Of a DNA stretch of 64,000 nucleotides, positions 1 through 64,000 are shown one piece after another. The stretch comes from a virus. The notes under the pieces were generated by a model, which saw only the letters and a list, made by a program, of their open reading frames with translations, did not search any database and was not told the origin of the DNA. Location of the stretch: IMG/VR virus record IMGVR_UViG_3300027708_001637. One strand, 5' to 3'. The position numbers and the translations under genes were made by a program. The first letter of the stretch is position 1, and each line of letters opens with the position of its first letter.

Positions 1-1
1 A

Positions 2-880
2 AATTCTACGCTCTGGCGCACGTTGTATACGATAGATTAGAATAGCATCTTCTAACAATTCTTTTTGTTTGAATACTTTGAAGATACTTTCCATCAAACT
101 ATTACCAAATGGATAGTTGTTGTCCAAGCCTTCACTCATAGAGATATGAATAACGTGGCGTGCATCAATAGCATATTGATTTTGATTTTCAGCAAATCTG
201 CCACCAGCAGCAGTTGTTGGAAATGAACCAGTCATTCCTCTGCCGCCGCCTGCGCCGCCTTGGCCACTGCTATATGCGCCTCCGAACTGACTACCGCCAC
301 CACTTTGATTACTAGGTTGAATAGCAGTTGTACTCAATGCTTCAAAGTTAGGATTAAAATCACGAATCATATATTGTTCAGGCTTTTTGCCTTCTGATTC
401 GTTTACAATAATTTTATCTACTTTAGCCGGATCTACATACATCCAAGCCTGTGTTTCTGGGTCACGGACAAAGAAACTATCACCAAACTTAAATGCATTT
501 CGTACGATTTTAAACATACGAATAGGGAATTTGTTTAACTTACACCACTGTTGTAGATACTTTTTAATGATCTTAATTTCAGTTGTAGTGGCTTGTTCTT
601 TAAATTTAATTTGAAATGGAGTTCCGTTTTCTTCATTTAATTGGCAGCAAAACTCTGCTAAAATATCAAATGCAGCATTAACTTCACTGTCGCTATCCAT
701 AGTATCGTACTGACCATAACGTTCTAATCTGTTGGGATGTCCAGCATAAACGTCAGGCAAGTAACTGCTATAATTCGAACGGCTTGGATTATTGCCACTC
801 ATATTCATACTGGCAGAGCCACTGATAGGGCTCATTTTGCCTGCTAAATTAACAGGCGTGAAATATTTTTTCCAACTCAA
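2..880 (-). CDS. gp20: Portal vertex protein (T4 gp20-like), 3' end outside the window; TTG start
   Basis: Absent from the ORF track. Manual translation from TTG at 880 reads (M)SWKKYFTPV...YDTMDSDSEVNAAFD...ELLEDAILIYRIQRAPERRI, matching the gp20 LEDAxxIYRxxRAP motif. GGAG RBS at 889-892, late promoter at 904-911. Confidence 0.92.
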   Translation of the reverse strand, partial: MSWKKYFTPVNLAGKMSPISGSASMNMSGNNPSRSNYSSYLPDVYAGHPNRLERYGQYDTMDSDSEVNAAFDILAEFCCQLNEENGTPFQIKFKEQATTTEIKIIKKYLQQWCKLNKFPIRMFKIVRNAFKFGDSFFVRDPETQAWMYVDPAKVDKIIVNESEGKKPEQYMIRDFNPNFEALSTTAIQPSNQSGGGSQFGGAYSSGQGGAGGGRGMTGSFPTTAAGGRFAENQNQYAIDARHVIHISMSEGLDNNYPFGNSLMESIFKVFKQKELLEDAILIYRIQRAPERRI

Positions 881-903
881 AGTAGATTCTCCGACTTATA
901 CGT

Positions 904-911
904 TATTTATA
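904..911 (-). promoter_or_regulatory. T4-type late promoter TATAAATA for the portal gene
   Basis: Exact TATAAATA on the minus strand 24 nt upstream of the portal start; the window encodes gp55. Confidence 0.75.
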
Positions 912-938
912 GACTTAGTACAGTGGCAGCATATTTCA

Positions 939-3167
939 TCAACGGCTACCTAATCCGTTAGGGTAAGCAGATCTGCCAGTCCCTTGAGGAGTGTTAATTA
1001 TTACAGGCTGCTGCGGATTATTTTTACTCTCTTCGTAGTGTTCTTGTGCTTGTTTTAATCGACGATCGGCAATTGCATTTGCAATTTGCTGTTCCGCGTG
1101 CAGTTTCTGCAAAAGTTCTGCTTCAGGAGTTAATTCTTTTTTCTTCTTGTTGCTATCACTTTTTAGTGATGCGCCAATTGCATCCCAATTTTGAAATAAT
1201 CCTACCCCAGCACCTAATGCGCCGCCCACCGCTGCGCCAACTAGATTTCCAATTACAGGAAAAACAGTTCCCAATTCTGCACCCAACGCTGCACCAGTTA
1301 ATGCACTTGATGCGACATCTGTGTATGCTCCTGCTGTTGGGTGATCGTTTTCTTTCAAATAATTAGCACCCATACCGAGTCCTAAACCAGCTATTCCAGC
1401 ACCAGCAATAACCCCTGGAGTTATTTTAGAATTATATCGTCTTCCGCCAGCGGCCTTTGCTTCTGCTTCAAGTCTTGCCGCACGTTCAGCGGCATTTTCT
1501 GGATATCGGCCATTTGCTGTTTCTCGTGAAAGACTGTTGCCCCCTGTTCCACTAAGACTACGTAGAACAATCACATACATAGGATTATTAATACTTCCCA
1601 AACTTGAAAATTTATTTAAAAAACTTGTTGCGCCAGCACTTAATGCTGAATCTGCTTTTCCGCGTAATTGTAAGTATTTCAAAGTGCCATAAAAAGCCAG
1701 CAATGCTCCACCTATTAGGTAAAATCTATCAGCAACTGTTTTTAAGACAAGAGAAATTCCCTGCATAGGATAATACAATGCGCTCAGCAATGTATTGCCT
1801 ATCTTCTTAAATTCCAATTCAGTATCAGCAGCAGTTTTAGCCTGTGAATTATTTTGTGCAATTTGTTTACGAACAGTTGCTTCTAACTGTTTTGCACTGC
1901 CTTCGGCAGTGTCGGCACCTTGTTTTTGCAATTGTATAGCACGCAATCCGGCGCCGCTAACAGTTTGATTAGTATATGATAACACATCGCCAGCAGTGCC
2001 TATTCGATTGACCCCATCTACTACGCCTTCATTAAAATTTCCAAGTCCCCGTTCTACGCCTGCCAAAGTACCTGTAGCACTTCTTGCTTGATCCGCCATT
2101 TGGTATACACCGTTAGCGGCTTGTCCAAATATTCCAACAAATTGCCTAGCATCTTTAGTTATTGGAGGGAGCCCTGCTATCCTTGACATATATGCATCTT
2201 GGGCACCTGCAATACCAGACATTGCCGCTGCCTGCCTACCTACTTCAGCGCGAACTTTTTGTTCTTCTGTCATATTAGACAGTACTCGTTGATAAGCAGC
2301 GTTTGCAGCCGCTTTCTTTTGTTCTTCTTCTTGTTGTTTTCTACTGATACCACTAAGTTGGGTTAGTTTATCAAGTTCAGTAAGATATTCACCTGTTGCT
2401 GCGGTAATGCCATTAGTGTTTAATAATTCTTCTTTTGATCTCCCACCAGTAGCATTTATAAATGATAACATCCCTTTGCTGACATCTTCAGTAGAATATC
2501 CCAGAGATAAAAGTTTTGAACCAACTTCACTAGTAATCAATGAATTATTCAAAATTGCAAATGAGCGAACTCCGTCATCAACTGTACCGCCCATCTTTGC
2601 AAATGTAGTGCCATTATTTCTTACAATTTCAGTAAATTCTTTTAGCGACAAGTATGAATTTGAAGCAGCCAATCGCATATCATAAAGACTTCCGCTAAAA
2701 TTTGCACCCACAGAAGTTAATTCTCGATACGATGCTATGCTTGTTTCTTGAAATTTGGCAAGGGCTGAAAATGCGTTAAGAACATACTCAATTCTTTGAG
2801 GAAACAAACTGGCCATGGATCCTAGAACACTGCTAAGGCCTGCAGATCCTTCAATCAATTTTCCAGTAACACTCATCAAAGACATGAAAGTAACTTTCAA
2901 TTCTTTTGTTTGTTCTTTGGCATTAGATAATTCATCCCCGGCCTGTTTACTGTTGGTTGTTACAGAGGTTAATCCCTGACCAACTTGTGCCACAGTAGCA
3001 GGATCAAGTCCTGCTTTGGAGGCCAACGACATGGCACTTTTTATACCTTCTTCAGTTTTAGCAGTGGCTGCTAACAAAGCTCGAAGAGTTGCTTCCGTAG
3101 CAGCATTGTTAAGGGACACATCCTTAATTCCATCTGCTCCAACTATTTGTCCAGTAACTGTTGCCAT
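939..3167 (-). CDS. Probable tail tape-measure protein
   Basis: 742 aa, Ala/Gly-rich and predicted helical, C-terminal glycine-zipper hydrophobic segments (GAALGAELG...GAAVGGALGAGVG); adjacent to hub/chaperone genes. Confidence 0.7.
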   Translation of the reverse strand: MATVTGQIVGADGIKDVSLNNAATEATLRALLAATAKTEEGIKSAMSLASKAGLDPATVAQVGQGLTSVTTNSKQAGDELSNAKEQTKELKVTFMSLMSVTGKLIEGSAGLSSVLGSMASLFPQRIEYVLNAFSALAKFQETSIASYRELTSVGANFSGSLYDMRLAASNSYLSLKEFTEIVRNNGTTFAKMGGTVDDGVRSFAILNNSLITSEVGSKLLSLGYSTEDVSKGMLSFINATGGRSKEELLNTNGITAATGEYLTELDKLTQLSGISRKQQEEEQKKAAANAAYQRVLSNMTEEQKVRAEVGRQAAAMSGIAGAQDAYMSRIAGLPPITKDARQFVGIFGQAANGVYQMADQARSATGTLAGVERGLGNFNEGVVDGVNRIGTAGDVLSYTNQTVSGAGLRAIQLQKQGADTAEGSAKQLEATVRKQIAQNNSQAKTAADTELEFKKIGNTLLSALYYPMQGISLVLKTVADRFYLIGGALLAFYGTLKYLQLRGKADSALSAGATSFLNKFSSLGSINNPMYVIVLRSLSGTGGNSLSRETANGRYPENAAERAARLEAEAKAAGGRRYNSKITPGVIAGAGIAGLGLGMGANYLKENDHPTAGAYTDVASSALTGAALGAELGTVFPVIGNLVGAAVGGALGAGVGLFQNWDAIGASLKSDSNKKKKELTPEAELLQKLHAEQQIANAIADRRLKQAQEHYEESKNNPQQPVIINTPQGTGRSAYPNGLGSR

Positions 3168-3191
3168 TGTTTTTCCCGAGTTTTCTGCGTA

Positions 3192-3199
3192 TATAAATA
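3192..3199 (+). promoter_or_regulatory. T4-type late promoter TATAAATA
   Basis: Exact consensus upstream of the 3254 gene. Confidence 0.7.
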
Positions 3200-3233
3200 C
3201 TGTATAAGATAAAGATTATTCTTATCTACTAGT

Positions 3234-3241
3234 TATTTATT
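3234..3241 (-). promoter_or_regulatory. Late promoter variant AATAAATA for the tape-measure gene
   Basis: One mismatch to TATAAATA, upstream of the start at 3167; the same variant recurs before other structural genes. Confidence 0.55.
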
Positions 3242-3253
3242 CGGAGAAATTCT

Positions 3254-4150
3254 GTGCAACCAACCAATGTTCAATTCCCATCGTCTGCCGCATCATTGCC
3301 TATTTCAAATCCGCTGGCCATGTATATGCGTCAGCCTAAGATTTACTTTAGATTACCCAGCAGTGGAAATTTTTGGCCCAAAGGCAGCATTGAAATTCCA
3401 GAGACTGGACAGTTACCGGTATATTCAATGACTGCCAAAGATGAATTATTATTGAATGTACCAGATGCATTAATGAATGGGCAAGCTGTTGTTGATGTAA
3501 TACAAAACTGTATTCCCAGCATAAAAAATGCTTGGCAGGCTCCCAGTATTGACATTGATGCCATGCTTATTGCCATTAGAATTGCAACATATGGAGAAAT
3601 GATGGATACACCCGTGACATTTAAAAATGATATTGTAATGGATTATCAAATTGATCTGCGCACTGTATTAGATAATTTGATTCAATCCATATCCTGGGAT
3701 AATGCAATAGAAATTAGTAGCGAACTTACTGTATTTGTCAAACCCCTCAACTATAAACAACTAACTGAATCGGCATTACAAAGTTTTGAAACTCAAAAAA
3801 TTATGCAGTTGAGTAACAATGATTCAATAAGTGAAGATGAAAAAGTCAAAATGTTTAAAGAAAGTTTTGCTAAACTGACTAATTCTACAGTGGGTATGGT
3901 ATCAGCTAGTATTAGTCATATTGACACATTACAGGGTAGTACAGATAATCCCACTTTTATTAAAGATTTTATTGACAATGTGGACAAAGATGTTTTTAAT
4001 AAAATTCAAAAACATTTAGATAAGTTAAAAGATATAAATTCTATCAAACCAATGACTGTACCTGTAACTGATGAAATGCGAGAAAAAGGCATTTCAGGCG
4101 ACTCAGTTGAAATTCCATTAGTTTTTGACGCATCAACTTTTTTCGTATGA
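3254..4150 (+). CDS. Baseplate hub assembly protein / tail assembly chaperone (T4 gp26-like)
   Basis: 298 aa, GTG start after GGAG; NPL..Y.RQPKIY..LPS.G..W and YSMTAKDE motifs resemble gp26-family proteins; divergent from the tape-measure gene. Confidence 0.65.
   Translation: MQPTNVQFPSSAASLPISNPLAMYMRQPKIYFRLPSSGNFWPKGSIEIPETGQLPVYSMTAKDELLLNVPDALMNGQAVVDVIQNCIPSIKNAWQAPSIDIDAMLIAIRIATYGEMMDTPVTFKNDIVMDYQIDLRTVLDNLIQSISWDNAIEISSELTVFVKPLNYKQLTESALQSFETQKIMQLSNNDSISEDEKVKMFKESFAKLTNSTVGMVSASISHIDTLQGSTDNPTFIKDFIDNVDKDVFNKIQKHLDKLKDINSIKPMTVPVTDEMREKGISGDSVEIPLVFDASTFFV
4138..4144 (+). other. Candidate -1 ribosomal frameshift heptamer T TTT TTC
   Basis: X XXY YYZ heptamer in the correct phase at the end of 3254..4150; the -1 frame is open into 4147..4374. 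Confidence 0.6.
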
Positions 4151-4374
4151 GGCTTTTGTATCTTGATGCTGCTGGTATTGAACGCATAGTAAAAGAATAC
4201 GACAGCAATACAAGAGCCTTAAAAGAAGAATTATTAAGAATTTGCTGGTTTATGCGTGGCGGGATTGGTTACAACGACAGTCATATGCTGACCGTTGAAG
4301 AAAGAACTTTGATCAGCAAAATTGTAGAAAAGAATTTGGAAACCACAAAGGAAAGTGGTTTGCCTTTCTTTTAA
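4147..4374 (+). CDS. Small tail/baseplate assembly chaperone (gp51-like or gpT-like moiety)
   Basis: 75 aa, ATGA overlap with the upstream gene, RICWFMRGG motif; lies in the -1 frame of the upstream gene. Confidence 0.55.
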   Translation: MRLLYLDAAGIERIVKEYDSNTRALKEELLRICWFMRGGIGYNDSHMLTVEERTLISKIVEKNLETTKESGLPFF

Positions 4375-5228
4375 AGAACAATTCCTAAGAAACGACTGAA
4401 CCCTACATTTTCCATAGTTTTCTTTTCAGTATCCACTGCCTTTGCTTCATTGTCTGCACGATCCAATCCGTCACGAATTGATTGACGTAGTGCAGGACCA
4501 TTTTTTTCATCGTTGTATGTTGCTTTATAATATTCAACTATTGTTTCTGCATTAATTACAGGAGCATTTCCAGTAGATACCGATTGTGCCCCTGTATCAA
4601 ATGAGGGGATGCCTTGGTTTGAAGGCTGACCACTTACACTATTTGATGCTGTTTGATTGCCCATAGTCGAAGGCTGTCCAGCAGGTTGAGAAGTTTGTTG
4701 TTGTGATTGAGCAACTGCTGAAAAGATATCATTAAGTTGTTGTTTGTTTAATGGGGAATTTTCTTGTATTTTTGAGAGTTTGTCTTCATTCATGCCAGGA
4801 ATACCTCTAGATCCAAATTTCTGAGGCACAGGTTCCTCTTTTGGAGGTTTAGGCGTCATACCTGCTTGAGCAGTTTGTGCAGCCTTTTTAAATTTTTGTT
4901 GTTGTGTTTGCGAAGCTGCTGATGATGTTGTAGTATCTACTTCTGTAGGTAATTTGGAACGAGCAGCATCAATAGCACGAGATCCGTATCCCAGTTGTTT
5001 AAGAAATTCAATAACAGAATCACTATCTGATGTCTTATTGTGTTGTTTTAACCAATATGTAAATTTAGTTAGCATTTGAGACACAGTACTACTTTGTTGA
5101 TAAACATTTTTCGCACCCTGCACGGAGCCTTTGACGTTTCCAACAACTTTTCCTATTCCTTGGCTAACACCTGCAAGGCTTATTTCATCTAGAGATAGAT
5201 CTTCGAGTATAATGTCATTAAGTTTCAT
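4371..5228 (-). CDS. Putative virion internal/head protein
   Basis: 285 aa, Gln/Ser-rich; N-terminus MKLNDIILE resembles a capsid-targeting sequence; late promoter at 5251-5258. Confidence 0.5.
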   Translation of the reverse strand: MKLNDIILEDLSLDEISLAGVSQGIGKVVGNVKGSVQGAKNVYQQSSTVSQMLTKFTYWLKQHNKTSDSDSVIEFLKQLGYGSRAIDAARSKLPTEVDTTTSSAASQTQQQKFKKAAQTAQAGMTPKPPKEEPVPQKFGSRGIPGMNEDKLSKIQENSPLNKQQLNDIFSAVAQSQQQTSQPAGQPSTMGNQTASNSVSGQPSNQGIPSFDTGAQSVSTGNAPVINAETIVEYYKATYNDEKNGPALRQSIRDGLDRADNEAKAVDTEKKTMENVGFSRFLGIVL

Positions 5229-5250
5229 GGGTATTCCAAATTTGATATTT

Positions 5251-5258
5251 TATTTATG
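5251..5258 (-). promoter_or_regulatory. Late promoter variant CATAAATA
   Basis: 23 nt upstream of the start at 5228. Confidence 0.55.
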
Positions 5259-5259
5259 T

Positions 5260-5680
5260 AAGGAAATGAGCATTCGCTCATTTGTTCTATCGCTCACGCT
5301 CAGAACATTTTAAGTCGAAGACTAATAATATTATCCAGATTAATCGCTCACACTTTGCCCAGACAAGGGCAAAGAAACATTATCCGAGTTGAACCATGTC
5401 ACTTAGTGTTACTGCATTACAGAGGCGGTCATCCGGTACCTCGAGCAGCGTCTTTATACGACGGCGGCTTATGTATATACACTAACATATACATAAACGT
5501 AGGGAATACTATCCCTTCATTTTGCTTATTCTTTATCTTCAAACATCTAAACCGCAAGCATTTGCGATCTTCGTCCTGTTAAGGATAGTAGATGAGTGCT
5601 CACTTCAGCGGTGAGTCTTCCGTCCCCGTTATTATCCGGTTGTCACTAGGCACCCGTGCTAAGCCGGTGCGAGCCAATCC
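5260..5680 (-). ncRNA. Candidate structured non-coding RNA (alternatively a replication origin)
   Basis: The only long gap in a fully tiled window, visibly more GC-rich, with serial hairpins: 5264-5283 (8 bp), 5283-5307 (6 bp), 5353-5374 (8 bp), 5449-5463, 5469-5496 (10 bp), 5501-5516, 5553-5566, 5574-5585, 5599-5615, 5650-5670. Family not recognised. Confidence 0.55.
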
Positions 5681-5684
5681 TGAA

Positions 5685-6107
5685 TTACTTTTTTAAAATG
5701 TGGGAGCCATGAACGCGGACCGAGATTTGTCCATTGTAGTAGTCTGTAGATTCAAGTACTTTGCGGTCGAATTGTTCACGGGCCTCAATGTAACTACATT
5801 CACTTTTACTTTTGCAGTAATATAATATCTCTCTTTTGAAATTTTCTTTGCCTATTTTTGCTATATCTGCTGTTAACTCTAGACTGGACCCGTAATATTC
5901 CTGCCAGTCAGATTCGATTTTGCTTCGAATTTTCTTCTTTTTCTTTGTGCCATTCTTTAATGTTACAGTCTTATATGTGGTCTTCGCAAACTTTGCGAGT
6001 TTCTTTCCTATATATTTTCTGCCATTTGTCAAATTTGTAATCAAATAGACAAACCCCGCGCAATCATCGGGAAGTTCGTTTACTATTTGATCCTGGTACG
6101 TCCACAT
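5685..6107 (-). CDS. GIY-YIG endonuclease (Seg-like, catalytic domain only)
   Basis: GFVYLITNLTNGRKYIGKK, YYGSS, FKREIL and E (YIEARE) motifs; 140 aa. Confidence 0.85.
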   Translation of the reverse strand: MWTYQDQIVNELPDDCAGFVYLITNLTNGRKYIGKKLAKFAKTTYKTVTLKNGTKKKKKIRSKIESDWQEYYGSSLELTADIAKIGKENFKREILYYCKSKSECSYIEAREQFDRKVLESTDYYNGQISVRVHGSHILKK

Positions 6108-6402
6108 TCTGTTTTACTGGTTTTGGTTTTTTCTCACCAGGTGGCCTACCTAACGGAGCCGGAGATATAATATGTTGTGTCTCTTCGGCCAGTTTTGACA
6201 AACGAATCATTTCATATTGTATGGAACGCATTCTTCTCATATGTCTACGTAATAAACCACCAGGGTTATTTCTTATCTTTTTAAAAGACAAGAACGTTGT
6301 ATGGTAGTTATGCAATTCAATCATTAGGCCTAAAAATTCTGAGTATAATTTCTTATACTGTTCCAATTCTTCATTCACTTGTGGAGTATGAGGTGAAACC
6401 AT
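6064..6402 (-). CDS. Hypothetical protein
   Basis: Fills the gap between gp46 and the GIY-YIG gene; the true start may be the GTG at 6378. Confidence 0.55.
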   Translation of the reverse strand: MVSPHTPQVNEELEQYKKLYSEFLGLMIELHNYHTTFLSFKKIRNNPGGLLRRHMRRMRSIQYEMIRLSKLAEETQHIISPAPLGRPPGEKKPKPVKQNVDVPGSNSKRTSR

Positions 6403-8137
6403 TTTCTTTTACTACCCTAAGTACATTGTTAACACGACCTACCAACTCGTCCTTGTGGGAGATTAGGTAAATGTTCTTGTTTCGTTCGCGAGCCATTTTC
6501 TTTAATACTGCCAGTGCACTTTCTACACCAGCACTATCCATACCAGCATCAACCAATTCATCAATAAACAGCAAGTTAATACTTTGATACAGGCCTTCCC
6601 ATACATCACGGAATGCAAAACTCATACTCAAAATCAATCGATTACGTTCACCACGTGACAAATTATCAAAGTCTAAGTCTTGTCCCAACTGTGTAATCTC
6701 TACATTCAAATCGTTTTGGAATATAACACGATGTGGTAGACCCAACTTGTCAATATAGTAGCCCAGTCGCTTGTTCAAGTAACTTAAATTCTGATCAATA
6801 ATCTTTTTACGGACAAAACTATCTTTGTTAGTCAACAGTTTCAACAAGAATTCTTGATGATCCTTAAGACTTGTTAGATTATTAATTGTGTCCCAAATGA
6901 TTTCTTGTATTGCAGACTTTTTAAGTTCGTCAACTTGTTCAGCATATGGGTTTACATCATCTGCTCTCTCAGTTAACTTGCGTTCTAAACTGTCTAAATT
7001 ATTTTTGTGTCCCAGTGCTTCTGCTTCTGTGTCGTAGAATGTTATGGGTCTGCGAGGTTGATCACCTGTACCCAGTTCTTCTACAACTTTAAGATAATCT
7101 CCACTGACTTTATCAAAGTAAGTTAATGCATCAGCCAAGTGTTGATTGGCAGTTGCAGTCATTTCTTCGTGTTTATGATCGTGCAGTTCCTGTTCACAAG
7201 CGTGACAAGTCTTATTACCTAAACTGGCCAGTTCCTTTTGATACTTCTTAACAGTTTTGTCAGCCTGACTAACTGCGGACTCTAGCGTAGATTTTTGTTT
7301 ATTAAGATTATTAATCTTAGTATTGTTTTCTTCCCACACCTTTAACTGAGCGTGTGCTGCCAATTCTTGTTCAATGTCAACTGTAACTAGGGTTTGTATA
7401 CTGTTTACAAGTGACGTCAAGTCAGTTTCCTTCTTGCTTTCCCACGCTTTACTCTTTAATTCAAGTGAATTAATGCTGATTTGAATGTTATCATTGGCAC
7501 GTTTGGTAGCATCGATCCTAGCAGTTTCTTCTACAATACTATCTTTTGTAGTTTTAACAGATGCTTTTAGTATCTCTGCCTTTTCACTCAGCAATGTAAT
7601 ACCCAGCAGTTGCTCGATAACTTCACGCTGATCAGCAGCCCGCATACTTAGGAACGGCTCGGTATAAGTGTTTAATGCCACAAGATGTTTGAACATTGTA
7701 TGTGACATTTCCAACATCTGTTCAATGGCCTTTTGTGTTTCACGGCTATCTCCCTGACTGTCGTCCTCCGAATCTTCAGTTTTTAGTTGGTTATCGTTTA
7801 CAAACAGTTTAAGTACATTGGGTTTACGCCCGCGCTCAATACGATATTTGTTACCATTCTTTTCAAACTCCACTGTGACTAACATATTTTTACCGTTAGT
7901 CTTGTTAATCAAGTTTTCTTTCTTGATATTAGTCAGTGCTTGTCCATACAATGCATAACTTAGTGCATTGATAATTGTAGTTTTACCTGTTCCATTACGT
8001 GATCCAGTATCGTCGCCACCTAAATCCAAGTTGGCGCCCAGTACTAAAGTTAGTTGTTCTTGTTTAAAATCCACGGCTTGGGTTTGCGCACCCACGCTCA
8101 TAAAATTCTTTACGGTTAAATTATTGATATCAAACAT
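6371..8137 (-). CDS. gp46: Recombination endonuclease ATPase subunit (gp46 / Rad50 / SbcC)
   Basis: Walker A NGTGKTT, zinc hook CHAC, signature LSRGE, Walker B LFIDE, H-loop ISH; start moved to MFDINNL at 8137, just after the gp47 stop. Confidence 0.95.
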   Translation of the reverse strand: MFDINNLTVKNFMSVGAQTQAVDFKQEQLTLVLGANLDLGGDDTGSRNGTGKTTIINALSYALYGQALTNIKKENLINKTNGKNMLVTVEFEKNGNKYRIERGRKPNVLKLFVNDNQLKTEDSEDDSQGDSRETQKAIEQMLEMSHTMFKHLVALNTYTEPFLSMRAADQREVIEQLLGITLLSEKAEILKASVKTTKDSIVEETARIDATKRANDNIQISINSLELKSKAWESKKETDLTSLVNSIQTLVTVDIEQELAAHAQLKVWEENNTKINNLNKQKSTLESAVSQADKTVKKYQKELASLGNKTCHACEQELHDHKHEEMTATANQHLADALTYFDKVSGDYLKVVEELGTGDQPRRPITFYDTEAEALGHKNNLDSLERKLTERADDVNPYAEQVDELKKSAIQEIIWDTINNLTSLKDHQEFLLKLLTNKDSFVRKKIIDQNLSYLNKRLGYYIDKLGLPHRVIFQNDLNVEITQLGQDLDFDNLSRGERNRLILSMSFAFRDVWEGLYQSINLLFIDELVDAGMDSAGVESALAVLKKMARERNKNIYLISHKDELVGRVNNVLRVVKENGFTSYSTSE

Positions 8138-8138
8138 C

Positions 8139-9152
8139 TTATAGGTCGTTGTAAATTTGTAAAAGTGTGTTTTTGTCAAATTGGCCATTCTCTAAGTTAA
8201 CTAAACTGTCAGTGACAATTTGATCAACGCTTTCAAATAGGCTGTCGGGGTTTTCATCTACAGTACCATCCAAGTTAACTTTATCTTGGATTAGACTAAT
8301 CTCTCTAATATCATAGTCTTGCACAAACTTTTCTTTTAGGAAGTTGGCTTCTTCAAAGGTAATATCAATGTCCAGATTTACCTTTAAGTGCATCTTACCC
8401 TTCATAATATTGTCTGTATCATCGAGTAGTTGGCTTAATTTAAGTGTACGGAACTTGGGACAGTTGGGCCAATTAACAAATTGTGGCTCGCCTCCCCATT
8501 CTAAAATCATCATACCACGGTCATCGTCCCACGAATCTGCAAAATTATGCGGGAAGGCATTGCCAATATACCAAATTCGTTCTTTGTTTTGACGTTTGTG
8601 GAAGTGTCCACTAAACACATAGTCCTGATGTACAAAGTGTCCCGGGCTTAGTTCGCCGTGATCGGGCATTTGCACCATAGCATTCATATAGAATAAGGGC
8701 AATTCAAAATGCCCAAACATATATTTGCTTTTGATTTTACCTAAATTCTTCCATTCCTCGCCCACTAGCCAAGGTACAAGGGTGACATCATCAAGTGTTG
8801 TAACACTATCTACGATTGTGACACCTGGAATGTGCCGACCAAAGGCACTGGAATGAATGTCACGCTTGTCTTTGTAGAACAGATCGTGGTTACCTGGGAA
8901 CCAAAAGAACTGTTCAAATGCTGCGCCTAATTTTTCTAATAGGCTAATTGATGTATTGAGGGTGAATAAGTTGAGACTATTTCTATTGTGCGACCAGTCG
9001 CCCATAAAAATACAAGTTTCGCAATTGGCTTTTTTAGCCTCGCTGATAAACCAGTCTACAAATTCTTCACAATCTCTTAAATGTGTTGTTGAATTGGATT
9101 TAAGTCCAACGTGAAGGTCGGTAAAAACCGCTACCTTTTTAAATAGGCTCAT
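8139..9152 (-). CDS. gp47: Recombination endonuclease nuclease subunit (gp47 / Mre11 / SbcD)
   Basis: Metallophosphoesterase motifs DLH, GD, GNHD, GHF, GHFH; adjacent to gp46. Confidence 0.95.
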   Translation of the reverse strand: MSLFKKVAVFTDLHVGLKSNSTTHLRDCEEFVDWFISEAKKANCETCIFMGDWSHNRNSLNLFTLNTSISLLEKLGAAFEQFFWFPGNHDLFYKDKRDIHSSAFGRHIPGVTIVDSVTTLDDVTLVPWLVGEEWKNLGKIKSKYMFGHFELPLFYMNAMVQMPDHGELSPGHFVHQDYVFSGHFHKRQNKERIWYIGNAFPHNFADSWDDDRGMMILEWGGEPQFVNWPNCPKFRTLKLSQLLDDTDNIMKGKMHLKVNLDIDITFEEANFLKEKFVQDYDIREISLIQDKVNLDGTVDENPDSLFESVDQIVTDSLVNLENGQFDKNTLLQIYNDL

Positions 9153-9172
9153 TAATAAATTCTCCTATTTTA

Positions 9173-9201
9173 AGTATAGCGGTCTGTATTACAGAAGTCA
9201 A
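9173..9201 (-). promoter_or_regulatory. sigma70-type promoter TTGACT-17-TATACT
   Basis: -35 at 9196-9201 and -10 at 9173-9178, upstream of gp47. Confidence 0.75.
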
Positions 9202-9202
9202 A

Positions 9203-10120
9203 TTAAATATCTTCGTTTTCTATTTCTTCTTCTTCAGATACTGTTTCGCTCTTAGGTCTACGCATATTTTTATATAGTTCTGCCTGTCGAGCAATTTCTT
9301 CTGCGTACCCTTGACTGTTTTGACGAGTTAAACTTGGAGTCAAGCCTGCTTCTTCTAACAAGTCATCACGGATATTTTGACTCTTTTTCTCAATATTAAG
9401 AATACGAGTAAAGGAGTTGGTCACTGCCGCTGTGTAATATGCAAATGGATTTTCTGATTTGGATTCATCAAACTGTAATCCAATGTGGCTTAGTTGTAGG
9501 ATAGCCTGTCCTTTCATTTCATCAACATAAGTATAACCGCGCCAGTTACTACGTTGGGCATATCGTTCACTTAGTTTGATAAACATCTTGCCAAGATTTT
9601 CTGTAATGCGTCCGTGATCCTTGCTAAAGTGCCCTTTGTCTACTGAACCTTTCCAATGACTCTTGCCCACGCATATCAATTCGTCCTGATCATTAAACTT
9701 CCAATGTTGGAAAGGAGGAAAGTTTACTTTGTCGTGACTGTCGGCAGTATTTTTAACAGTTTTCTTACGCCCTGGAGCAAGTGGTATATGGTCAAATGTC
9801 ATAATACGGATCACTATATCCGTTTTGGCAATTGTTTTATAGTCTGCTGTACATTCTGCAAGTTTGATTTTCTTGTCACCACTTGCTCTTGCTGCTGCAA
9901 ATGCCAGTAGGCCTAATCTTTTGGCTTGAGCCCTTTTAGCATCTGCTATTGTTCTAATGTTAATCTTATCTAAACTGGATAAAATAATATCGTGTTGTTG
10001 ATATTCTGGCTGAGTAAAACTTGAGAATGAACATTTGCTACGATGTATTTCTGCTAACAAGTCTTTATTGTTTAAGTATTTTACCTTTCTACCAGATGGT
10101 GCGATGGATATTGTAGTCAT
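9203..10120 (-). CDS. gp55: Late-transcription sigma factor (T4 gp55-like)
   Basis: LGKMFIKLSERY...NWRGYTYVDEM...FDESKSENPFAYYT...SF.R.L..EKK, typical of gp55; T4-like linkage to gp47/gp46. Confidence 0.88.
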   Translation of the reverse strand: MTTISIAPSGRKVKYLNNKDLLAEIHRSKCSFSSFTQPEYQQHDIILSSLDKINIRTIADAKRAQAKRLGLLAFAAARASGDKKIKLAECTADYKTIAKTDIVIRIMTFDHIPLAPGRKKTVKNTADSHDKVNFPPFQHWKFNDQDELICVGKSHWKGSVDKGHFSKDHGRITENLGKMFIKLSERYAQRSNWRGYTYVDEMKGQAILQLSHIGLQFDESKSENPFAYYTAAVTNSFTRILNIEKKSQNIRDDLLEEAGLTPSLTRQNSQGYAEEIARQAELYKNMRRPKSETVSEEEEIENEDI

Positions 10121-10150
10121 ATTGTTGTTTTTATTTTCCCTATGTCTTTA

Positions 10151-10178
10151 AGTATAGCACAGAATTGGCAAGTGTCAA
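10151..10178 (-). promoter_or_regulatory. sigma70-type promoter TTGACA-16-TATACT for gp55
   Basis: -35 at 10173-10178 and -10 at 10151-10156. Confidence 0.65.
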
Positions 10179-10202
10179 CCAAATCTTATTATCTTAGCAC
10201 AT

Positions 10203-10210
10203 TATTTATA
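10203..10210 (-). promoter_or_regulatory. T4-type late promoter TATAAATA pointing at gp55
   Basis: Exact consensus on the minus strand. Confidence 0.5.
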
Positions 10211-10211
10211 G

Positions 10212-10219
10212 GTTAAATA
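10212..10219 (+). promoter_or_regulatory. Late promoter variant GTTAAATA for the baseplate operon
   Basis: TAAATA core 22 nt upstream of the 10242 start; AAGGA RBS follows. Confidence 0.45.
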
Positions 10220-10241
10220 GTGTATCAAGGAATAATTATTT

Positions 10242-11084
10242 ATGGCTCTCAAACCCAGTGCATATCAAGAATATATTGCCAAACAATATGAAAACGCTCC
10301 AGTAGTGGGTGCATATGCGGACAATTTTGCCAATTCAGTATTGGGAGATGCAGCAGCGTTGAATTTTTCGCAATCTGCTAGTACTAATAATAGTATTGTG
10401 GGCGGTGGGGGAACCGCTGATGGGAAAGTATCCGCAGGGGCCAATCCCGCAAAAAATCTCGATACTAATTTTATAATATCAAATCGAAAAAAAGATTTAC
10501 GAGTTAGAATAAAAGTTCCAACGTCTTATCAACATTCTGATACCAATGCTGGTAAGGCACAACGGGGAATTATATTTCCTTATACACCACAAATTAGCAT
10601 TGAATACAAGGCTGAATATTCTTCTCAAAATCCCTTGCACAGTAATTATACATTTAATTTTTACAAAAACAGTTCAATCAGTGATATTGGTATCCAAGGT
10701 GTTTTTACAGTACAGAACGATCGAGATGCATTGGCATTGCTATCCACCATACATTTATTACGGGCTTTGACTAAAGGAAGATTTGGTTTTAGTGATGAAT
10801 TGAGAGGTGCTCCGCCGCCAATTTGCAGATTATTAGCTTATGGTGATTATATGTTGGATAATGTTCCTGTTTCTATTGCAAGTTTCAGGCATGATTTACC
10901 AACTGATGTGGATTACTACCCCTTATCAAAAAATGCTCAAGATAATGTTTTTGGTGAGGCTTTAGTTCCTATCAAAAGCACTATCATTGTAAATTGTAAA
11001 ATAATGTATAGTAGGGAAGAGATGCTTAGTGCCACCGTTCCCAAATGGTTCGGCGGCGAAACCCGCAAACGAGGTCTTCTATAA
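10242..11084 (+). CDS. Baseplate-tube junction / tube initiator protein (gp48/gp54-like)
   Basis: IIFPYTPQISI...HSNY...PPPIC.L..YG...L.NVPV.I.SF motifs typical of contractile-tail tube initiators; first gene of the baseplate operon. Confidence 0.65.
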   Translation: MALKPSAYQEYIAKQYENAPVVGAYADNFANSVLGDAAALNFSQSASTNNSIVGGGGTADGKVSAGANPAKNLDTNFIISNRKKDLRVRIKVPTSYQHSDTNAGKAQRGIIFPYTPQISIEYKAEYSSQNPLHSNYTFNFYKNSSISDIGIQGVFTVQNDRDALALLSTIHLLRALTKGRFGFSDELRGAPPPICRLLAYGDYMLDNVPVSIASFRHDLPTDVDYYPLSKNAQDNVFGEALVPIKSTIIVNCKIMYSREEMLSATVPKWFGGETRKRGLL

Positions 11085-11383
11085 TGGCTCAATACAGTTC
11101 AAAAAGTCCATATTATTCCACATCAGCAGGTCTAGGATATCTTGATGTTATAAATTATCGACCTGTGCCTACTTCAACTGATGATATACTATACACAATT
11201 CCTAAAATTTATGAATTTAGACCCGACTTATTGGCCTATCACCTATACAATGATGTTGAATTATGGTGGGTATTTTCGGCCAGGAATCCAACAATACTAC
11301 AAGATCCTGTATTTGATATGATTGTGGGCGTTCAGATTTACTTGCCTCAGTTGACACTAATGAAAACAAGTTTAGGAATATAA
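11084..11383 (+). CDS. LysM-like baseplate wedge protein (gp53-like)
   Basis: YEFRPDLLAYHLYNDVELWWVF..RNP motif; start set at the ATG at 11084 (TAATG overlap). Confidence 0.8.
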   Translation: MAQYSSKSPYYSTSAGLGYLDVINYRPVPTSTDDILYTIPKIYEFRPDLLAYHLYNDVELWWVFSARNPTILQDPVFDMIVGVQIYLPQLTLMKTSLGI

Positions 11384-11384
11384 G

Positions 11385-14228
11385 ATGGCTGGTCCTAATT
11401 TATCCGTAAGTACCGATTCATCTGGTAAGATACATTATTATAATACTCCACCAGGTACTTCAACACCTCTCGAAATATCCAAAATGTCTTATGACGCAGC
11501 ACAACAAGCAGTTGCCAACACCAATTTGAATAAAAGGGATAGTGTCCAGCAGCGCCAACTTCTTGCAAAAACTTTGCCACAGGGTCCTGAAGAACAAAAA
11601 AGAATTGAAGATGAAAAGGCTGCACAGGCACTTGCAATTGGTAATAGAGACAAGTTTTTACAAGAAAATTCGGCACCATCGGGAGCTGGCCCAGCTAAAC
11701 TTGGCACAAATGTATTGAACAAATATAGATCATTTAATTATAATTTTACAATTGCATCTCTAACTTTTGATCAATTTAATAATTTTGCAAATTACAAAAT
11801 TGAAAACACTGACGATTTAAAATATGTAGTGTTGTCTTCCAAAGGAAAAAATAGGCCCGAAGCAAACAATGTAGTTCAAGACTCTGAAAATAAGGTGCTT
11901 AATGCGCCAACAAGTGCAGATATAACTGCTTTTGATGCAGTCTTACAATCACAAAGAGCTGCCCAAGCAGCCGCTATTGCAGATAACAACCCCAAGTTGG
12001 CCAAAGCCATTGGTGAATCTATTAATCAAATTGTAATAGATCAATCAAAAGCAGTATACGCAGCCCAACAGGCCGTAGAAAAAGAAACTGGGACGTCTTA
12101 TGTACCTGTTACCACTAGTGAAGTCATACAGGAATATAATAAAAATAGTTCTGGCAGATTTGATATGTTCATTGACGATGTTGAAATCAAAGCAGTAATT
12201 GCTAGTAATCAACAAACTACCACTGCCATTGGTTACGAAATTAATTTTACTGTTATTGAGCCCTATAGTTCATTTGGTTTTTTTGAGGCGTTACAGGCAT
12301 CGGCCCTAGCGGCGGGTTATTACAGTTATTTAGATTGCAACTTTGTGTTAGCAGTAGATTTTATAGGATATAAAGATGATGATACGGGAGGTAAACCTGT
12401 ACCAATTATAGATCCTTCAGTCAATCAACCAGCAATTCGGTTTTTTCCTATTACTATTTTTGACGTACAAACAACAATTACTCACGAGGGAACCAAATAT
12501 ATTTGCAAATCAGTTCCCAGCGCATATGGTGCAATTACTGAGGAGGAAACTGCTAAAACATCTATGAGCCCAGAGGGCAGTAACGTTAAGGCACAATTAA
12601 CAGATTTAATGCAAAAAATGACCCTAGCGGCCAAAAACGCTGCTATACAAATTGGTAATCCAAATTGGGATACTTATAAAGTAGAATTTCCAACTATTGC
12701 AGAAAATGGTACAGTTTCTGAAAATGTTGACAATGAAATTGCAGCCTATGAATTTGACCCCACATTTAGTACTGATAGCATGAAACCACAGGAAATTGAA
12801 CAACTGGCTGCAACAGACCCTCGTCGCCTGTTTGTTTCACCATCTGATCCATCAATTCCCACTAAAGAAAAAATTGAAGCTATAATTTTTAAAAGCAAAT
12901 ATATAACCGATTTAATTAAAGCATCATACGATGGAGGAAACATTGACAGTTTTGTCAATGCCGCCCGCCAAGCCAAACTGTTTAGAGTAGTATTGAAAAA
13001 AACAGTGGATAAGGATAAAATAAATTGGTTAACTGGACGTCATTCAGTCATTTGGACTTATCAAGTTATTCCTACTCGAACTGCTTACCATAGAGTACCA
13101 GGCCAATATAATAATATTACAAGTATAGATGATATTAAACCACTTGTATTAAGAAAATACGATTATATCTATACAGGTTTGAATACTGATGTATTAGATT
13201 TTAAAATTAATCTTAATTTTGCATATTATTCTGTAATAAATCCAACACTTGGCGCTGATCAACAACCTGGTTCTCAGCAGGGCGATGCTGCAACTGGCAA
13301 CACTAATCCAAAATTACCTTTTAGCAAAGCTCCAACTAAAGCTGGCCTTCGTGCAATTCCATTTGCACCCTGGAGAAGCCCGCCATATGTATTGGAGGAA
13401 AATCCAAAAGCAGCGCCCACACCAGGTGATGCTATACTAGCAAACGTGAATATATTTCATCAAAATTTAATGGATTCGCCTACATCATTAGTTGAGGGAG
13501 AAATAACTATTTTAGGAGATCCTTATTTTCTTATTAGTGGGGGATCTAATAATTACATATTGCCCAATAGTATACAAGGACAATATGCAGGCAACGGCGA
13601 AGCCGCAGCACTAGCTGGCGATGTGTATGTTCAATTGAATTTTTACAATCCTGGGGATATTGGGGCTAAGGGAGTAATTGATAAACAACTGACTGGTTTT
13701 AGTGGTATATTTCAAATCATTGAAGTAAACAACGTATTTAAAAACGGAGCATTTACTCAAGTACTACAATATGTTCGTGTACCTACTCCAATTGACGACT
13801 ACATCAAATCTGGATCTAAAGTTGGCCTAAGTAGTACTGTTGCTCCGTTAAATGTACGTGGAGATGATTCATCTCCGCCTGCTGCACATCCAGCAACCTC
13901 ATCAGATGGTGTTGTAATCACGCCTACTTCCTCTGAGAATAAACCACCTCAGGCACCACAAGATAAAACAGCATTATATCAAGGATTTACAGCAGGCGGC
14001 AATCCAATATCTAAAGCAACTATTGATTATGCTAATTTGGCAGCTGGCCTTAAAAATCCATTTGCTCAAGTGCAAGCAGCCGTAACAGATTTACAAACAA
14101 CAGTCAATTCTGCAGGAAATCAAATAACTGGTGCAATACGTTCTGCAGAAAATCAAGTAACGGGCGCAATTTCCGCCAAGGTGGCTACAGTTACTGGCCC
14201 GTTATCTAATATTATACAAAAAGGTTAA
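11385..14228 (+). CDS. Baseplate hub protein (gp27-like)
   Basis: 947 aa between gp53-like and gp5; late-D-like G.ITILGDP and FSGIFQIIEV.N.F..G.FTQ.L motifs near the C-terminus. Confidence 0.6.
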   Translation: MAGPNLSVSTDSSGKIHYYNTPPGTSTPLEISKMSYDAAQQAVANTNLNKRDSVQQRQLLAKTLPQGPEEQKRIEDEKAAQALAIGNRDKFLQENSAPSGAGPAKLGTNVLNKYRSFNYNFTIASLTFDQFNNFANYKIENTDDLKYVVLSSKGKNRPEANNVVQDSENKVLNAPTSADITAFDAVLQSQRAAQAAAIADNNPKLAKAIGESINQIVIDQSKAVYAAQQAVEKETGTSYVPVTTSEVIQEYNKNSSGRFDMFIDDVEIKAVIASNQQTTTAIGYEINFTVIEPYSSFGFFEALQASALAAGYYSYLDCNFVLAVDFIGYKDDDTGGKPVPIIDPSVNQPAIRFFPITIFDVQTTITHEGTKYICKSVPSAYGAITEEETAKTSMSPEGSNVKAQLTDLMQKMTLAAKNAAIQIGNPNWDTYKVEFPTIAENGTVSENVDNEIAAYEFDPTFSTDSMKPQEIEQLAATDPRRLFVSPSDPSIPTKEKIEAIIFKSKYITDLIKASYDGGNIDSFVNAARQAKLFRVVLKKTVDKDKINWLTGRHSVIWTYQVIPTRTAYHRVPGQYNNITSIDDIKPLVLRKYDYIYTGLNTDVLDFKINLNFAYYSVINPTLGADQQPGSQQGDAATGNTNPKLPFSKAPTKAGLRAIPFAPWRSPPYVLEENPKAAPTPGDAILANVNIFHQNLMDSPTSLVEGEITILGDPYFLISGGSNNYILPNSIQGQYAGNGEAAALAGDVYVQLNFYNPGDIGAKGVIDKQLTGFSGIFQIIEVNNVFKNGAFTQVLQYVRVPTPIDDYIKSGSKVGLSSTVAPLNVRGDDSSPPAAHPATSSDGVVITPTSSENKPPQAPQDKTALYQGFTAGGNPISKATIDYANLAAGLKNPFAQVQAAVTDLQTTVNSAGNQITGAIRSAENQVTGAISAKVATVTGPLSNIIQKG

Positions 14229-14240
14229 AGGTAATCAAAT

Positions 14241-16400
14241 ATGGCAATTGGAAAAATTCCTTCTAGTTTAATAGCAGGCAGTCCAACTAGTAAACAAAGT
14301 ACTGGACCATATCTTGCAGAAGTGGTCAATGTAATTGACAACACACATATGGGAAGCCTCGAAGTAGTATTGCTCCGAGGCACAACACCTGATATCAATG
14401 ATCCTGGTGCAAGAATTGTAGCACACTACTTGAGTCCTTTTTACGGTTCAACATCTGTAAGATATGAAGGCAATAATGCCAAAGATTATAATGATGTTCA
14501 GAAGAGTTATGGTATGTGGTTTGTGCCGCCAGATGTTGGCACAACCGTTATGGTTATATTTGTTGCAAACAACTACAATCAATGTTATTGGATAGGTTGC
14601 GTGCCTGATCGAAATCAAAATCATATGGTACCAGGCATTGCTGCATCTGAACTTACCAATATGACATCAGAGCAGGTCAACAAATACGGCACAAAAATTT
14701 TACCAGTTGCGGAATATAACAAGAAAACGGAAAAACTTAAAAATACAGATGTTGATAAAATTCTTAGACCAATTCATCCATTTGCAGATAGATTATTGGC
14801 ACAGGGCCTGTTACTAGATAACATTCGTGGTGTTACATCAAGTAGCGCTCGTCGACCTATACCAAAAGATGTTTTTTATGCAAATTCAGCATTCGGTATT
14901 AGCACACCTGGCCCAGTTGATCTAAATGGCAGAAAAGGAATTGTTGGATCTGGCAAGGGTAGGGAGATACCAATTAGTAGATTGGGTGGTAGCACATTTG
15001 TCATGGATGACGGTGATGAAAACGGTAATAACGAATTAGTTAGAATAAGAACTAGAACTGGCCATCAAATTTTATTACATAATAGTCAAGATTTAATCTA
15101 TATCGCCAACGCGGCCGGCACTGCCTGGTTAGAAATGACTAGCAGTGGGAAAATTGACATATATGCGGCTGATAGTGTTAGTATACATAGTGAAGCAGAT
15201 TTTAATTTTCGCGCCGAACGAGATATTAATTTAGAAGCCGGTAGGAACATTAATATTGCTGCTGGCGGTGACTGGCAAGTTGACGTCACTAATAATTTTA
15301 TTGTAAATGCCGGTCGAGACGGCACACTAACATTTAGTGGTGACACTGATATACATTCAGAAGGCACTTTAATAATGGATTCGGCTAGTCCTGTTCATTT
15401 GTCAGGTACTAGTTTATATATAACATCTCAACAAGATTTAAATTTGGTAGCAGGAACTACAATGTATCAAACTGCGTCAACTGACATCAATGTGCTTGCT
15501 ACTGAAAACATTATTCAAAATGCAGTAATTATAAGTGTTAATTCTGCTCCAGGCACTGAGGGTACCAAAGCCTCTTCTGCTGCTATTGCTTCTGCAATAC
15601 CTACACAAGAATTGCCAGGAACATCTGTGGACTATCCTTGGACTAACAGTAATTTTTACAAGGGTAAAAATATTGATTCTATAATGAATCGTGTACCAAT
15701 GCACGAGCCTTGGAGCCAGCATGAAAATATTAACCCTGTTCAGTTTAGTGCTGCTGCAACTGATGTGACCAATCGTAGTGGATTTGGTACAACTTCTAGA
15801 CCGGGCGTCGCATCATCTATAGATTACTCAAAAGCGCCCAATGTTCAAGGTAATCCACCAACGTCAACTGGAGATACCAAAATTGATAATTTGTCAGCAT
15901 TTTTGTGGATGATTCGTAGTTGTGAAGGCACTAGTGGCCCACTAGGATATAGGACAATGTGGACTGGGGCAACTTTTGATCCTGAAAGTCCGACATATGT
16001 ATCAACAAACAAATATGATAAATCTTTTGATGGACAACCTAACAAGGCATATCAATGGAAAGATCATCCAAACCTTCCTATAGTTGCACCAATTAGTGGT
16101 AAGCCAGTCATATCAACTGCCGCAGGTGCGTATGCGTTCTTATATTCAACTTGGAAAGAATGCCAAGCAGCATTAAATCTCCCAGACTTCACCCCATTGA
16201 GTCAAGACAAAGCCTGTTTATATTTGCTGAAGCGTCGCCGTGCAATTGATGATATTGAAACTGGAAATTTTACGAGTGCTGTCAATAAATGTAATAGAAT
16301 ATGGGCAAGTTTACCAGGTAGTCCGTATAATCAGCATCCAAAAGATATTGGAACAGCATTAGCGTTATATAAACAGGCCGGCGGAATCGCGCTTGCATAA
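14241..16400 (+). CDS. gp5: Baseplate central spike (gp5-like) with C-terminal lambda-R-type lysozyme
   Basis: N-terminal OB-fold (GMWFVPPDVGT.V.V.F...GCV), beta-helix (RIRTRTGHQILL), C-terminal AFL.MI...EGT...AAGAY.F...TW...DF...SQD...WASLPG. Confidence 0.85.
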   Translation: MAIGKIPSSLIAGSPTSKQSTGPYLAEVVNVIDNTHMGSLEVVLLRGTTPDINDPGARIVAHYLSPFYGSTSVRYEGNNAKDYNDVQKSYGMWFVPPDVGTTVMVIFVANNYNQCYWIGCVPDRNQNHMVPGIAASELTNMTSEQVNKYGTKILPVAEYNKKTEKLKNTDVDKILRPIHPFADRLLAQGLLLDNIRGVTSSSARRPIPKDVFYANSAFGISTPGPVDLNGRKGIVGSGKGREIPISRLGGSTFVMDDGDENGNNELVRIRTRTGHQILLHNSQDLIYIANAAGTAWLEMTSSGKIDIYAADSVSIHSEADFNFRAERDINLEAGRNINIAAGGDWQVDVTNNFIVNAGRDGTLTFSGDTDIHSEGTLIMDSASPVHLSGTSLYITSQQDLNLVAGTTMYQTASTDINVLATENIIQNAVIISVNSAPGTEGTKASSAAIASAIPTQELPGTSVDYPWTNSNFYKGKNIDSIMNRVPMHEPWSQHENINPVQFSAAATDVTNRSGFGTTSRPGVASSIDYSKAPNVQGNPPTSTGDTKIDNLSAFLWMIRSCEGTSGPLGYRTMWTGATFDPESPTYVSTNKYDKSFDGQPNKAYQWKDHPNLPIVAPISGKPVISTAAGAYAFLYSTWKECQAALNLPDFTPLSQDKACLYLLKRRRAIDDIETGNFTSAVNKCNRIWASLPGSPYNQHPKDIGTALALYKQAGGIALA

Positions 16401-16403
16401 CCT

Positions 16404-16411
16404 AATAAATA
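16404..16411 (+). promoter_or_regulatory. Late promoter variant AATAAATA
   Basis: Immediately upstream of gp25. Confidence 0.5.
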
Positions 16412-16415
16412 CATT

Positions 16416-16853
16416 ATGGCATACAAATCAATCGAAATTACCAACGCCCGTGCAGTATACAAACAACCTCCTAAAACTGGTCATTTTTATGTAGGTTTTA
16501 GCAGTGTGGATATCGCCAACACCAATTCCAAATTATATGATTTAGATTTGATCAAACAAGATCTAATCAATCAATTTAATACTCGCAAGGGCGAACGATT
16601 AATGAATCCTGCATTTGGTTCAATAATTTGGGATATTATAATGGAGCCGTTAACTGACGAGATTCATGATATTATTGAACAAGACCTAACGACAATTTGT
16701 AATAGTGATCCTAGAATAGTCCCAACCCTAATCAAAGTTACTGATTTCACTGCTGGATTTTTAATTGAATTAACCATACAACTAGTTGGAAGCGATCAAT
16801 CCACAAATATGTCATTGACTTTTGATCAGCAAGTTGGCCTTTCAGTACAATAA
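16416..16853 (+). CDS. gp25: Baseplate wedge subunit gp25-like
   Basis: LIKQDL.N.F.TRKGER.MNP.FGS.IW...EP...DPR motif of the GPW/gp25 family. Confidence 0.9.
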   Translation: MAYKSIEITNARAVYKQPPKTGHFYVGFSSVDIANTNSKLYDLDLIKQDLINQFNTRKGERLMNPAFGSIIWDIIMEPLTDEIHDIIEQDLTTICNSDPRIVPTLIKVTDFTAGFLIELTIQLVGSDQSTNMSLTFDQQVGLSVQ

Positions 16854-16873
16854 TGTACACGGTTTATAGCCGT

Positions 16874-16881
16874 AATAAATA
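16874..16881 (+). promoter_or_regulatory. Late promoter variant AATAAATA
   Basis: Upstream of gp6. Confidence 0.5.
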
Positions 16882-16899
16882 CGGTATAGATAAAATAAT

Positions 16900-19800
16900 A
16901 TGACTATTCCAGCAACAAATTCAAAACTACTTATAACTCAAGACTGGGTAAAAATTTATCAGTCTTTCCCTTACGCAGAACTTCAGAGTTATGACTTTAA
17001 TACAATTCGTCGTGTATTAATTTCTTATCTAAAAGAAAACTATCCCGAAGATTTCAATGACTTTATTGAAAGTAGTGAGTATATTGCACTAGTTGAATTG
17101 ATTGCATACATTGGACAGAATTTAAGTTTCCGTATTGATTTAAATGCCCGTGAAAATTTTATATCAACTGCACAACGTCGTGATAGCATACTAAATCTAG
17201 CAAACTTAATTAGTTACAAACCCAAGAGAAATATACCAGCTAGTGGTTTATTAAAGGTATCCTCTATTTCAACTACTGCTAATGTATTTGATTCCACAGG
17301 TGTTAACTTATCTAATACCACTATTTCTTGGAATGATGCTACAAATCCCAATTGGTATCAACAATTTTTATCAATTATCAATTCTGCAATGCCAGGCGGT
17401 ATGACCTATGGAACACCGTCAGCATCTGCGGTTATTGGCGGCATTGTTACTCAGCAGTATGTTGTTAACAGTTCTAATACAGACGTTCCAATTTACAGTT
17501 TTTCAAAGAATATTAATGGAACCAGTATGAACTTTGAAATAGTTCCTGCTACGTTCCAGGGACAAAATTATGTCTATGAAGATACGCCAATTCCTGGCAC
17601 TAATTTTAAAATGCTGTATCAGGATGATAATCAAGGTGCAGGCAGTGCTAACACTGGATTTTTTGCGTTATTCAAACAGGGGTCAATGTCGGCCAGCGGA
17701 TTTAACATAACCAATCCTGTACCTAACGAAGTTGTTGGCATCAATGTTGACGGTATTAATAACACTGATACTTGGTTGTGGCAGTTGTCTTCTAATTTTA
17801 GATATACTTCTCTATGGTCTCAAGCACCAAGTATTGCTGGAAATAATGTTATCTATAATAGTTTAAATCAAAATTTGCGTAATGTATATAGTGTTACTAC
17901 ACGGGCCAATGATCAAGTTGATTTAAACTTTGCAGATGGTAGTTTTGGTAATTTGCCCAATGGTAGGTTCCAGTTTTTCTATCGCCAAAGTAATGGATTA
18001 ACTTATACCATTAAACCCAATCAAATGGCCAGTGTAGTTGTATCTATACCATATGTTGACAAATCTGGATTGAATCAATCTTTAACATTAATATTAAGTT
18101 TAGAATATACCGTCAGTAATAGTGCTGGCACCGAATCAATTGCCAGCATTAGACAAAATGCACCTCAGCAATATTATACGCAAAATCGTATGATTACCGC
18201 TGAAGATTATAATATTGCTCCGCTAACTTATACCAGTAACGTGGTTAAAATTAAAAGTGTTAATAGAATCAGTAGCGGTATTAGCAAATATTTTGATTTA
18301 AGTGATGTCAGCGGAAAATATTCTAGTACAAACATTTTTTGTGACGATGGTATTTTAGCAAAGAATACAACTACACACGGATTTACATTTAGATTTAATA
18401 CAATAAATGATATTTGGGCCGCAGTTAAAACTAAATTAGAACCATATATTAGCAGTCCTGAATTAAAATCATACTATTTGGATATTTTTAGAAAATACGC
18501 CCCAGTTACATCTGATTTAAATTTTATTTGGACAACTGTTAAAACTATTTCTAGCCAAAGTCAAGGATATTTTGTTAACCTAGCTGGCGCGCCAAGTGCA
18601 GTGGGGACAGAATATTCTTCATTGCCTAATTCTTTATATTATATTGGCCCTGGGACATTAATCAAATTTACTGCTCCAAAAACAGTAAACGGAGCAACTC
18701 AGTACTTCTTACCAGACGGTACTATTACTACAGTCCCTGCATATAATACTATAAGTTATATTTGGTCCACTGTCCAACAGGTAATTGGTTCTGGTTCTAA
18801 TAACGGCCTTGGGGCATTAAACGACGGCTCTGGCCCCATTGTACTCACCAATTCAGTTCCTAATGGCGCAGTACCTGTAGAAATTATTCCACCTTTTAGC
18901 AACATTTTAAATTATAATTTTGAATCTAGCATAGTTAACCTATGTGCTAATCAACAGACTTTTGGGCTGAGATTTGATTCAACACTACGTTCTTGGATTA
19001 TAATTCAAAATTCAAATCTTAATAGTCAAGCAGTTGCTGGTAATATTTTTACCTACGAGGGCGACGGTACAAATAAACAATTAGACGCCAGTTGGTTAGT
19101 ATTGTTTACGTGGGAACCATCAAATCAATCCTATTCTGTATCTGTGAAAAATACTCAATATATTTTTCAAAGTGCCAATGAGACTGGATTTTATGTAGAC
19201 ACTTCCAATACAAATTTTGATTATGTTAACAATGTGGTAGTCAAAGATAAAATTACGGTATTATCAGTAAATTCAAACCCTAGTAGTTTGTATCCTAATA
19301 ATGGGCCTATGGGCATTGACTACACTTGGCAAATTGATTCTGCTGATGTTGAAGCAGATGGGTATGTGGATCCTTCCATTGTGTTTGTGAGCCCTTATAA
19401 TCATTTGGATAGTAGTAAGTTTAGCCAAATTGCTCATCCAGATGCATTTAATAATATTGTTGGCACTGGCAGTACTGTTGTTATTAACGGTAATACATAT
19501 CCAGGCCGCAGTGGATTAAAATTCCAATATCAACACAATCCAAGTAAAGAAGTTAGAATTGATCCTGCCAAGAGCAATATTATTGATGTTTATATGTTAA
19601 CAACAGATTATGATAATGCATTTAGAACTTGGCTACTAACTGGGGTTGGATCTAAACCAATACCACCAACTAGTTTTGCTCTTGAAAGTAATTACGCAGC
19701 AGATTTGGAACCTATCAAAGCAGTAAGTGATCAAATTATATATCAACCTGCTCAGTATAAAATTTTATTTGGCCCCACTGCTGACAAGAATTTACAAGCA

Positions 19801-20130
19801 ACTTTTAAAGCAGTTGTAAGTAACAACACCATTTTAAGTAACACTGATATTACCAATCAAATATTAAACGGTATTAATAATTTCTTTATATTGAGTAATT
19901 GGGATTTTGGAAAAAGTTTCTATTTTAGCGAGCTGTCAACATACATAATGAATTTACTAACGCCCAATATTACTAACTTTGTAATTGTTCCAGCCAGCAG
20001 TGGATTTGGTAATTTGTACGAAGTAACTTGCCAAAGCAATGAAATTTTCATAAGTGGTGCTACGGCAGATAACATACAAGTTATTTCTGCTGCAACTGCC
20101 GCACAATTAAATATTAGTGCTGGAAAATAA
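16900..20130 (+). CDS. gp6: Baseplate wedge subunit gp6-like (baseplate J family)
   Basis: DFNDFIESSE..AL.EL.AY...F..D...E.F..TA..R.SI..LA..ISY.P and ESI.SIR.NAP..Y..QNR..TAEDY motifs. Confidence 0.9.
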   Translation: MTIPATNSKLLITQDWVKIYQSFPYAELQSYDFNTIRRVLISYLKENYPEDFNDFIESSEYIALVELIAYIGQNLSFRIDLNARENFISTAQRRDSILNLANLISYKPKRNIPASGLLKVSSISTTANVFDSTGVNLSNTTISWNDATNPNWYQQFLSIINSAMPGGMTYGTPSASAVIGGIVTQQYVVNSSNTDVPIYSFSKNINGTSMNFEIVPATFQGQNYVYEDTPIPGTNFKMLYQDDNQGAGSANTGFFALFKQGSMSASGFNITNPVPNEVVGINVDGINNTDTWLWQLSSNFRYTSLWSQAPSIAGNNVIYNSLNQNLRNVYSVTTRANDQVDLNFADGSFGNLPNGRFQFFYRQSNGLTYTIKPNQMASVVVSIPYVDKSGLNQSLTLILSLEYTVSNSAGTESIASIRQNAPQQYYTQNRMITAEDYNIAPLTYTSNVVKIKSVNRISSGISKYFDLSDVSGKYSSTNIFCDDGILAKNTTTHGFTFRFNTINDIWAAVKTKLEPYISSPELKSYYLDIFRKYAPVTSDLNFIWTTVKTISSQSQGYFVNLAGAPSAVGTEYSSLPNSLYYIGPGTLIKFTAPKTVNGATQYFLPDGTITTVPAYNTISYIWSTVQQVIGSGSNNGLGALNDGSGPIVLTNSVPNGAVPVEIIPPFSNILNYNFESSIVNLCANQQTFGLRFDSTLRSWIIIQNSNLNSQAVAGNIFTYEGDGTNKQLDASWLVLFTWEPSNQSYSVSVKNTQYIFQSANETGFYVDTSNTNFDYVNNVVVKDKITVLSVNSNPSSLYPNNGPMGIDYTWQIDSADVEADGYVDPSIVFVSPYNHLDSSKFSQIAHPDAFNNIVGTGSTVVINGNTYPGRSGLKFQYQHNPSKEVRIDPAKSNIIDVYMLTTDYDNAFRTWLLTGVGSKPIPPTSFALESNYAADLEPIKAVSDQIIYQPAQYKILFGPTADKNLQATFKAVVSNNTILSNTDITNQILNGINNFFILSNWDFGKSFYFSELSTYIMNLLTPNITNFVIVPASSGFGNLYEVTCQSNEIFISGATADNIQVISAATAAQLNISAGK

Positions 20131-20132
20131 TA

Positions 20133-23100
20133 ATGTCAACTGCTACAATTCAAACAGTAAATTTACTACCCTCATATCTTCAAACTAGTAAAAACTCTAA
20201 GTTTTTAGCAAGTACGATTGATCAATTGATTCAACCTCCACAATTGGAGAAATTGAATTCTTATATTGGATACGAGCCGCCTGTAATATCTGTTGTTACT
20301 ACTCAAACTGTTACGACTTCTTCGTATGAATTAGTTGCATTGCTTAAACCAGCAGATATTGCTGGAACTTATTTTTCAACAGAATTAGTTGCACCTAGAA
20401 AAGAGGGGCAATTTTCACAAATTGCACAATTTAATGCTGACGATGCTTTCCAAGGACCATATAATTTGGGGTTTGATTGGAATATGTTTGGTACAATATA
20501 TAATCAAGTATATATTGGTACTAACGGGTATTTGACATTTGGAGGTGGCGACGTAAAGTATACACCTTTAACAGTTGGAGCACTAAAGTATCCTGCTATA
20601 TATGTAGAATATACTGATTTATGGGAAGGTTACGGTCCGTCTGGTCAGCCATTATCGACTGGCGAAACTCCAGGAATTAGGTATGCTACTGGGTCTATTG
20701 GAAATTTTAAATATTTTAGAATGCGTTTTCAAGGATCGCATTATATCCAGAGAAATCAAACTCCCGTTATTCCTGCATATGATTACGAATGTACATTGTA
20801 CTCTGACGGTGTTAACCAATATGTAGAAAACATTTACGAGATGATCCCAAGTACTGTTCACGGATTGGGCACTAATGATATTGGGGCAGTGTTTGGAATT
20901 GCTAACCCACAAAACAGCATACCACCCACTACTCCTCTTATTCTTCCTTCCCAGAGTGTTCCAAATAATACTAGTCACGTGTTTTATAGCACACAAAATG
21001 GGGGCAAATGGTATTATTCTGGACCAGGAAGTTTTGACCCGTTTGCAAAACAAGGTATTTTAATTTCCAATACTCAAACGTATATTCTTACTACTAAAAA
21101 TAATTATATTACTAGTACTTCTACCTATGTTGATATTTCAAAATTACCAACTTGGAAATTGGGCGATACTTATATAAAAGAATCCAGCGATTTAAGGCAA
21201 GCGTATCAATTGGAACCTGCATTAATTGCATACGACAAAAATTTAAATGTGACTACTGTTGTATCAATTGATGATTTAGCAAACGAAATTACAATTAAGG
21301 GCGGCATTGCTGATAATTTTGACAGACTATTTAGAAGTGATGTTTATTCTTTTGATCCTAAAATTGATTGGGATAAATTAACCAACTATCAAAATTACTA
21401 TTGGTTGCCAACTGGTCCGGCATTAATTGATATCTCCTCTGATAACATTGATGTTGATAATGATATTATTGGGAATACATCTTATACATTTACTGTTACT
21501 AACTCTACTGCTACATTTTCTTTGTTAAATGGTATGTTGATTAGTTTTAGTGGACATAATGTATCACCTGCATACAAATATCAAGAATTTATTGTAGAAG
21601 GTACTGGCACGTCAATTACATTGTTGCCACTAAATTCTTTAATCACTCCCGAATCAGTAGCAGCCCCTGCAGATGAAACTTTTGATACATATGGATTTAG
21701 TATATGGCCTGGCCGACTTCCGTTTGTGCCTGAGTATGTAACAATTAATAGATCTAGCAAAGATTCAAATCCTTGGTCAAGGTATAATCGCTGGTTCAGT
21801 TCTAATGTAATTGAATCTAGCGAGTTAGCAAATGGTCGACCAATTACATATCCTACTAAGCACCGTGCAAAATCCCCCATTGTTGAATTCAACGCAGATA
21901 TTCAATTGTTTAACTTTGGGTCTATATCTATTGGCTCTGTTGATATAATTGATACAACAACAGTTGATGCATTTACAACAATTGAAGGATCTACTTCATT
22001 TGCAACTATTAATGAATCTTCTATACAAATTGATGGCATTGCATTAGAATACGGTCAACGCATCATATTTTCTGCTGACAAAAATCCAGTAGTAAGTAGT
22101 ACAATTTATTCTGTAGATATTGTAAACATTAATGGAACGCCTACATTAATATTGGTGCCTTCATCTAATCAAATCGCCGCTGGTTCATCTGTGGTAGTTA
22201 CCAAGGGCACAGTTAATGCAGGCACTAGTTGGTACTTTAACGGTACTGCTTGGGTATATTCTCAACAGCGCACTCATTTAAATGAGGCACCACTGTTTGA
22301 TTTATTTGATGATTTGGGGCAAAGTTATTCAAACAAAAATTATTATACCAGTAATTGGGGTGGTAATAAAATATTTGGATATAAGACAGGCATCACCAAT
22401 TCATTGTTTTACAATTATTTTGCCAATGGCTCTATTGTTGTAACAGAGCCAAATCAAACTATTAGATCTATCCCAACAAGTGCAACCTATTTTAAAGTTG
22501 GCAATGAATATTTTAATACTTGGGGATCAAGAACTGCGCCCCCTATTGAAATTACAAGTGCGGGCTATTACGATGTTCCATTAAGTTTAACTAATAATCC
22601 ATTAAACAGTGGACTATCAAATTTAACATTATCAGATTTAACTGAACACGCCGCTGCTAAGAATAGATTAATTGCTAGTTACAATCCCGTTGCATTTGCT
22701 ATGATGTTTGAAGGCAAAATTGAAAATAGTGTCATAGATGCTATTACAAAATCTGCAGATGCATACAATCAATTTAAATTCTCATTGCTAACACAGGCTG
22801 CTAACATCAACAGTCTAACTGATCCTGTATCTGCATTAGATGAAATTTTAACTATAATCAACTCCAGTAAAACTTCAACAAGTCCTTATTATTTGTCAGA
22901 TATGTTGGCATTTGGCGTTGATAAAAAAGTTATTACTTATACTGTAAACAACTTAACACGAACTAGTTATTCCATATCTTCAACGTTTGACTTATCTGCT
23001 CCTAATACTCGTAGTGTGTTAGTTTACCTAAATGAAAAACAATTAACATTCGGCGTTGATTATATATTTGACGTAATTGACAATATGGTAGTTATGTTAA

Positions 23101-26100
23101 CTGCGTTATCTTTGGGCGATGTTTTAACCATTAACGAGTACAACAACACCAATGGAAGTTTTGTCCCTCCTACGCCTAGCAAGTTGGGATTGTATCCTGT
23201 ATCTGTCCCGTCAATGTATGTAGATTACACATATGTAACACCAACAAAAGTTATACAAGGTCACGATGGTAGTATTATGGTTGCATTTAACGATTACCGT
23301 GATGCAATTATTTTAGAGTATGAGCTACGTGTTTACAATAATATTAAAGTAAAGTATCGTCCTGAACTATTTGATATTAATAGCGTTACTCCAGGTGCAT
23401 TTAGAAATACTGATTATAGTCTTGATGAAATTACTAAAATTGTAGAACAAGATTTTATTCGTTGGAGCGGCATATATGGAATTGATTACGTTAGCAATCC
23501 TACGTTTAACAATGCTGAACCACGTACTTGGAACTATACAGGATCTCTCAACACATTATTAAATGTGTCAGTAAACGGATCTTGGCGCTCAATTTTTAAA
23601 TATTTTTATGATACTGATCGTCCCGCAACACATCCTTGGGAAATGTTAGGATTAGTATCTGAACCTACTTGGTGGACAGATTTGTATGGACCTGCTCCCT
23701 ATACATCTGGTAACACACTCATGTGGGGTGACATTGAAGCAGGTCGAATTAATGGAGTTGTGAATCAATTCTATGCTCGTCCTGGATTGAGTTCCATACT
23801 ACCCGTAGATTCAAACGGTAATCAATTAGACCCTACCACAGTTCCATTAATTGTTAATACTACCCCGTATAACATTAGACAAAGCTGGATTATTGGAGAT
23901 CAAGGTCCTGCTGAAACGGTATGGCGTCGTAGTAGTTTTTGGCCATTTGTTGTCCAACGATTATTAGCATTAACTCGTCCTGCAAATTACTGCACCCTAA
24001 TGTATGATCCATTCAATATGAATGTTGATCTCGCTGGTCAATGGAGTTATGGTGCTAACCATACTTTGCCACAATTGGCATCTATGCCAATTCACGGTGA
24101 GAATGGAATTGCAACAACTGGCTATAGTGTTTTTGTTAGTGAAATTGGTCAACAGCGTACAAAAAATTATATTGCAGATTTACGTCAAGATTTGACATAC
24201 GTTAATTTTCAATTATTTCACAAAGTTGGTGGATTTGTAAATCCAGATACCCTACAAATTATACTTGATGCATACGAGCCAACTACTATGGATGCCGGTG
24301 CCATATTACCTAAACAAAATTATAAATTAATTTTGAATACCAGCAATCCTATTCGAAGCATTGGCATTAGCGGATTGATTATTCAACGTATTAACGGCGC
24401 ATTTGTAGTTACTGGATACGATCGACAAGATCCATATTTTACATACTATACTCCTATAAGAAATGCTAATACACCTACTATTACTGTTGGTGGCGTTAGT
24501 GCAGAATATGTTAATTGGGCACCTGCTGCCACAGTTGGCTCACGTGGATTAACTTCTGCTGACATAACATCCGCTGTGTCTGCTCCAACAACTGTATTTT
24601 ACCAACAAGGGCAAATTGTTCGTTATGGTAACAATTACTATAGAGTACAAGTAAGCCATCAAGCAGAAACTGCATTTAATTCAAGCCTGTATCAATTACT
24701 AACCGTATTACCAACAACTGGCGGTGCAACTGTGCAAACTGCATCTAAATTTAACTCAACACCAAGTTATGCACCTTATGGCCAAACATACAACACCATA
24801 CAAGAAGTTTATGATCTTATTATAGGGTACGGGGCTTGGTTAGCAGATCAAGGATTTGTTTTTAACGAATTCAATACTACATTAAACTCAGTAGTGGATT
24901 GGAATTTAAGTGCTCGCGAATTCTTGTACTGGAGCACACAAAATTGGATCAACAACAGTATTATTTCCATCAGTCCATTTGCTGATCAGTTGACTTATCA
25001 ATACAGTGATTCAGTTGTTGACAATGTTTTTGATAGTTTTTATGATTACAGCATATATCGTTCAGATGGTACACCGTTTCCTAAAAAGAATTTGTTCATT
25101 GCTAGAGAAAGTGGCCAGTTCACAATTAATACTATTAATACTGGTGACGGAATTTACTATGCGCGATTGAATTCAGTACAAAAAGAACACGGAATGATAT
25201 TTGACAACACTACAGCATATAGTGATGTGATTTATGATATTGAAACAGGTCAGCGCCAACACCGTATGAAATTAGTGGGATTTAGAACTGCTAACTGGAA
25301 CGGTGACTTTTTTGCACCAGGCTTTGTTTATGACCAAGCTAAAATTGTAACTTGGGCCCCTAATACCTATTACACGGCTAGTGATGTTGTACAGTTTAAT
25401 GGTCAATTCTATAGTGCCAAGATGAGTTTAGAAGGTAGTAAGATATTTGATCATACCAAATGGACTTTGTTGGGATCAAAGCCTGTTGCAGGATTAATTC
25501 CTAACTTTGATTATAAAATTCGTGCATTTAACGATTTCTATAGTTTAGACATTGACAGTTTTGATGCTGCTCAACAACGTACTGCCCAACAGTTAACTGG
25601 TTATGTTCCTCGCGACTACTTAAACAATATCTTTACTGATCCTATTAGTCAATATAAATTCTATCAAGGATACATTAAAGAGAAAGGCACTAAAAATCCT
25701 ATCAATAAATTATCCAAGGCTAGCATTAATAATTTAAACAGTAAAATTGATTTTAATGAAGAATGGGCGTTCCGTGTTGGACAATACGGGTCATTCACTA
25801 CTTATAAAGAATTTGAAACTCCTCTAGTTGAAGGTAAGTTTGCAGAAAATCCTCAGATTATCAGTTTCGTTAACACCGTACCTGAATTATTTAAAGATTT
25901 AGTTTATTATGTAACACCTGACAAATTGACTATTGGAAAAGGTACATTGCCAAGTTTTGTCACCACAAGTTCCAGTGCTAGTTCGTTTAAATTATTAAAT
26001 GCAGGATATGCACAATTGGATGACGTTACTAATACAGCATTCAATACCAATAGTTTAATTACATTGGCCAATAATACTGCATTGAATGTTGGCGATACAG

Positions 26101-29100
26101 TTTGGGTAAGTTCTACTAATACAGGTGATTGGGATATATATAGATATGCATTTGTCCCTGCTGGAATTACCAATGTGGCCGTTGAAGTTGCATACAGTTC
26201 TATCATCTTTACTACTGCTGGGTCTCACGGATTAAAAGCAACTGATCTAGTATCCATAACTAATATTGATAGTTCAGTTAATGGCATATATCAAGTTGTA
26301 TCAGTTATTGGTAACACTCAATTTACAGTGTCTAGTTCATTATCGTCTGTCAATTTTATATTTCCAACAACTCCAGGAACATTGTTTACATTTAAAAGTT
26401 CTAGATTTTCATCATATGATAATATGCCCTCAGATCAAGAATTATTCCAGTATCCTCCAGGAACAACTATTTGGATTGATTCTGGTAATCTAACAGATAA
26501 CAACGGATGGGCAGTTTACGAAAAAGTAAATAATTATTATAAAACCAAAGTCAATAGTTTTGGAACTACTTCTGCATTATCTTCTAACCAAGCATTGGGA
26601 TATAGTATAAGCAAACGAAAAGGAAATAATGTAGTAGTGGCAGGACTTCCTACTTACAACGATACTTCTGGAAATTCTGGTAGGGTATCATTGTACACTA
26701 AAAATGGTAACAATCTACAATTCCTATTAAACTATCCATTATCAAATACACCGTTACCCAATACAGAATTTGGATACAGTGTAATTTATGACGATATTGA
26801 ATTTAATCTCACTACCTATGGATTAATATTTGCTGGAGCACCAGGTGCTTACAATTCTAGTGGTACTATTAAAATTAGTAGTATTAATGCCAATTCTTTA
26901 CAACAACAACCAGAAATTACTATTGACAATCCTAGTAATACATATGGCAGGTTTGGATCTAGTATATTTGTTCAAAGAAATACCAGTACCAAGCTAGTAT
27001 TAATTGGTGCTCCAGAAAATGGAGGAAGCGTATATTCATATACAATTACTGCCACTAATACGATACAAATTAATCAACCAAAAACTGTAACCGCTTCAAC
27101 TTCGGGTACACTTTGGTTATCAACATCTACCCGATGGGGGCATTCTATCGTTGGTTCTGACAATGCTAGTATCTATGCAATTGGTGCTCCTGGATTTGAC
27201 AACAATAGTGGCACTGTTTGGACATCAAATTATGAACTAATCACAAGTCCATTTGGTTCTGGTAGTGGGTTTGGTCATTCAATGGCAATGAGTACTAGTG
27301 GCAATTATTTGGCTATTAGTGCTCCAAATTATATCAATGCTAATAATAGTTTAGGTGCGGTTGCAGTATATACATTGACTAATAGTACATATATATTAGA
27401 TCAGATTTTATATAATCCAGTTAATACAAACATATATGGTGGCAGTTTGCATTTTGGATATGCAATGGATTTCAATGCTGAAACTGATATTTTAATAATT
27501 AGTTCATTGGGCACCGCATCAACAACTCTAACTACATTTGATAAAGGTAGTACCACATTTGATAAGAAGACTACTTATTTTACTGCCGATGAACCAGGAT
27601 CTGGTTCAGTTTATCTATATGAAAGGCGAGCCCATCGTTACGTGTATGCAAATGAATTGACATCTAGTGATATTACTACTGTTCAAGGAACTGATTATGG
27701 AACAAGCGTGGCCGTTGATACTGGGGTGGTATTAGTTGGTGCACCAGCAATTACTAGTAACGGGTCTAGTAGTGTTCATCAATTTAATCAAATTAATTCT
27801 ACGTATACAGGATGGAATCCGTTAAGAGTACAAGATGATTTAGTAGTACTGGATACTATTAGAGAAATTAAATTAATTGATACTATTACTGATAGTATAG
27901 TTAATTATTATGATTATCATGATCCACTAAAAGGTAAAATACTTGGTATTGCTGAAGAAGAATTAACTTATAAAACAGCCACTGATCCTGCAATCTATAG
28001 TACTGGCACTAGTACCGTTAATGTGAACGTCAATACTAGTTGGTTGGATGACCACGTGGGAGAATTATGGTGGGATTTAAGTACTGCTAAATTTATCTGG
28101 TATGAGCAAGGCGATTTAGAATATCGTAGAAATAAATGGGGTAAATTATTCCCAGGTGCTAGTATTGATGTATATGAATGGGTGGGATCACAGTTATTGC
28201 CTAGCGAGTGGGCAGCTCAAGCAGATACTAATTCTGGCTTAACATCTGGAATTAGCGGACAGCCAAAATTTGTTGATAATAGCACCGTGAGTGTTAGTCA
28301 AGTTTACGACACTGTAACTGGATCATTTACCAATTATTATTACTATTGGGTCCTTAATAAAGTTGTAGTGCCCAATGTTAAAAATCGAAGAATTAGTGCA
28401 CAATCTGTGGCTAATATAATTTTTAATCCAGCAGCAGCAGGAGTTCAATACGCAGCAATTATAAGTTCAAATGCTTTGATGCTTGGCAATGTTGCAACAC
28501 AATTAGTATCTGATAATATCAGTTTAAATATTTCTCTTGATACTGCTAACAGTAAAATCCCCCGCCATACTGAATGGGTATTAATGCAAGAAGGATCTCA
28601 CGATTCCGTCCCGCCACCCATTTTAGAAAGAAAAATGATAGAAAGTCTTTTAGGACATACCATTAGCACTTCTACCAATGCTGGTGCACCTGTTCCAGAT
28701 CCTACACTATCTTCTAGAGAAAAATTTGGCATTGGTTTTAGGCCACAACAAACATTGTTTAATGATCGGTTGCAGGCCGTGAGAACAATAGTTGAATTTG
28801 CCAATAGTGTATTAATTAATCTTCAAATAACAGGAAATTACAATTTTGATCGATTAAATTCTCAACAATTGGCTCCCACATCATATAACGTAGTTGAAGA
28901 TAACAATGCATTGGATATGATTATTCCTACAGATGGAATGATTGTTACTGTTTTATCAGATAACACTTACGATGGTAGTTGGACAGTATTCAAATATAAT
29001 TCTAATATACAACAATGGGTTAGATATCAAACTCAAACTTTTAATACTACATTGTATTGGAATTACACAGATTGGGTAAGTTCTGATTATGATCAATATA

Positions 29101-32100
29101 AAATTTTGTCTGCCACAGTGGCCAATACATATGAATTATCGTTGCTATCGTTAGTTGCTGGCCAATATGTCAAAGTTAACAATAGGGGAGATGGAAATTA
29201 TATCATTGTTGAAAAAGTTAATACGATTGGAAATTTTAATAATGATTTTGATTTAGTTTATATTCAAAACGGAACTATTCAGTTATCTAAAGACTTATGG
29301 GATTCCCCATATGGCTGGGATGAGACATATTCATTTGATCAAACAGCTTGGAATAGGACTCCTGATTACGAACTTCAGCAAATCCTGCAGGCATTAAAAG
29401 ATGATATATTCATTAATGATTTAAAATCTAATTGGAATTTGTTATTCTTTAAAGCAATAAAATATGCGTTTACTGAAACCCAAACTATTGATTGGGCATT
29501 TAAAACCTCCTTTATTAGTGCAATAAACTATGCAGGCGAATTAAACCAACCAGCTGTTTATAAATTACAAGACAATGCGTTTTACGAAAATTACTTAAAT
29601 GAAGTCAAACCTTATCATACGCAAATAAGAGAATTCACAACTGAGTATTCTTCCACCGATACTATTAATACATCATTAACTGATTTTGAAGGTATTTACA
29701 CTGGTACTGATCAAATAATTGTACCGTTCCGTGCAGTTACTGGCAGTATTTTGTTTGATCGTGTATCCACTATGCCCACTATTGGTACATTACCTGTAAC
29801 TGACACGTTTATTGGTGATGGTGGTACCAGGGAATTCGTATTGAGCTGGGTAGCACATCCTAATAAATCACAACTAACTGTAACTATTGATGACACGTAT
29901 GTTTTACAATCTGATTATACAGTAAGATATTATAGTGCTAAATCTAATGGTTACCAAAAACAATTCAGTAATTTAAAATTTTTAAATCAATCGCCATCTC
30001 AAAATTCTCGAATTATGATAACTTATAATAAGAGTATTGAGTTAATGGATGCAACGGATCGCATTATTAATTTTTACGACCCAACACCAGGAATGCCTGG
30101 TAATGATTTAAATTTATTAATGGACGGCGTTACTGATCCTAGAAAATCCATTGGCGGTCAATATGAGGGAACTAATTTTGGAAATAGATTTGGTGGTACA
30201 GTTGCAGATACATCTATTGATGCTGGTCTTTTTTATAATGGAAAATTAATCAATGCTTTGGGTATTAATCCTACTGATTTAACAATCAATGGCGAATACG
30301 GATTTGTAACAACCAGTTCTGCATATGGCCCTGAAGAACTTATCCCAGGTTTTACTATTGATACATTGGGCATAGATGTTTATACCAAATCCAACAAATT
30401 AGTATCACCTACAATAATAAGTGGGTCGTTCAATGTTAATGCATCAAAATCCACATCTACTATTAAAACTACTGTTATTCAACCTACTACCAAAACTGGC
30501 AGTACTCAAACTGTTGTTACTGAAATTATCAATTCTACCACATATGGTTTAAGTATATTACCAACAACAATTGATAGTATATTTGTAAATTTCAATGGTA
30601 TTGAATTTGATTACACTGATTCGCCTTTTACAAATAGTGCACAATTTTCTATTGATTGGTATAAGTCCACTATTTCTATCCCTGCACAATTTTCAAATGG
30701 ATTGTTAGGTTATACGATTATTGGTGTTGGCGACAGTTCAACAAATGGAAATGGTTTAATTGATAACGGAATTGCATATGCTGCTAACACTCAAACTAAG
30801 AGTATTGTAAGTTTGGCAAATATTCATGATATCACACATTCATATGTCACTGTCAATGGTGCGCCAATTACACAGATAGATTCTGGAAATAACATTTATT
30901 ATTCTTTAAATTCTGCAAGTACTACCAGTAACCGAGCTGCCGCAACTGTAAAAAATCTTCAGCTTGATAAACAATACGCTGTTCAAGCCTGGTTCTTTGC
31001 ATCATCACAAGATAAATTTAATGTGATTCAAGAACAAGTATTCCCTGTAGTATCTTCCGTATATACATTAACTAATTTTGTATCTAATAGTACTTCTGGA
31101 TCGCCCAGTACTCAAGTTATTGTAGAATACATCTATAGTAACGGTATTAAAAGAAGATTGCTCCCACCTGATGTTTCATATTACACAGTAATTGATCCAA
31201 GCATTAAATCATACCGTGTAGTATTAGCGGCATCTGGTGTAACATTTAATACATCAAATACCAATACAAATGTATATTTGAATGGCAGTATATTAACAAC
31301 ATCCTCATATACATTTAGTGGTAACCAGATAGTAATTTCTAACAGTGTTACGCTTAATGTTGGTGATACAGTTTCTGTTGAAGCATTTAATAACTCTGAT
31401 ATTACTAGAGCATCTTCCAATAATTATACATATGATTATGTTATTGATAATTCAGGAAAATTATATCTAACATCTAATATAACACAACCGCATCCTTTAG
31501 ATAAATTAAAAGTTATAACATTTTCAAATCAAGATAGTTTATTATTAGAAACTCAAAAGTTTTTAGGTAACCCTGCTGGAACTTATAAAATGTCACGCCC
31601 AGTTTTAAATGTCAATTATGTATGGGTAACTATTGCAACTTCCTCAACTGTAACTGCACTGACTAGCGGAATTGATTATCAAGTATTAGATGATAATATC
31701 ACTGTTAAACTTAGCGATCAATACCCGGTGACTTCAAATCAAACTGTAATTATAATGAGTTTTGGAAATAATAAATCGGCAAGCAACGTGTTAGCATATA
31801 GACAATTTAAAGATTTATTAGGTGGATCTTCTTTTACTAGATTATCTGATAGAAATTCAACATATCTAACAAAACCTCTAGCATTTACTCATACTGAAAT
31901 TTGTGTAGCCGATGCATCAGTACTGACACCGCCAGATGTAAATCAAAATATTCCAGGTGTGATACTTGTTGACGGCGAGCGTATTGAGTTTTTTACTATA
32001 TCCGATAGTAACACGCTAACACACCTGCGCCGCGCAACATTGGGAACTAGCCCATCTGATCATTTAATAGCGGGCACAATTGTTATTGATCAAGGAAGTT

Positions 32101-32978
32101 ATCAAACTATTTCATATTCTGATTCAGTATTAGTACAAAATACTTTTACCAATGTTTCAACTAATACATATTCAATTAATACAGTAAGTAGCCTCATCAC
32201 GTATCCAAATACATCTACAACAATAACAAGTGATGGTATTATATTAATGACAACTCCGGGTAAATTTCCAATTGATATTACAACGGGCAAAATTAAATAT
32301 TCTACATCCGGATCTTCAATAGTGTATACTGTTTCCACATCTAGCATTTTACCAAAAGATCAATTAGAAATATATTATGGTGGTCAATTATTAAAGAAAA
32401 ATGGACACTATTATCATGATACTACTGTAAATTATGATAGCATTTTAGAAAATCAAATTGTTGGCACTACTGCTACTGTCGCTCAACTTCCAACAACTAG
32501 TACTATTGCTCTTGGCACTGCTTATTTGATTACTGCAACTAATCAAGTTTGGGTCTATGTAGGCAACCGTTCAGAAATAGCAATAAATGGCACAACATCG
32601 ACCATTACTGGATTGGACAATTCAACTACTGGTACTACTTATCTTGATACGACACAAAATATAGTATATTGGTCAACTGGGACTGGATATGTTGCAACGG
32701 CTACATTTGGATATGTGGATTCTGGACTGAGATATGTAGCACCAGATTTTACTATTATTGGTACTAGCCCCCAATACTCGGTAAAATTAAACGTGCCTAT
32801 TCAAGATAATGTTCAATTGACATTAGTCAAAAAACAGTATTCTATGTCACAAAGTTGGAATGATGTTATATCAAATACTAGTACTGTTTCTTTATTAAAT
32901 AGTACGGGAACTATTGCTACATTCCTACAAGATTCACCTGGCAAATTGCCAAATAGCTACTTCTACGGAGGAAAATAA
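20133..32978 (+). CDS. Giant baseplate wedge / structural protein (gp7-position), 4281 aa
   Basis: Uninterrupted 12.8 kb ORF after gp6, Thr/Ser/Asn-rich, with a NIDO-like segment near the N-terminus and seven FG-GAP-like repeats. Confidence 0.75.
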   Translation: MSTATIQTVNLLPSYLQTSKNSKFLASTIDQLIQPPQLEKLNSYIGYEPPVISVVTTQTVTTSSYELVALLKPADIAGTYFSTELVAPRKEGQFSQIAQFNADDAFQGPYNLGFDWNMFGTIYNQVYIGTNGYLTFGGGDVKYTPLTVGALKYPAIYVEYTDLWEGYGPSGQPLSTGETPGIRYATGSIGNFKYFRMRFQGSHYIQRNQTPVIPAYDYECTLYSDGVNQYVENIYEMIPSTVHGLGTNDIGAVFGIANPQNSIPPTTPLILPSQSVPNNTSHVFYSTQNGGKWYYSGPGSFDPFAKQGILISNTQTYILTTKNNYITSTSTYVDISKLPTWKLGDTYIKESSDLRQAYQLEPALIAYDKNLNVTTVVSIDDLANEITIKGGIADNFDRLFRSDVYSFDPKIDWDKLTNYQNYYWLPTGPALIDISSDNIDVDNDIIGNTSYTFTVTNSTATFSLLNGMLISFSGHNVSPAYKYQEFIVEGTGTSITLLPLNSLITPESVAAPADETFDTYGFSIWPGRLPFVPEYVTINRSSKDSNPWSRYNRWFSSNVIESSELANGRPITYPTKHRAKSPIVEFNADIQLFNFGSISIGSVDIIDTTTVDAFTTIEGSTSFATINESSIQIDGIALEYGQRIIFSADKNPVVSSTIYSVDIVNINGTPTLILVPSSNQIAAGSSVVVTKGTVNAGTSWYFNGTAWVYSQQRTHLNEAPLFDLFDDLGQSYSNKNYYTSNWGGNKIFGYKTGITNSLFYNYFANGSIVVTEPNQTIRSIPTSATYFKVGNEYFNTWGSRTAPPIEITSAGYYDVPLSLTNNPLNSGLSNLTLSDLTEHAAAKNRLIASYNPVAFAMMFEGKIENSVIDAITKSADAYNQFKFSLLTQAANINSLTDPVSALDEILTIINSSKTSTSPYYLSDMLAFGVDKKVITYTVNNLTRTSYSISSTFDLSAPNTRSVLVYLNEKQLTFGVDYIFDVIDNMVVMLTALSLGDVLTINEYNNTNGSFVPPTPSKLGLYPVSVPSMYVDYTYVTPTKVIQGHDGSIMVAFNDYRDAIILEYELRVYNNIKVKYRPELFDINSVTPGAFRNTDYSLDEITKIVEQDFIRWSGIYGIDYVSNPTFNNAEPRTWNYTGSLNTLLNVSVNGSWRSIFKYFYDTDRPATHPWEMLGLVSEPTWWTDLYGPAPYTSGNTLMWGDIEAGRINGVVNQFYARPGLSSILPVDSNGNQLDPTTVPLIVNTTPYNIRQSWIIGDQGPAETVWRRSSFWPFVVQRLLALTRPANYCTLMYDPFNMNVDLAGQWSYGANHTLPQLASMPIHGENGIATTGYSVFVSEIGQQRTKNYIADLRQDLTYVNFQLFHKVGGFVNPDTLQIILDAYEPTTMDAGAILPKQNYKLILNTSNPIRSIGISGLIIQRINGAFVVTGYDRQDPYFTYYTPIRNANTPTITVGGVSAEYVNWAPAATVGSRGLTSADITSAVSAPTTVFYQQGQIVRYGNNYYRVQVSHQAETAFNSSLYQLLTVLPTTGGATVQTASKFNSTPSYAPYGQTYNTIQEVYDLIIGYGAWLADQGFVFNEFNTTLNSVVDWNLSAREFLYWSTQNWINNSIISISPFADQLTYQYSDSVVDNVFDSFYDYSIYRSDGTPFPKKNLFIARESGQFTINTINTGDGIYYARLNSVQKEHGMIFDNTTAYSDVIYDIETGQRQHRMKLVGFRTANWNGDFFAPGFVYDQAKIVTWAPNTYYTASDVVQFNGQFYSAKMSLEGSKIFDHTKWTLLGSKPVAGLIPNFDYKIRAFNDFYSLDIDSFDAAQQRTAQQLTGYVPRDYLNNIFTDPISQYKFYQGYIKEKGTKNPINKLSKASINNLNSKIDFNEEWAFRVGQYGSFTTYKEFETPLVEGKFAENPQIISFVNTVPELFKDLVYYVTPDKLTIGKGTLPSFVTTSSSASSFKLLNAGYAQLDDVTNTAFNTNSLITLANNTALNVGDTVWVSSTNTGDWDIYRYAFVPAGITNVAVEVAYSSIIFTTAGSHGLKATDLVSITNIDSSVNGIYQVVSVIGNTQFTVSSSLSSVNFIFPTTPGTLFTFKSSRFSSYDNMPSDQELFQYPPGTTIWIDSGNLTDNNGWAVYEKVNNYYKTKVNSFGTTSALSSNQALGYSISKRKGNNVVVAGLPTYNDTSGNSGRVSLYTKNGNNLQFLLNYPLSNTPLPNTEFGYSVIYDDIEFNLTTYGLIFAGAPGAYNSSGTIKISSINANSLQQQPEITIDNPSNTYGRFGSSIFVQRNTSTKLVLIGAPENGGSVYSYTITATNTIQINQPKTVTASTSGTLWLSTSTRWGHSIVGSDNASIYAIGAPGFDNNSGTVWTSNYELITSPFGSGSGFGHSMAMSTSGNYLAISAPNYINANNSLGAVAVYTLTNSTYILDQILYNPVNTNIYGGSLHFGYAMDFNAETDILIISSLGTASTTLTTFDKGSTTFDKKTTYFTADEPGSGSVYLYERRAHRYVYANELTSSDITTVQGTDYGTSVAVDTGVVLVGAPAITSNGSSSVHQFNQINSTYTGWNPLRVQDDLVVLDTIREIKLIDTITDSIVNYYDYHDPLKGKILGIAEEELTYKTATDPAIYSTGTSTVNVNVNTSWLDDHVGELWWDLSTAKFIWYEQGDLEYRRNKWGKLFPGASIDVYEWVGSQLLPSEWAAQADTNSGLTSGISGQPKFVDNSTVSVSQVYDTVTGSFTNYYYYWVLNKVVVPNVKNRRISAQSVANIIFNPAAAGVQYAAIISSNALMLGNVATQLVSDNISLNISLDTANSKIPRHTEWVLMQEGSHDSVPPPILERKMIESLLGHTISTSTNAGAPVPDPTLSSREKFGIGFRPQQTLFNDRLQAVRTIVEFANSVLINLQITGNYNFDRLNSQQLAPTSYNVVEDNNALDMIIPTDGMIVTVLSDNTYDGSWTVFKYNSNIQQWVRYQTQTFNTTLYWNYTDWVSSDYDQYKILSATVANTYELSLLSLVAGQYVKVNNRGDGNYIIVEKVNTIGNFNNDFDLVYIQNGTIQLSKDLWDSPYGWDETYSFDQTAWNRTPDYELQQILQALKDDIFINDLKSNWNLLFFKAIKYAFTETQTIDWAFKTSFISAINYAGELNQPAVYKLQDNAFYENYLNEVKPYHTQIREFTTEYSSTDTINTSLTDFEGIYTGTDQIIVPFRAVTGSILFDRVSTMPTIGTLPVTDTFIGDGGTREFVLSWVAHPNKSQLTVTIDDTYVLQSDYTVRYYSAKSNGYQKQFSNLKFLNQSPSQNSRIMITYNKSIELMDATDRIINFYDPTPGMPGNDLNLLMDGVTDPRKSIGGQYEGTNFGNRFGGTVADTSIDAGLFYNGKLINALGINPTDLTINGEYGFVTTSSAYGPEELIPGFTIDTLGIDVYTKSNKLVSPTIISGSFNVNASKSTSTIKTTVIQPTTKTGSTQTVVTEIINSTTYGLSILPTTIDSIFVNFNGIEFDYTDSPFTNSAQFSIDWYKSTISIPAQFSNGLLGYTIIGVGDSSTNGNGLIDNGIAYAANTQTKSIVSLANIHDITHSYVTVNGAPITQIDSGNNIYYSLNSASTTSNRAAATVKNLQLDKQYAVQAWFFASSQDKFNVIQEQVFPVVSSVYTLTNFVSNSTSGSPSTQVIVEYIYSNGIKRRLLPPDVSYYTVIDPSIKSYRVVLAASGVTFNTSNTNTNVYLNGSILTTSSYTFSGNQIVISNSVTLNVGDTVSVEAFNNSDITRASSNNYTYDYVIDNSGKLYLTSNITQPHPLDKLKVITFSNQDSLLLETQKFLGNPAGTYKMSRPVLNVNYVWVTIATSSTVTALTSGIDYQVLDDNITVKLSDQYPVTSNQTVIIMSFGNNKSASNVLAYRQFKDLLGGSSFTRLSDRNSTYLTKPLAFTHTEICVADASVLTPPDVNQNIPGVILVDGERIEFFTISDSNTLTHLRRATLGTSPSDHLIAGTIVIDQGSYQTISYSDSVLVQNTFTNVSTNTYSINTVSSLITYPNTSTTITSDGIILMTTPGKFPIDITTGKIKYSTSGSSIVYTVSTSSILPKDQLEIYYGGQLLKKNGHYYHDTTVNYDSILENQIVGTTATVAQLPTTSTIALGTAYLITATNQVWVYVGNRSEIAINGTTSTITGLDNSTTGTTYLDTTQNIVYWSTGTGYVATATFGYVDSGLRYVAPDFTIIGTSPQYSVKLNVPIQDNVQLTLVKKQYSMSQSWNDVISNTSTVSLLNSTGTIATFLQDSPGKLPNSYFYGGK

Positions 32979-33008
32979 ACTGTAGAATAGATCCTAATCT
33001 TTTAACAG

Positions 33009-33016
33009 CATAAATA
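33009..33016 (+). promoter_or_regulatory. Late promoter variant CATAAATA
   Basis: 5 nt upstream of the 33022 start. Confidence 0.5.
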
Positions 33017-33021
33017 TCGTT

Positions 33022-33645
33022 ATGAAACCAACAGACAACAAACCCAATGAACAAGGCAATATCCTACTTAAAGGACACATTAAGATCTCTGATCCCACTA
33101 CCGGTGAAATTTTTATTGACAAGGATAATGCTATCAATTATGAAAATTTTAGTTTGAGCCTTGCCCAGGGTGTAAGTAATCAAGGCCGCGGAATGATTGA
33201 AAATATGTCATTTGGTAATGGCGGGACTAGAGTTGATAATACGGGTATTATTACGTATTTGACACCAAATGTCATTGGCGCCACCGCAGCACTTTATAAT
33301 CAAACTTATTACAAAGTAGTTGATGCAAAACAAGTATATGATTTAGATCCTTCTCGAAATTTTATGGAAGTTCGTCACGTAGCTGGTGCATTTTATAGTG
33401 ATATATTAGTTAGTTGTTTATTAGATTTTGGCGAACCAGGCGGTCAGCAAGCATTTGATAATGCTACTAACAGTGATGGTACATATGTTTTTGATGAATT
33501 AGGACTGCGTGCATACAGTCCCGACGGTCCTGGAACAGGTCCCTTACTAACCCACGTTATTTTTCATCCTGTACAAAAAAGTTTAAATCGTATGATTCAA
33601 ATTGATTATACAATTCGTGTACAAAGTTTAAGTGTGAGGGTTTGA
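33022..33645 (+). CDS. Conserved virion structural protein (baseplate / tail-collar-like)
   Basis: 207 aa; NAI..EN.S..LA, FDELGL, LTHVIFHPVQKSLNR.IQIDYTIR motifs; structural operon context. Confidence 0.55.
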   Translation: MKPTDNKPNEQGNILLKGHIKISDPTTGEIFIDKDNAINYENFSLSLAQGVSNQGRGMIENMSFGNGGTRVDNTGIITYLTPNVIGATAALYNQTYYKVVDAKQVYDLDPSRNFMEVRHVAGAFYSDILVSCLLDFGEPGGQQAFDNATNSDGTYVFDELGLRAYSPDGPGTGPLLTHVIFHPVQKSLNRMIQIDYTIRVQSLSVRV

Positions 33646-33651
33646 TATTTT

Positions 33652-34404
33652 ATGGCTTATACTATTTTAAAAACTAACGGGGAATTTCTAACAAGGGTAG
33701 CAGACGGTTCAATTAATAGTACTGCAACCAGTGTAACTCTTCTTGGTAGGGACTTTACTGGATATGGTCAATATTACAATGAAAATCTTGTAACATTATT
33801 GTCCAATTCTGCAAAGGACTCACCGCCAACTTACCCAATTCAAGGTGAACTTTGGTACGATACTTTAACTGGGCAGTTAAAAATTTACGATAATGCTTTT
33901 AAAAATATCGGGGCTGCTACAATATCCGATACATACCCTATTGCGCCAAGTCTTGGAGATTTTTGGTACGATAGTGCAAGGGCTGTATTAAATTTCTTTA
34001 GTCCTAACGGGACTATATCATTATCATCCTTCCCAGTAGCAGATACTGTGGGGTGGGTCAATCCAACAGTTACCATTATTGACACTTCCAATGTTAGTCA
34101 TCCTAATGTAACATTACTATTCAATGTAGATCCATCATCTGCTGTTGGTGTATTAAGTGATAGTAGTTTTGTCGCTAATGCTGATGCTACTCAATTGTAC
34201 CTAACTGCTTCTGGCCAAATTACTACCAATATTGTTCAAGGATTGAACATATTTGGCGGAATACAAACTACGGGAGATGTTACTGTGGGTGGTACTATAC
34301 ATACTGCATCAACTACCGGCACACCTACCAATACATCAACACCTGCAAAGTGGTTGAAAATGGTAGTTGGTGGTGCCAATTACTATGTACCATTATATCA
34401 ATAA
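33652..34404 (+). CDS. Tail fibre-related protein
   Basis: N-terminus (Y.I.KTNG..L..V.D...L.G..FTGYGQ...EN...LL.N...P..P..G.LWYD) paralogous to the next gene. Confidence 0.65.
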   Translation: MAYTILKTNGEFLTRVADGSINSTATSVTLLGRDFTGYGQYYNENLVTLLSNSAKDSPPTYPIQGELWYDTLTGQLKIYDNAFKNIGAATISDTYPIAPSLGDFWYDSARAVLNFFSPNGTISLSSFPVADTVGWVNPTVTIIDTSNVSHPNVTLLFNVDPSSAVGVLSDSSFVANADATQLYLTASGQITTNIVQGLNIFGGIQTTGDVTVGGTIHTASTTGTPTNTSTPAKWLKMVVGGANYYVPLYQ

Positions 34405-34412
34405 TAAACAAT

Positions 34413-35666
34413 ATGCCATATATCTTAAACAAAACTAACGGAACACTGCTTACTACAGTTGAAGATGCTACGGTTAATAATGCCTACAGTTTAACATTTT
34501 TGGGCAAAAATTTTACTGGGTACGGGCAAGCTATTGAAGAAAATTTTGTAAAGTTATTAGAAAACTTTGCCAATAGTTCATCACCATCTAACCCAATTTC
34601 GGGACAGTTGTGGTTCAACACATCAACTCAACAATTGAATATTTCTAGCAATGGATTAAATTGGAAAGGTGTAGGTAGTATATCAGTAGGATCTACATCT
34701 ACTGTAAATTTAACCCCTACTGAAGGTGATTTGTTTTGGGATTCAAATTTATCTAGTTTAATTGCATACGACGGATCTTCGTATATTACTATTGGTCCAT
34801 ACAGTGCCAGTACGTATGCTTCTTGGACTATTGGCCGAATTACAAGTGATAGTAACACTGGCAATCAACAATATCCAGCAATAGTTGGTAGCTTGCAAGG
34901 GTCATCTGGTCTTGAGCCAATGGTTGTTTTTTCTAATCCAGCAGTGCCCTCATACACGCCTGATAGTGTTATGGGGTCAGATTATGCACCCTATTTTAAT
35001 TCAATACAACGTGGAATTACATTAAGGGGTGCAAACACATCTACTACTGTTCCTAGTAATTCAACCATTTTAGTTCCAGGGTCTAGTATTGATTCTGGAT
35101 ATTACTTTTGGGGAACCTCGGCTGAGTCATTAGCTACTGTAACAGTTGAATTAACTACTACTACCAATTTTAATACGTGTTTCATTCCGTTTGCTGGAAC
35201 AACTTTAGGTGCAACATCGTTATTAACAACTTCTACTTTTTCTTATGAACCAAGTACAGGAGTGTTAAATGCTACTGCTACTGCGGCATACTATGCTGAC
35301 TTAGCCGAGCGTTATGAAGCCGACACTGAGTACGAAGTTGGAACTGTATTAGTAATTGGCGGCACAAAAGAAGTTACTGTTACTGATCAATTTGCTGATA
35401 CAAGAGTAGCGGGCATAGTGTCTAAAAACCCTGCATATATGATGAATTCTGACGCTGGAAGTGATGAAACTCACCCTTATATTGCCTTAAAAGGCCGTGT
35501 TCCTTGCAAAGTTGTGGGCTTTATTGAGAAAGGTGACCTACTAGTAACTAGTGCACATCCTGGATATGCTGCTGCCGCTAAGTCAATAAGTGCAGGTGCA
35601 GTAATTGGAAAAGCCCTGCAAGGTAACTCACAGGGCTTTGGGGTTATTGAAGTTTTAGTAGTTTAA
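34413..35666 (+). CDS. Tail fibre protein with C-terminal intramolecular-chaperone-like domain
   Basis: Start at MPYILNKTNG (34413); C-terminal YADLAERYEAD...AGIVS.NPAY.MN...IAL.GRVPCKVVG...GDLLVTS..PG...IGKAL. Confidence 0.75.
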   Translation: MPYILNKTNGTLLTTVEDATVNNAYSLTFLGKNFTGYGQAIEENFVKLLENFANSSSPSNPISGQLWFNTSTQQLNISSNGLNWKGVGSISVGSTSTVNLTPTEGDLFWDSNLSSLIAYDGSSYITIGPYSASTYASWTIGRITSDSNTGNQQYPAIVGSLQGSSGLEPMVVFSNPAVPSYTPDSVMGSDYAPYFNSIQRGITLRGANTSTTVPSNSTILVPGSSIDSGYYFWGTSAESLATVTVELTTTTNFNTCFIPFAGTTLGATSLLTTSTFSYEPSTGVLNATATAAYYADLAERYEADTEYEVGTVLVIGGTKEVTVTDQFADTRVAGIVSKNPAYMMNSDAGSDETHPYIALKGRVPCKVVGFIEKGDLLVTSAHPGYAAAAKSISAGAVIGKALQGNSQGFGVIEVLVV

Positions 35667-36550
35667 ACAGCCATTGGTGCTGTAATAGCATCGTGGTGTT
35701 CATAATGAACTAATTCAATATCGTTCATTTCAAAGTCTGTAATAACCTGTACTGAAGGATTCAATTGTAGTGTTGCCAACGGCAATGGTTCACGACTAAG
35801 TTGTTCACGTACTTGATCAAAATGCGTATTGTAGATGTGCGCATCTCCAAACGAAATAATCAAATCGCCCACATCTAAATTACAAACTTGTGCAATCATA
35901 TGTGTAAACAATGCATATGATGCAATGTTGAATGGTACGCCTAAGAACATATCTGCACTACGCTGATACATATGGCAACTCAATCGGCCATTGCTAACAT
36001 AAAACTGACTCATAATGTGACAGGGAGGTAACGCCATCAATTCAAGTTCACCAGGATTCCAAGCACTAATGATATGTCGACGACCGTAAGGATCTTCTTT
36101 AATACCTGCAATCAATTCAATCAATTGGTCGTGATTTTGCAATACAACTTTGTTGATACGAATTAAAGGTTTACGCCAACGACGCCATTGTACACCGTAA
36201 ATGCGTCCCAAGTCACCCGCGCTACGTTTTGTTTTCTTGTTAACCCAATATGGTGCATTGGCGTTATCAGTCCAAATAGTAGACTTGGTACTTTCACGAC
36301 TGCCGTGTAAAATCTCCTTCAAACGGCGTTCGTCGTTACTGCCTTCGATGAACCAAAGTAGTTCACTAACAACACTTTTCCACGCTAACTTTTTAGTTGT
36401 TACCGCAGGGAACCCTTCGGATAGATCAAATCTAAGTTGCATCCCGAAAATGCTACGAGTACCAACACCTGTACGGTCTGGCCTATCGTCACCATTTTCT
36501 AAGATGTCTTTAAGGGCATCTAAGTATACTGACTCGGACGTTTTGTTCAT
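35663..36550 (-). CDS. thyA: Thymidylate synthase
   Basis: DRTGVGT, YGVQWR, MALPPCH, YQRSADMFLGVPFN, GDAHIY motifs; no intron. Confidence 0.98.
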   Translation of the reverse strand: MNKTSESVYLDALKDILENGDDRPDRTGVGTRSIFGMQLRFDLSEGFPAVTTKKLAWKSVVSELLWFIEGSNDERRLKEILHGSRESTKSTIWTDNANAPYWVNKKTKRSAGDLGRIYGVQWRRWRKPLIRINKVVLQNHDQLIELIAGIKEDPYGRRHIISAWNPGELELMALPPCHIMSQFYVSNGRLSCHMYQRSADMFLGVPFNIASYALFTHMIAQVCNLDVGDLIISFGDAHIYNTHFDQVREQLSREPLPLATLQLNPSVQVITDFEMNDIELVHYEHHDAITAPMAV

Positions 36551-37191
36551 TAATCAACCACTACGTCTTTCTTTTTACGACTCTTTGGAGGATCAACTTC
36601 GTCAGCTTGTTTACGCAGCATTTGAGCCTGCTTAAACAATGCATCTGCCTTCGAGCGTAGTTTCGCTGGGGACAAGTCTTCGTCAGCGACAAGCGGAACT
36701 GCTGGCTCGTCAACAATAATTTCTTCTCCAGCATTAACTGTTGTACTCGAGGTCTTAGTTGGATCATCTTTGACTTGAGTCTTTGGATTAGCTCTTTTAC
36801 CATCAGTAACAGCTAACTCGTCAACCTTAATGCCTTTTTGTTGGGCAATTAATTCGTTTAATTCGTTCAATGGGATTGATGCACTGGAACTGGGTGTCAT
36901 AATGACACCAGTAGTAGGAACTTTCTTAAGTTGGCCACGTTGATGTAACGCCGCTAACATATTCTGTCCATCAGGAAATTTGCGAACTGCCAATAAGTCG
37001 GCTAATTCGTTAGCCTGTTGTCCGCTGGTTTCCTGAACTAAATTCATTAGAGCATCGTGCCAAGAGTCTGACAGACTATTTGTACCAATGACCAATGCGC
37101 TGCTGGAATCGCCAGGCAATGTTCTATAGGCAACAACGACTTTGGCACCGTTGTTTTGCATTTTACCTATGTGCTTCATTTTAGTTGCCAT
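36550..37191 (-). CDS. Hypothetical protein
   Basis: 213 aa ORF coupled to its neighbours by 1-nt overlaps. Confidence 0.8.
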   Translation of the reverse strand: MATKMKHIGKMQNNGAKVVVAYRTLPGDSSSALVIGTNSLSDSWHDALMNLVQETSGQQANELADLLAVRKFPDGQNMLAALHQRGQLKKVPTTGVIMTPSSSASIPLNELNELIAQQKGIKVDELAVTDGKRANPKTQVKDDPTKTSSTTVNAGEEIIVDEPAVPLVADEDLSPAKLRSKADALFKQAQMLRKQADEVDPPKSRKKKDVVVD

Positions 37192-37418
37192 TATTGTGCT
37201 TCAGTAGCCGCAGTACTGTCGTCTGCTGGCGTTGCTGGGGCAACAGCATTCAAGAACGCATTAACGCGATCAAATACTGCACCAACTGAACTAGCTTCGG
37301 CAGCGCTAAACGCACCACGGCGAACAGCCAAATCAACGACAGAACGTAGATTTTGCAAATCTGCAATGCTTAATTGTGGGCCCTGTTGTTCTTGAGCTTG
37401 AGTTTGATTTTCTTCCAT
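37191..37418 (-). CDS. Hypothetical protein
   Basis: 75 aa, AAGGA RBS, coupled to the downstream gene. Confidence 0.75.
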   Translation of the reverse strand: MEENQTQAQEQQGPQLSIADLQNLRSVVDLAVRRGAFSAAEASSVGAVFDRVNAFLNAVAPATPADDSTAATEAQ

Positions 37419-37429
37419 TTTATTTTCCT

Positions 37430-37714
37430 TTATGTGTTATGTAAATAGGTGCAACCTAGAGTTAGCATCGTAAGTTCCATTGGATCTTCCAAACCAATTT
37501 CTATTGATTCAATCATACGGTTATTGTCATCAATAGCAATAGTCTTTCTAATTGCATACCTACTATTTAAGTTGTAGTTTATCCACTGATCTAATATCTT
37601 GATATCTCGATCTACGTCTTTAATTGTGATACGTGCAAAGTGTTCTGGTATGAAACTTAACCGTCTCATCTTTAGAACACTTAGCGGCGAAACACTACCT
37701 CTACTGAGTGACAT
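37430..37714 (-). CDS. Hypothetical protein
   Basis: 94 aa directly after a late promoter. Confidence 0.75.
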   Translation of the reverse strand: MSLSRGSVSPLSVLKMRRLSFIPEHFARITIKDVDRDIKILDQWINYNLNSRYAIRKTIAIDDNNRMIESIEIGLEDPMELTMLTLGCTYLHNT

Positions 37715-37725
37715 TAACTACCTAC

Positions 37726-38988
37726 TTATTTATAATATGCAGTTTGTCCAAACGGGGCAACGATGCTTTCATTGCCGTGAATAATGAATAAACTTTCACA
37801 ATAGTCTTCATCACCCCAACTACCACAAGGGTATCCGTCAGTAAACATAATGAAACGCTTTGGAACAATGTCTTCATTCTTCATGAACTCAAAGTTTACA
37901 TCAAAGTCAGTACCGCCACCACCTTGACATTTGTAGGACATAATGTCTTCGGCAGTATCACCAGTAAAACGTTGATAGCCATAAACTTCTGTATCAAATG
38001 TCCACAAGTCCAATTTAAAGTCCTTGTATTCGTCCATAATGCCTTTGACTTCTGACAAGAAGTCCATTGCCATAGAGTCACTAATACTTCCAGACATATC
38101 AATTGCCACTGACACATCAATAGTTTCTTCGTTCATCATACCTGGCAAGATAGCACCACAGTGTTGACTCTTGCGGTTAGGACGACTGAAACTAAAATTG
38201 CTTTTCAGAATACTTTGGATATTCATACGCAACATTTGACGCCAGTCCATCTTAGGCTCAGTAAAGTCAGTAATCAAACGTGCAACACCTGCAGGAACTT
38301 TACCAGCACCTGCTGCCTGTGCAGCCGCAACCATTGCTTCTTTGATTTCGTCTTTAATTGCTTTCTTTTCTTCTGGAGTCAACGTTGGACGCTTGCCGGA
38401 ACCGTCTTGAGTGCTGTCTTCGTTTTCATCGCCGTCACCGTCATCATCACCGTCCAAGTGTTCGTCTAACAGTTCACCCAATGTGCTAATATCAATCTTT
38501 TTAGCCTTTTGATACAGTTCATCATAAATCTGTTCGTAACTCAAACCACGATACTTGTCGTCTTGGAATACTTTGATGCAGGATGGAAATTCGCCAATGC
38601 GCTCGTCCTTGCAAATTTGATTAACGGCATAGTCAGCGGCAAAGTTGCTCAACTGTGGATCACGACCATCACGTCGACCCATATGGTCAAATACATTGTG
38701 CAGTACTTCGTGAGCAAAGCCAAACTCGCATTGTTTAGGAGTCAATTGATCAACGAAATCGTTGCTGTAATAAAAGTTTCGACCATCGGTGGCTAATGTA
38801 CTACACCATTCAGATGCATCAATTAGTTTCATACGAGTAGCCATATTGCCAAAAAACGGATGACGCAACAGCAAGCCAATGCGAGCAGTGATTAGCTTTT
38901 CGACAATCTTATTCTTTTCTGTTTGAGAAAATGCACGTTTTTCTTGTGCTTTGTATTTTTTATTTGCTGTTGATGTTTTAGCAGACAT
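37726..38988 (-). CDS. DUF2201-like metallopeptidase-VWA domain protein (MoxR partner)
   Basis: TLATDG...HEVLH zincin motif, acidic linker, VWA MIDAS IDMSGS...FD...GGGTDF...MFTDG. Confidence 0.9.
   Translation of the reverse strand: MSAKTSTANKKYKAQEKRAFSQTEKNKIVEKLITARIGLLLRHPFFGNMATRMKLIDASEWCSTLATDGRNFYYSNDFVDQLTPKQCEFGFAHEVLHNVFDHMGRRDGRDPQLSNFAADYAVNQICKDERIGEFPSCIKVFQDDKYRGLSYEQIYDELYQKAKKIDISTLGELLDEHLDGDDDGDGDENEDSTQDGSGKRPTLTPEEKKAIKDEIKEAMVAAAQAAGAGKVPAGVARLITDFTEPKMDWRQMLRMNIQSILKSNFSFSRPNRKSQHCGAILPGMMNEETIDVSVAIDMSGSISDSMAMDFLSEVKGIMDEYKDFKLDLWTFDTEVYGYQRFTGDTAEDIMSYKCQGGGGTDFDVNFEFMKNEDIVPKRFIMFTDGYPCGSWGDEDYCESLFIIHGNESIVAPFGQTAYYK
37727..37734 (-). promoter_or_regulatory. T4-type late promoter TATAAATA
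   Basis: Exact consensus overlapping the VWA gene stop, upstream of 37714. Confidence 0.65.
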
Positions 38989-39010
38989 AACTACTCCTGT
39001 TTAAAATTAT

Positions 39011-39039
39011 ATTATACACTATTTTATTTAACTTGTCAA
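39011..39039 (-). promoter_or_regulatory. Perfect sigma70 promoter TTGACA-17-TATAAT
   Basis: -35 at 39034-39039 and -10 at 39011-39016. Confidence 0.9.
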
Positions 39040-39040
39040 T

Positions 39041-39060
39041 AAAAAAGGGGCCTAAGCCCC
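39041..39060 (-). terminator. Intrinsic terminator after the MoxR gene
   Basis: Minus strand GGGGC-TTAG-GCCCC followed by TTTTTT. Confidence 0.85.
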
Positions 39061-39064
39061 AATT

Positions 39065-40144
39065 TTATTCCATTGCCTGGATAATGTACTTGCCGTACTT
39101 TTCGTGGAAGCGATCAAAGTGTTTCAACTTACTTGCATCAAACGGCAGTTGATAAGATGTCAACGCAACCTTTGCACCCATCACAACCAATTCAGTTGGA
39201 AAATTATCCATCATAAATGCAAAGAAGCAGTCTGCTTGAGCATCCCAATCTTTGGCCTTCTTTTGATCGGCAGTTTGCAATTCGTAGCACATTGACACAG
39301 TCAATGAATACATCGCAGAGATTTCTTTGATGTCGCACTTAACAACTTTACCACTCAAAATATCAGTGGGGTTAGGCATCTGCTTTGCAACACGGCGGTG
39401 TGCCATAAACTTAACAGCCAATCCTTCACCAATAGCACCTGCGACCAAATCGGTCAATGTGCCTTCTGGCAAATCGTCATCTTTAAGCAAGTCGCTAACA
39501 AAACTCCAACTACGCGGGGTAGCGAATGCACGGCTTGAACTACGTGGATCAAAGTCATACAAGTCTTGTTTAGCAAAACCAACATAACCAACAACTTGTT
39601 CGTGAACCTTGTTAGTAACAGCCCATTCTTGCCAATCCTCGAAGTCACTCTTCAATTCAATGTGTACGAAACGATTAGCCAACGGAGCAGGCATACGATA
39701 AGTAACACCTTTGTCACCATCACGGTTACCAGCCGCTACAATACTAACGCCTTTTGGAAGGATATAAGTACCAACACGACGATTCAACACCAACTGGAAC
39801 GCCGCTGCCTGTGTAGCAGGAGCCGCAGAGTTCAATTCATCCAAGAACAGGATAGCAGTAGAGTTGGGATCAGTGGGCAGTTCTGCAGGAGGAGCCCAAG
39901 TCATTGTATTCTCAGTACTGTTGTAATAAGGGATACCTTTAATGTCAGTGGGTTCCCAAAGACTCAAACGAACGTCGATAACTTCTCGACCTTGCTTGTC
40001 GCCAATTTGTTTAACGATATCACTTTTGCCAATGCCAGGCGGGCCCCACATAAACACGGGACGCTGGATTTTGATGCATTTTTCAATGCTACGTTTGGCT
40101 TCGTTAGGAGTAACGGTGCGGTTAGTGCTAATTTGCTCTGCCAT
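39065..40144 (-). CDS. MoxR/dynein-related AAA+ ATPase
   Basis: Walker A GPPGIGKS, Walker B LFLDELN, AAGN, sensor PLANRF; adjacent to a VWA gene. Confidence 0.92.
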   Translation of the reverse strand: MAEQISTNRTVTPNEAKRSIEKCIKIQRPVFMWGPPGIGKSDIVKQIGDKQGREVIDVRLSLWEPTDIKGIPYYNSTENTMTWAPPAELPTDPNSTAILFLDELNSAAPATQAAAFQLVLNRRVGTYILPKGVSIVAAGNRDGDKGVTYRMPAPLANRFVHIELKSDFEDWQEWAVTNKVHEQVVGYVGFAKQDLYDFDPRSSSRAFATPRSWSFVSDLLKDDDLPEGTLTDLVAGAIGEGLAVKFMAHRRVAKQMPNPTDILSGKVVKCDIKEISAMYSLTVSMCYELQTADQKKAKDWDAQADCFFAFMMDNFPTELVVMGAKVALTSYQLPFDASKLKHFDRFHEKYGKYIIQAME

Positions 40145-40203
40145 AAAATACTTTCTGTAAATTGTTTAAAAATACTAAATGCATTGTGCTTCAGTATGTA
40201 TTA

Positions 40204-40232
40204 ATTATACAGAAGATCTAGGCGTTTGTCAA
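40204..40232 (-). promoter_or_regulatory. Perfect sigma70 promoter TTGACA-17-TATAAT
   Basis: -35 at 40227-40232 and -10 at 40204-40209. Confidence 0.9.
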
Positions 40233-40612
40233 GCAGCCGGCTTAGGAATCTTTGCTTTTGCGGCACTAAATCTTGCAATATTGCCCGAAAACAACACCAA
40301 CTGTATTGCCATCTTTTCGTTGAATACAAATATTTCTTTATGTGTTATGTACCAAGGGCAGTCAATAAAGTTGTCTAACCATATGATCAATTGATTATTG
40401 AAATCAATTTGTTCCTGAAATAGCACCTTGTGTGCTTTGATATCTGCATCAACTAACGATTTGAATCCTTGTTCAGTTAGTCGTAACCCGCCAACTTTCT
40501 TTTGGCGTATATTTTGCCAAAGTATTCCAATATATTTTTTAAATGATTTGTCTGTAATTTCCACATTCAAGTGGTTCATCACATATTTGGTTATATCAGT
40601 CTTTTGATTCAT
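40229..40612 (-). CDS. Hypothetical protein
   Basis: 127 aa; GGLRLTEQG and CPWYI motifs; in operon. Confidence 0.75.
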   Translation of the reverse strand: MNQKTDITKYVMNHLNVEITDKSFKKYIGILWQNIRQKKVGGLRLTEQGFKSLVDADIKAHKVLFQEQIDFNNQLIIWLDNFIDCPWYITHKEIFVFNEKMAIQLVLFSGNIARFSAAKAKIPKPAA

Positions 40613-40895
40613 TGGTTAACTTCTCGCCAGAAACCAATTTATAGACGGAAAAGTCTTCAGTGTTAAAGAGTTTATTAAGTTTTTCGGCAAGATTATGAGC
40701 GTGTCCAGCATTTGAAAAAGATACTTTTTTATATTTTGGACCAATATCGTGTGCTACTATACTGCCAGTCTTTAGATTAATTGGTTTGTCTTGATAAAAT
40801 ACTGCCCAAATGGCTTCGGCATCCAAAACTTGTTCAGTTTTATACGTTTTTTTATTGGTTATTTCTAACAATACTTTTGGTTTAGGCCTTGACAT
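40596..40895 (-). CDS. Hypothetical protein
   Basis: 99 aa, GGAG RBS, late-type promoter upstream. Confidence 0.78.
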   Translation of the reverse strand: MSRPKPKVLLEITNKKTYKTEQVLDAEAIWAVFYQDKPINLKTGSIVAHDIGPKYKKVSFSNAGHAHNLAEKLNKLFNTEDFSVYKLVSGEKLTNESKD

Positions 40896-40919
40896 TTATA
40901 CGCTCCATATGTGCGTATA

Positions 40920-40927
40920 TATTTATT
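40920..40927 (-). promoter_or_regulatory. Late promoter variant AATAAATA
   Basis: Upstream of the 40895 start. Confidence 0.45.
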
Positions 40928-40934
40928 CAAAATA

Positions 40935-41153
40935 TTAAAATCCACCGCCATCTAACTTAACAGACCCATCATTAGATTTAGTTGATGCAGTTTGATCCGC
41001 AATACCAGTTAGCCTAGTCATTACTGATGCAAGACTATCAAACAGATCGGTATATTCTTTTGCAGTCAATGTAAGTGTTTTCTGACTGCTTTTTTTGGCA
41101 ATTCGTGCTTTATCTAAAAAATCTTCTATTGGCAATATGTTTAATTGTCGCAT
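40935..41153 (-). CDS. Hypothetical protein
   Basis: 72 aa, tiles the gap. Confidence 0.65.
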   Translation of the reverse strand: MRQLNILPIEDFLDKARIAKKSSQKTLTLTAKEYTDLFDSLASVMTRLTGIADQTASTKSNDGSVKLDGGGF

Positions 41154-41632
41154 AATTGATTGGCCTTGCGTAATTCTATTTTTGATTCTTCTTCAGTTTT
41201 CCAAGGACCCTGAAATGGATATCGTTCCAAAGTAATTAATTTAGGGCAAAAACTTTTAACCCAACCTTTTCGGAATTTAATAATATAATGTCCTGCACAG
41301 TGCTGACTTTTACTTTTAGCCCGTTTAGTATACAATGGCAACTTTTTTTGTACATTGTATAAGGGTTCAAATGGTTTAGTTTTACAGGGATAATCGTAGA
41401 TACTATACGTTTGGGGTTCAGTTGCTTCTTTTTTAACTTTTTTAATGGTCTCTTCGAAGAAGGCAACTCCGATTGCATTTTTAATTTCAGCCAAATCTTT
41501 GTATGTAGATACTTTGCCTTTTTGTAATACCATATATCCACGTTTAATTTTGGCAATACTGCCAATCTTTTTTGATCCGTCTTTGATTAACCATTCTTTT
41601 TCTGGGATCAATACTTTAGCATTTGCTGTCAT
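41141..41632 (-). CDS. Hypothetical protein
   Basis: 163 aa, coupled to the RNase H stop. Confidence 0.78.
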   Translation of the reverse strand: MTANAKVLIPEKEWLIKDGSKKIGSIAKIKRGYMVLQKGKVSTYKDLAEIKNAIGVAFFEETIKKVKKEATEPQTYSIYDYPCKTKPFEPLYNVQKKLPLYTKRAKSKSQHCAGHYIIKFRKGWVKSFCPKLITLERYPFQGPWKTEEESKIELRKANQLCDN

Positions 41633-42621
41633 TATACATACCTCGCATTTAATGGTTCGCTATAACTTTGAACTTGTTCACTTACTTTTTGTAAATCAAA
41701 TTCAGCACAGAATTTTAGCAATCTAATGCCAACCTGTGAAATATTCTTCTCTGCTGTCATAGCCGTATTAATAGTTTCTTTAATTAATACTTTAATATCA
41801 TCTGGTTGTGCAGTCAAGTCGCACAATATCACATTACGGGAGTAATCATCTAACACACGATGTTCGACACCTTCGTGGTCAGACCAACGCTGCAACATCA
41901 TATTGTTCCAATTGTAGCCTTTTGAATTACGATCAGCAAAGGCTTCTCTCAAACCAACTTTATTCTTTGTACCTTTTTCACGCACACCTGGATAAGCACT
42001 AAAGATATTATCGCTTGTATCGCCGCGCATACATTTTTCAAATAGTTGCCATTCAGGTTCAGGGGGACTCTTTGGCAATTTAGTTTTCTTGTCAATAACA
42101 TACTTGCCTTTGGCATCATAATAACCGGTATGCTTTACAGTTACTTCCATTATGCCATTATATTGACTTACGTTTGGTGCAATCAGTTGTGCAAAATCGC
42201 CATCTGTGGAGATGATAACATGATTGTCATCGGGATGAGATTGAATAAACCCTGCAATCAAATCATCTGCTTCAAGTTGCGGATGTTGTAGTACAGTTGT
42301 ATTAGTTTTTTCTGTAATGAAATCTTTAAACTGATCAAATGTTTCCCAAAACACTCGTTCTTCTTCTGCTTCTTTTGGGCTATGTGCAGCCCGGCCAGCG
42401 GCACGTTGTGCCTTATATGGTGCGTAATAGTCTTTGCGCCAGCTTCTTCCCTCTAAACAGAACACCACGTGATCGCCTTTGAAATCGCGCCACGCTTTTC
42501 TTACACTGCCTAATACAGTTTGAATACTCATACCAATCTTGTCATTTAGATCACCACGAATAACGTGACGTGCTCTAAAGAATGTATTTGCTGTATCAAC
42601 AATGATATATGTTTTATTCAT
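41632..42621 (-). CDS. rnh: RNase H / 5'-3' exonuclease (T4 Rnh, FEN family)
   Basis: IVDTAN, WRK..Y..YK..R, EADDLI, STDGDFAQL, RGDTSDNI motifs. Confidence 0.93.
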   Translation of the reverse strand: MNKTYIIVDTANTFFRARHVIRGDLNDKIGMSIQTVLGSVRKAWRDFKGDHVVFCLEGRSWRKDYYAPYKAQRAAGRAAHSPKEAEEERVFWETFDQFKDFITEKTNTTVLQHPQLEADDLIAGFIQSHPDDNHVIISTDGDFAQLIAPNVSQYNGIMEVTVKHTGYYDAKGKYVIDKKTKLPKSPPEPEWQLFEKCMRGDTSDNIFSAYPGVREKGTKNKVGLREAFADRNSKGYNWNNMMLQRWSDHEGVEHRVLDDYSRNVILCDLTAQPDDIKVLIKETINTAMTAEKNISQVGIRLLKFCAEFDLQKVSEQVQSYSEPLNARYV

Positions 42622-42625
42622 TAAT

Positions 42626-43240
42626 TTACTTTATTTTAACGTAACAGATTTTAACATTATTTGAACCAATTTCCACAAGTTCAAAATTATTTTTAATTAA
42701 GTCATCGTGTACAATTTGATGGTTGTATTTGTTTGTGTCATCAAATACAAATTTAGTTCCAATTACTGATCTAGGATAAAAAAATTGAACTTCATCAAAT
42801 ACGGCATTACTTTGGTGTGGGCCGTCGAAGAATACAAGACTGTATTGATTAACAACTGTTTTAAATTCTTGATAAAATGGCACACCGTCTTGAAATCTAT
42901 TAAAAAATTCAGTATCTTCTAAACATAAAAATACTAGATTAACAGCTTTACCTTTTGCATATTCATATAAACTTGATACCGCAGTATTACGCATATCATT
43001 TGTATAATCTGATTTTGCTAAGTTATTTTCATTATCATAAAAATCTATATTCCCATATGGATCTAAACAAATTATGTTTCTATTTAAATCATCAACAGAA
43101 AGTAGTCCTTCGATAATATATTGTGTACTACCGCCTAATCTAGTACCAATCTCGCATACCGTACCACTAATATCTTTAATCGATGCCGCAGCACGATATA
43201 ATATATCGTAATCAGTACTATCTATTTCTAATCTATTCAT
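42626..43240 (-). CDS. Class I SAM-dependent methyltransferase (Methyltransf_24 / TylF-like)
   Basis: CEIGTRLGGS SAM motif I, LDPYG, VFFDGPH, FVFDD. Confidence 0.82.
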   Translation of the reverse strand: MNRLEIDSTDYDILYRAAASIKDISGTVCEIGTRLGGSTQYIIEGLLSVDDLNRNIICLDPYGNIDFYDNENNLAKSDYTNDMRNTAVSSLYEYAKGKAVNLVFLCLEDTEFFNRFQDGVPFYQEFKTVVNQYSLVFFDGPHQSNAVFDEVQFFYPRSVIGTKFVFDDTNKYNHQIVHDDLIKNNFELVEIGSNNVKICYVKIK

Positions 43241-43241
43241 A

Positions 43242-43667
43242 TTAACTGATTTCCGTTCTACCGTCGCCTAAATTGTTTACATTGATATAGCCTGCGCCTC
43301 TACGGCTCATATCAATACCTTCTTCTCCGCCTAAATTGCGGCATAGTTCACTAAACCACTTGTCTACAACTTCTTCGTCTGTATCACCAGTGTAGCCTGC
43401 TGTACGTAATTGTAGCACAAAGTATTCATTCCAGTCAAGTTCAAAAAATCCGTTTCGAATGTTATCTTTATTAACGTGAGTATCTAATACTGCAACCCAG
43501 GGTTCTTTTTTCTCTGTAGCAATTTCTTTAGGAGTTTTTAAAACTTCATTAAGTTTGGCTTCAGCATCTTTATATCTCTGTGCAAAGAAGTCTGCTGTTT
43601 CTCTGGCATTTTTTGCGTCTTCTTCAATTTTATCAATACCCAATATTTTTTTTATAAAGTTTTTCAT
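43242..43667 (-). CDS. Hypothetical protein
   Basis: Start set at MKNFIKK (43667) after an AAGGA RBS; EPWVAVL...NGFFELDWN motif. Confidence 0.78.
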   Translation of the reverse strand: MKNFIKKILGIDKIEEDAKNARETADFFAQRYKDAEAKLNEVLKTPKEIATEKKEPWVAVLDTHVNKDNIRNGFFELDWNEYFVLQLRTAGYTGDTDEEVVDKWFSELCRNLGGEEGIDMSRRGAGYINVNNLGDGRTEIS

Positions 43668-43714
43668 TTTGTTTCCTTTAGGCTGTATCAATAGAGATTG
43701 ATCTAATATTCCCA

Positions 43715-44578
43715 TCAAGTGCCCCACTCATTTTTAAACAACGGCACTTGCAATCGATCACTGTATCTAAGTCCGTGTTTCATTGCCAACAATGCTACAT
43801 TCTTATTATTCATTACATACACACTTTCAACTCCACCTACTGGCATTAGGTAAACGTAACCTTTAAATCCTGCTTGACGATATGCAGCAATAGCACATTC
43901 AGCATCAGCAAAGTCTTGTTCAGTAGCAATAACAAACTTCAAATATGCAGTTCCGTATTCTTCATATTCACAAACACGTTCTGGTTTAATAGCATCATCC
44001 CATGGTTCGCCTGAACACGGTAGTTTAGCACTTACACTAAATGTAATTTCTCTTTTAGGATCTATATCTGTCCAACTGCGTAAGAATTCTTTAAAGTCTT
44101 TTGTTAAACGCATTGTGCCATTTGTTTCAAAAGTAATTTCTTTTAAACCTGACATTTTGGGATTGTTTAACAAATCTGGATATGCTTTTTGCCAACCTAG
44201 CAACGGTTCGCCACCTGTGATAACAAGGTGTTCATCTTTCCAATGATCTTGCGGAAGAATTTCCATAATACGATCGGCAATAGCATCACTAGTGAGCATA
44301 GGACTAAGGTCTTTAAAACTAGGATGCCAACTAGCATAACTATCGCAACCTGTACTGACCAAAGGCAGGTCTTCGTATTTTTTAAACGCTATAGTTTCAT
44401 GTGATGTTTGTAGTAATGCAAGTTTGTCTGCTTCGTCGCTTAATTCGCCACGCGGCATACCAAAACCTTGACAGGTAAAGTTACATCCAAATGTGCGTAG
44501 AAACACACTGGGCACTCCCATATATTTTCCCTCTCCTTGTATAGAGTAGAAAAGTTCTGCAATTTTAATTTTGCTCAT
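43715..44578 (-). CDS. queE: 7-carboxy-7-deazaguanine synthase (radical SAM)
   Basis: ELFYSIQGEG...G.PSVFLR..GCNFTC...CDS split radical-SAM motif, VITGGEPL, ETNGT, S.K, KFVI. Confidence 0.9.
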   Translation of the reverse strand: MSKIKIAELFYSIQGEGKYMGVPSVFLRTFGCNFTCQGFGMPRGELSDEADKLALLQTSHETIAFKKYEDLPLVSTGCDSYASWHPSFKDLSPMLTSDAIADRIMEILPQDHWKDEHLVITGGEPLLGWQKAYPDLLNNPKMSGLKEITFETNGTMRLTKDFKEFLRSWTDIDPKREITFSVSAKLPCSGEPWDDAIKPERVCEYEEYGTAYLKFVIATEQDFADAECAIAAYRQAGFKGYVYLMPVGGVESVYVMNNKNVALLAMKHGLRYSDRLQVPLFKNEWGT

Positions 44579-44843
44579 AAATGTTAGACCATTTCTTAAG
44601 TTTGTATTTTTTATTTTGTTTTGCTTCGTCTAAGTTTTTAGATTTCACAATACCTTGTTCCAATAAGATATCAATCATTGCCAGTACATCGCCCAGTTCT
44701 TCTTCTAGATGTTCTAAATTAGTTTGTACTTCGCCAAACTTATGATTGTCCATACCAAATCGACTAATTTTGCTAACTGCTTGAATAACCTCTGCACATT
44801 CTTCTTGTAGAATGTCCATTACTTCTTTTGTTTTACTGTCCAT
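44565..44843 (-). CDS. MazG-like NTP pyrophosphohydrolase
   Basis: EECAEVIQA...EEELGDVLA (ExxE...ExxD) motif. Confidence 0.85.
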   Translation of the reverse strand: MDSKTKEVMDILQEECAEVIQAVSKISRFGMDNHKFGEVQTNLEHLEEELGDVLAMIDILLEQGIVKSKNLDEAKQNKKYKLKKWSNIYEQN

Positions 44844-45240
44844 ATTCACCTTTTAATGAATCCATAATGACTCTATGTTCTCTATTATACACTTCTCTAT
44901 TAAGAAACGCAAGGAATTCTTCTGACTCCATTTGCTCGGCGGCCTTTAATAAATTTCTACAAGCCAATGCATAGTATCTACGTTTAGCGGCTTTAGTAAC
45001 ACCCTTGGCATCTTCTACTGCCATTTGAAAATTGTTTACTAAAATCTTTGAGGCTTCACTTGGCTTACCATTCCAAATAACATCACCATCTGCTGTAATA
45101 GTCAACACCGCGTTATCCTTTGCAGAATTGAATTGTATACTGTTGTTTGGAACAAATCGTCCTGCTTGATATCCTATAGCAGTGTTATAAGATCCAGAAG
45201 TAATATTATATGCTGCAACTGATTGTGCACCAAAACCCAT
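44833..45240 (-). CDS. Hypothetical protein
   Basis: Start moved to the first ATG after the HIT stop; the longer track ORF overlaps HIT by 230 nt. Confidence 0.6.
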   Translation of the reverse strand: MGFGAQSVAAYNITSGSYNTAIGYQAGRFVPNNSIQFNSAKDNAVLTITADGDVIWNGKPSEASKILVNNFQMAVEDAKGVTKAAKRRYYALACRNLLKAAEQMESEEFLAFLNREVYNREHRVIMDSLKGEYGQ

Positions 45241-45277
45241 TAGTTGTGTATCGCTTGCCCAATCAAACTTAACAGGT

Positions 45278-45673
45278 TTAATCTTTTCTGTAGTTCGGAG
45301 ACTTATAGTTGCCTTTGCCCGGTATTGTATTCCTAATGCCGCCGATTGGATCTTCGACGTCACCCAACTTACGTGGTATAAGATGGATATGAGGCCAGTT
45401 GATAGTTTGACCAGCAGCTTGGCCTTGATTAATGCCAATATTGTAACCGTCCCATTCTCCGGCTTCCACCATTCTTTTACCTTCGCTAATAGCATCTTCA
45501 AACGCATCTTTTAATACTCCTATTGTATTATATTTAGGCACAAACAATAAATGACCTTTAGTAACAGGATATTTGTCCTTGTATACTATTACATGAAAAT
45601 CGTCCCTATATACATCAGTCCAAGGAACATTGGCCCATTCAATATGATCTGGACCATCAAAAATCTTATTCAC
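45278..45673 (-). CDS. HIT-family nucleotide hydrolase
   Basis: DKYPVTKGHLLFVPK, GYNIG.N.G.AAGQT, PHIHLIPR. Confidence 0.9.
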   Translation of the reverse strand: MNKIFDGPDHIEWANVPWTDVYRDDFHVIVYKDKYPVTKGHLLFVPKYNTIGVLKDAFEDAISEGKRMVEAGEWDGYNIGINQGQAAGQTINWPHIHLIPRKLGDVEDPIGGIRNTIPGKGNYKSPNYRKD

Positions 45674-46127
45674 GACCAGCCTTTGCCTTCAAATATGATT
45701 CGTTATGAATCCAGTTATTATTAACTAGAAATCCCCATTCCCGCTTTTTTGGTCCCGGCATAAACAATGTCCAAGGAGTAACACCTTCTTTTAATTCAAT
45801 ACGATGATAACTTGTTGGTTTACAAATACGAAAATGTCCAGGGCCACGCCAATGACGAATTTCGCCAATCATTTCTTTTTTGCTATTAAACTTTGGGATC
45901 CATTCATAATATCCACCTGCTAAAATAAATGTAGCATAGGACCAAGGATGATCGTGAACATCGCCAGGATCGCCTGTATGGAATTTATGTAAAAATACAT
46001 TAAATGGAAAACGATCTCGATCTTTTAAGAACAAGTAATAACGAGTCAACAAAGGCTGATTACTTTGTCGGTCCATAATGATACGTTTACGGCCAATTTT
46101 ATCTAGAAAGTTTAAAAAAAAGTTCAT
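45666..46127 (-). CDS. Cupin-fold protein
   Basis: HKF...D...HDHPW...IL.GGY.E...HRIEL...WTLF motif. Confidence 0.75.
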   Translation of the reverse strand: MNFFLNFLDKIGRKRIIMDRQSNQPLLTRYYLFLKDRDRFPFNVFLHKFHTGDPGDVHDHPWSYATFILAGGYYEWIPKFNSKKEMIGEIRHWRGPGHFRICKPTSYHRIELKEGVTPWTLFMPGPKKREWGFLVNNNWIHNESYLKAKAGRE

Positions 46128-46891
46128 TTTGTTAAATTACTTCGTTGTTTAATAAGTTCTAATACTGCCGGATCGTTTGATTGATCTTGCGTTGGTGCAA
46201 ATAATGCACGTGGGCGAGTATCTACACCTTTGGCAGGATCAGTCAAATAATATACTGCCATACTTCTACGATATACGTTATCGGGACAGGTCAAGTCATC
46301 TGGTAGCCCGTGCCAAGAATGTTGGGTGGTATCAAATAGAACTGCACGATTAAATTTATTTTCTACAGTATAAACACATTCTAAAGGCTGATTGGTTATC
46401 TCATTATGGCTCCATAGTTCCAACCCACCTTTCCATTCAGGCTTCCAATCGGGTGTCATATAAACAATCAAATTATAATGACGTTCTAGTTTTAGTTTAG
46501 GATGAATACTATAGTCGAGATGTACATTTAACTTGCCGCCTTTGTGATGAGCGTGCCAGCCGCCCCCGTGAAGACCTATGTCAGTTTTAATATTATAAAC
46601 ACCAACAACTGGTTCAATAATATTAAGAAATTCTTGACTATTTAAATATGTAAATGCTTGATAAGTAGCTGCTGGAAATCGATCCCAATGATTACACGCT
46701 TTCTTATCTTCAATAGGATTTTGATAATGTGTAGTCCACACAGTACTTTCGTAACTTGGAAAATCTGCAACTAATTGTTTTGCAATATCATCTTTCCAAA
46801 AATTATCAATGATAATATGGTTAAATGGTTTAGCGTTTATAAATTGGGCCGCCAACTCACCCCAGTTTTGATCATTGATAAATTTGTTCAT
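46124..46891 (-). CDS. 2-oxoglutarate/Fe(II) oxygenase (prolyl-4-hydroxylase-like)
   Basis: HLD...SWHG...RRSMA: HxD/H facial triad plus RxS. Confidence 0.88.
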   Translation of the reverse strand: MNKFINDQNWGELAAQFINAKPFNHIIIDNFWKDDIAKQLVADFPSYESTVWTTHYQNPIEDKKACNHWDRFPAATYQAFTYLNSQEFLNIIEPVVGVYNIKTDIGLHGGGWHAHHKGGKLNVHLDYSIHPKLKLERHYNLIVYMTPDWKPEWKGGLELWSHNEITNQPLECVYTVENKFNRAVLFDTTQHSWHGLPDDLTCPDNVYRRSMAVYYLTDPAKGVDTRPRALFAPTQDQSNDPAVLELIKQRSNLTK

Positions 46892-47964
46892 TTAATATTT
46901 TTTAATAGTTCAGTGGCACTAAAGAAATGTTTTGTCAAATCTTGTGCTTGTTTATGTAATTGCGGTAGCCTCTTTTCATAGTGTGTCATTGTGACAATAA
47001 TGTGATGACACAATTCTTGTCTATGAATTAGATAACTATCCCAACTTTCCGTCCATTCACTAGGATATTTAAATCCGTCATAATACATTTCTGTATAACT
47101 CAAACGATCTGGTACCATAGGAATGGCATCTACTAATGCACCTTCATAACAACTGATGCCAAGTGTTTCCTGCAAATTTGCACTGAATACAATCTTGGCA
47201 CGACCCAACAACTTGTGATATTCATGTTTGTCCAATTGTGTATCTTGACAAACAATAAATTCATATTGAGGTAACTGTTTGGCCAAATCACAAAAAATCT
47301 CAACTTGCTTTTCTGGTGCAATACGATGTGGAAACAAAATCAGATCACGCTTGGGATTAGTATTATAGTTCTCCAATGTATCAATCATATACTCCATTGG
47401 CCAGCCTGTGAGTACAACTTTGTCAACGCCCATTGCACGAAAGTGTTCAGACGGACCGTCTACTCCAAACAAGTTCTTAAAGAACATGTCAATATGGAAT
47501 TCGGTAGCAAAGTAGTTATGATCAATAGCATGAAAGAAACTTTTCTCAGCATGTCTAACCCAAGGTTTATTGCCAACAAGCCGTCCCAAAAAGTCTTGTG
47601 GATCATAACTGCCGGCGTGCCACAATGCGTGAATGGTTACAGGAATCTGCAACAGTTCACTCATATACTTTAAATTTACAATTCCTGGATGCCACGCATC
47701 AGTAAACAAAAAGTGATCCCCAGCATTAATGGATCCCTCGCAAAAAAGTCTGCTAATCTGTTCAACTTGAGCAGCCTTGTATATATTGGTGCCACCAAAG
47801 TTGAGAAAAGCTCCTGGCGTAGTTGCTGGAGGAATATCTCCAGGTCCTGAAATAACTCGAACATTGTGTCCTGCCTTTGAAAGTAGATTAGGTACATGAG
47901 ACTTCCATTGTCCCGTGTACCTAGTGCTAACACTTTCTAGGTCAACTAGAAAGATATTTGCCAT
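46888..47964 (-). CDS. GT-B fold glycosyltransferase (GT4-like)
   Basis: FPHRIAPEKQ and ETLGISCYEG (E-x7-E) C-terminal nucleotide-sugar motifs. Confidence 0.8.
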   Translation of the reverse strand: MANIFLVDLESVSTRYTGQWKSHVPNLLSKAGHNVRVISGPGDIPPATTPGAFLNFGGTNIYKAAQVEQISRLFCEGSINAGDHFLFTDAWHPGIVNLKYMSELLQIPVTIHALWHAGSYDPQDFLGRLVGNKPWVRHAEKSFFHAIDHNYFATEFHIDMFFKNLFGVDGPSEHFRAMGVDKVVLTGWPMEYMIDTLENYNTNPKRDLILFPHRIAPEKQVEIFCDLAKQLPQYEFIVCQDTQLDKHEYHKLLGRAKIVFSANLQETLGISCYEGALVDAIPMVPDRLSYTEMYYDGFKYPSEWTESWDSYLIHRQELCHHIIVTMTHYEKRLPQLHKQAQDLTKHFFSATELLKNIK

Positions 47965-48186
47965 TTATGCCTCTTGACGTGCTCGCGATTCCCGACGTGC
48001 TTTACGCTCAAGATACTCTTGCTCCTGTTGGAAGCGACGGTAGTCTGGACTACGATACATATCCTTCTCATCAAATTTGATTAAGTTGAATCGGCAATAG
48101 TCCAACCAACGATCCAAGTCGTCGAAAATACGCTCGACTTCTGGTTTCATTTTAAGAGTTTTTTGAATGTAATTTGGCTGTGCCAT
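47965..48186 (-). CDS. Hypothetical protein
   Basis: 73 aa, AGGA RBS. Confidence 0.7.
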   Translation of the reverse strand: MAQPNYIQKTLKMKPEVERIFDDLDRWLDYCRFNLIKFDEKDMYRSPDYRRFQQEQEYLERKARRESRARQEA

Positions 48187-48213
48187 ATAGTTTCCTGTTG
48201 TTTAACAAAATAT

Positions 48214-48591
48214 TTAAGGTTTATATTCAACAATACCATCAGACTCGCCATCCTCAGATACTGTCACTTCATAATATCTTTCACCATATTTAGGTAAAAG
48301 ATGATTTTTCAAAATGTCTGTAGCAATCATTTCACAACTTTTATGATCCTGATTACCCGACTTAATGAAATCTTGCAAAGCCCATTTAACTAGAAAAAAT
48401 TCTAGTTCACGATCTAAATGAGTTACTGAAATTTTTACTTCTATTTTAAATATATGACGATGCAGATTTTCCAAAAATTCAATTCTTGGATCAATAGCAC
48501 TTGCATTGGGATAAAAATGAAATCCTTCAAATTCTGTACGAACTTTAATAAAGGTCATTTCTGATGGTCGAATATCTTGTTTAATTATCAT
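48214..48591 (-). CDS. queD: QueD-like T-fold protein (6-carboxytetrahydropterin synthase)
   Basis: FEGFH...LHRHIF.IEV, SCEMIA and VSEDGE align with QueD H-x-H, T/S-x-E and V-x-E motifs; near queE and dpdA. Confidence 0.68.
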   Translation of the reverse strand: MIIKQDIRPSEMTFIKVRTEFEGFHFYPNASAIDPRIEFLENLHRHIFKIEVKISVTHLDRELEFFLVKWALQDFIKSGNQDHKSCEMIATDILKNHLLPKYGERYYEVTVSEDGESDGIVEYKP

Positions 48592-49165
48592 ATGCAAATA
48601 AATTTTGAAAGGTTGAATTAGTCATTGCTAGTAGTTTTTCCATTTGCCCATCAGCTAGTCTAAAATCAAGCTCTGGGCGATTTTTTTTCGTTTTTTCAAA
48701 ATAACCCCAGTAGCCCTCGTATGGTGTATATTCCAGACTAGGATTATTTTTAATCAAAATTCTTGCGTGTTCATATGCTTCTTGAATCAGTTCTTGAATT
48801 TGTGGCTGATCAAAATCACATAAGTCTATAGCAATAATAACATCATTATCATTTGTTGTAAATCTTAATTGTTTTTGAATTTTTTTGAAAATTGGCGAAA
48901 GCGGATATGGAGTTGAAATAATATCTTCTGGACGCATTGCTGAAACTGTTTGTGCACTAGTTGCTGTGCCTTTTCGACATTTAACTTCCCAACCAATTTC
49001 AGGAATATCGCATCCAGCACCTCTGTTAATTGAAATGCCAATTTTATCTTCTAATAAATCTTCACAAGCTCTTCCAGAATCGCCTCCAAGATTGCTTGGC
49101 AATTGTCTGCCAAGCAAATGGTGCTTGATAATATTAAGGAGCAGTGTTTCCGTAGGCGTAATCAT
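48581..49165 (-). CDS. PD-(D/E)xK endonuclease, MutH/Sau3AI-like
   Basis: GRACEDLLEDKIG...GCDIPEIGWEVKC matches the G..E..LG...D....ELK pattern. Confidence 0.62.
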   Translation of the reverse strand: MITPTETLLLNIIKHHLLGRQLPSNLGGDSGRACEDLLEDKIGISINRGAGCDIPEIGWEVKCRKGTATSAQTVSAMRPEDIISTPYPLSPIFKKIQKQLRFTTNDNDVIIAIDLCDFDQPQIQELIQEAYEHARILIKNNPSLEYTPYEGYWGYFEKTKKNRPELDFRLADGQMEKLLAMTNSTFQNLFAYDN

Positions 49166-49692
49166 AGTGTAGTATCTTGTGTATATTGATCCCAGTAAGT
49201 ATATTTGTCCTTACTCATTAGATCGTGTAATTGATGTGTCCAAACACCAGAATTAGTTTTACCCCAAGTGAGGTCGTCTAATTTAAGTGTTGCATTATAG
49301 TTAAGTTGTCTAATATATGGAAGTTTGCAACTAATCATTGGCACAAACTTATTATATTCATTCCATCCGCCTTCTAAGACACCCTCGATGTGTTTGATAT
49401 CAAAGTCTAATGTGACCCAATAGTCTGTATTCAAACAGCCCATGATAACTTCATCCCACGGTTTGTATGAATCATAACAATTAGATTCCAAAATATGTGC
49501 TGGATTAAAACTTTGACTTGTTCCAAAGTAAATGTGTTTAATTTCAATATCTCGATTTGCTTGTTGCAAAATTTCCTCTAGCGGAGGAGTTCCTACAACA
49601 AATAAAGTTTTCATACCGTGACAAACTGTATGTTCAACTTCATAACCTGTAAAATAAACGACGTTTTGTCGTTGTTCAGTGTTTAGTCCCAT
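49162..49692 (-). CDS. Hypothetical protein in the deazaguanine cluster
   Basis: 176 aa, coupled on both sides; FTGYEVEHT, TLFVVG, IYFG, WVTLD, SGVW. Confidence 0.8.
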   Translation of the reverse strand: MGLNTEQRQNVVYFTGYEVEHTVCHGMKTLFVVGTPPLEEILQQANRDIEIKHIYFGTSQSFNPAHILESNCYDSYKPWDEVIMGCLNTDYWVTLDFDIKHIEGVLEGGWNEYNKFVPMISCKLPYIRQLNYNATLKLDDLTWGKTNSGVWTHQLHDLMSKDKYTYWDQYTQDTTL

Positions 49693-50570
49693 TTAATGTA
49701 ACCCCGGCTGTAACCGCTTGGACGATCCGCACCATCCGCAAACGCTTGTTGCCACTCTGTATTACGATTATACGCTTGAGTCCAAAAGTTGTCAACATTT
49801 AAATGACCCCTTTCTATCCAAAACTTTGCGTACTCCATACATTTGATAAACTTCTTAGTTCGTGGACTTGGCTTAATAGTAGTAACAGCTTTCCAAAGTT
49901 GTTGCTGTGCTTCTTTGTGACTAACTGCTTTGCCCACTGCATCAATAATTAATGCATTATTATTTAGGTTTATCTCTGTACCTAATTCGTATTTTCCAGA
50001 AAGATCAATTACAATATCATAACTGTCGCTAGGAGCCATTAATAGTTTGTCACCCCATAGATCTTGATTACTACTTCCGAGTACATCAATTTCAAAATTA
50101 TAACAATCTAGCTTTAGTGTGTTGTACGCTACCCACGCTAAAAACCCACTTCCGAGAATTAATAACTTACCTTTGCGTTTTGCAAGTTCTTCATCAGCTT
50201 GTTTAACTACATTAATGCCACACGCAACTGGCTCTAAAATATAACGTGGGTGATCTTCTGGAACAACTACGAACTCTTTATCACGTACATTATAACTATC
50301 AGCATAAGCAGGTTCACCACGAGTGGCAACATAATCACCTATTTTAACGTGATTAATATTTGCACCAATTGCAGTAACTTGACCGAGTCCTTCGTGTCCT
50401 TGCATATGAAGTGGTAGTGGACCAAAGTCCCCTTTCATCATATCAATGTCACTACGACAAACGCCAGTCATAACACTACGCACACAGATTTCATCATCTG
50501 CTAATGGAGGCAATGTATACTCAGTTTCTAAGAATTCGCCAGTACCTGTTGTTTGCAATACTCTATTCAT
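49683..50570 (-). CDS. Zn-dependent medium-chain dehydrogenase (MDR family)
   Basis: GVCRSD, GHEGLG, GD.V, LEPVAC, ILGSGFL. Confidence 0.88.
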   Translation of the reverse strand: MNRVLQTTGTGEFLETEYTLPPLADDEICVRSVMTGVCRSDIDMMKGDFGPLPLHMQGHEGLGQVTAIGANINHVKIGDYVATRGEPAYADSYNVRDKEFVVVPEDHPRYILEPVACGINVVKQADEELAKRKGKLLILGSGFLAWVAYNTLKLDCYNFEIDVLGSSNQDLWGDKLLMAPSDSYDIVIDLSGKYELGTEINLNNNALIIDAVGKAVSHKEAQQQLWKAVTTIKPSPRTKKFIKCMEYAKFWIERGHLNVDNFWTQAYNRNTEWQQAFADGADRPSGYSRGYIKWD

Positions 50571-51439
50571 AATGATTCAATTTGTTTGTGTATCCAAAAG
50601 TCTTGTGCAAGTTGACTAAGCCAAAACTCGTTGTTATTTAGGTTTTTAACAGCAGTCTCTACCATTTCTTTATATGCTTCTTCTGGACATAGACCTAGTT
50701 CAAATCTAACAGCACTATTTTTCATATCAAAACTAATACTGGAATCATCTACAAGATCATCTTTCCAATTTGCAGTTAAAATCCAACGAGTTTTTCCTTG
50801 CAAAAATTCAATTTTACAATAATCATCCACGTCATACACCCCTTCGGGATTAACTGTTCCGTAATCTGTACTGGTTATTTCTGACAATAAATGATTCTGA
50901 ATGGCCACTGCATCTTGTTTAGTACCAGATTTGAAGTCAGTTAGTCTACAGTAATAACTTAGCATATGTGGCAGCAAGTCTCTGCTAACACCGCCAAATG
51001 ATAATTCTTTATTGGTAAACCAACTACCTGGACTGGGAATACGATTTTTATTATTCCAACGAATTGTAACAGTATTTGATTGATCTGTCAACAGTTGAAA
51101 TTGCTTAATTGTATCTCGATATTGATTATTTTTAACCATCATAAATCGAGTGTCAGGAAAGTCCTTATGCAGTTGATACCAACTTTGACTATCCTTAACA
51201 CCTGGCTTTTCAATCAATACAATCTTACATTTATCAGCAATCGCTCTTGCAATAGATTCGTGTGTAAAATTTGGAGTACAAATTACAGCGATGTCATATT
51301 CACCTGTAACTACGCTAACATCTGTGTATGTGGCATTCTTTTCAGTATTTGCATCCACTGTATCAATATCATAACCTAGGCTAGAAAACACGGAATGGTA
51401 CAATTGTCCTATTCCCATACCAACAATTAAACTTTTCAT
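50567..51439 (-). CDS. Gfo/Idh/MocA-family oxidoreductase
   Basis: IVGMGIG Rossmann motif, ICTPNFTH, VLIEKPG, GGVSRDLLPH. Confidence 0.88.
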   Translation of the reverse strand: MKSLIVGMGIGQLYHSVFSSLGYDIDTVDANTEKNATYTDVSVVTGEYDIAVICTPNFTHESIARAIADKCKIVLIEKPGVKDSQSWYQLHKDFPDTRFMMVKNNQYRDTIKQFQLLTDQSNTVTIRWNNKNRIPSPGSWFTNKELSFGGVSRDLLPHMLSYYCRLTDFKSGTKQDAVAIQNHLLSEITSTDYGTVNPEGVYDVDDYCKIEFLQGKTRWILTANWKDDLVDDSSISFDMKNSAVRFELGLCPEEAYKEMVETAVKNLNNNEFWLSQLAQDFWIHKQIESL

Positions 51440-51870
51440 TCTTGGAATCTTTTTAAGTAAGTGTCTCTAATTGCCCGTGCATCGTGTAGGGCATTGTGTG
51501 GCACTGCTGAATCATAATCAATATGCAAATCTAATTCAAAACTAATCTTAGATTTGATATTAATCATCTGACCTGGGCCGACGATTAGTGACTCACAGAA
51601 ATATCTAATGTCATCTGGCCAGTCGGCAATAATAGTGCAGTCACCTACACTATGCAAGAAGTTTGCAAGGTCAATTTGAAACTGAGAATTTAAACAAGGG
51701 ACTGTATTCAAATGCGGAATAACATTTTCCTTCACCCAAGGGTGCAGTTGATCCTTCATTTCAATTTCTCGATAGAATTCGAGAATAGATGGATCTTCTG
51801 GAACAAGTGCTAACGATATCAATTTTCCACCAAACCCGTTAAATTCTGTATCTAAAAATAATCTTTTCAT
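51436..51870 (-). CDS. DEDDh 3'-5' exonuclease (Rv2179c-like)
   Basis: LFLDTEF, ISLALV, DWPDD, HNALHDA. Confidence 0.85.
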   Translation of the reverse strand: MKRLFLDTEFNGFGGKLISLALVPEDPSILEFYREIEMKDQLHPWVKENVIPHLNTVPCLNSQFQIDLANFLHSVGDCTIIADWPDDIRYFCESLIVGPGQMINIKSKISFELDLHIDYDSAVPHNALHDARAIRDTYLKRFQE

Positions 51871-52154
51871 TCCTCTGTTTTCTTTTTGCGTTTTGGTTTG
51901 GTTTCTATTACAGGAAGAAAACTTTCTGATTTTAGAATCGCTGCACGAACATCACGTAATAATGCTTCATCATCCCAATCTAATTTAGTAGTACCATCTG
52001 AAAATGTAGTAACAGTTAAATGACTGCCTTTTACTACTCCGCTTGGATCGAATTCAGTAATCAATTCTTCTGTACGATTTTCAATCTTAGACTTACGTTT
52101 AACTGGCAGTTTCTCAACCACTTCAGTTAGTGTTTTTGTTTTTCTAGTTGCCAT
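51867..52154 (-). CDS. Hypothetical protein
   Basis: 95 aa with basic termini, coupled. Confidence 0.7.
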   Translation of the reverse strand: MATRKTKTLTEVVEKLPVKRKSKIENRTEELITEFDPSGVVKGSHLTVTTFSDGTTKLDWDDEALLRDVRAAILKSESFLPVIETKPKRKKKTEE

Positions 52155-53722
52155 TATTCTTCTCCTAATGTATCTTCTAAATCAGTAAGTTTATCTTCAT
52201 CTAACAAGGGCATAGCGAATACATCAGATACACTTTTATCTATCACAACTTCTTCAGTATCAAATAAGTTAAAGAATGTATTACGTGCCATACCATCTTG
52301 ACTACGTGTTCCTTCTAATGCGCGAATAAATGTAATACCATCTTCAATCATTTCAAATGCTTCTGCCTTTGTTTTTGTATTGAACAGATCTTCAATGAAG
52401 TTAGCAAAATACAAAATATTACGTGGAACCCAATCGCTATATTGATCAAAACTGTTATCGCCAGATTTTACAGCACGCCAAGCACGCCAATTAATTTTAC
52501 CTTTTGACTTAGCAATTTCGATATCCATTAATTGATTAGCACGTTGTACACTTGTAATATGACTGTTAACATTATGTCCCATCATTAATGCGTAACTAAA
52601 ACTATCCCAGGAAGTTTTGCCCTCTTTACCAATCTTATTCAACATTCCTGGCTTGTACCAGCAAATGTCTCCCATTGTCAAGCGGCTTCCGAATTCAGTC
52701 GTCCACGGGAACGGAATGTCCGATCCTGAAAGTGCTTTGTTGTCTGGGGCTTTTTCCATAATAGTACTCCAACGTTTCGTTGAGTGCTGTGGGTTTGTGT
52801 AGACAAGTCCGTGTGCTGTTGCGATAAACGGTGAGGCGCAATCAAAAGAGATGGTAATTTCTTCATTAATATGTTTCCTAATTTGTCGTTGAATTAAAGT
52901 CAAATAGCAAGACCAGTCTAATTGAGCAGTGCCCAAAAAGTGCATCCAGTTCTTACCCTCCAGCATTCCGTCGTCTCTCATAGTCATAAGACGTTTGAGT
53001 GTGACATCCATCATGCTCATATTAGCGCCACCCATTGCCCACCCTTCGGCTGCTTTGTCGCCCCACACTGCGGGATCGCTAAATTCTTTAACACCTTGAT
53101 ACCACTGTTCAGCACGTTCCCAATCGCCACCTTGTAGCACATTAAGGAACTTGGTCTGACCCATACGGTTCTTTAGGAAATACTCATTGTTGAATTTTGT
53201 TTTGTCCAAACAATCTTCAAAAGTCTTTAGTCCAGTTTTAGGACTATGATTATGGTCACACGCCCACGTGGGAACGTCCAACATCATACTCCAGTCAGCG
53301 GTAACTTCCAACCACTCTAAAATACTTTTACGAACTTTGTTTGCATTAGGACCTTCAAAGTCTAACCAGTCAAATTTAAGAACACCTTTACCAATTTGGA
53401 ATCCGCCTGAGTCGCCTAGTATCAAAGTGTTATTGCGATCTCTATCTTGAATCATTGATTCTTGTGTTAGACTCTTGGTAAGATCCAATTGTGCGTGACC
53501 GGCTGAATACAACCCATACTTATAAGTAAAATACCCTTCTTCTGCATTAAGAAAATTCATACCTTCAATGCCACGATCAAATTCTGCAGGCAGTCGATCC
53601 TTAGGTACATATTCGCCTAGCCGTTGTTTAGACACATAAGTGCTATAAAAAGTACTAATAGCAGGTAAGTATACAGAATAATCTTTCTGTAATGGGGTTA
53701 AATTAACTGGTGGCTTTTTCAT
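52154..53722 (-). CDS. dpdA: TGT-fold guanine transglycosylase (DpdA-like; DNA or tRNA target not shown by the sequence)
   Basis: GDSGGFQ, MMLDVP, VLQG, WAMGG, HFLG, SFDCASP and late HN motifs; no CxCxxC zinc cluster of bacterial tRNA TGT. Confidence 0.85.
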   Translation of the reverse strand: MKKPPVNLTPLQKDYSVYLPAISTFYSTYVSKQRLGEYVPKDRLPAEFDRGIEGMNFLNAEEGYFTYKYGLYSAGHAQLDLTKSLTQESMIQDRDRNNTLILGDSGGFQIGKGVLKFDWLDFEGPNANKVRKSILEWLEVTADWSMMLDVPTWACDHNHSPKTGLKTFEDCLDKTKFNNEYFLKNRMGQTKFLNVLQGGDWERAEQWYQGVKEFSDPAVWGDKAAEGWAMGGANMSMMDVTLKRLMTMRDDGMLEGKNWMHFLGTAQLDWSCYLTLIQRQIRKHINEEITISFDCASPFIATAHGLVYTNPQHSTKRWSTIMEKAPDNKALSGSDIPFPWTTEFGSRLTMGDICWYKPGMLNKIGKEGKTSWDSFSYALMMGHNVNSHITSVQRANQLMDIEIAKSKGKINWRAWRAVKSGDNSFDQYSDWVPRNILYFANFIEDLFNTKTKAEAFEMIEDGITFIRALEGTRSQDGMARNTFFNLFDTEEVVIDKSVSDVFAMPLLDEDKLTDLEDTLGEE

Positions 53723-54456
53723 TATGCTTGTGCTGGAATAATATATTTGTAGGTAGCAATGCCACTATCCAAAGTAATTTGCATAGCACCTTCATTACTA
53801 AAACTAATTTTAGCATTGTTAGCATCTGCAATTTTTAGAATAGCCAATACTGGATTTACAGGCCAAGTCCAAGCCTTAGTCAATTTACCAGTGACGCCCG
53901 TGGAAAATACAAATTCACCTGCGTGGCTACTTTGGTCACCAAATGTAAACAACAATTTGTCACTATCAGTTTTAGCCAAGAATGTTGTATGCTCTGTATT
54001 AGCACCTGCTTGGAATTGAAAACGCTGTACAGCATTAACAGTGGGTTCAACTTCAACGTGCCAATTAACTCCGCGGAATTTAACTGTCTTAAGTTTTTCG
54101 TTAATGATATCGCTATTCATAAAACGATAATCGTTTTTAAAATCGCCGTCTTTGTTTTCAAAATGTAAACCAACTGGAACATTTGCTCCATTACGATTGG
54201 CTGTAACTAAGTCGATCTTTGCATCTTCCTGATATTCCTTGCCTTCTACCAAGTAGCGTAGTTTTTCCAACTGTGGCATACCAAATGTTCCAATTAGTTG
54301 TGGATATGGATTGGTAGTTTCCGCATACATAATAACGCTTCGGTCTTCAGCCATTGAATCAATCAATGTTTTGTCAACTTCTCCTGTAATCTTAACAATG
54401 TTAAGAAAGCCAAGTTTGTTAGTGTGTGCTACGATGTCTTTTAATAAGTCTTGCAT
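53722..54456 (-). CDS. Probable DNA polymerase sliding clamp (gp45-like)
   Basis: 244 aa, two-domain alpha/beta pattern, directly downstream of the polymerase. Confidence 0.6.
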   Translation of the reverse strand: MQDLLKDIVAHTNKLGFLNIVKITGEVDKTLIDSMAEDRSVIMYAETTNPYPQLIGTFGMPQLEKLRYLVEGKEYQEDAKIDLVTANRNGANVPVGLHFENKDGDFKNDYRFMNSDIINEKLKTVKFRGVNWHVEVEPTVNAVQRFQFQAGANTEHTTFLAKTDSDKLLFTFGDQSSHAGEFVFSTGVTGKLTKAWTWPVNPVLAILKIADANNAKISFSNEGAMQITLDSGIATYKYIIPAQA

Positions 54457-54475
54457 AAATTATTTCCTTTGTATT

Positions 54476-54504
54476 AGTATATTTAGATCTAGATGTATAG
54501 TCAA
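54476..54504 (-). promoter_or_regulatory. sigma70-type promoter TTGACT-17-TATACT
   Basis: -35 at 54499-54504 and -10 at 54476-54481. Confidence 0.78.
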
Positions 54505-54516
54505 TGATTATTTTAA

Positions 54517-57186
54517 TCAAAAACTGAATAAATTGTTGAACGTGTTACTTTGCGTTGTACTGTCAAGATCATAGTCCAACACACCAATAAGATTTTTAAT
54601 TTTATTGTTGATAATAACAGCTTCCATTTCAGCATGGTCAAATGGCAATTCTTGAAACCATTTTGGTAATCGCATTTCATCTACGGGGTATGCAATACTT
54701 GTATAACCCAATGGATTTGCCTTTACCTTACAAACAATAACTTTCATACCATCAACAATGCCCATACTGTATTTGTCACCATTCATACGTTTTAATGTAT
54801 TCCAGTTAATAGCAGCACGAACGTGTCCTGGCATATTAGCCTTGCCTGCTTTCTTTTCTTTTTCCTCGTACTCCGCAATGTTGTTAGCACGTTTTGGACT
54901 ACCCTTTTCCCACCCTGGTCTAGATTTGAACTGAGTACGGAATTCAGTAATCATTTCTAGAATCTCTTTTTCCTCGGCGTTGTTAAGCACCCTAGTTAAA
55001 ACTTCTTCTAAAAACTTTTGCATAAATTCTGGAGTATCACTGCGCTTCAAATCCAAACCCATTGCTTTGATTTTTCCAGTCTTTCCATCAATGTCACTGC
55101 GTTTGCCTTCCTTGTCATAATACAAAACTGCATAACGTTTCTTAGTAATGAACAAGCCTTTGATAGCAACAATTTCTCGACCAGCCTTAATAACTTCTCC
55201 ACGTGACTTTGGACAGTGATATGCTTCTACCATATACTGTGGAAATGTTGAATTAACATTATCGGCAATTGTATCATACAGTTGTACTACCGTATTTTTA
55301 TCCCACGGAATTTGTCCCTTATTGATTTCATTCTTTAAAGAACTGTATGCACTAAAATATGCACTATCAGTATCGCCGTATATAATACTCTTACCCACGT
55401 GATCATAATCGCCAGTTATTACCTCGTTGATTTTAGCAGCCATATGTCTTGCAATTCCACGTCCTGTGAGCGTGGTTGACTGACCAATACGATTATCGAA
55501 AAACCTACAGCCAGCGTTAAGTATAGCACCATATAGACTATTGAGATTAATCTTCTTAACCAACTGTCTTTTGTCCCAGTATTCTTCTTCAATTTTATTC
55601 TCCGCTTTAATAGCATCTTTAAGTTTGGCCTGCATTTCTTTACGTTCGCTATACCAACGCTTTAGTAATCCAGGAATAATACCTTCTGTTTCGTGCGTAA
55701 AGATTGTACCATTTGCACTTAGCATCCAAGGCTTGCCGCTATCAAATATCAAAGTATATATTTGTGCGCCACTCATAACATCAGTTTCGCCATTTTCCCA
55801 ATCGATGATAATGTCATTAGCGCGATCCATATTCATAACGAATTCGTATTCGTTACTACCAAACTTACCTTCCCACGCTTCAGCAAACTTGCCGCCATTT
55901 TTTGCCATCTTGGAATCAATTTCTTCTTGCGTATATGTTTGACGCAATTGTCCCACAATAGTTTCTGGACCCATATTGAGTGCTCGAATTACTGATGGAT
56001 ATAGGCTGTTAATGTCCATTGATCCAATCCAATCGTGAAGCCCTTTCTTGGGATATGCAACATACGCACCAGCAGCCTGTGTGTTAAGGTCTTCATCACG
56101 GGTTGGTCGACTTGGGACAATCAATCCTCTATGATGTGCTTCGATAACAATGGCCTGTTCGGTAACTGCTACCGCTCCCATAATGGTTGGCAACAATACA
56201 GTATTTTCGTGAGCCAGTGTATTTGCAATGTCGATGAATTTAAGTTTCTTATCCAACTTGTCTAGAAGTGCAGTATCCTGTCTGTTGTATTCAATAAACT
56301 TTCTAAAGTCATTGTTATACAGTTGATCCAGTGTGCCTTCGTAAACTGTTTTAGTTTCACCTAATTCATATTCCGCAATAGCATCCAATCTGTATGAGTG
56401 TCGTTCTTCATAGGTATACTTGCGGTACAACTCGAGACTGTCCAAATGAATGCGACCAATAAGGTCATAAGTAACTGCCTTCTTTCCATATTTTTCGTAC
56501 TCTCTCTTTTTTGGAAATTGATTCCACAAACACATTCTGCGTGTATCTTCTTTGCTTAGAACTTTAATGATACGATTTACTGTATAGGGAATATCATAAC
56601 CCTCACTATTCCAACCACTTAATATGTCTGCATCTTGTATGAGATCCAAAAACATATCTAACATTTCGTGTTCAGTTTCAACTAATATTGTGTTGGGGAA
56701 ATCTTTGATCTGTTCCTGTGCTTGCGCCATTGTCAGTGTCTTGGGAGGCACTGCAATACATACAAGTGTATCTAACCATTGTAGGTGAACCGCAATCGCA
56801 GTAATTGGCATGAAAGCATCTTCAGGAGTGCTATAGCCACGTTCTGGATCAAAGTCCACCTCAATGTCGAAAAACGCTACATTTAGTTTTGGAGCATCCT
56901 TGCCTAGATAGTTTTCTTCTAGACAACGGAATACTGGATTCATATCACTTTCGTATAATTTGTGACTTGAGTGAATACGTTGTTCTTTAACGATTTCTTT
57001 CCAACTACGGGCAGTAACCTTGTTTAAGTTTTCGCCGTAAATTGATTTGTACTTACCCCGTTGATCAGGATAATAGAACATATACTTTGCTGGGTACTCT
57101 TGATAAAGTCTACCCTTTTTAGGATCTCTTTCAACGACATAGATAATGTCCTTCTCACGATCCCATCGTGAATCTACATAACTCAT
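54517..57186 (-). CDS. gp43: Family B DNA polymerase (T4 gp43-like)
   Basis: Exo FFDIEVD, GWNSEGYD; pol motifs DINSLYPS, KKINLNSLYG, YGDTDS, KKRY; no intein. Confidence 0.98.
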   Translation of the reverse strand: MSYVDSRWDREKDIIYVVERDPKKGRLYQEYPAKYMFYYPDQRGKYKSIYGENLNKVTARSWKEIVKEQRIHSSHKLYESDMNPVFRCLEENYLGKDAPKLNVAFFDIEVDFDPERGYSTPEDAFMPITAIAVHLQWLDTLVCIAVPPKTLTMAQAQEQIKDFPNTILVETEHEMLDMFLDLIQDADILSGWNSEGYDIPYTVNRIIKVLSKEDTRRMCLWNQFPKKREYEKYGKKAVTYDLIGRIHLDSLELYRKYTYEERHSYRLDAIAEYELGETKTVYEGTLDQLYNNDFRKFIEYNRQDTALLDKLDKKLKFIDIANTLAHENTVLLPTIMGAVAVTEQAIVIEAHHRGLIVPSRPTRDEDLNTQAAGAYVAYPKKGLHDWIGSMDINSLYPSVIRALNMGPETIVGQLRQTYTQEEIDSKMAKNGGKFAEAWEGKFGSNEYEFVMNMDRANDIIIDWENGETDVMSGAQIYTLIFDSGKPWMLSANGTIFTHETEGIIPGLLKRWYSERKEMQAKLKDAIKAENKIEEEYWDKRQLVKKINLNSLYGAILNAGCRFFDNRIGQSTTLTGRGIARHMAAKINEVITGDYDHVGKSIIYGDTDSAYFSAYSSLKNEINKGQIPWDKNTVVQLYDTIADNVNSTFPQYMVEAYHCPKSRGEVIKAGREIVAIKGLFITKKRYAVLYYDKEGKRSDIDGKTGKIKAMGLDLKRSDTPEFMQKFLEEVLTRVLNNAEEKEILEMITEFRTQFKSRPGWEKGSPKRANNIAEYEEKEKKAGKANMPGHVRAAINWNTLKRMNGDKYSMGIVDGMKVIVCKVKANPLGYTSIAYPVDEMRLPKWFQELPFDHAEMEAVIINNKIKNLIGVLDYDLDSTTQSNTFNNLFSF

Positions 57187-57190
57187 ATTT

Positions 57191-57247
57191 TTCCTCCTTA
57201 TGTAATTTACGGCTTACACATACCAATGTGATCATTTGTGGCTGATC
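57191..57247 (-). promoter_or_regulatory. Candidate translational operator of the DNA polymerase gene
   Basis: Minus strand: GATCA-GCCACAAA-TGATC, CACAT-TGGT-ATGTG and TGTAA-GCCGTAAA-TTACA hairpins directly before AAGGAGG. Confidence 0.6.
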
Positions 57248-57256
57248 TAACCTTAT

Positions 57257-57550
57257 TCATAAATTATTTAGCATCCTAATTAGTCCAATACTGTCTATTG
57301 TAACTAGCAGAGAGGCATTAGCCAACATACCAAAAGATTTGCGGCTATAAGCAGCCCAAGCGTACATAGCACACTGGCAAATAAAAATAGGATAAAGTAT
57401 GATAAGAGGCGGATTTGGAACTGTGAGCGCCATAGCAATCGCACATCCGATACTAAGTGCCCAAGCCGTAGTTTCAATGATAAACCGAAGAGGGTATGCT
57501 CTATAGTCATCTTTAATCCATTTCAGAATATTAGTTACAATATTATTCAT
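57257..57550 (-). CDS. Small membrane protein
   Basis: Start at MNNIV (57550); three hydrophobic segments. Confidence 0.7.
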   Translation of the reverse strand: MNNIVTNILKWIKDDYRAYPLRFIIETTAWALSIGCAIAMALTVPNPPLIILYPIFICQCAMYAWAAYSRKSFGMLANASLLVTIDSIGLIRMLNNL

Positions 57551-57815
57551 CAGTACGACGATGTGAATGTCCGCTGATATCCACAATAGTCTCCAAGTCG
57601 TCAAATTCTTTCCAAACGCTGTCCCATTGATCTTTTTGTGCAATACGAATTGCTTTTTTAATCACACTGGGTTTAACTTCCAATTCTTCAGCAATGGCCT
57701 TGATTGTTTCGTTTAGACCTTCTTGTAAGTCGCTGATCTCTTGCATAACGGTCATACCTTCTGCAACAATTTGTTTAATTTTGGCCTGTTCAGGCGCTCC
57801 AAATGCTTTACTCAT
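57543..57815 (-). CDS. dsDNA-binding protein (T4 DsbA / GapR-like)
   Basis: 90 aa from MSKAF after AAGGAG; helical pattern aligns by eye with T4 DsbA (I.....L....EEL.V......AI.I..KD). Confidence 0.62.
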   Translation of the reverse strand: MSKAFGAPEQAKIKQIVAEGMTVMQEISDLQEGLNETIKAIAEELEVKPSVIKKAIRIAQKDQWDSVWKEFDDLETIVDISGHSHRRTDE

Positions 57816-57835
57816 AAAAAATCTCCTTGTCAGTA

Positions 57836-57864
57836 AGTATATACTGTACAAGGAGATAAGTCAA
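57836..57864 (-). promoter_or_regulatory. sigma70-type promoter TTGACT-17-TATACT
   Basis: -35 at 57859-57864 and -10 at 57836-57841; drives the DsbA-polymerase unit. Confidence 0.78.
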
Positions 57865-57871
57865 AAGTATT

Positions 57872-58306
57872 TTACTCGCAATGCCATTTACGAAGACTTT
57901 TGTTTATGCGACTGTTTGGATCTCTCTTAGTTTTGGCTCCAGTACGATGTTTCTTCATACCTTTCATACGAGCACAGAAACTCTTACGGCGTTTACTGGC
58001 CTTACTACCTTTTTTCAACTTACTAGGTTTGGTAGTTACAGCAGTTTTCAATTTGCTACCAGGATGGCTACGACGATAACTGGCCACCCCCTTTTTATTT
58101 AGGCCACCGTTTTTATTTTTACCACTTGATTTTTGCCAGGCTTCGGCTTCGCTGAGTAATTCTTCATCATCTACAGTTTCTAAATCTTCCCAAATTAAAT
58201 CACTGTCAACACCGTGTTGTTCAGCCCAATAGTCTACCATTGATTCAATTATATCAAATTGACTTTCTAAAATGGTGTCTTCAATAATAAATTCAATTGC
58301 TCTCAT
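57872..58306 (-). CDS. Putative internal head protein: acidic N-terminal part plus basic DUF6321-like domain
   Basis: Start MRAIEFIIE (ATGA overlap); AWQK..GKN..GGLN.KG..SYR...RRKSFCARM...DPNSRINKSLRKW.C. Confidence 0.65.
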   Translation of the reverse strand: MRAIEFIIEDTILESQFDIIESMVDYWAEQHGVDSDLIWEDLETVDDEELLSEAEAWQKSSGKNKNGGLNKKGVASYRRSHPGSKLKTAVTTKPSKLKKGSKASKRRKSFCARMKGMKKHRTGAKTKRDPNSRINKSLRKWHCE

Positions 58307-59067
58307 TTTTTCTTTGCCCTTCCTGCTTTCATATTGGCCAACCAATGTGCCATACGTTGCTTTTCACCCGAACTGTGTTTAGCAGTTTTGCGTAGACTAC
58401 TGACACTAGCTTTGGTATTTACACCACTGCGTTTGGCAAGACCTTTGCGTCCAGGATGTTTACCATCAGCGAAGTTTTCATTAGTGCGTCCGTATTCACT
58501 GGCTTCGCCTTCTAAACTAACGTGCCACGCATAAAATTTAGTTTGCGGATATTCTTTTTTCAATTCCATAAAACTAACTAAATTGGGTTTAGCGTCGTCA
58601 TACATAATTGCTTTTGTATATTTTCCTTGATTCAAAAGATTGCGGATGATGATCTTTTTCTTTTCTTCAGTTTGCATTTTGCCAGTCATATTGCCAGCAC
58701 GGTAAACGTGAACCTTACTCATATCCACACCATACTTACGGAATGTATCTAAAAATAATTCTCGATCATCAAAATCTGCACGGGCAGTTACCATAACAAC
58801 TTTATTGCCTGTAGCAATATCTTGTTTAAGTTGATTAAGCATTGGGATGATTGGTTTTGATTTTTCAAAGAATTCTTGAGCACTTCTAAAATCACCAAAA
58901 TCAAATTCTTCGCCAGGTTGTAGTTTGTAATGTGTGAAGTCGTGGCTGTTGAGACTTTTGATTACCTTGCCGTCACGAATCACGTGAACTTTAGTTTGTG
59001 TATGGACAAGTGTATCGTCAATGTCGAATATCACTAACTTACTGGGAAGGAAATCATTGGCTCTCAT
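58303..59067 (-). CDS. HAD-superfamily phosphatase (Pnkp/RNA-repair-like) with basic C-terminal module
   Basis: FDIDDTL, VTAR, KK and YDD motifs I-IV; basic tail after TNE. Confidence 0.8.
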   Translation of the reverse strand: MRANDFLPSKLVIFDIDDTLVHTQTKVHVIRDGKVIKSLNSHDFTHYKLQPGEEFDFGDFRSAQEFFEKSKPIIPMLNQLKQDIATGNKVVMVTARADFDDRELFLDTFRKYGVDMSKVHVYRAGNMTGKMQTEEKKKIIIRNLLNQGKYTKAIMYDDAKPNLVSFMELKKEYPQTKFYAWHVSLEGEASEYGRTNENFADGKHPGRKGLAKRSGVNTKASVSSLRKTAKHSSGEKQRMAHWLANMKAGRAKKK

Positions 59068-59696
59068 AAATTGAATGCTTTTAAATTCTTTTCAATTTGT
59101 CCAGGACGAACATCCTTAGTCAAACTCATTGAATAACGTGGATCTTTAGCTTGCTTTTTAGTAGCAATTACACCCGATGCATCTTCCATTGGTTGATCTT
59201 TTAAAAATGTATCAGCATACTTTTTACAAATATCCTTAATGCGTTCGTCGCCAGTTTCTTCTAATGTATATTCATTATGTTCATTGTGTTGGCTAGGATC
59301 AATATATCCGCAGTAGACTTTTCTAACCATACTGTTGTTGATGAGATCGGTACAACTTTCTCCATATCGTTCATCGGCCATATCAGTATCATCTTCATTA
59401 CAGGGACTTAGCGTAGTAATGATAATGCTGCCTTCTGGAACTTCTCCATACTGTTCAACATAGTTGTCCATTGCTACTCGTTCAGCGTGTCTACGAGTCC
59501 CGTCACCCTTGGCGGTGTTGATACCGTAGACTACATTATGATCAGGATCTAATATGCAGGCCGCAACCATTCCATACTGATCTGGGTCAGTTTGTTTGCC
59601 TTCGAAAATCAATCTGCAAAGTTTTACAAGATACTGATCGAGGTGTTTACGACCGTGTATCTTGTAATCTTTTTCAGTAAACTCTGAGAATTTCAT
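59064..59696 (-). CDS. Zn-dependent deaminase (RibD/CDA fold) with capsid-targeting-like N-terminus
   Basis: HAER...TLSPC-x15-C..LI....VRKVYCG..DP; N-terminus MKFSEFTE. Confidence 0.78.
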   Translation of the reverse strand: MKFSEFTEKDYKIHGRKHLDQYLVKLCRLIFEGKQTDPDQYGMVAACILDPDHNVVYGINTAKGDGTRRHAERVAMDNYVEQYGEVPEGSIIITTLSPCNEDDTDMADERYGESCTDLINNSMVRKVYCGYIDPSQHNEHNEYTLEETGDERIKDICKKYADTFLKDQPMEDASGVIATKKQAKDPRYSMSLTKDVRPGQIEKNLKAFNL

Positions 59697-62011
59697 TACT
59701 TTTTCTTACTAGGATTCTTTGCACCATAACTAGCAGCCACTGCCATTTGACGACGCTTTTCTTTTGTCTTGCCCTTGAATTGTGGAGCATTGGATTTTTC
59801 AAAATCTTTGATCCAAACATCAACTGGTGCATTCTTAGGAATCTTTTCATCTAGCTTGGCTTGCAACTCAGCCATATAACCGTCTTCCTGCTTCAATGCC
59901 TGTGCTTTGACCATTTTACGGATAAGTGCCTTATCTTCTTTTTCATCAGGATGACTATCTTCGCCCATATCGTGTTCGTCGTCAACAGCATTGAACACTG
60001 CATCTAAGTAATCAGCAGCCTTAGTGACTTTGCTTTGTTGCCAAGGTTCCAATGTATCGCCTTGTGCCTGCATTGCTTTTACTGCACGGCGCAGTTTAGC
60101 AGCGTGTTTGACTAGGCTTTTCAATTGACTTGTAGTCATACCGTTGGCTTCGTCATTGTACCAATCTGGATTTTCGTGTACGCTGTCATCGTGTCCTGCA
60201 CCAGTGTAACGGCTGGTGTCTTTACTGCCAGAGGCATATGCACCTTGTCCCCACCCACCGCTTGCTGTTGAGTGATCTTCCATGTGTTTAGGTTTTTTGC
60301 CTTGCTTCTTTATGTTGATTGCAATAGCAGCCTGCTGTGCAGCATTGGCCGCCTCATTGGTATTAGGCACACAGTTGCGCACCTGTCCACCATTCTTGCC
60401 CTTCTTAGTACCAGCAGCGTGGTGTCCTGGCCAGCATTTGGTAAAACCGTTTGAATCCTTAGCACCTTTCTTGATCTCGCTAAGATTACCGTGTGTTTGG
60501 CACATACCACAATCAGGACATACACTTTCCATTGTCATATCTTCATTATGTTTCTTCTTGCCAGCACAGTGAGCCTTTTGACTAAAACCTTTTGGATGAC
60601 TACAGTTGATACTGCTCTTATATTTTTGGCTCCACTCTTCCGCCACACCTTGCTCTTTGATATTTTTATTCTTTTTCTTAGCAGCCAAGTGATTCAAGTA
60701 AGCAGCCTTTTGCTTTTCTGGGCTACGCATATCAGTTGGGTCAAACCAGTCACTTTTCTTGATTGGTTTTTCTTGTTCCGAGCCTTCCGCCACACCTTCC
60801 TCCATATTTTTATCAATATGTCGTTTAGCAGCCGCCAGCGTGGAGAATTTTCTAAGACTAGAACTGATACCCCATTGGTATGGGCCTTCCTGTGTTATGC
60901 CATATCCTTTGTATGTTCCTTTTTTGCCTACGAAAGTATCAGGATTGTATTCACCTTCCGCCACACTTTCTTCAGGATTATAGTCTGTCCACCCATATTT
61001 GCTAGGCTTTTGCCACCCAGATTTGTTCGGCCTTGACGACCCATAGTCTTTTGAAGTGTCGGCTGGTTTTGCCTGAATACTTAACATTACCCAGTCGTTT
61101 TTATTAGGATCAAAGACTTCAACCCTGTGGTCCAGACCTACCTCAATATCCTGCCTTTTATTTTCAACTTTTGTATTACCTGTGTTAATAGGAGTAAAAA
61201 CAACAAAATGAAACCCCGAACGACTCATTTCGGAATGTATACCATCTTTATTAACGATCCCTTGATACATTTTTTCGTAGTCACCACTAGATCGATCAGT
61301 CTCACCCCACTTAATTTTCCAACCTTTCATGTCCCAGTCACTAGATCCAACAACACCTGTAACAGTATCATAGCCCTCCGCCACACCTTGCTCTTCACCG
61401 TAGGGAAATACTTGTACCCATTTGCCGCCTTGATTCTGTACAAACTTTTTAGGATCAAACTTGCTGCGGATAATGCCGTGTAATTTTAGTGCTTCGTCTT
61501 GACTATCTCTGAAACCCTGTGCACGGGCCTGTCTTTCGTTTTGATTGGAAACCATCTTTTGCTTTAGTCTACCGTCTACATAGATATACAACATATTGCT
61601 TTCATCGTCCGCTGCACCCTGACCATAATATTCCCGACCACCTAGTTTAGGAGCAGTGGGACTACCAAATCCGTGACTATAATCGCGATTGCGGCCATAG
61701 CCTGCTTCTGCCAATTCAAACTGTTTATTCTTGTGTTTGACATCACCTTGCTTTTCGGCCTTCTTTTTATCCTTGTGCGCACCAGCACCACCCATCTTGG
61801 CATTTTTAGCAACAAAGTTTCTAGGAGTAGTTGAGGGAACAGTGTCTTTATTTGCTTCTTGTGCAATAAGATTATCACCACGCTTGCGTACACCGCCCAT
61901 TGGGCTACTTACACTAGCAATGTTACCTGAACTAGTTCCGCCACTAGTGGCACTTTCTAATGTGTAGACTGTTGCGTCTTTAAATTTTTTGGCTTTAAAT
62001 TCTTTGTTCAT
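59696..62011 (-). CDS. Modular putative head polyprotein with GVAEG repeats
   Basis: Start likely MNKEF at 62011 (ATGA overlap); short modules separated by x-x-E sites; four GVAEG copies. Confidence 0.72.
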   Translation of the reverse strand: MNKEFKAKKFKDATVYTLESATSGGTSSGNIASVSSPMGGVRKRGDNLIAQEANKDTVPSTTPRNFVAKNAKMGGAGAHKDKKKAEKQGDVKHKNKQFELAEAGYGRNRDYSHGFGSPTAPKLGGREYYGQGAADDESNMLYIYVDGRLKQKMVSNQNERQARAQGFRDSQDEALKLHGIIRSKFDPKKFVQNQGGKWVQVFPYGEEQGVAEGYDTVTGVVGSSDWDMKGWKIKWGETDRSSGDYEKMYQGIVNKDGIHSEMSRSGFHFVVFTPINTGNTKVENKRQDIEVGLDHRVEVFDPNKNDWVMLSIQAKPADTSKDYGSSRPNKSGWQKPSKYGWTDYNPEESVAEGEYNPDTFVGKKGTYKGYGITQEGPYQWGISSSLRKFSTLAAAKRHIDKNMEEGVAEGSEQEKPIKKSDWFDPTDMRSPEKQKAAYLNHLAAKKKNKNIKEQGVAEEWSQKYKSSINCSHPKGFSQKAHCAGKKKHNEDMTMESVCPDCGMCQTHGNLSEIKKGAKDSNGFTKCWPGHHAAGTKKGKNGGQVRNCVPNTNEAANAAQQAAIAINIKKQGKKPKHMEDHSTASGGWGQGAYASGSKDTSRYTGAGHDDSVHENPDWYNDEANGMTTSQLKSLVKHAAKLRRAVKAMQAQGDTLEPWQQSKVTKAADYLDAVFNAVDDEHDMGEDSHPDEKEDKALIRKMVKAQALKQEDGYMAELQAKLDEKIPKNAPVDVWIKDFEKSNAPQFKGKTKEKRRQMAVAASYGAKNPSKKK
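60636..61393 (-). repeat. Four in-frame copies of the GGTGTGGCGGA(A/G)GG repeat
   Basis: Invariant core GTGTGGCGGA at 60639-60648, 60786-60795, 60957-60966 and 61377-61386. Confidence 0.92.
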
Positions 62012-62379
62012 TTCTTTTTCATCCAATTTGAAATAGGGCTTAGTGTTCCCACATCTTTAGTTTCTTCACTTTTTGTAGTGCTAATAAGTTTCTTATCTCC
62101 CGACGATAAACCTACTAATTTCAATGCATCGTCGATAAATTTGTCAACACCGTTTTCATATGATACTACAATTAAATTCTCACCCCAGGGACTTGTGGGT
62201 TCAAACTTTTCAGTTTGTTCTGATCGACCTTTGGCCTGTGCAATAGCAACACCAAATCTGTATTGTTTATATGGATCTTGATTTCGAAGTTCAGGAATCG
62301 TATAAGTCGCAGGCAGTGCACTGGCAGCATCGTCTTGAATGCTGCCAGTTCTTCCTTCAACTAATTCGCGTATTCTCAT
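62008..62379 (-). CDS. Putative internal head protein
   Basis: MRIRELVE N-terminus; C-terminal EETKDVGTLSPISNW is paralogous to the next gene. Confidence 0.65.
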   Translation of the reverse strand: MRIRELVEGRTGSIQDDAASALPATYTIPELRNQDPYKQYRFGVAIAQAKGRSEQTEKFEPTSPWGENLIVVSYENGVDKFIDDALKLVGLSSGDKKLISTTKSEETKDVGTLSPISNWMKKK

Positions 62380-62753
62380 TTTGCTTTATTCCAATTTGAC
62401 ACTGGGCTAACTTTGTGAGTACCTTTGGGTTCTTCACTTCTTCTATTTCCCCAAGTTCTCTTGCTCTTATCTCCAATATTTTTGGCTGCACGATCTATCA
62501 TTTCTTCTTCCATTGGATGATATGGGCTTGCAGTTGGATCACCGCTGGAAAAGTTATCCACGGGAAGATAAGCATCGGGAGTATCACCGGCACCCGCTGG
62601 TGCCACTGACAGTAGCATTCTACTATGCAAATAACCGCTGCCGTGATACATATTTTGATCAGGAAATGTGTGCGTATTGCTAATTACTGCTTTAGTTTCT
62701 GGATTTATTTTTCCTCCAGTAGCATATTCGCGAATAAATTCTTTTGATCTCAT
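62376..62753 (-). CDS. Putative internal head protein
   Basis: MRSKEFIRE N-terminus; C-terminal EEPKGTHKVSPVSNW. Confidence 0.65.
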   Translation of the reverse strand: MRSKEFIREYATGGKINPETKAVISNTHTFPDQNMYHGSGYLHSRMLLSVAPAGAGDTPDAYLPVDNFSSGDPTASPYHPMEEEMIDRAAKNIGDKSKRTWGNRRSEEPKGTHKVSPVSNWNKAK

Positions 62754-62770
62754 AATATTTCCTAGTTGTG

Positions 62771-63031
62771 TTATTTATTCTTACCAAACCAAAGTTGAAA
62801 CCATTCGTCGGTGCCAGGCCTAATACCCTGTTCACGTTGTAGTTGCCCTTTGTTGCTGCCTATTACTGGCTGTCTCTGTTTTGCCCTATATTCTGCTAGT
62901 CGTTCGTTAGCACCTAATCCATTCATTGCAGCGGCAGCGATAAGTTCTTGTATGGGATCTTCCGGAGACAAATAGCAATCGTCATCACTTTTTGGAGTGA
63001 TGTTGGCCGTAGTGATCCTGTACTGCTTCAT
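62771..63031 (-). CDS. Hypothetical protein
   Basis: 86 aa, ATGA overlap; GIRPGTDEWFQLWF. Confidence 0.72.
   Translation of the reverse strand: MKQYRITTANITPKSDDDCYLSPEDPIQELIAAAAMNGLGANERLAEYRAKQRQPVIGSNKGQLQREQGIRPGTDEWFQLWFGKNK
62772..62779 (-). promoter_or_regulatory. Late promoter variant AATAAATA
   Basis: Upstream of the 62753 start. Confidence 0.5.
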
Positions 63032-63999
63032 TTTAATTGGCTTTCAATTAGTCGAGCAATAGCATTGGCCATAGCAACATCTACATCTTCGCCGATATTT
63101 TGTCCACGCCAGTTAGGCTGCGCAGTATAGTTTGCTTCTCCGCTGTAGCCTGGCTTCTTGGCAGCATAACTTCCACCATCAAAACTTTCTTCAGCACTGC
63201 CGCCAACTAAGTCACCTGCTCGTGCTGGGCGCTTCATAGAACCTTTTAATTGTCCTGCTGGGCCAAGTTTGTTTTTCTTAGATCCTGCAAAGGTACTTGC
63301 AGGCATCATCTTTTCATTTACGCCTTGCTCTTTGGGTGGGTTGACAGGAACAGTCTTGTACACACGCTTGATAGGATCCCAAACAGTTTTGCGCTCGCCT
63401 TGTTTAGCCATCTGACTCAATCGTTTTACTTTGTCTTGATAGTCAGCACCGTAGTCTGCTTCGCCTTCCGCCACACCTTGCTCTTGCCAAGTGTTATTTT
63501 TGATTCGTTGATTTTTAATTCTTTCGTAATTCATTAACGAACCACGAATACGATGCTGGTCACCAGTATTTCCTGATAAGAGATGTTTCTTATAATAGTC
63601 AATCTGACTTTGAACAAACTTGTTTGAGTAACTATCTTCTTCGGAGCCCTCCGCCACACCTTCCTTATACAATGCTAGTCGCTTCTGCTCGTGGGCAATA
63701 CTTTGTTGTATAGCAGCCTTGTCGGCATTGGGTTGTTTGAGTTGTGCTTGTAATCTTTCTATAGTGGCCCGAATAGCAGCCACATCCTGTTGGTCACGTT
63801 TGGATAAGCCTTCCGCCACACCTTGCTGACCTTGACTCATTCTGTGTAGAGTATTCAGTTCGTCCATTAATGCTTTGCCTGCTTGTTGAACATCACTAGT
63901 ATGTTTCATAACTTCATATGCAGTATCAACTGCGGCTAACATTTGTTCTTTGCTAGGACTCCAACCCTTACCTGTCTTGGCAAAATAGTTCATCATTGC
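63028..63999 (-). CDS. Second modular GVAEG polyprotein, probably 5'-truncated by the window edge
   Basis: Frame open to the window end; three GVAEG copies and one degenerate QGVNE. Confidence 0.72.
   Translation of the reverse strand, partial: AMMNYFAKTGKGWSPSKEQMLAAVDTAYEVMKHTSDVQQAGKALMDELNTLHRMSQGQQGVAEGLSKRDQQDVAAIRATIERLQAQLKQPNADKAAIQQSIAHEQKRLALYKEGVAEGSEEDSYSNKFVQSQIDYYKKHLLSGNTGDQHRIRGSLMNYERIKNQRIKNNTWQEQGVAEGEADYGADYQDKVKRLSQMAKQGERKTVWDPIKRVYKTVPVNPPKEQGVNEKMMPASTFAGSKKNKLGPAGQLKGSMKRPARAGDLVGGSAEESFDGGSYAAKKPGYSGEANYTAQPNWRGQNIGEDVDVAMANAIARLIESQLK
63313..63827 (-). repeat. Three further GGTGTGGCGGA(A/G)GG copies plus a degenerate copy
   Basis: Core at 63467-63476, 63650-63659 and 63812-63821; degenerate GAGCAAGGCGTAAATGAA at 63313-63330. 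Confidence 0.92.
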
Positions 64000-64000
64000 C

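Follow-up and report, generated by a model that had tools for sequence, protein, structure and literature searches.

The window, the whole 64,000-nt stretch of DNA that was analysed, comes from an uncultured freshwater T4-superfamily jumbo phage with a genome of 37% G+C. It has no near DNA match among cultured phages, and by DNA polymerase the cultured phages nearest to it are Phosso (50%) and Atu_ph07 (45%). Two genes on the minus strand are arrays of modules divided by a recurrent in-frame motif, hereafter the joint, and both adjoin the DNA polymerase in a region of replication and nucleotide metabolism, outside the head module. Relatives have gene 1 in a syntenic position, with the deaminase-like gene and the DNA polymerase downstream of it. 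Judged from its reading frame, gene 2 probably represents the 3′ portion of a gene that continues past the window end; conserved sequence precedes cassette F in frame in three other loci, and in L162 the positional counterpart of gene 2 codes for 1436 aa and has its joints confined to the final third. The genes and modules are as follows.

57872-58306, minus strand: DUF6321 protein with the T4-like targeting leader MRAIEFIIE
58303-59067, minus strand: HAD/PNK-like protein with the T4-like targeting leader MRANDF...
59064-59696, minus strand: dCMP-deaminase-like protein with the T4-like targeting leader MKFSEFTE
59696..62011, minus strand: gene 1, a 771-aa polyprotein with its ATG at 62011 and an alternative TTG at 62026
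61712-62011, minus strand: gene 1 module A1, conserved N-terminal
61376-61711, minus strand: gene 1 module A2
60956-61375, minus strand: gene 1 cassette B
60785-60955, minus strand: gene 1 cassette C
60638-60784, minus strand: gene 1 cassette D
59696-60637, minus strand: gene 1 modules E1-E3, conserved C-terminal
62008-62379, minus strand: small paralogous gene between the arrays, leader MRIRELVE
62376-62753, minus strand: small paralogous gene between the arrays, leader MRSKEFIRE
63028..63996, minus strand: gene 2, cassette array F-G-H-I, frame open to the window end
63811-63996, minus strand: gene 2 cassette F
63649-63810, minus strand: gene 2 cassette G
63466-63648, minus strand: gene 2 cassette H
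63028-63465, minus strand: gene 2 cassette I

The two small paralogues share a C-terminal SP(I/V)SNW motif. Searches with the modules returned only a weak DUF7230 match in Pfam, only unnamed viral clusters in the Atlas and no match among PDB sequences. An AlphaFold model of gene 1 (mean pLDDT 55, pTM 0.30) was too poor to define domains; all four of its joints lie in stretches with pLDDT below 50, which is uninformative because 57% of gene 1 residues do so as well.

A sequence-only reading of this DNA had described seven copies of a codon-fixed motif in two separate genes, and its copy number, codons, flanking GGT and GG, and spacings were all borne out by our motif count. The 9-mer GTGGCGGAR matches eight times in the window, each time on the minus strand (8/8), where shuffles expect 0.24. 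Seven of these matches are in-frame V-A-E copies (60638, 60785, 60956, 61376, 63466, 63649 and 63811, minus strand), split over the genes at 59696-62011 and 63028-63996. GGT precedes V-A-E in six of the seven (60956 has AGT), GG follows GAR in six of the seven (60638 has GAG), and the core spacings of 147, 171, 420, 183 and 162 nt are each a multiple of 3. The conserved DNA block spans ~19-21 nt with sharp edges, has the consensus (G)AG CAA GGT GTG GCG GAA GGC and encodes the six-residue linker peptide Q-G-V-A-E-G; all 45 exact 12-mers stand in one and the same open frame. The same reading had placed the core nowhere else in the window, which does not hold because an eighth 9-mer lies out of frame at 61936-61944. 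The joints and related sites are listed below, with a slash at the putative cut position.

60635..60655, minus strand: joint J1, E-Q-G-V-A-E/E, between cassette D and module E1
60782..60802, minus strand: joint J2, E-E-G-V-A-E/G, between cassettes C and D
60953..60973, minus strand: joint J3, E-E-S-V-A-E/G (GGT to AGT), between cassettes B and C
61373..61393, minus strand: joint J4, E-Q-G-V-A-E/G, with GAG, between A2 and cassette B
63463..63483, minus strand: joint J5, E-Q-G-V-A-E/G, between cassettes H and I
63646..63666, minus strand: joint J6, K-E-G-V-A-E/G, with GAG, between cassettes G and H
63808..63828, minus strand: joint J7, Q-Q-G-V-A-E/G, between cassettes F and G
63313..63330, minus strand: probable decayed joint, GAG CAA GGC GTA AAT GAA (E-Q-G-V-N-E), 4/18 positions off consensus
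61936..61944, minus strand: chance copy of GTGGCGGAA, not a joint; out of frame, reading S-G-G-T
61700..61720, minus strand: protease-type site F-E-L-A-E/A-G at the A1/A2 boundary, TTG GCA GAA, without the locked DNA

The 6- to 8-mers of the joint showed no enrichment outside joints, and a Chi-like or scattered DNA-site reading was rejected on this ground. Antisense copies of the motif are absent from the window, every match lying on one strand, and an antisense guide within the window was likewise rejected. In 596 Gb of prokaryote genomes the exact 21-mer matched twice, once probably by chance in a G+C-rich alphaproteobacterial MAG and once within a fragmentary phage polyprotein carried by a contig of a Bacteroidetes MAG; neither match yields a reliable host. 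The 12-mer occurs 0-1 times in Phosso, Atu_ph07 and the cyanophages P-TIM68 and S-SM2. A literature search for 'GVAEG' returned nothing on phages and no paper on the joint, and neither a cleavage linker fixed at the nucleotide level nor the reshuffling of cassettes at cut sites is known to have been reported.

The joint is constrained at the nucleotide level beyond what its peptide requires, as the sequence-only reading had proposed. Both of its central codons are minority codons in the window's other genes, where GTG makes up 13.6% of Val codons and GCG 7.9% of Ala codons; the chance of GTG GCG in 7/7 copies is ~1.7e-14 if the copies are taken as independent. Among loci retrieved with protein patterns in which the joint plays no part, GTG GCG encodes 79 of 87 distinct G-V-A-E sites versus 4 of 46 V-A-E sites not preceded by G (Fisher p ~8e-22, the copies not being fully independent). 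Single-base variants of the 12-mer are GAA>GAG, one GGT>GGC or non-synonymous, and none is a single silent change at the third position of GTG or GCG. Two sets of controls showed normal silent-site variation. In 77 distinct targeting leaders from the same loci, Ala is encoded by GCA 41, GCT 10, GCC 8 and GCG 3 times and the Ile codons are spread 22/15/12, a normal codon usage; in the scaffold and capsid genes of relatives, GCG occurs in 0/15 [LIV]-A-E sites, mostly L-A-E. A comparison site in the window, I-V-A-E-G at 57756-57767, indeed reads GTT GCA GAA GGT, although the DsbA-like label given to its gene finds no DsbA match.

Could the joint matter as a peptide only, its DNA identity being a by-product of recent origin and fast horizontal spread of cassettes? 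The phages co-occur in the same lake metagenomes, and the silent sites of cassette C differ only modestly from one context to another (18/42 columns vary within the family); recent common descent alone could therefore explain those particular joints, and at least part of the pool is young. Yet the leaders, which belong to the same mobile gene class and the same loci, vary at silent sites in the ordinary way, and the lock persists even where the conserved modules of a locus share only 44-50% identity with those of the window. In a genome biased towards A+T, the codons used are rare ones rich in G+C; GTA GCA serves in 5/87 G-V-A-E copies, and the probable decayed joint reads GGC GTA AAT GAA. The preference even extends to the codon two before Gly, whose third base is G in 68% of copies whichever residue is encoded. 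We therefore consider a purely peptide-level explanation unlikely.

The modules that the joint divides are exchanged, and the earlier claim that the motif parts unrelated cassettes was upheld by the recurrence of the same cassettes at other loci, flanked by joints, with other neighbours and across both genes. Cassettes C and G reappear elsewhere, 77-96% identical, with other neighbours around them. Cassette C is found full-length in at least 8 other proteins (83-96% identity), has a joint on both sides wherever the flank is seen, and meets five left and six right neighbours; cassette G lies in gene 2 here and in gene 1 orthologues elsewhere. The order C-D-E1 of the window contrasts with E1-C in others. 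Nucleotide homology begins and ends only a few bases away from the joint: of 127 blastn homology starts, 50 lie at -11 to +15 nt of a joint, in stretches that make up 4.4% of the region. Lake-metagenome contigs also diverge from the window at joint edges, data used only for this purpose, as many 'joints' in the contigs have 20-25 nt sides and may reflect a repeat placed on another copy. The prediction that breakpoints fall at the repeat was confirmed as an enrichment, with 22-31% of homology breakpoints in the family lying no more than 8 residues from a joint versus 9% at random, but these are a minority of all breakpoints, and other exchange points therefore exist. The commonest homology breakpoint in the family is F-E-L-A-E/A-G at 61700..61720.

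Homology-driven in-frame shuffling, like that of T4 PeSL cassettes, fits these data best. In T4-type phages, PeSLs are short conserved motifs that flank small variable units (Arbiol et al. 2010, PMC2839356; PMC4122927), and these units are lost, gained or swapped when motif copies recombine, a process that needs no dedicated recombinase (PMC2839356). The likeness is one of shuffling mode only. A PeSL is an intergenic promoter plus stem-loop that moves whole genes, whereas the joint is intragenic, frame-locked, translated and much shorter; lying inside open reading frames, joints have neither a hairpin nor promoter hexamers, unlike the PeSL promoter and terminator stem-loop. The T-even gp38 adhesins offer a second parallel, in that their glycine-rich motifs (GRMs) alternate with hypervariable segments (HVSs) and exchanges map near the motifs (PMC3157838). 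These GRMs, like joints, are conserved in-frame motifs between variable segments, but they form the core of one folded domain in fixed order, whereas joints part reorderable modules and are probably cut; arrays differ in which cassettes they contain and in what order, and one cassette can be found in two different genes, unlike the fixed-order GRM/HVS design.

The sequence-only reading had suggested an integron-like system. Integron cassettes likewise form arrays of unrelated short units with a repeated site and with content that differs between relatives. An integron, however, has an integrase, an attC hairpin and attI, all three absent here in the parts scanned, and its units are promoterless genes rather than in-frame segments of a single protein. 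Neither Pfam nor PHROG scans of the array neighbourhoods and syntenic loci returned an integrase. The joint 21-mer is not self-complementary and its copies share one strand and one frame, unlike attC. The integron comparison is thus not supported, because neither a recombinase nor a structured attC-type site was found in the parts scanned; nor is there a single capture point.

A related proposal is that a dedicated sequence-specific system (a phage nuclease, recombinase or guide RNA) recognises the 19-21-nt joint and mobilises the cassettes. The block is near-invariant and sharp-edged and is strictly confined to joints, its sub-words not being enriched elsewhere. Free-standing endonucleases are many in T4-type phages, with an HNH gene at 37726-38988 in the window and another beside the capsid gene in L158. 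However, no integrase, transposase or nuclease gene adjoins the arrays, either here or at syntenic positions in relatives, the joint, a plain 19-21-mer, is not palindromic and has no antisense copy in the window, and PeSL shuffling works without such an enzyme. To a dedicated system we accord little probability.

At the protein level, several observations bear on whether the joint is cut. Leaders in these phages follow the consensus M-[RK]-x-x-E-F-[IV]-x-E/ (9-10 residues) and start most small genes around the arrays as well as stand-alone versions of the modules; the gene 1 N-terminus (MNKEF..., then Y-T-L-E/S) is less typical and differs from this consensus. Modules start at the same residue after the leader's Glu and after the linker's Glu, with 144/191 matches between post-leader and post-joint sequence at offset 0. 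In T4, such leaders and cutting after Glu have been described (PMC9026906). Peptidase_S77 (T4 gp21) is present in 4/5 related joint-bearing contigs and was not found in the scanned parts of the window. The V-A-E/G site resembles the L-A-E/[SAGT] sites of the relatives' capsid and scaffold proteins, the former having H-L-A-E/S at the T4 gp23 cut position and the latter three to five [LIV]-A-E sites. In giant phages (phiKZ gp175, SPN3US), a gp21-related protease likewise cleaves head proteins behind the Glu of a short motif, and cargo for ejection is packaged in large amounts (PMC5694885, PMC7411985). Given the offset-0 module starts and the gp21-type protease in 4/5 relatives, the predicted cleavage after V-A-E is therefore well supported, in line with the sequence-only reading: V-A-E fits a gp21-type cut site.

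That reading's terms 'head polyprotein' and 'effector for injection' are less secure. The modules may be packaged in the head, but the genes lie beside the DNA polymerase, outside the head module, and injection is suggested by analogy with T4 internal proteins. The latter (IPI, IPII, IPIII, Alt), which prohead protease gp21 processes, likewise carry a short N-terminal leader ending hydrophobic-x-Glu, in their case the capsid targeting sequence, and are likewise small, basic, non-conserved and highly variable between relatives. They are separate genes, whereas the modules here are fused into polyproteins via a repeated internal site, and this site is fixed as DNA, whereas the leaders of the same phages have no codon lock. 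The location in the replication and nucleotide-metabolism region would also suit a joint that is an uncleaved flexible linker in multi-domain chains, perhaps cytoplasmic rather than packaged, and the AlphaFold model is too poor to argue from domains. Such a linker is improbable, given that in stand-alone genes the module begins, counted from the leader Glu, at precisely the same residue, that neighbouring genes bear T4-like targeting leaders, and that V-A-E/G matches sites in the relatives' capsid and scaffold proteins.

A constraint on mRNA or translation (a pause, internal start, RNase site or regulator binding site) could draw on the motif being a G+C-rich island with GTG and purine-rich stretches in A+T-rich mRNA, but is very improbable: AAGG lies only 1 nt before GTG, where leader genes have their purine-rich stretch ~8-13 nt upstream of ATG, and joints are not followed at any set distance by a start codon, so that an internal-start or Shine-Dalgarno reading was rejected; the common codons GGT, GAA and CAA are as fixed as the rare ones, unlike in a rare-codon pause; and the flanks of joints are unrelated, which makes a conserved local fold impossible.

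We favour, with a probability of about 0.58, a reading in which the joint is both a gp21-type cut site and an in-frame microhomology for T4-type exchange of cassettes in precursors of packaged proteins. Both genes would encode precursors of internal head proteins of this T4-superfamily jumbo phage, as small, mostly basic modules concatenated via the fixed joint (E)-Q-G-V-A-E/G. A gp21-type prohead protease would cut after the Glu and free each module, and would remove the 9-10-residue leader from stand-alone versions. The joint DNA, 19-21 nt, G+C-rich and unique in the genome, would serve as microhomology for the ordinary T4-type machinery of recombination and replication, by which cassettes would be deleted, inserted or exchanged. 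Exchange would take place from one array to the other as well as among relatives infecting the same cell, and no dedicated recombinase would be required. Mutated joints would leave the exchange pool, and surviving joints would stay identical even at rare silent codons. Recombination microhomology is thus our proposed cause of the DNA-level constraint; 15-21 bp is short for UvsX-type homologous recombination.

If instead the joint were the recognition site of dedicated phage machinery that cuts or recombines this 19-21-mer, a case of true in-frame cassette capture to which we give only a slim chance, a phage population would be able to reshuffle quickly, inside single genes, a repertoire of proteins that are packaged and injected. 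Silent sites fixed across diverged phages would mean that one short sequence has two roles, as protease site and as recombination joint, and would explain how T4-type phages diversify the cargo injected with their DNA. Among the T4 members of this cargo class are IPI, an anti-restriction protein, and Alt, an enzyme that modifies the host. The rule of a leader or joint followed by a module would open a large catalogue of candidate packaged proteins from uncultured freshwater jumbo phages, and points to an existing in-frame scheme by which several foreign proteins could be packed into T4-type capsids.

The joint, an in-frame linker with the peptide (E)-Q-G-V-A-E|G that separates successive cassettes, is encoded on the minus strand of the window. 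Its 9-mer GTGGCGGAR occurs eight times there, against 0.24 copies expected from shuffles, and seven of the eight, spread over two ORFs, keep the V-A-E frame; the remaining out-of-frame copy at 61936 is probably a chance match. The copy counts and spacings in the sequence-only reading proved correct on recount, and its impression that GTG and GCG are minority codons was borne out: they supply 13.6% of Val and 7.9% of Ala codons, respectively, outside gene 1 and gene 2, and the codon-usage probability of seven GTG GCG pairs in seven joints is ~1.7e-14, assuming independent copies. The arrays comprise the following features.

59696-62011, minus strand: gene 1, an ORF of 771 aa with four in-frame joints (modules A1 and A2, cassettes B, C and D, then E1-E3)
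60785-60955, minus strand: cassette C of gene 1, 57 residues
63028-63996, minus strand: gene 2, an ORF with three in-frame joints (cassettes F, G, H and I)

The codon lock of the joint is real and general. We assembled 31 viral contigs through joint-free peptide patterns and five further loci through exact protein look-up; across these fetched loci and the window, GTG GCG encodes 79 of 87 distinct G-V-A-E contexts and only 4 of 46 V-A-E occurrences without a preceding Gly. All copies of the exact 12-mer GGTGTGGCGGAA share one open frame (45/45), and variants that differ from it by one base for the most part carry GAA>GAG or alter the peptide (V>M, A>V, G>D/S), with no single silent change at the third position of GTG or GCG among them. 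The conserved block is ~19-21 nt long, has sharp edges and includes a third-base preference for G in the codon of a variable residue (E, K, Q). As controls, 77 distinct leaders (T4-like capsid-targeting N-termini, M-[RK]-x-x-E-F-[IV]-x-E) from the same phages show ordinary codon usage, and GCG appears in none of 15 [LIV]-A-E sites, mostly L-A-E, in the relatives' scaffold and capsid genes. A protease site in itself therefore does not require GTG GCG, nor does peptide conservation on equally mobile genes yield a codon lock. Recent common descent alone could lie behind joint identity within single cassette families; it leaves unexplained both the contrast with the leaders and the presence of rare G+C codons in loci whose conserved modules share only 44-50% identity with those of the window.

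Cassettes are exchanged between these loci. Cassette C is found full-length in at least eight other proteins at 83-96% identity, flanked wherever seen by a joint on both sides, with five different left and six different right neighbours. Cassette G lies in gene 2 in the window and in gene 1 orthologues elsewhere, and the module order C-D-E1 of the window compares with E1-C elsewhere. The proposal that homology breaks at the joint held in part: when the region was compared with every fetched locus, 50 of 127 nucleotide homology starts lay -11 to +15 nt from a joint, in stretches that make up 4.4% of the region, but only 22-31% of protein homology ends among 120 homologues lie within 8 residues of one, compared with 9% for random positions. 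Joints are thus a minority of breakpoints, and the commonest in gene 1 is an L-A-E|A near residue 100 that has no codon lock. Contigs from four lake metagenomes part from the window sequence at joint edges, and in related contigs the joints occupy one strand and are grouped in few loci. Two of these, both large viral contigs, terminate inside joint arrays (G001, 118749-119261; G004, 163113-163841), as expected if populations differ there, which suggests that assemblies break where cassette content varies between populations. On a Bacteroidetes MAG contig (L169; 3-1388, minus strand, and 1285-3539, plus strand), a partial polyprotein with four joints lies directly beside genes that by eye resemble outer-membrane efflux and membrane-fusion (HlyD-type) genes; either the assembly is chimeric or the contig hints weakly at the host.

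Several features of the related phages point to the joint as a putative protease cut site. Peptidase_S77, the family of T4 gp21, is encoded by four of five large related contigs, adjoined by portal, scaffold and capsid genes; the relatives' capsid protein reads H-L-A-E|S-A-T where T4 gp23 is matured, and their scaffold protein has [LIV]-A-E at three to five positions. The small genes surrounding the arrays mostly open with a leader like the T4 capsid targeting sequence, whose role and removal by gp21 have been reviewed (PMC9026906). The strongest argument for predicted cleavage comes from comparing the 45 residues that immediately follow a leader with the 45 that immediately follow a joint: 144 of 191 matches have offset 0, and thus a module starts at the same residue whether the Glu before it belongs to a leader or to a joint. 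Modules that start alike in both settings include the Cys-rich E1, DUF6321 and an N-F-A-D-G-K-N-P-G module. In one locus (L141, minus frame at 3606) the leader runs straight into a joint, M-R-A-T-E-F-I-I-E-G-V-A-E-G, a possible entry architecture for array building.

Near its N-terminus, gene 1 encodes Y-T-L-E|S-A-T-S-G-G-T-S-S-G-N-I-A (61900-61966, minus strand). In a single comparison (L156, 6164-7345, minus strand), this stretch matches the relatives' capsid sequence H-L-A-E|S-A-T-A-G-A-T-S-A-G-N-I-A, their predicted maturation site and mature N-terminus, at 13 of 26 residues (E 4e-5); mimicry of a capsid arm and a protease exosite are possible roles for it. The motif S-A-T-x-G-x-T-S-x-G-N-I-A also follows leaders in two other loci (L099, L149).

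More than 1300 database relatives of gene 1 were found, with patchy, mosaic coverage, and in relatives it keeps its place, with a deaminase-like gene and the DNA polymerase gene downstream of it. The gene 2 frame stays open to the window end (63028-64000, minus strand), relatives' genes at this position encode 1178-1436 aa, and in the one counterpart examined (L162, 1436 aa) joints are confined to the last third; the window therefore probably contains just the tail of gene 2, and further joints may lie beyond its end. Besides gp46/47-like nuclease, gp55-like late sigma factor, baseplate hub and wedge, and family B DNA polymerase genes, the window encodes:

20133-32978, plus strand: 4281-aa ORF after a baseplate wedge gene, with a CBM_5_12 carbohydrate-binding repeat as its sole Pfam match, probably a giant fibre protein or one associated with the baseplate
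35663-36550, minus strand: thymidylate synthase
37726-38988, minus strand: HNH endonuclease, 420 aa (phrog_1314, E 4e-105), ~21 kb from the arrays, with no connection to the joint found
43715-44578, minus strand: QueE-like radical SAM enzyme
59064-59696, minus strand: deaminase-like protein with a targeting leader
62008-62753, minus strand: two small paralogues side by side, 123 and 125 aa long, each with a leader of the targeting type and, at the C-terminus, the motif S-P-(I/V)-S-N-W-(M/N)-K, which relatives' orthologues retain

The source is a T4-superfamily jumbo phage for which no close cultured phage was found, and several freshwater metagenome runs contain the window stretch nearly whole. 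By DNA polymerase it comes nearest to Sinorhizobium phage Phosso (50%) and Agrobacterium phage Atu_ph07 (45%). Close to the polymerase of Phosso, its nearest relative in culture, lie folE- and queE-like genes, and the window encodes QueE-like, thymidylate synthase and deaminase-like genes; 7-deazaguanine DNA modification is therefore possible.

The joint is absent from cultured relatives and cyanophages, and a full-text search for the motif returned no paper on phages. Prochlorococcus phage P-TIM68 (L164, 58-1179) has an E1-like Cys-rich module after R-M-N-E|G, without the locked joint, in a protein that ends in a long Gly/Asn-rich tail. The system, first proposed as possibly integron-like, does not belong to the integron class. 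Tests of alternative mechanisms lent them no support: no integrase or nuclease adjoins the arrays, the joint forms no hairpin, no antisense copy occurs in the window, joint sub-words are not enriched elsewhere, and internal translation starts at the joint yielded no credible candidate. The joint system resembles T4 internal proteins in their leader and gp21 mode and resembles PeSL-type shuffling, yet falls outside the PeSL class; PeSL, a mobile regulatory cassette of T4-type phages, is shuffled without a dedicated recombinase (PMC2839356), and the in-frame motifs of gp38 adhesins offer a further parallel (PMC3157838). The reading that fits best is one of dual use, with a single sequence acting as a cut site in the protein and a microhomology in the DNA. 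As protein, the joint would be a gp21-type cleavage site; as DNA, it would provide a unique, G+C-rich microhomology, in frame, where the general phage recombination machinery could delete, insert and swap cassettes.
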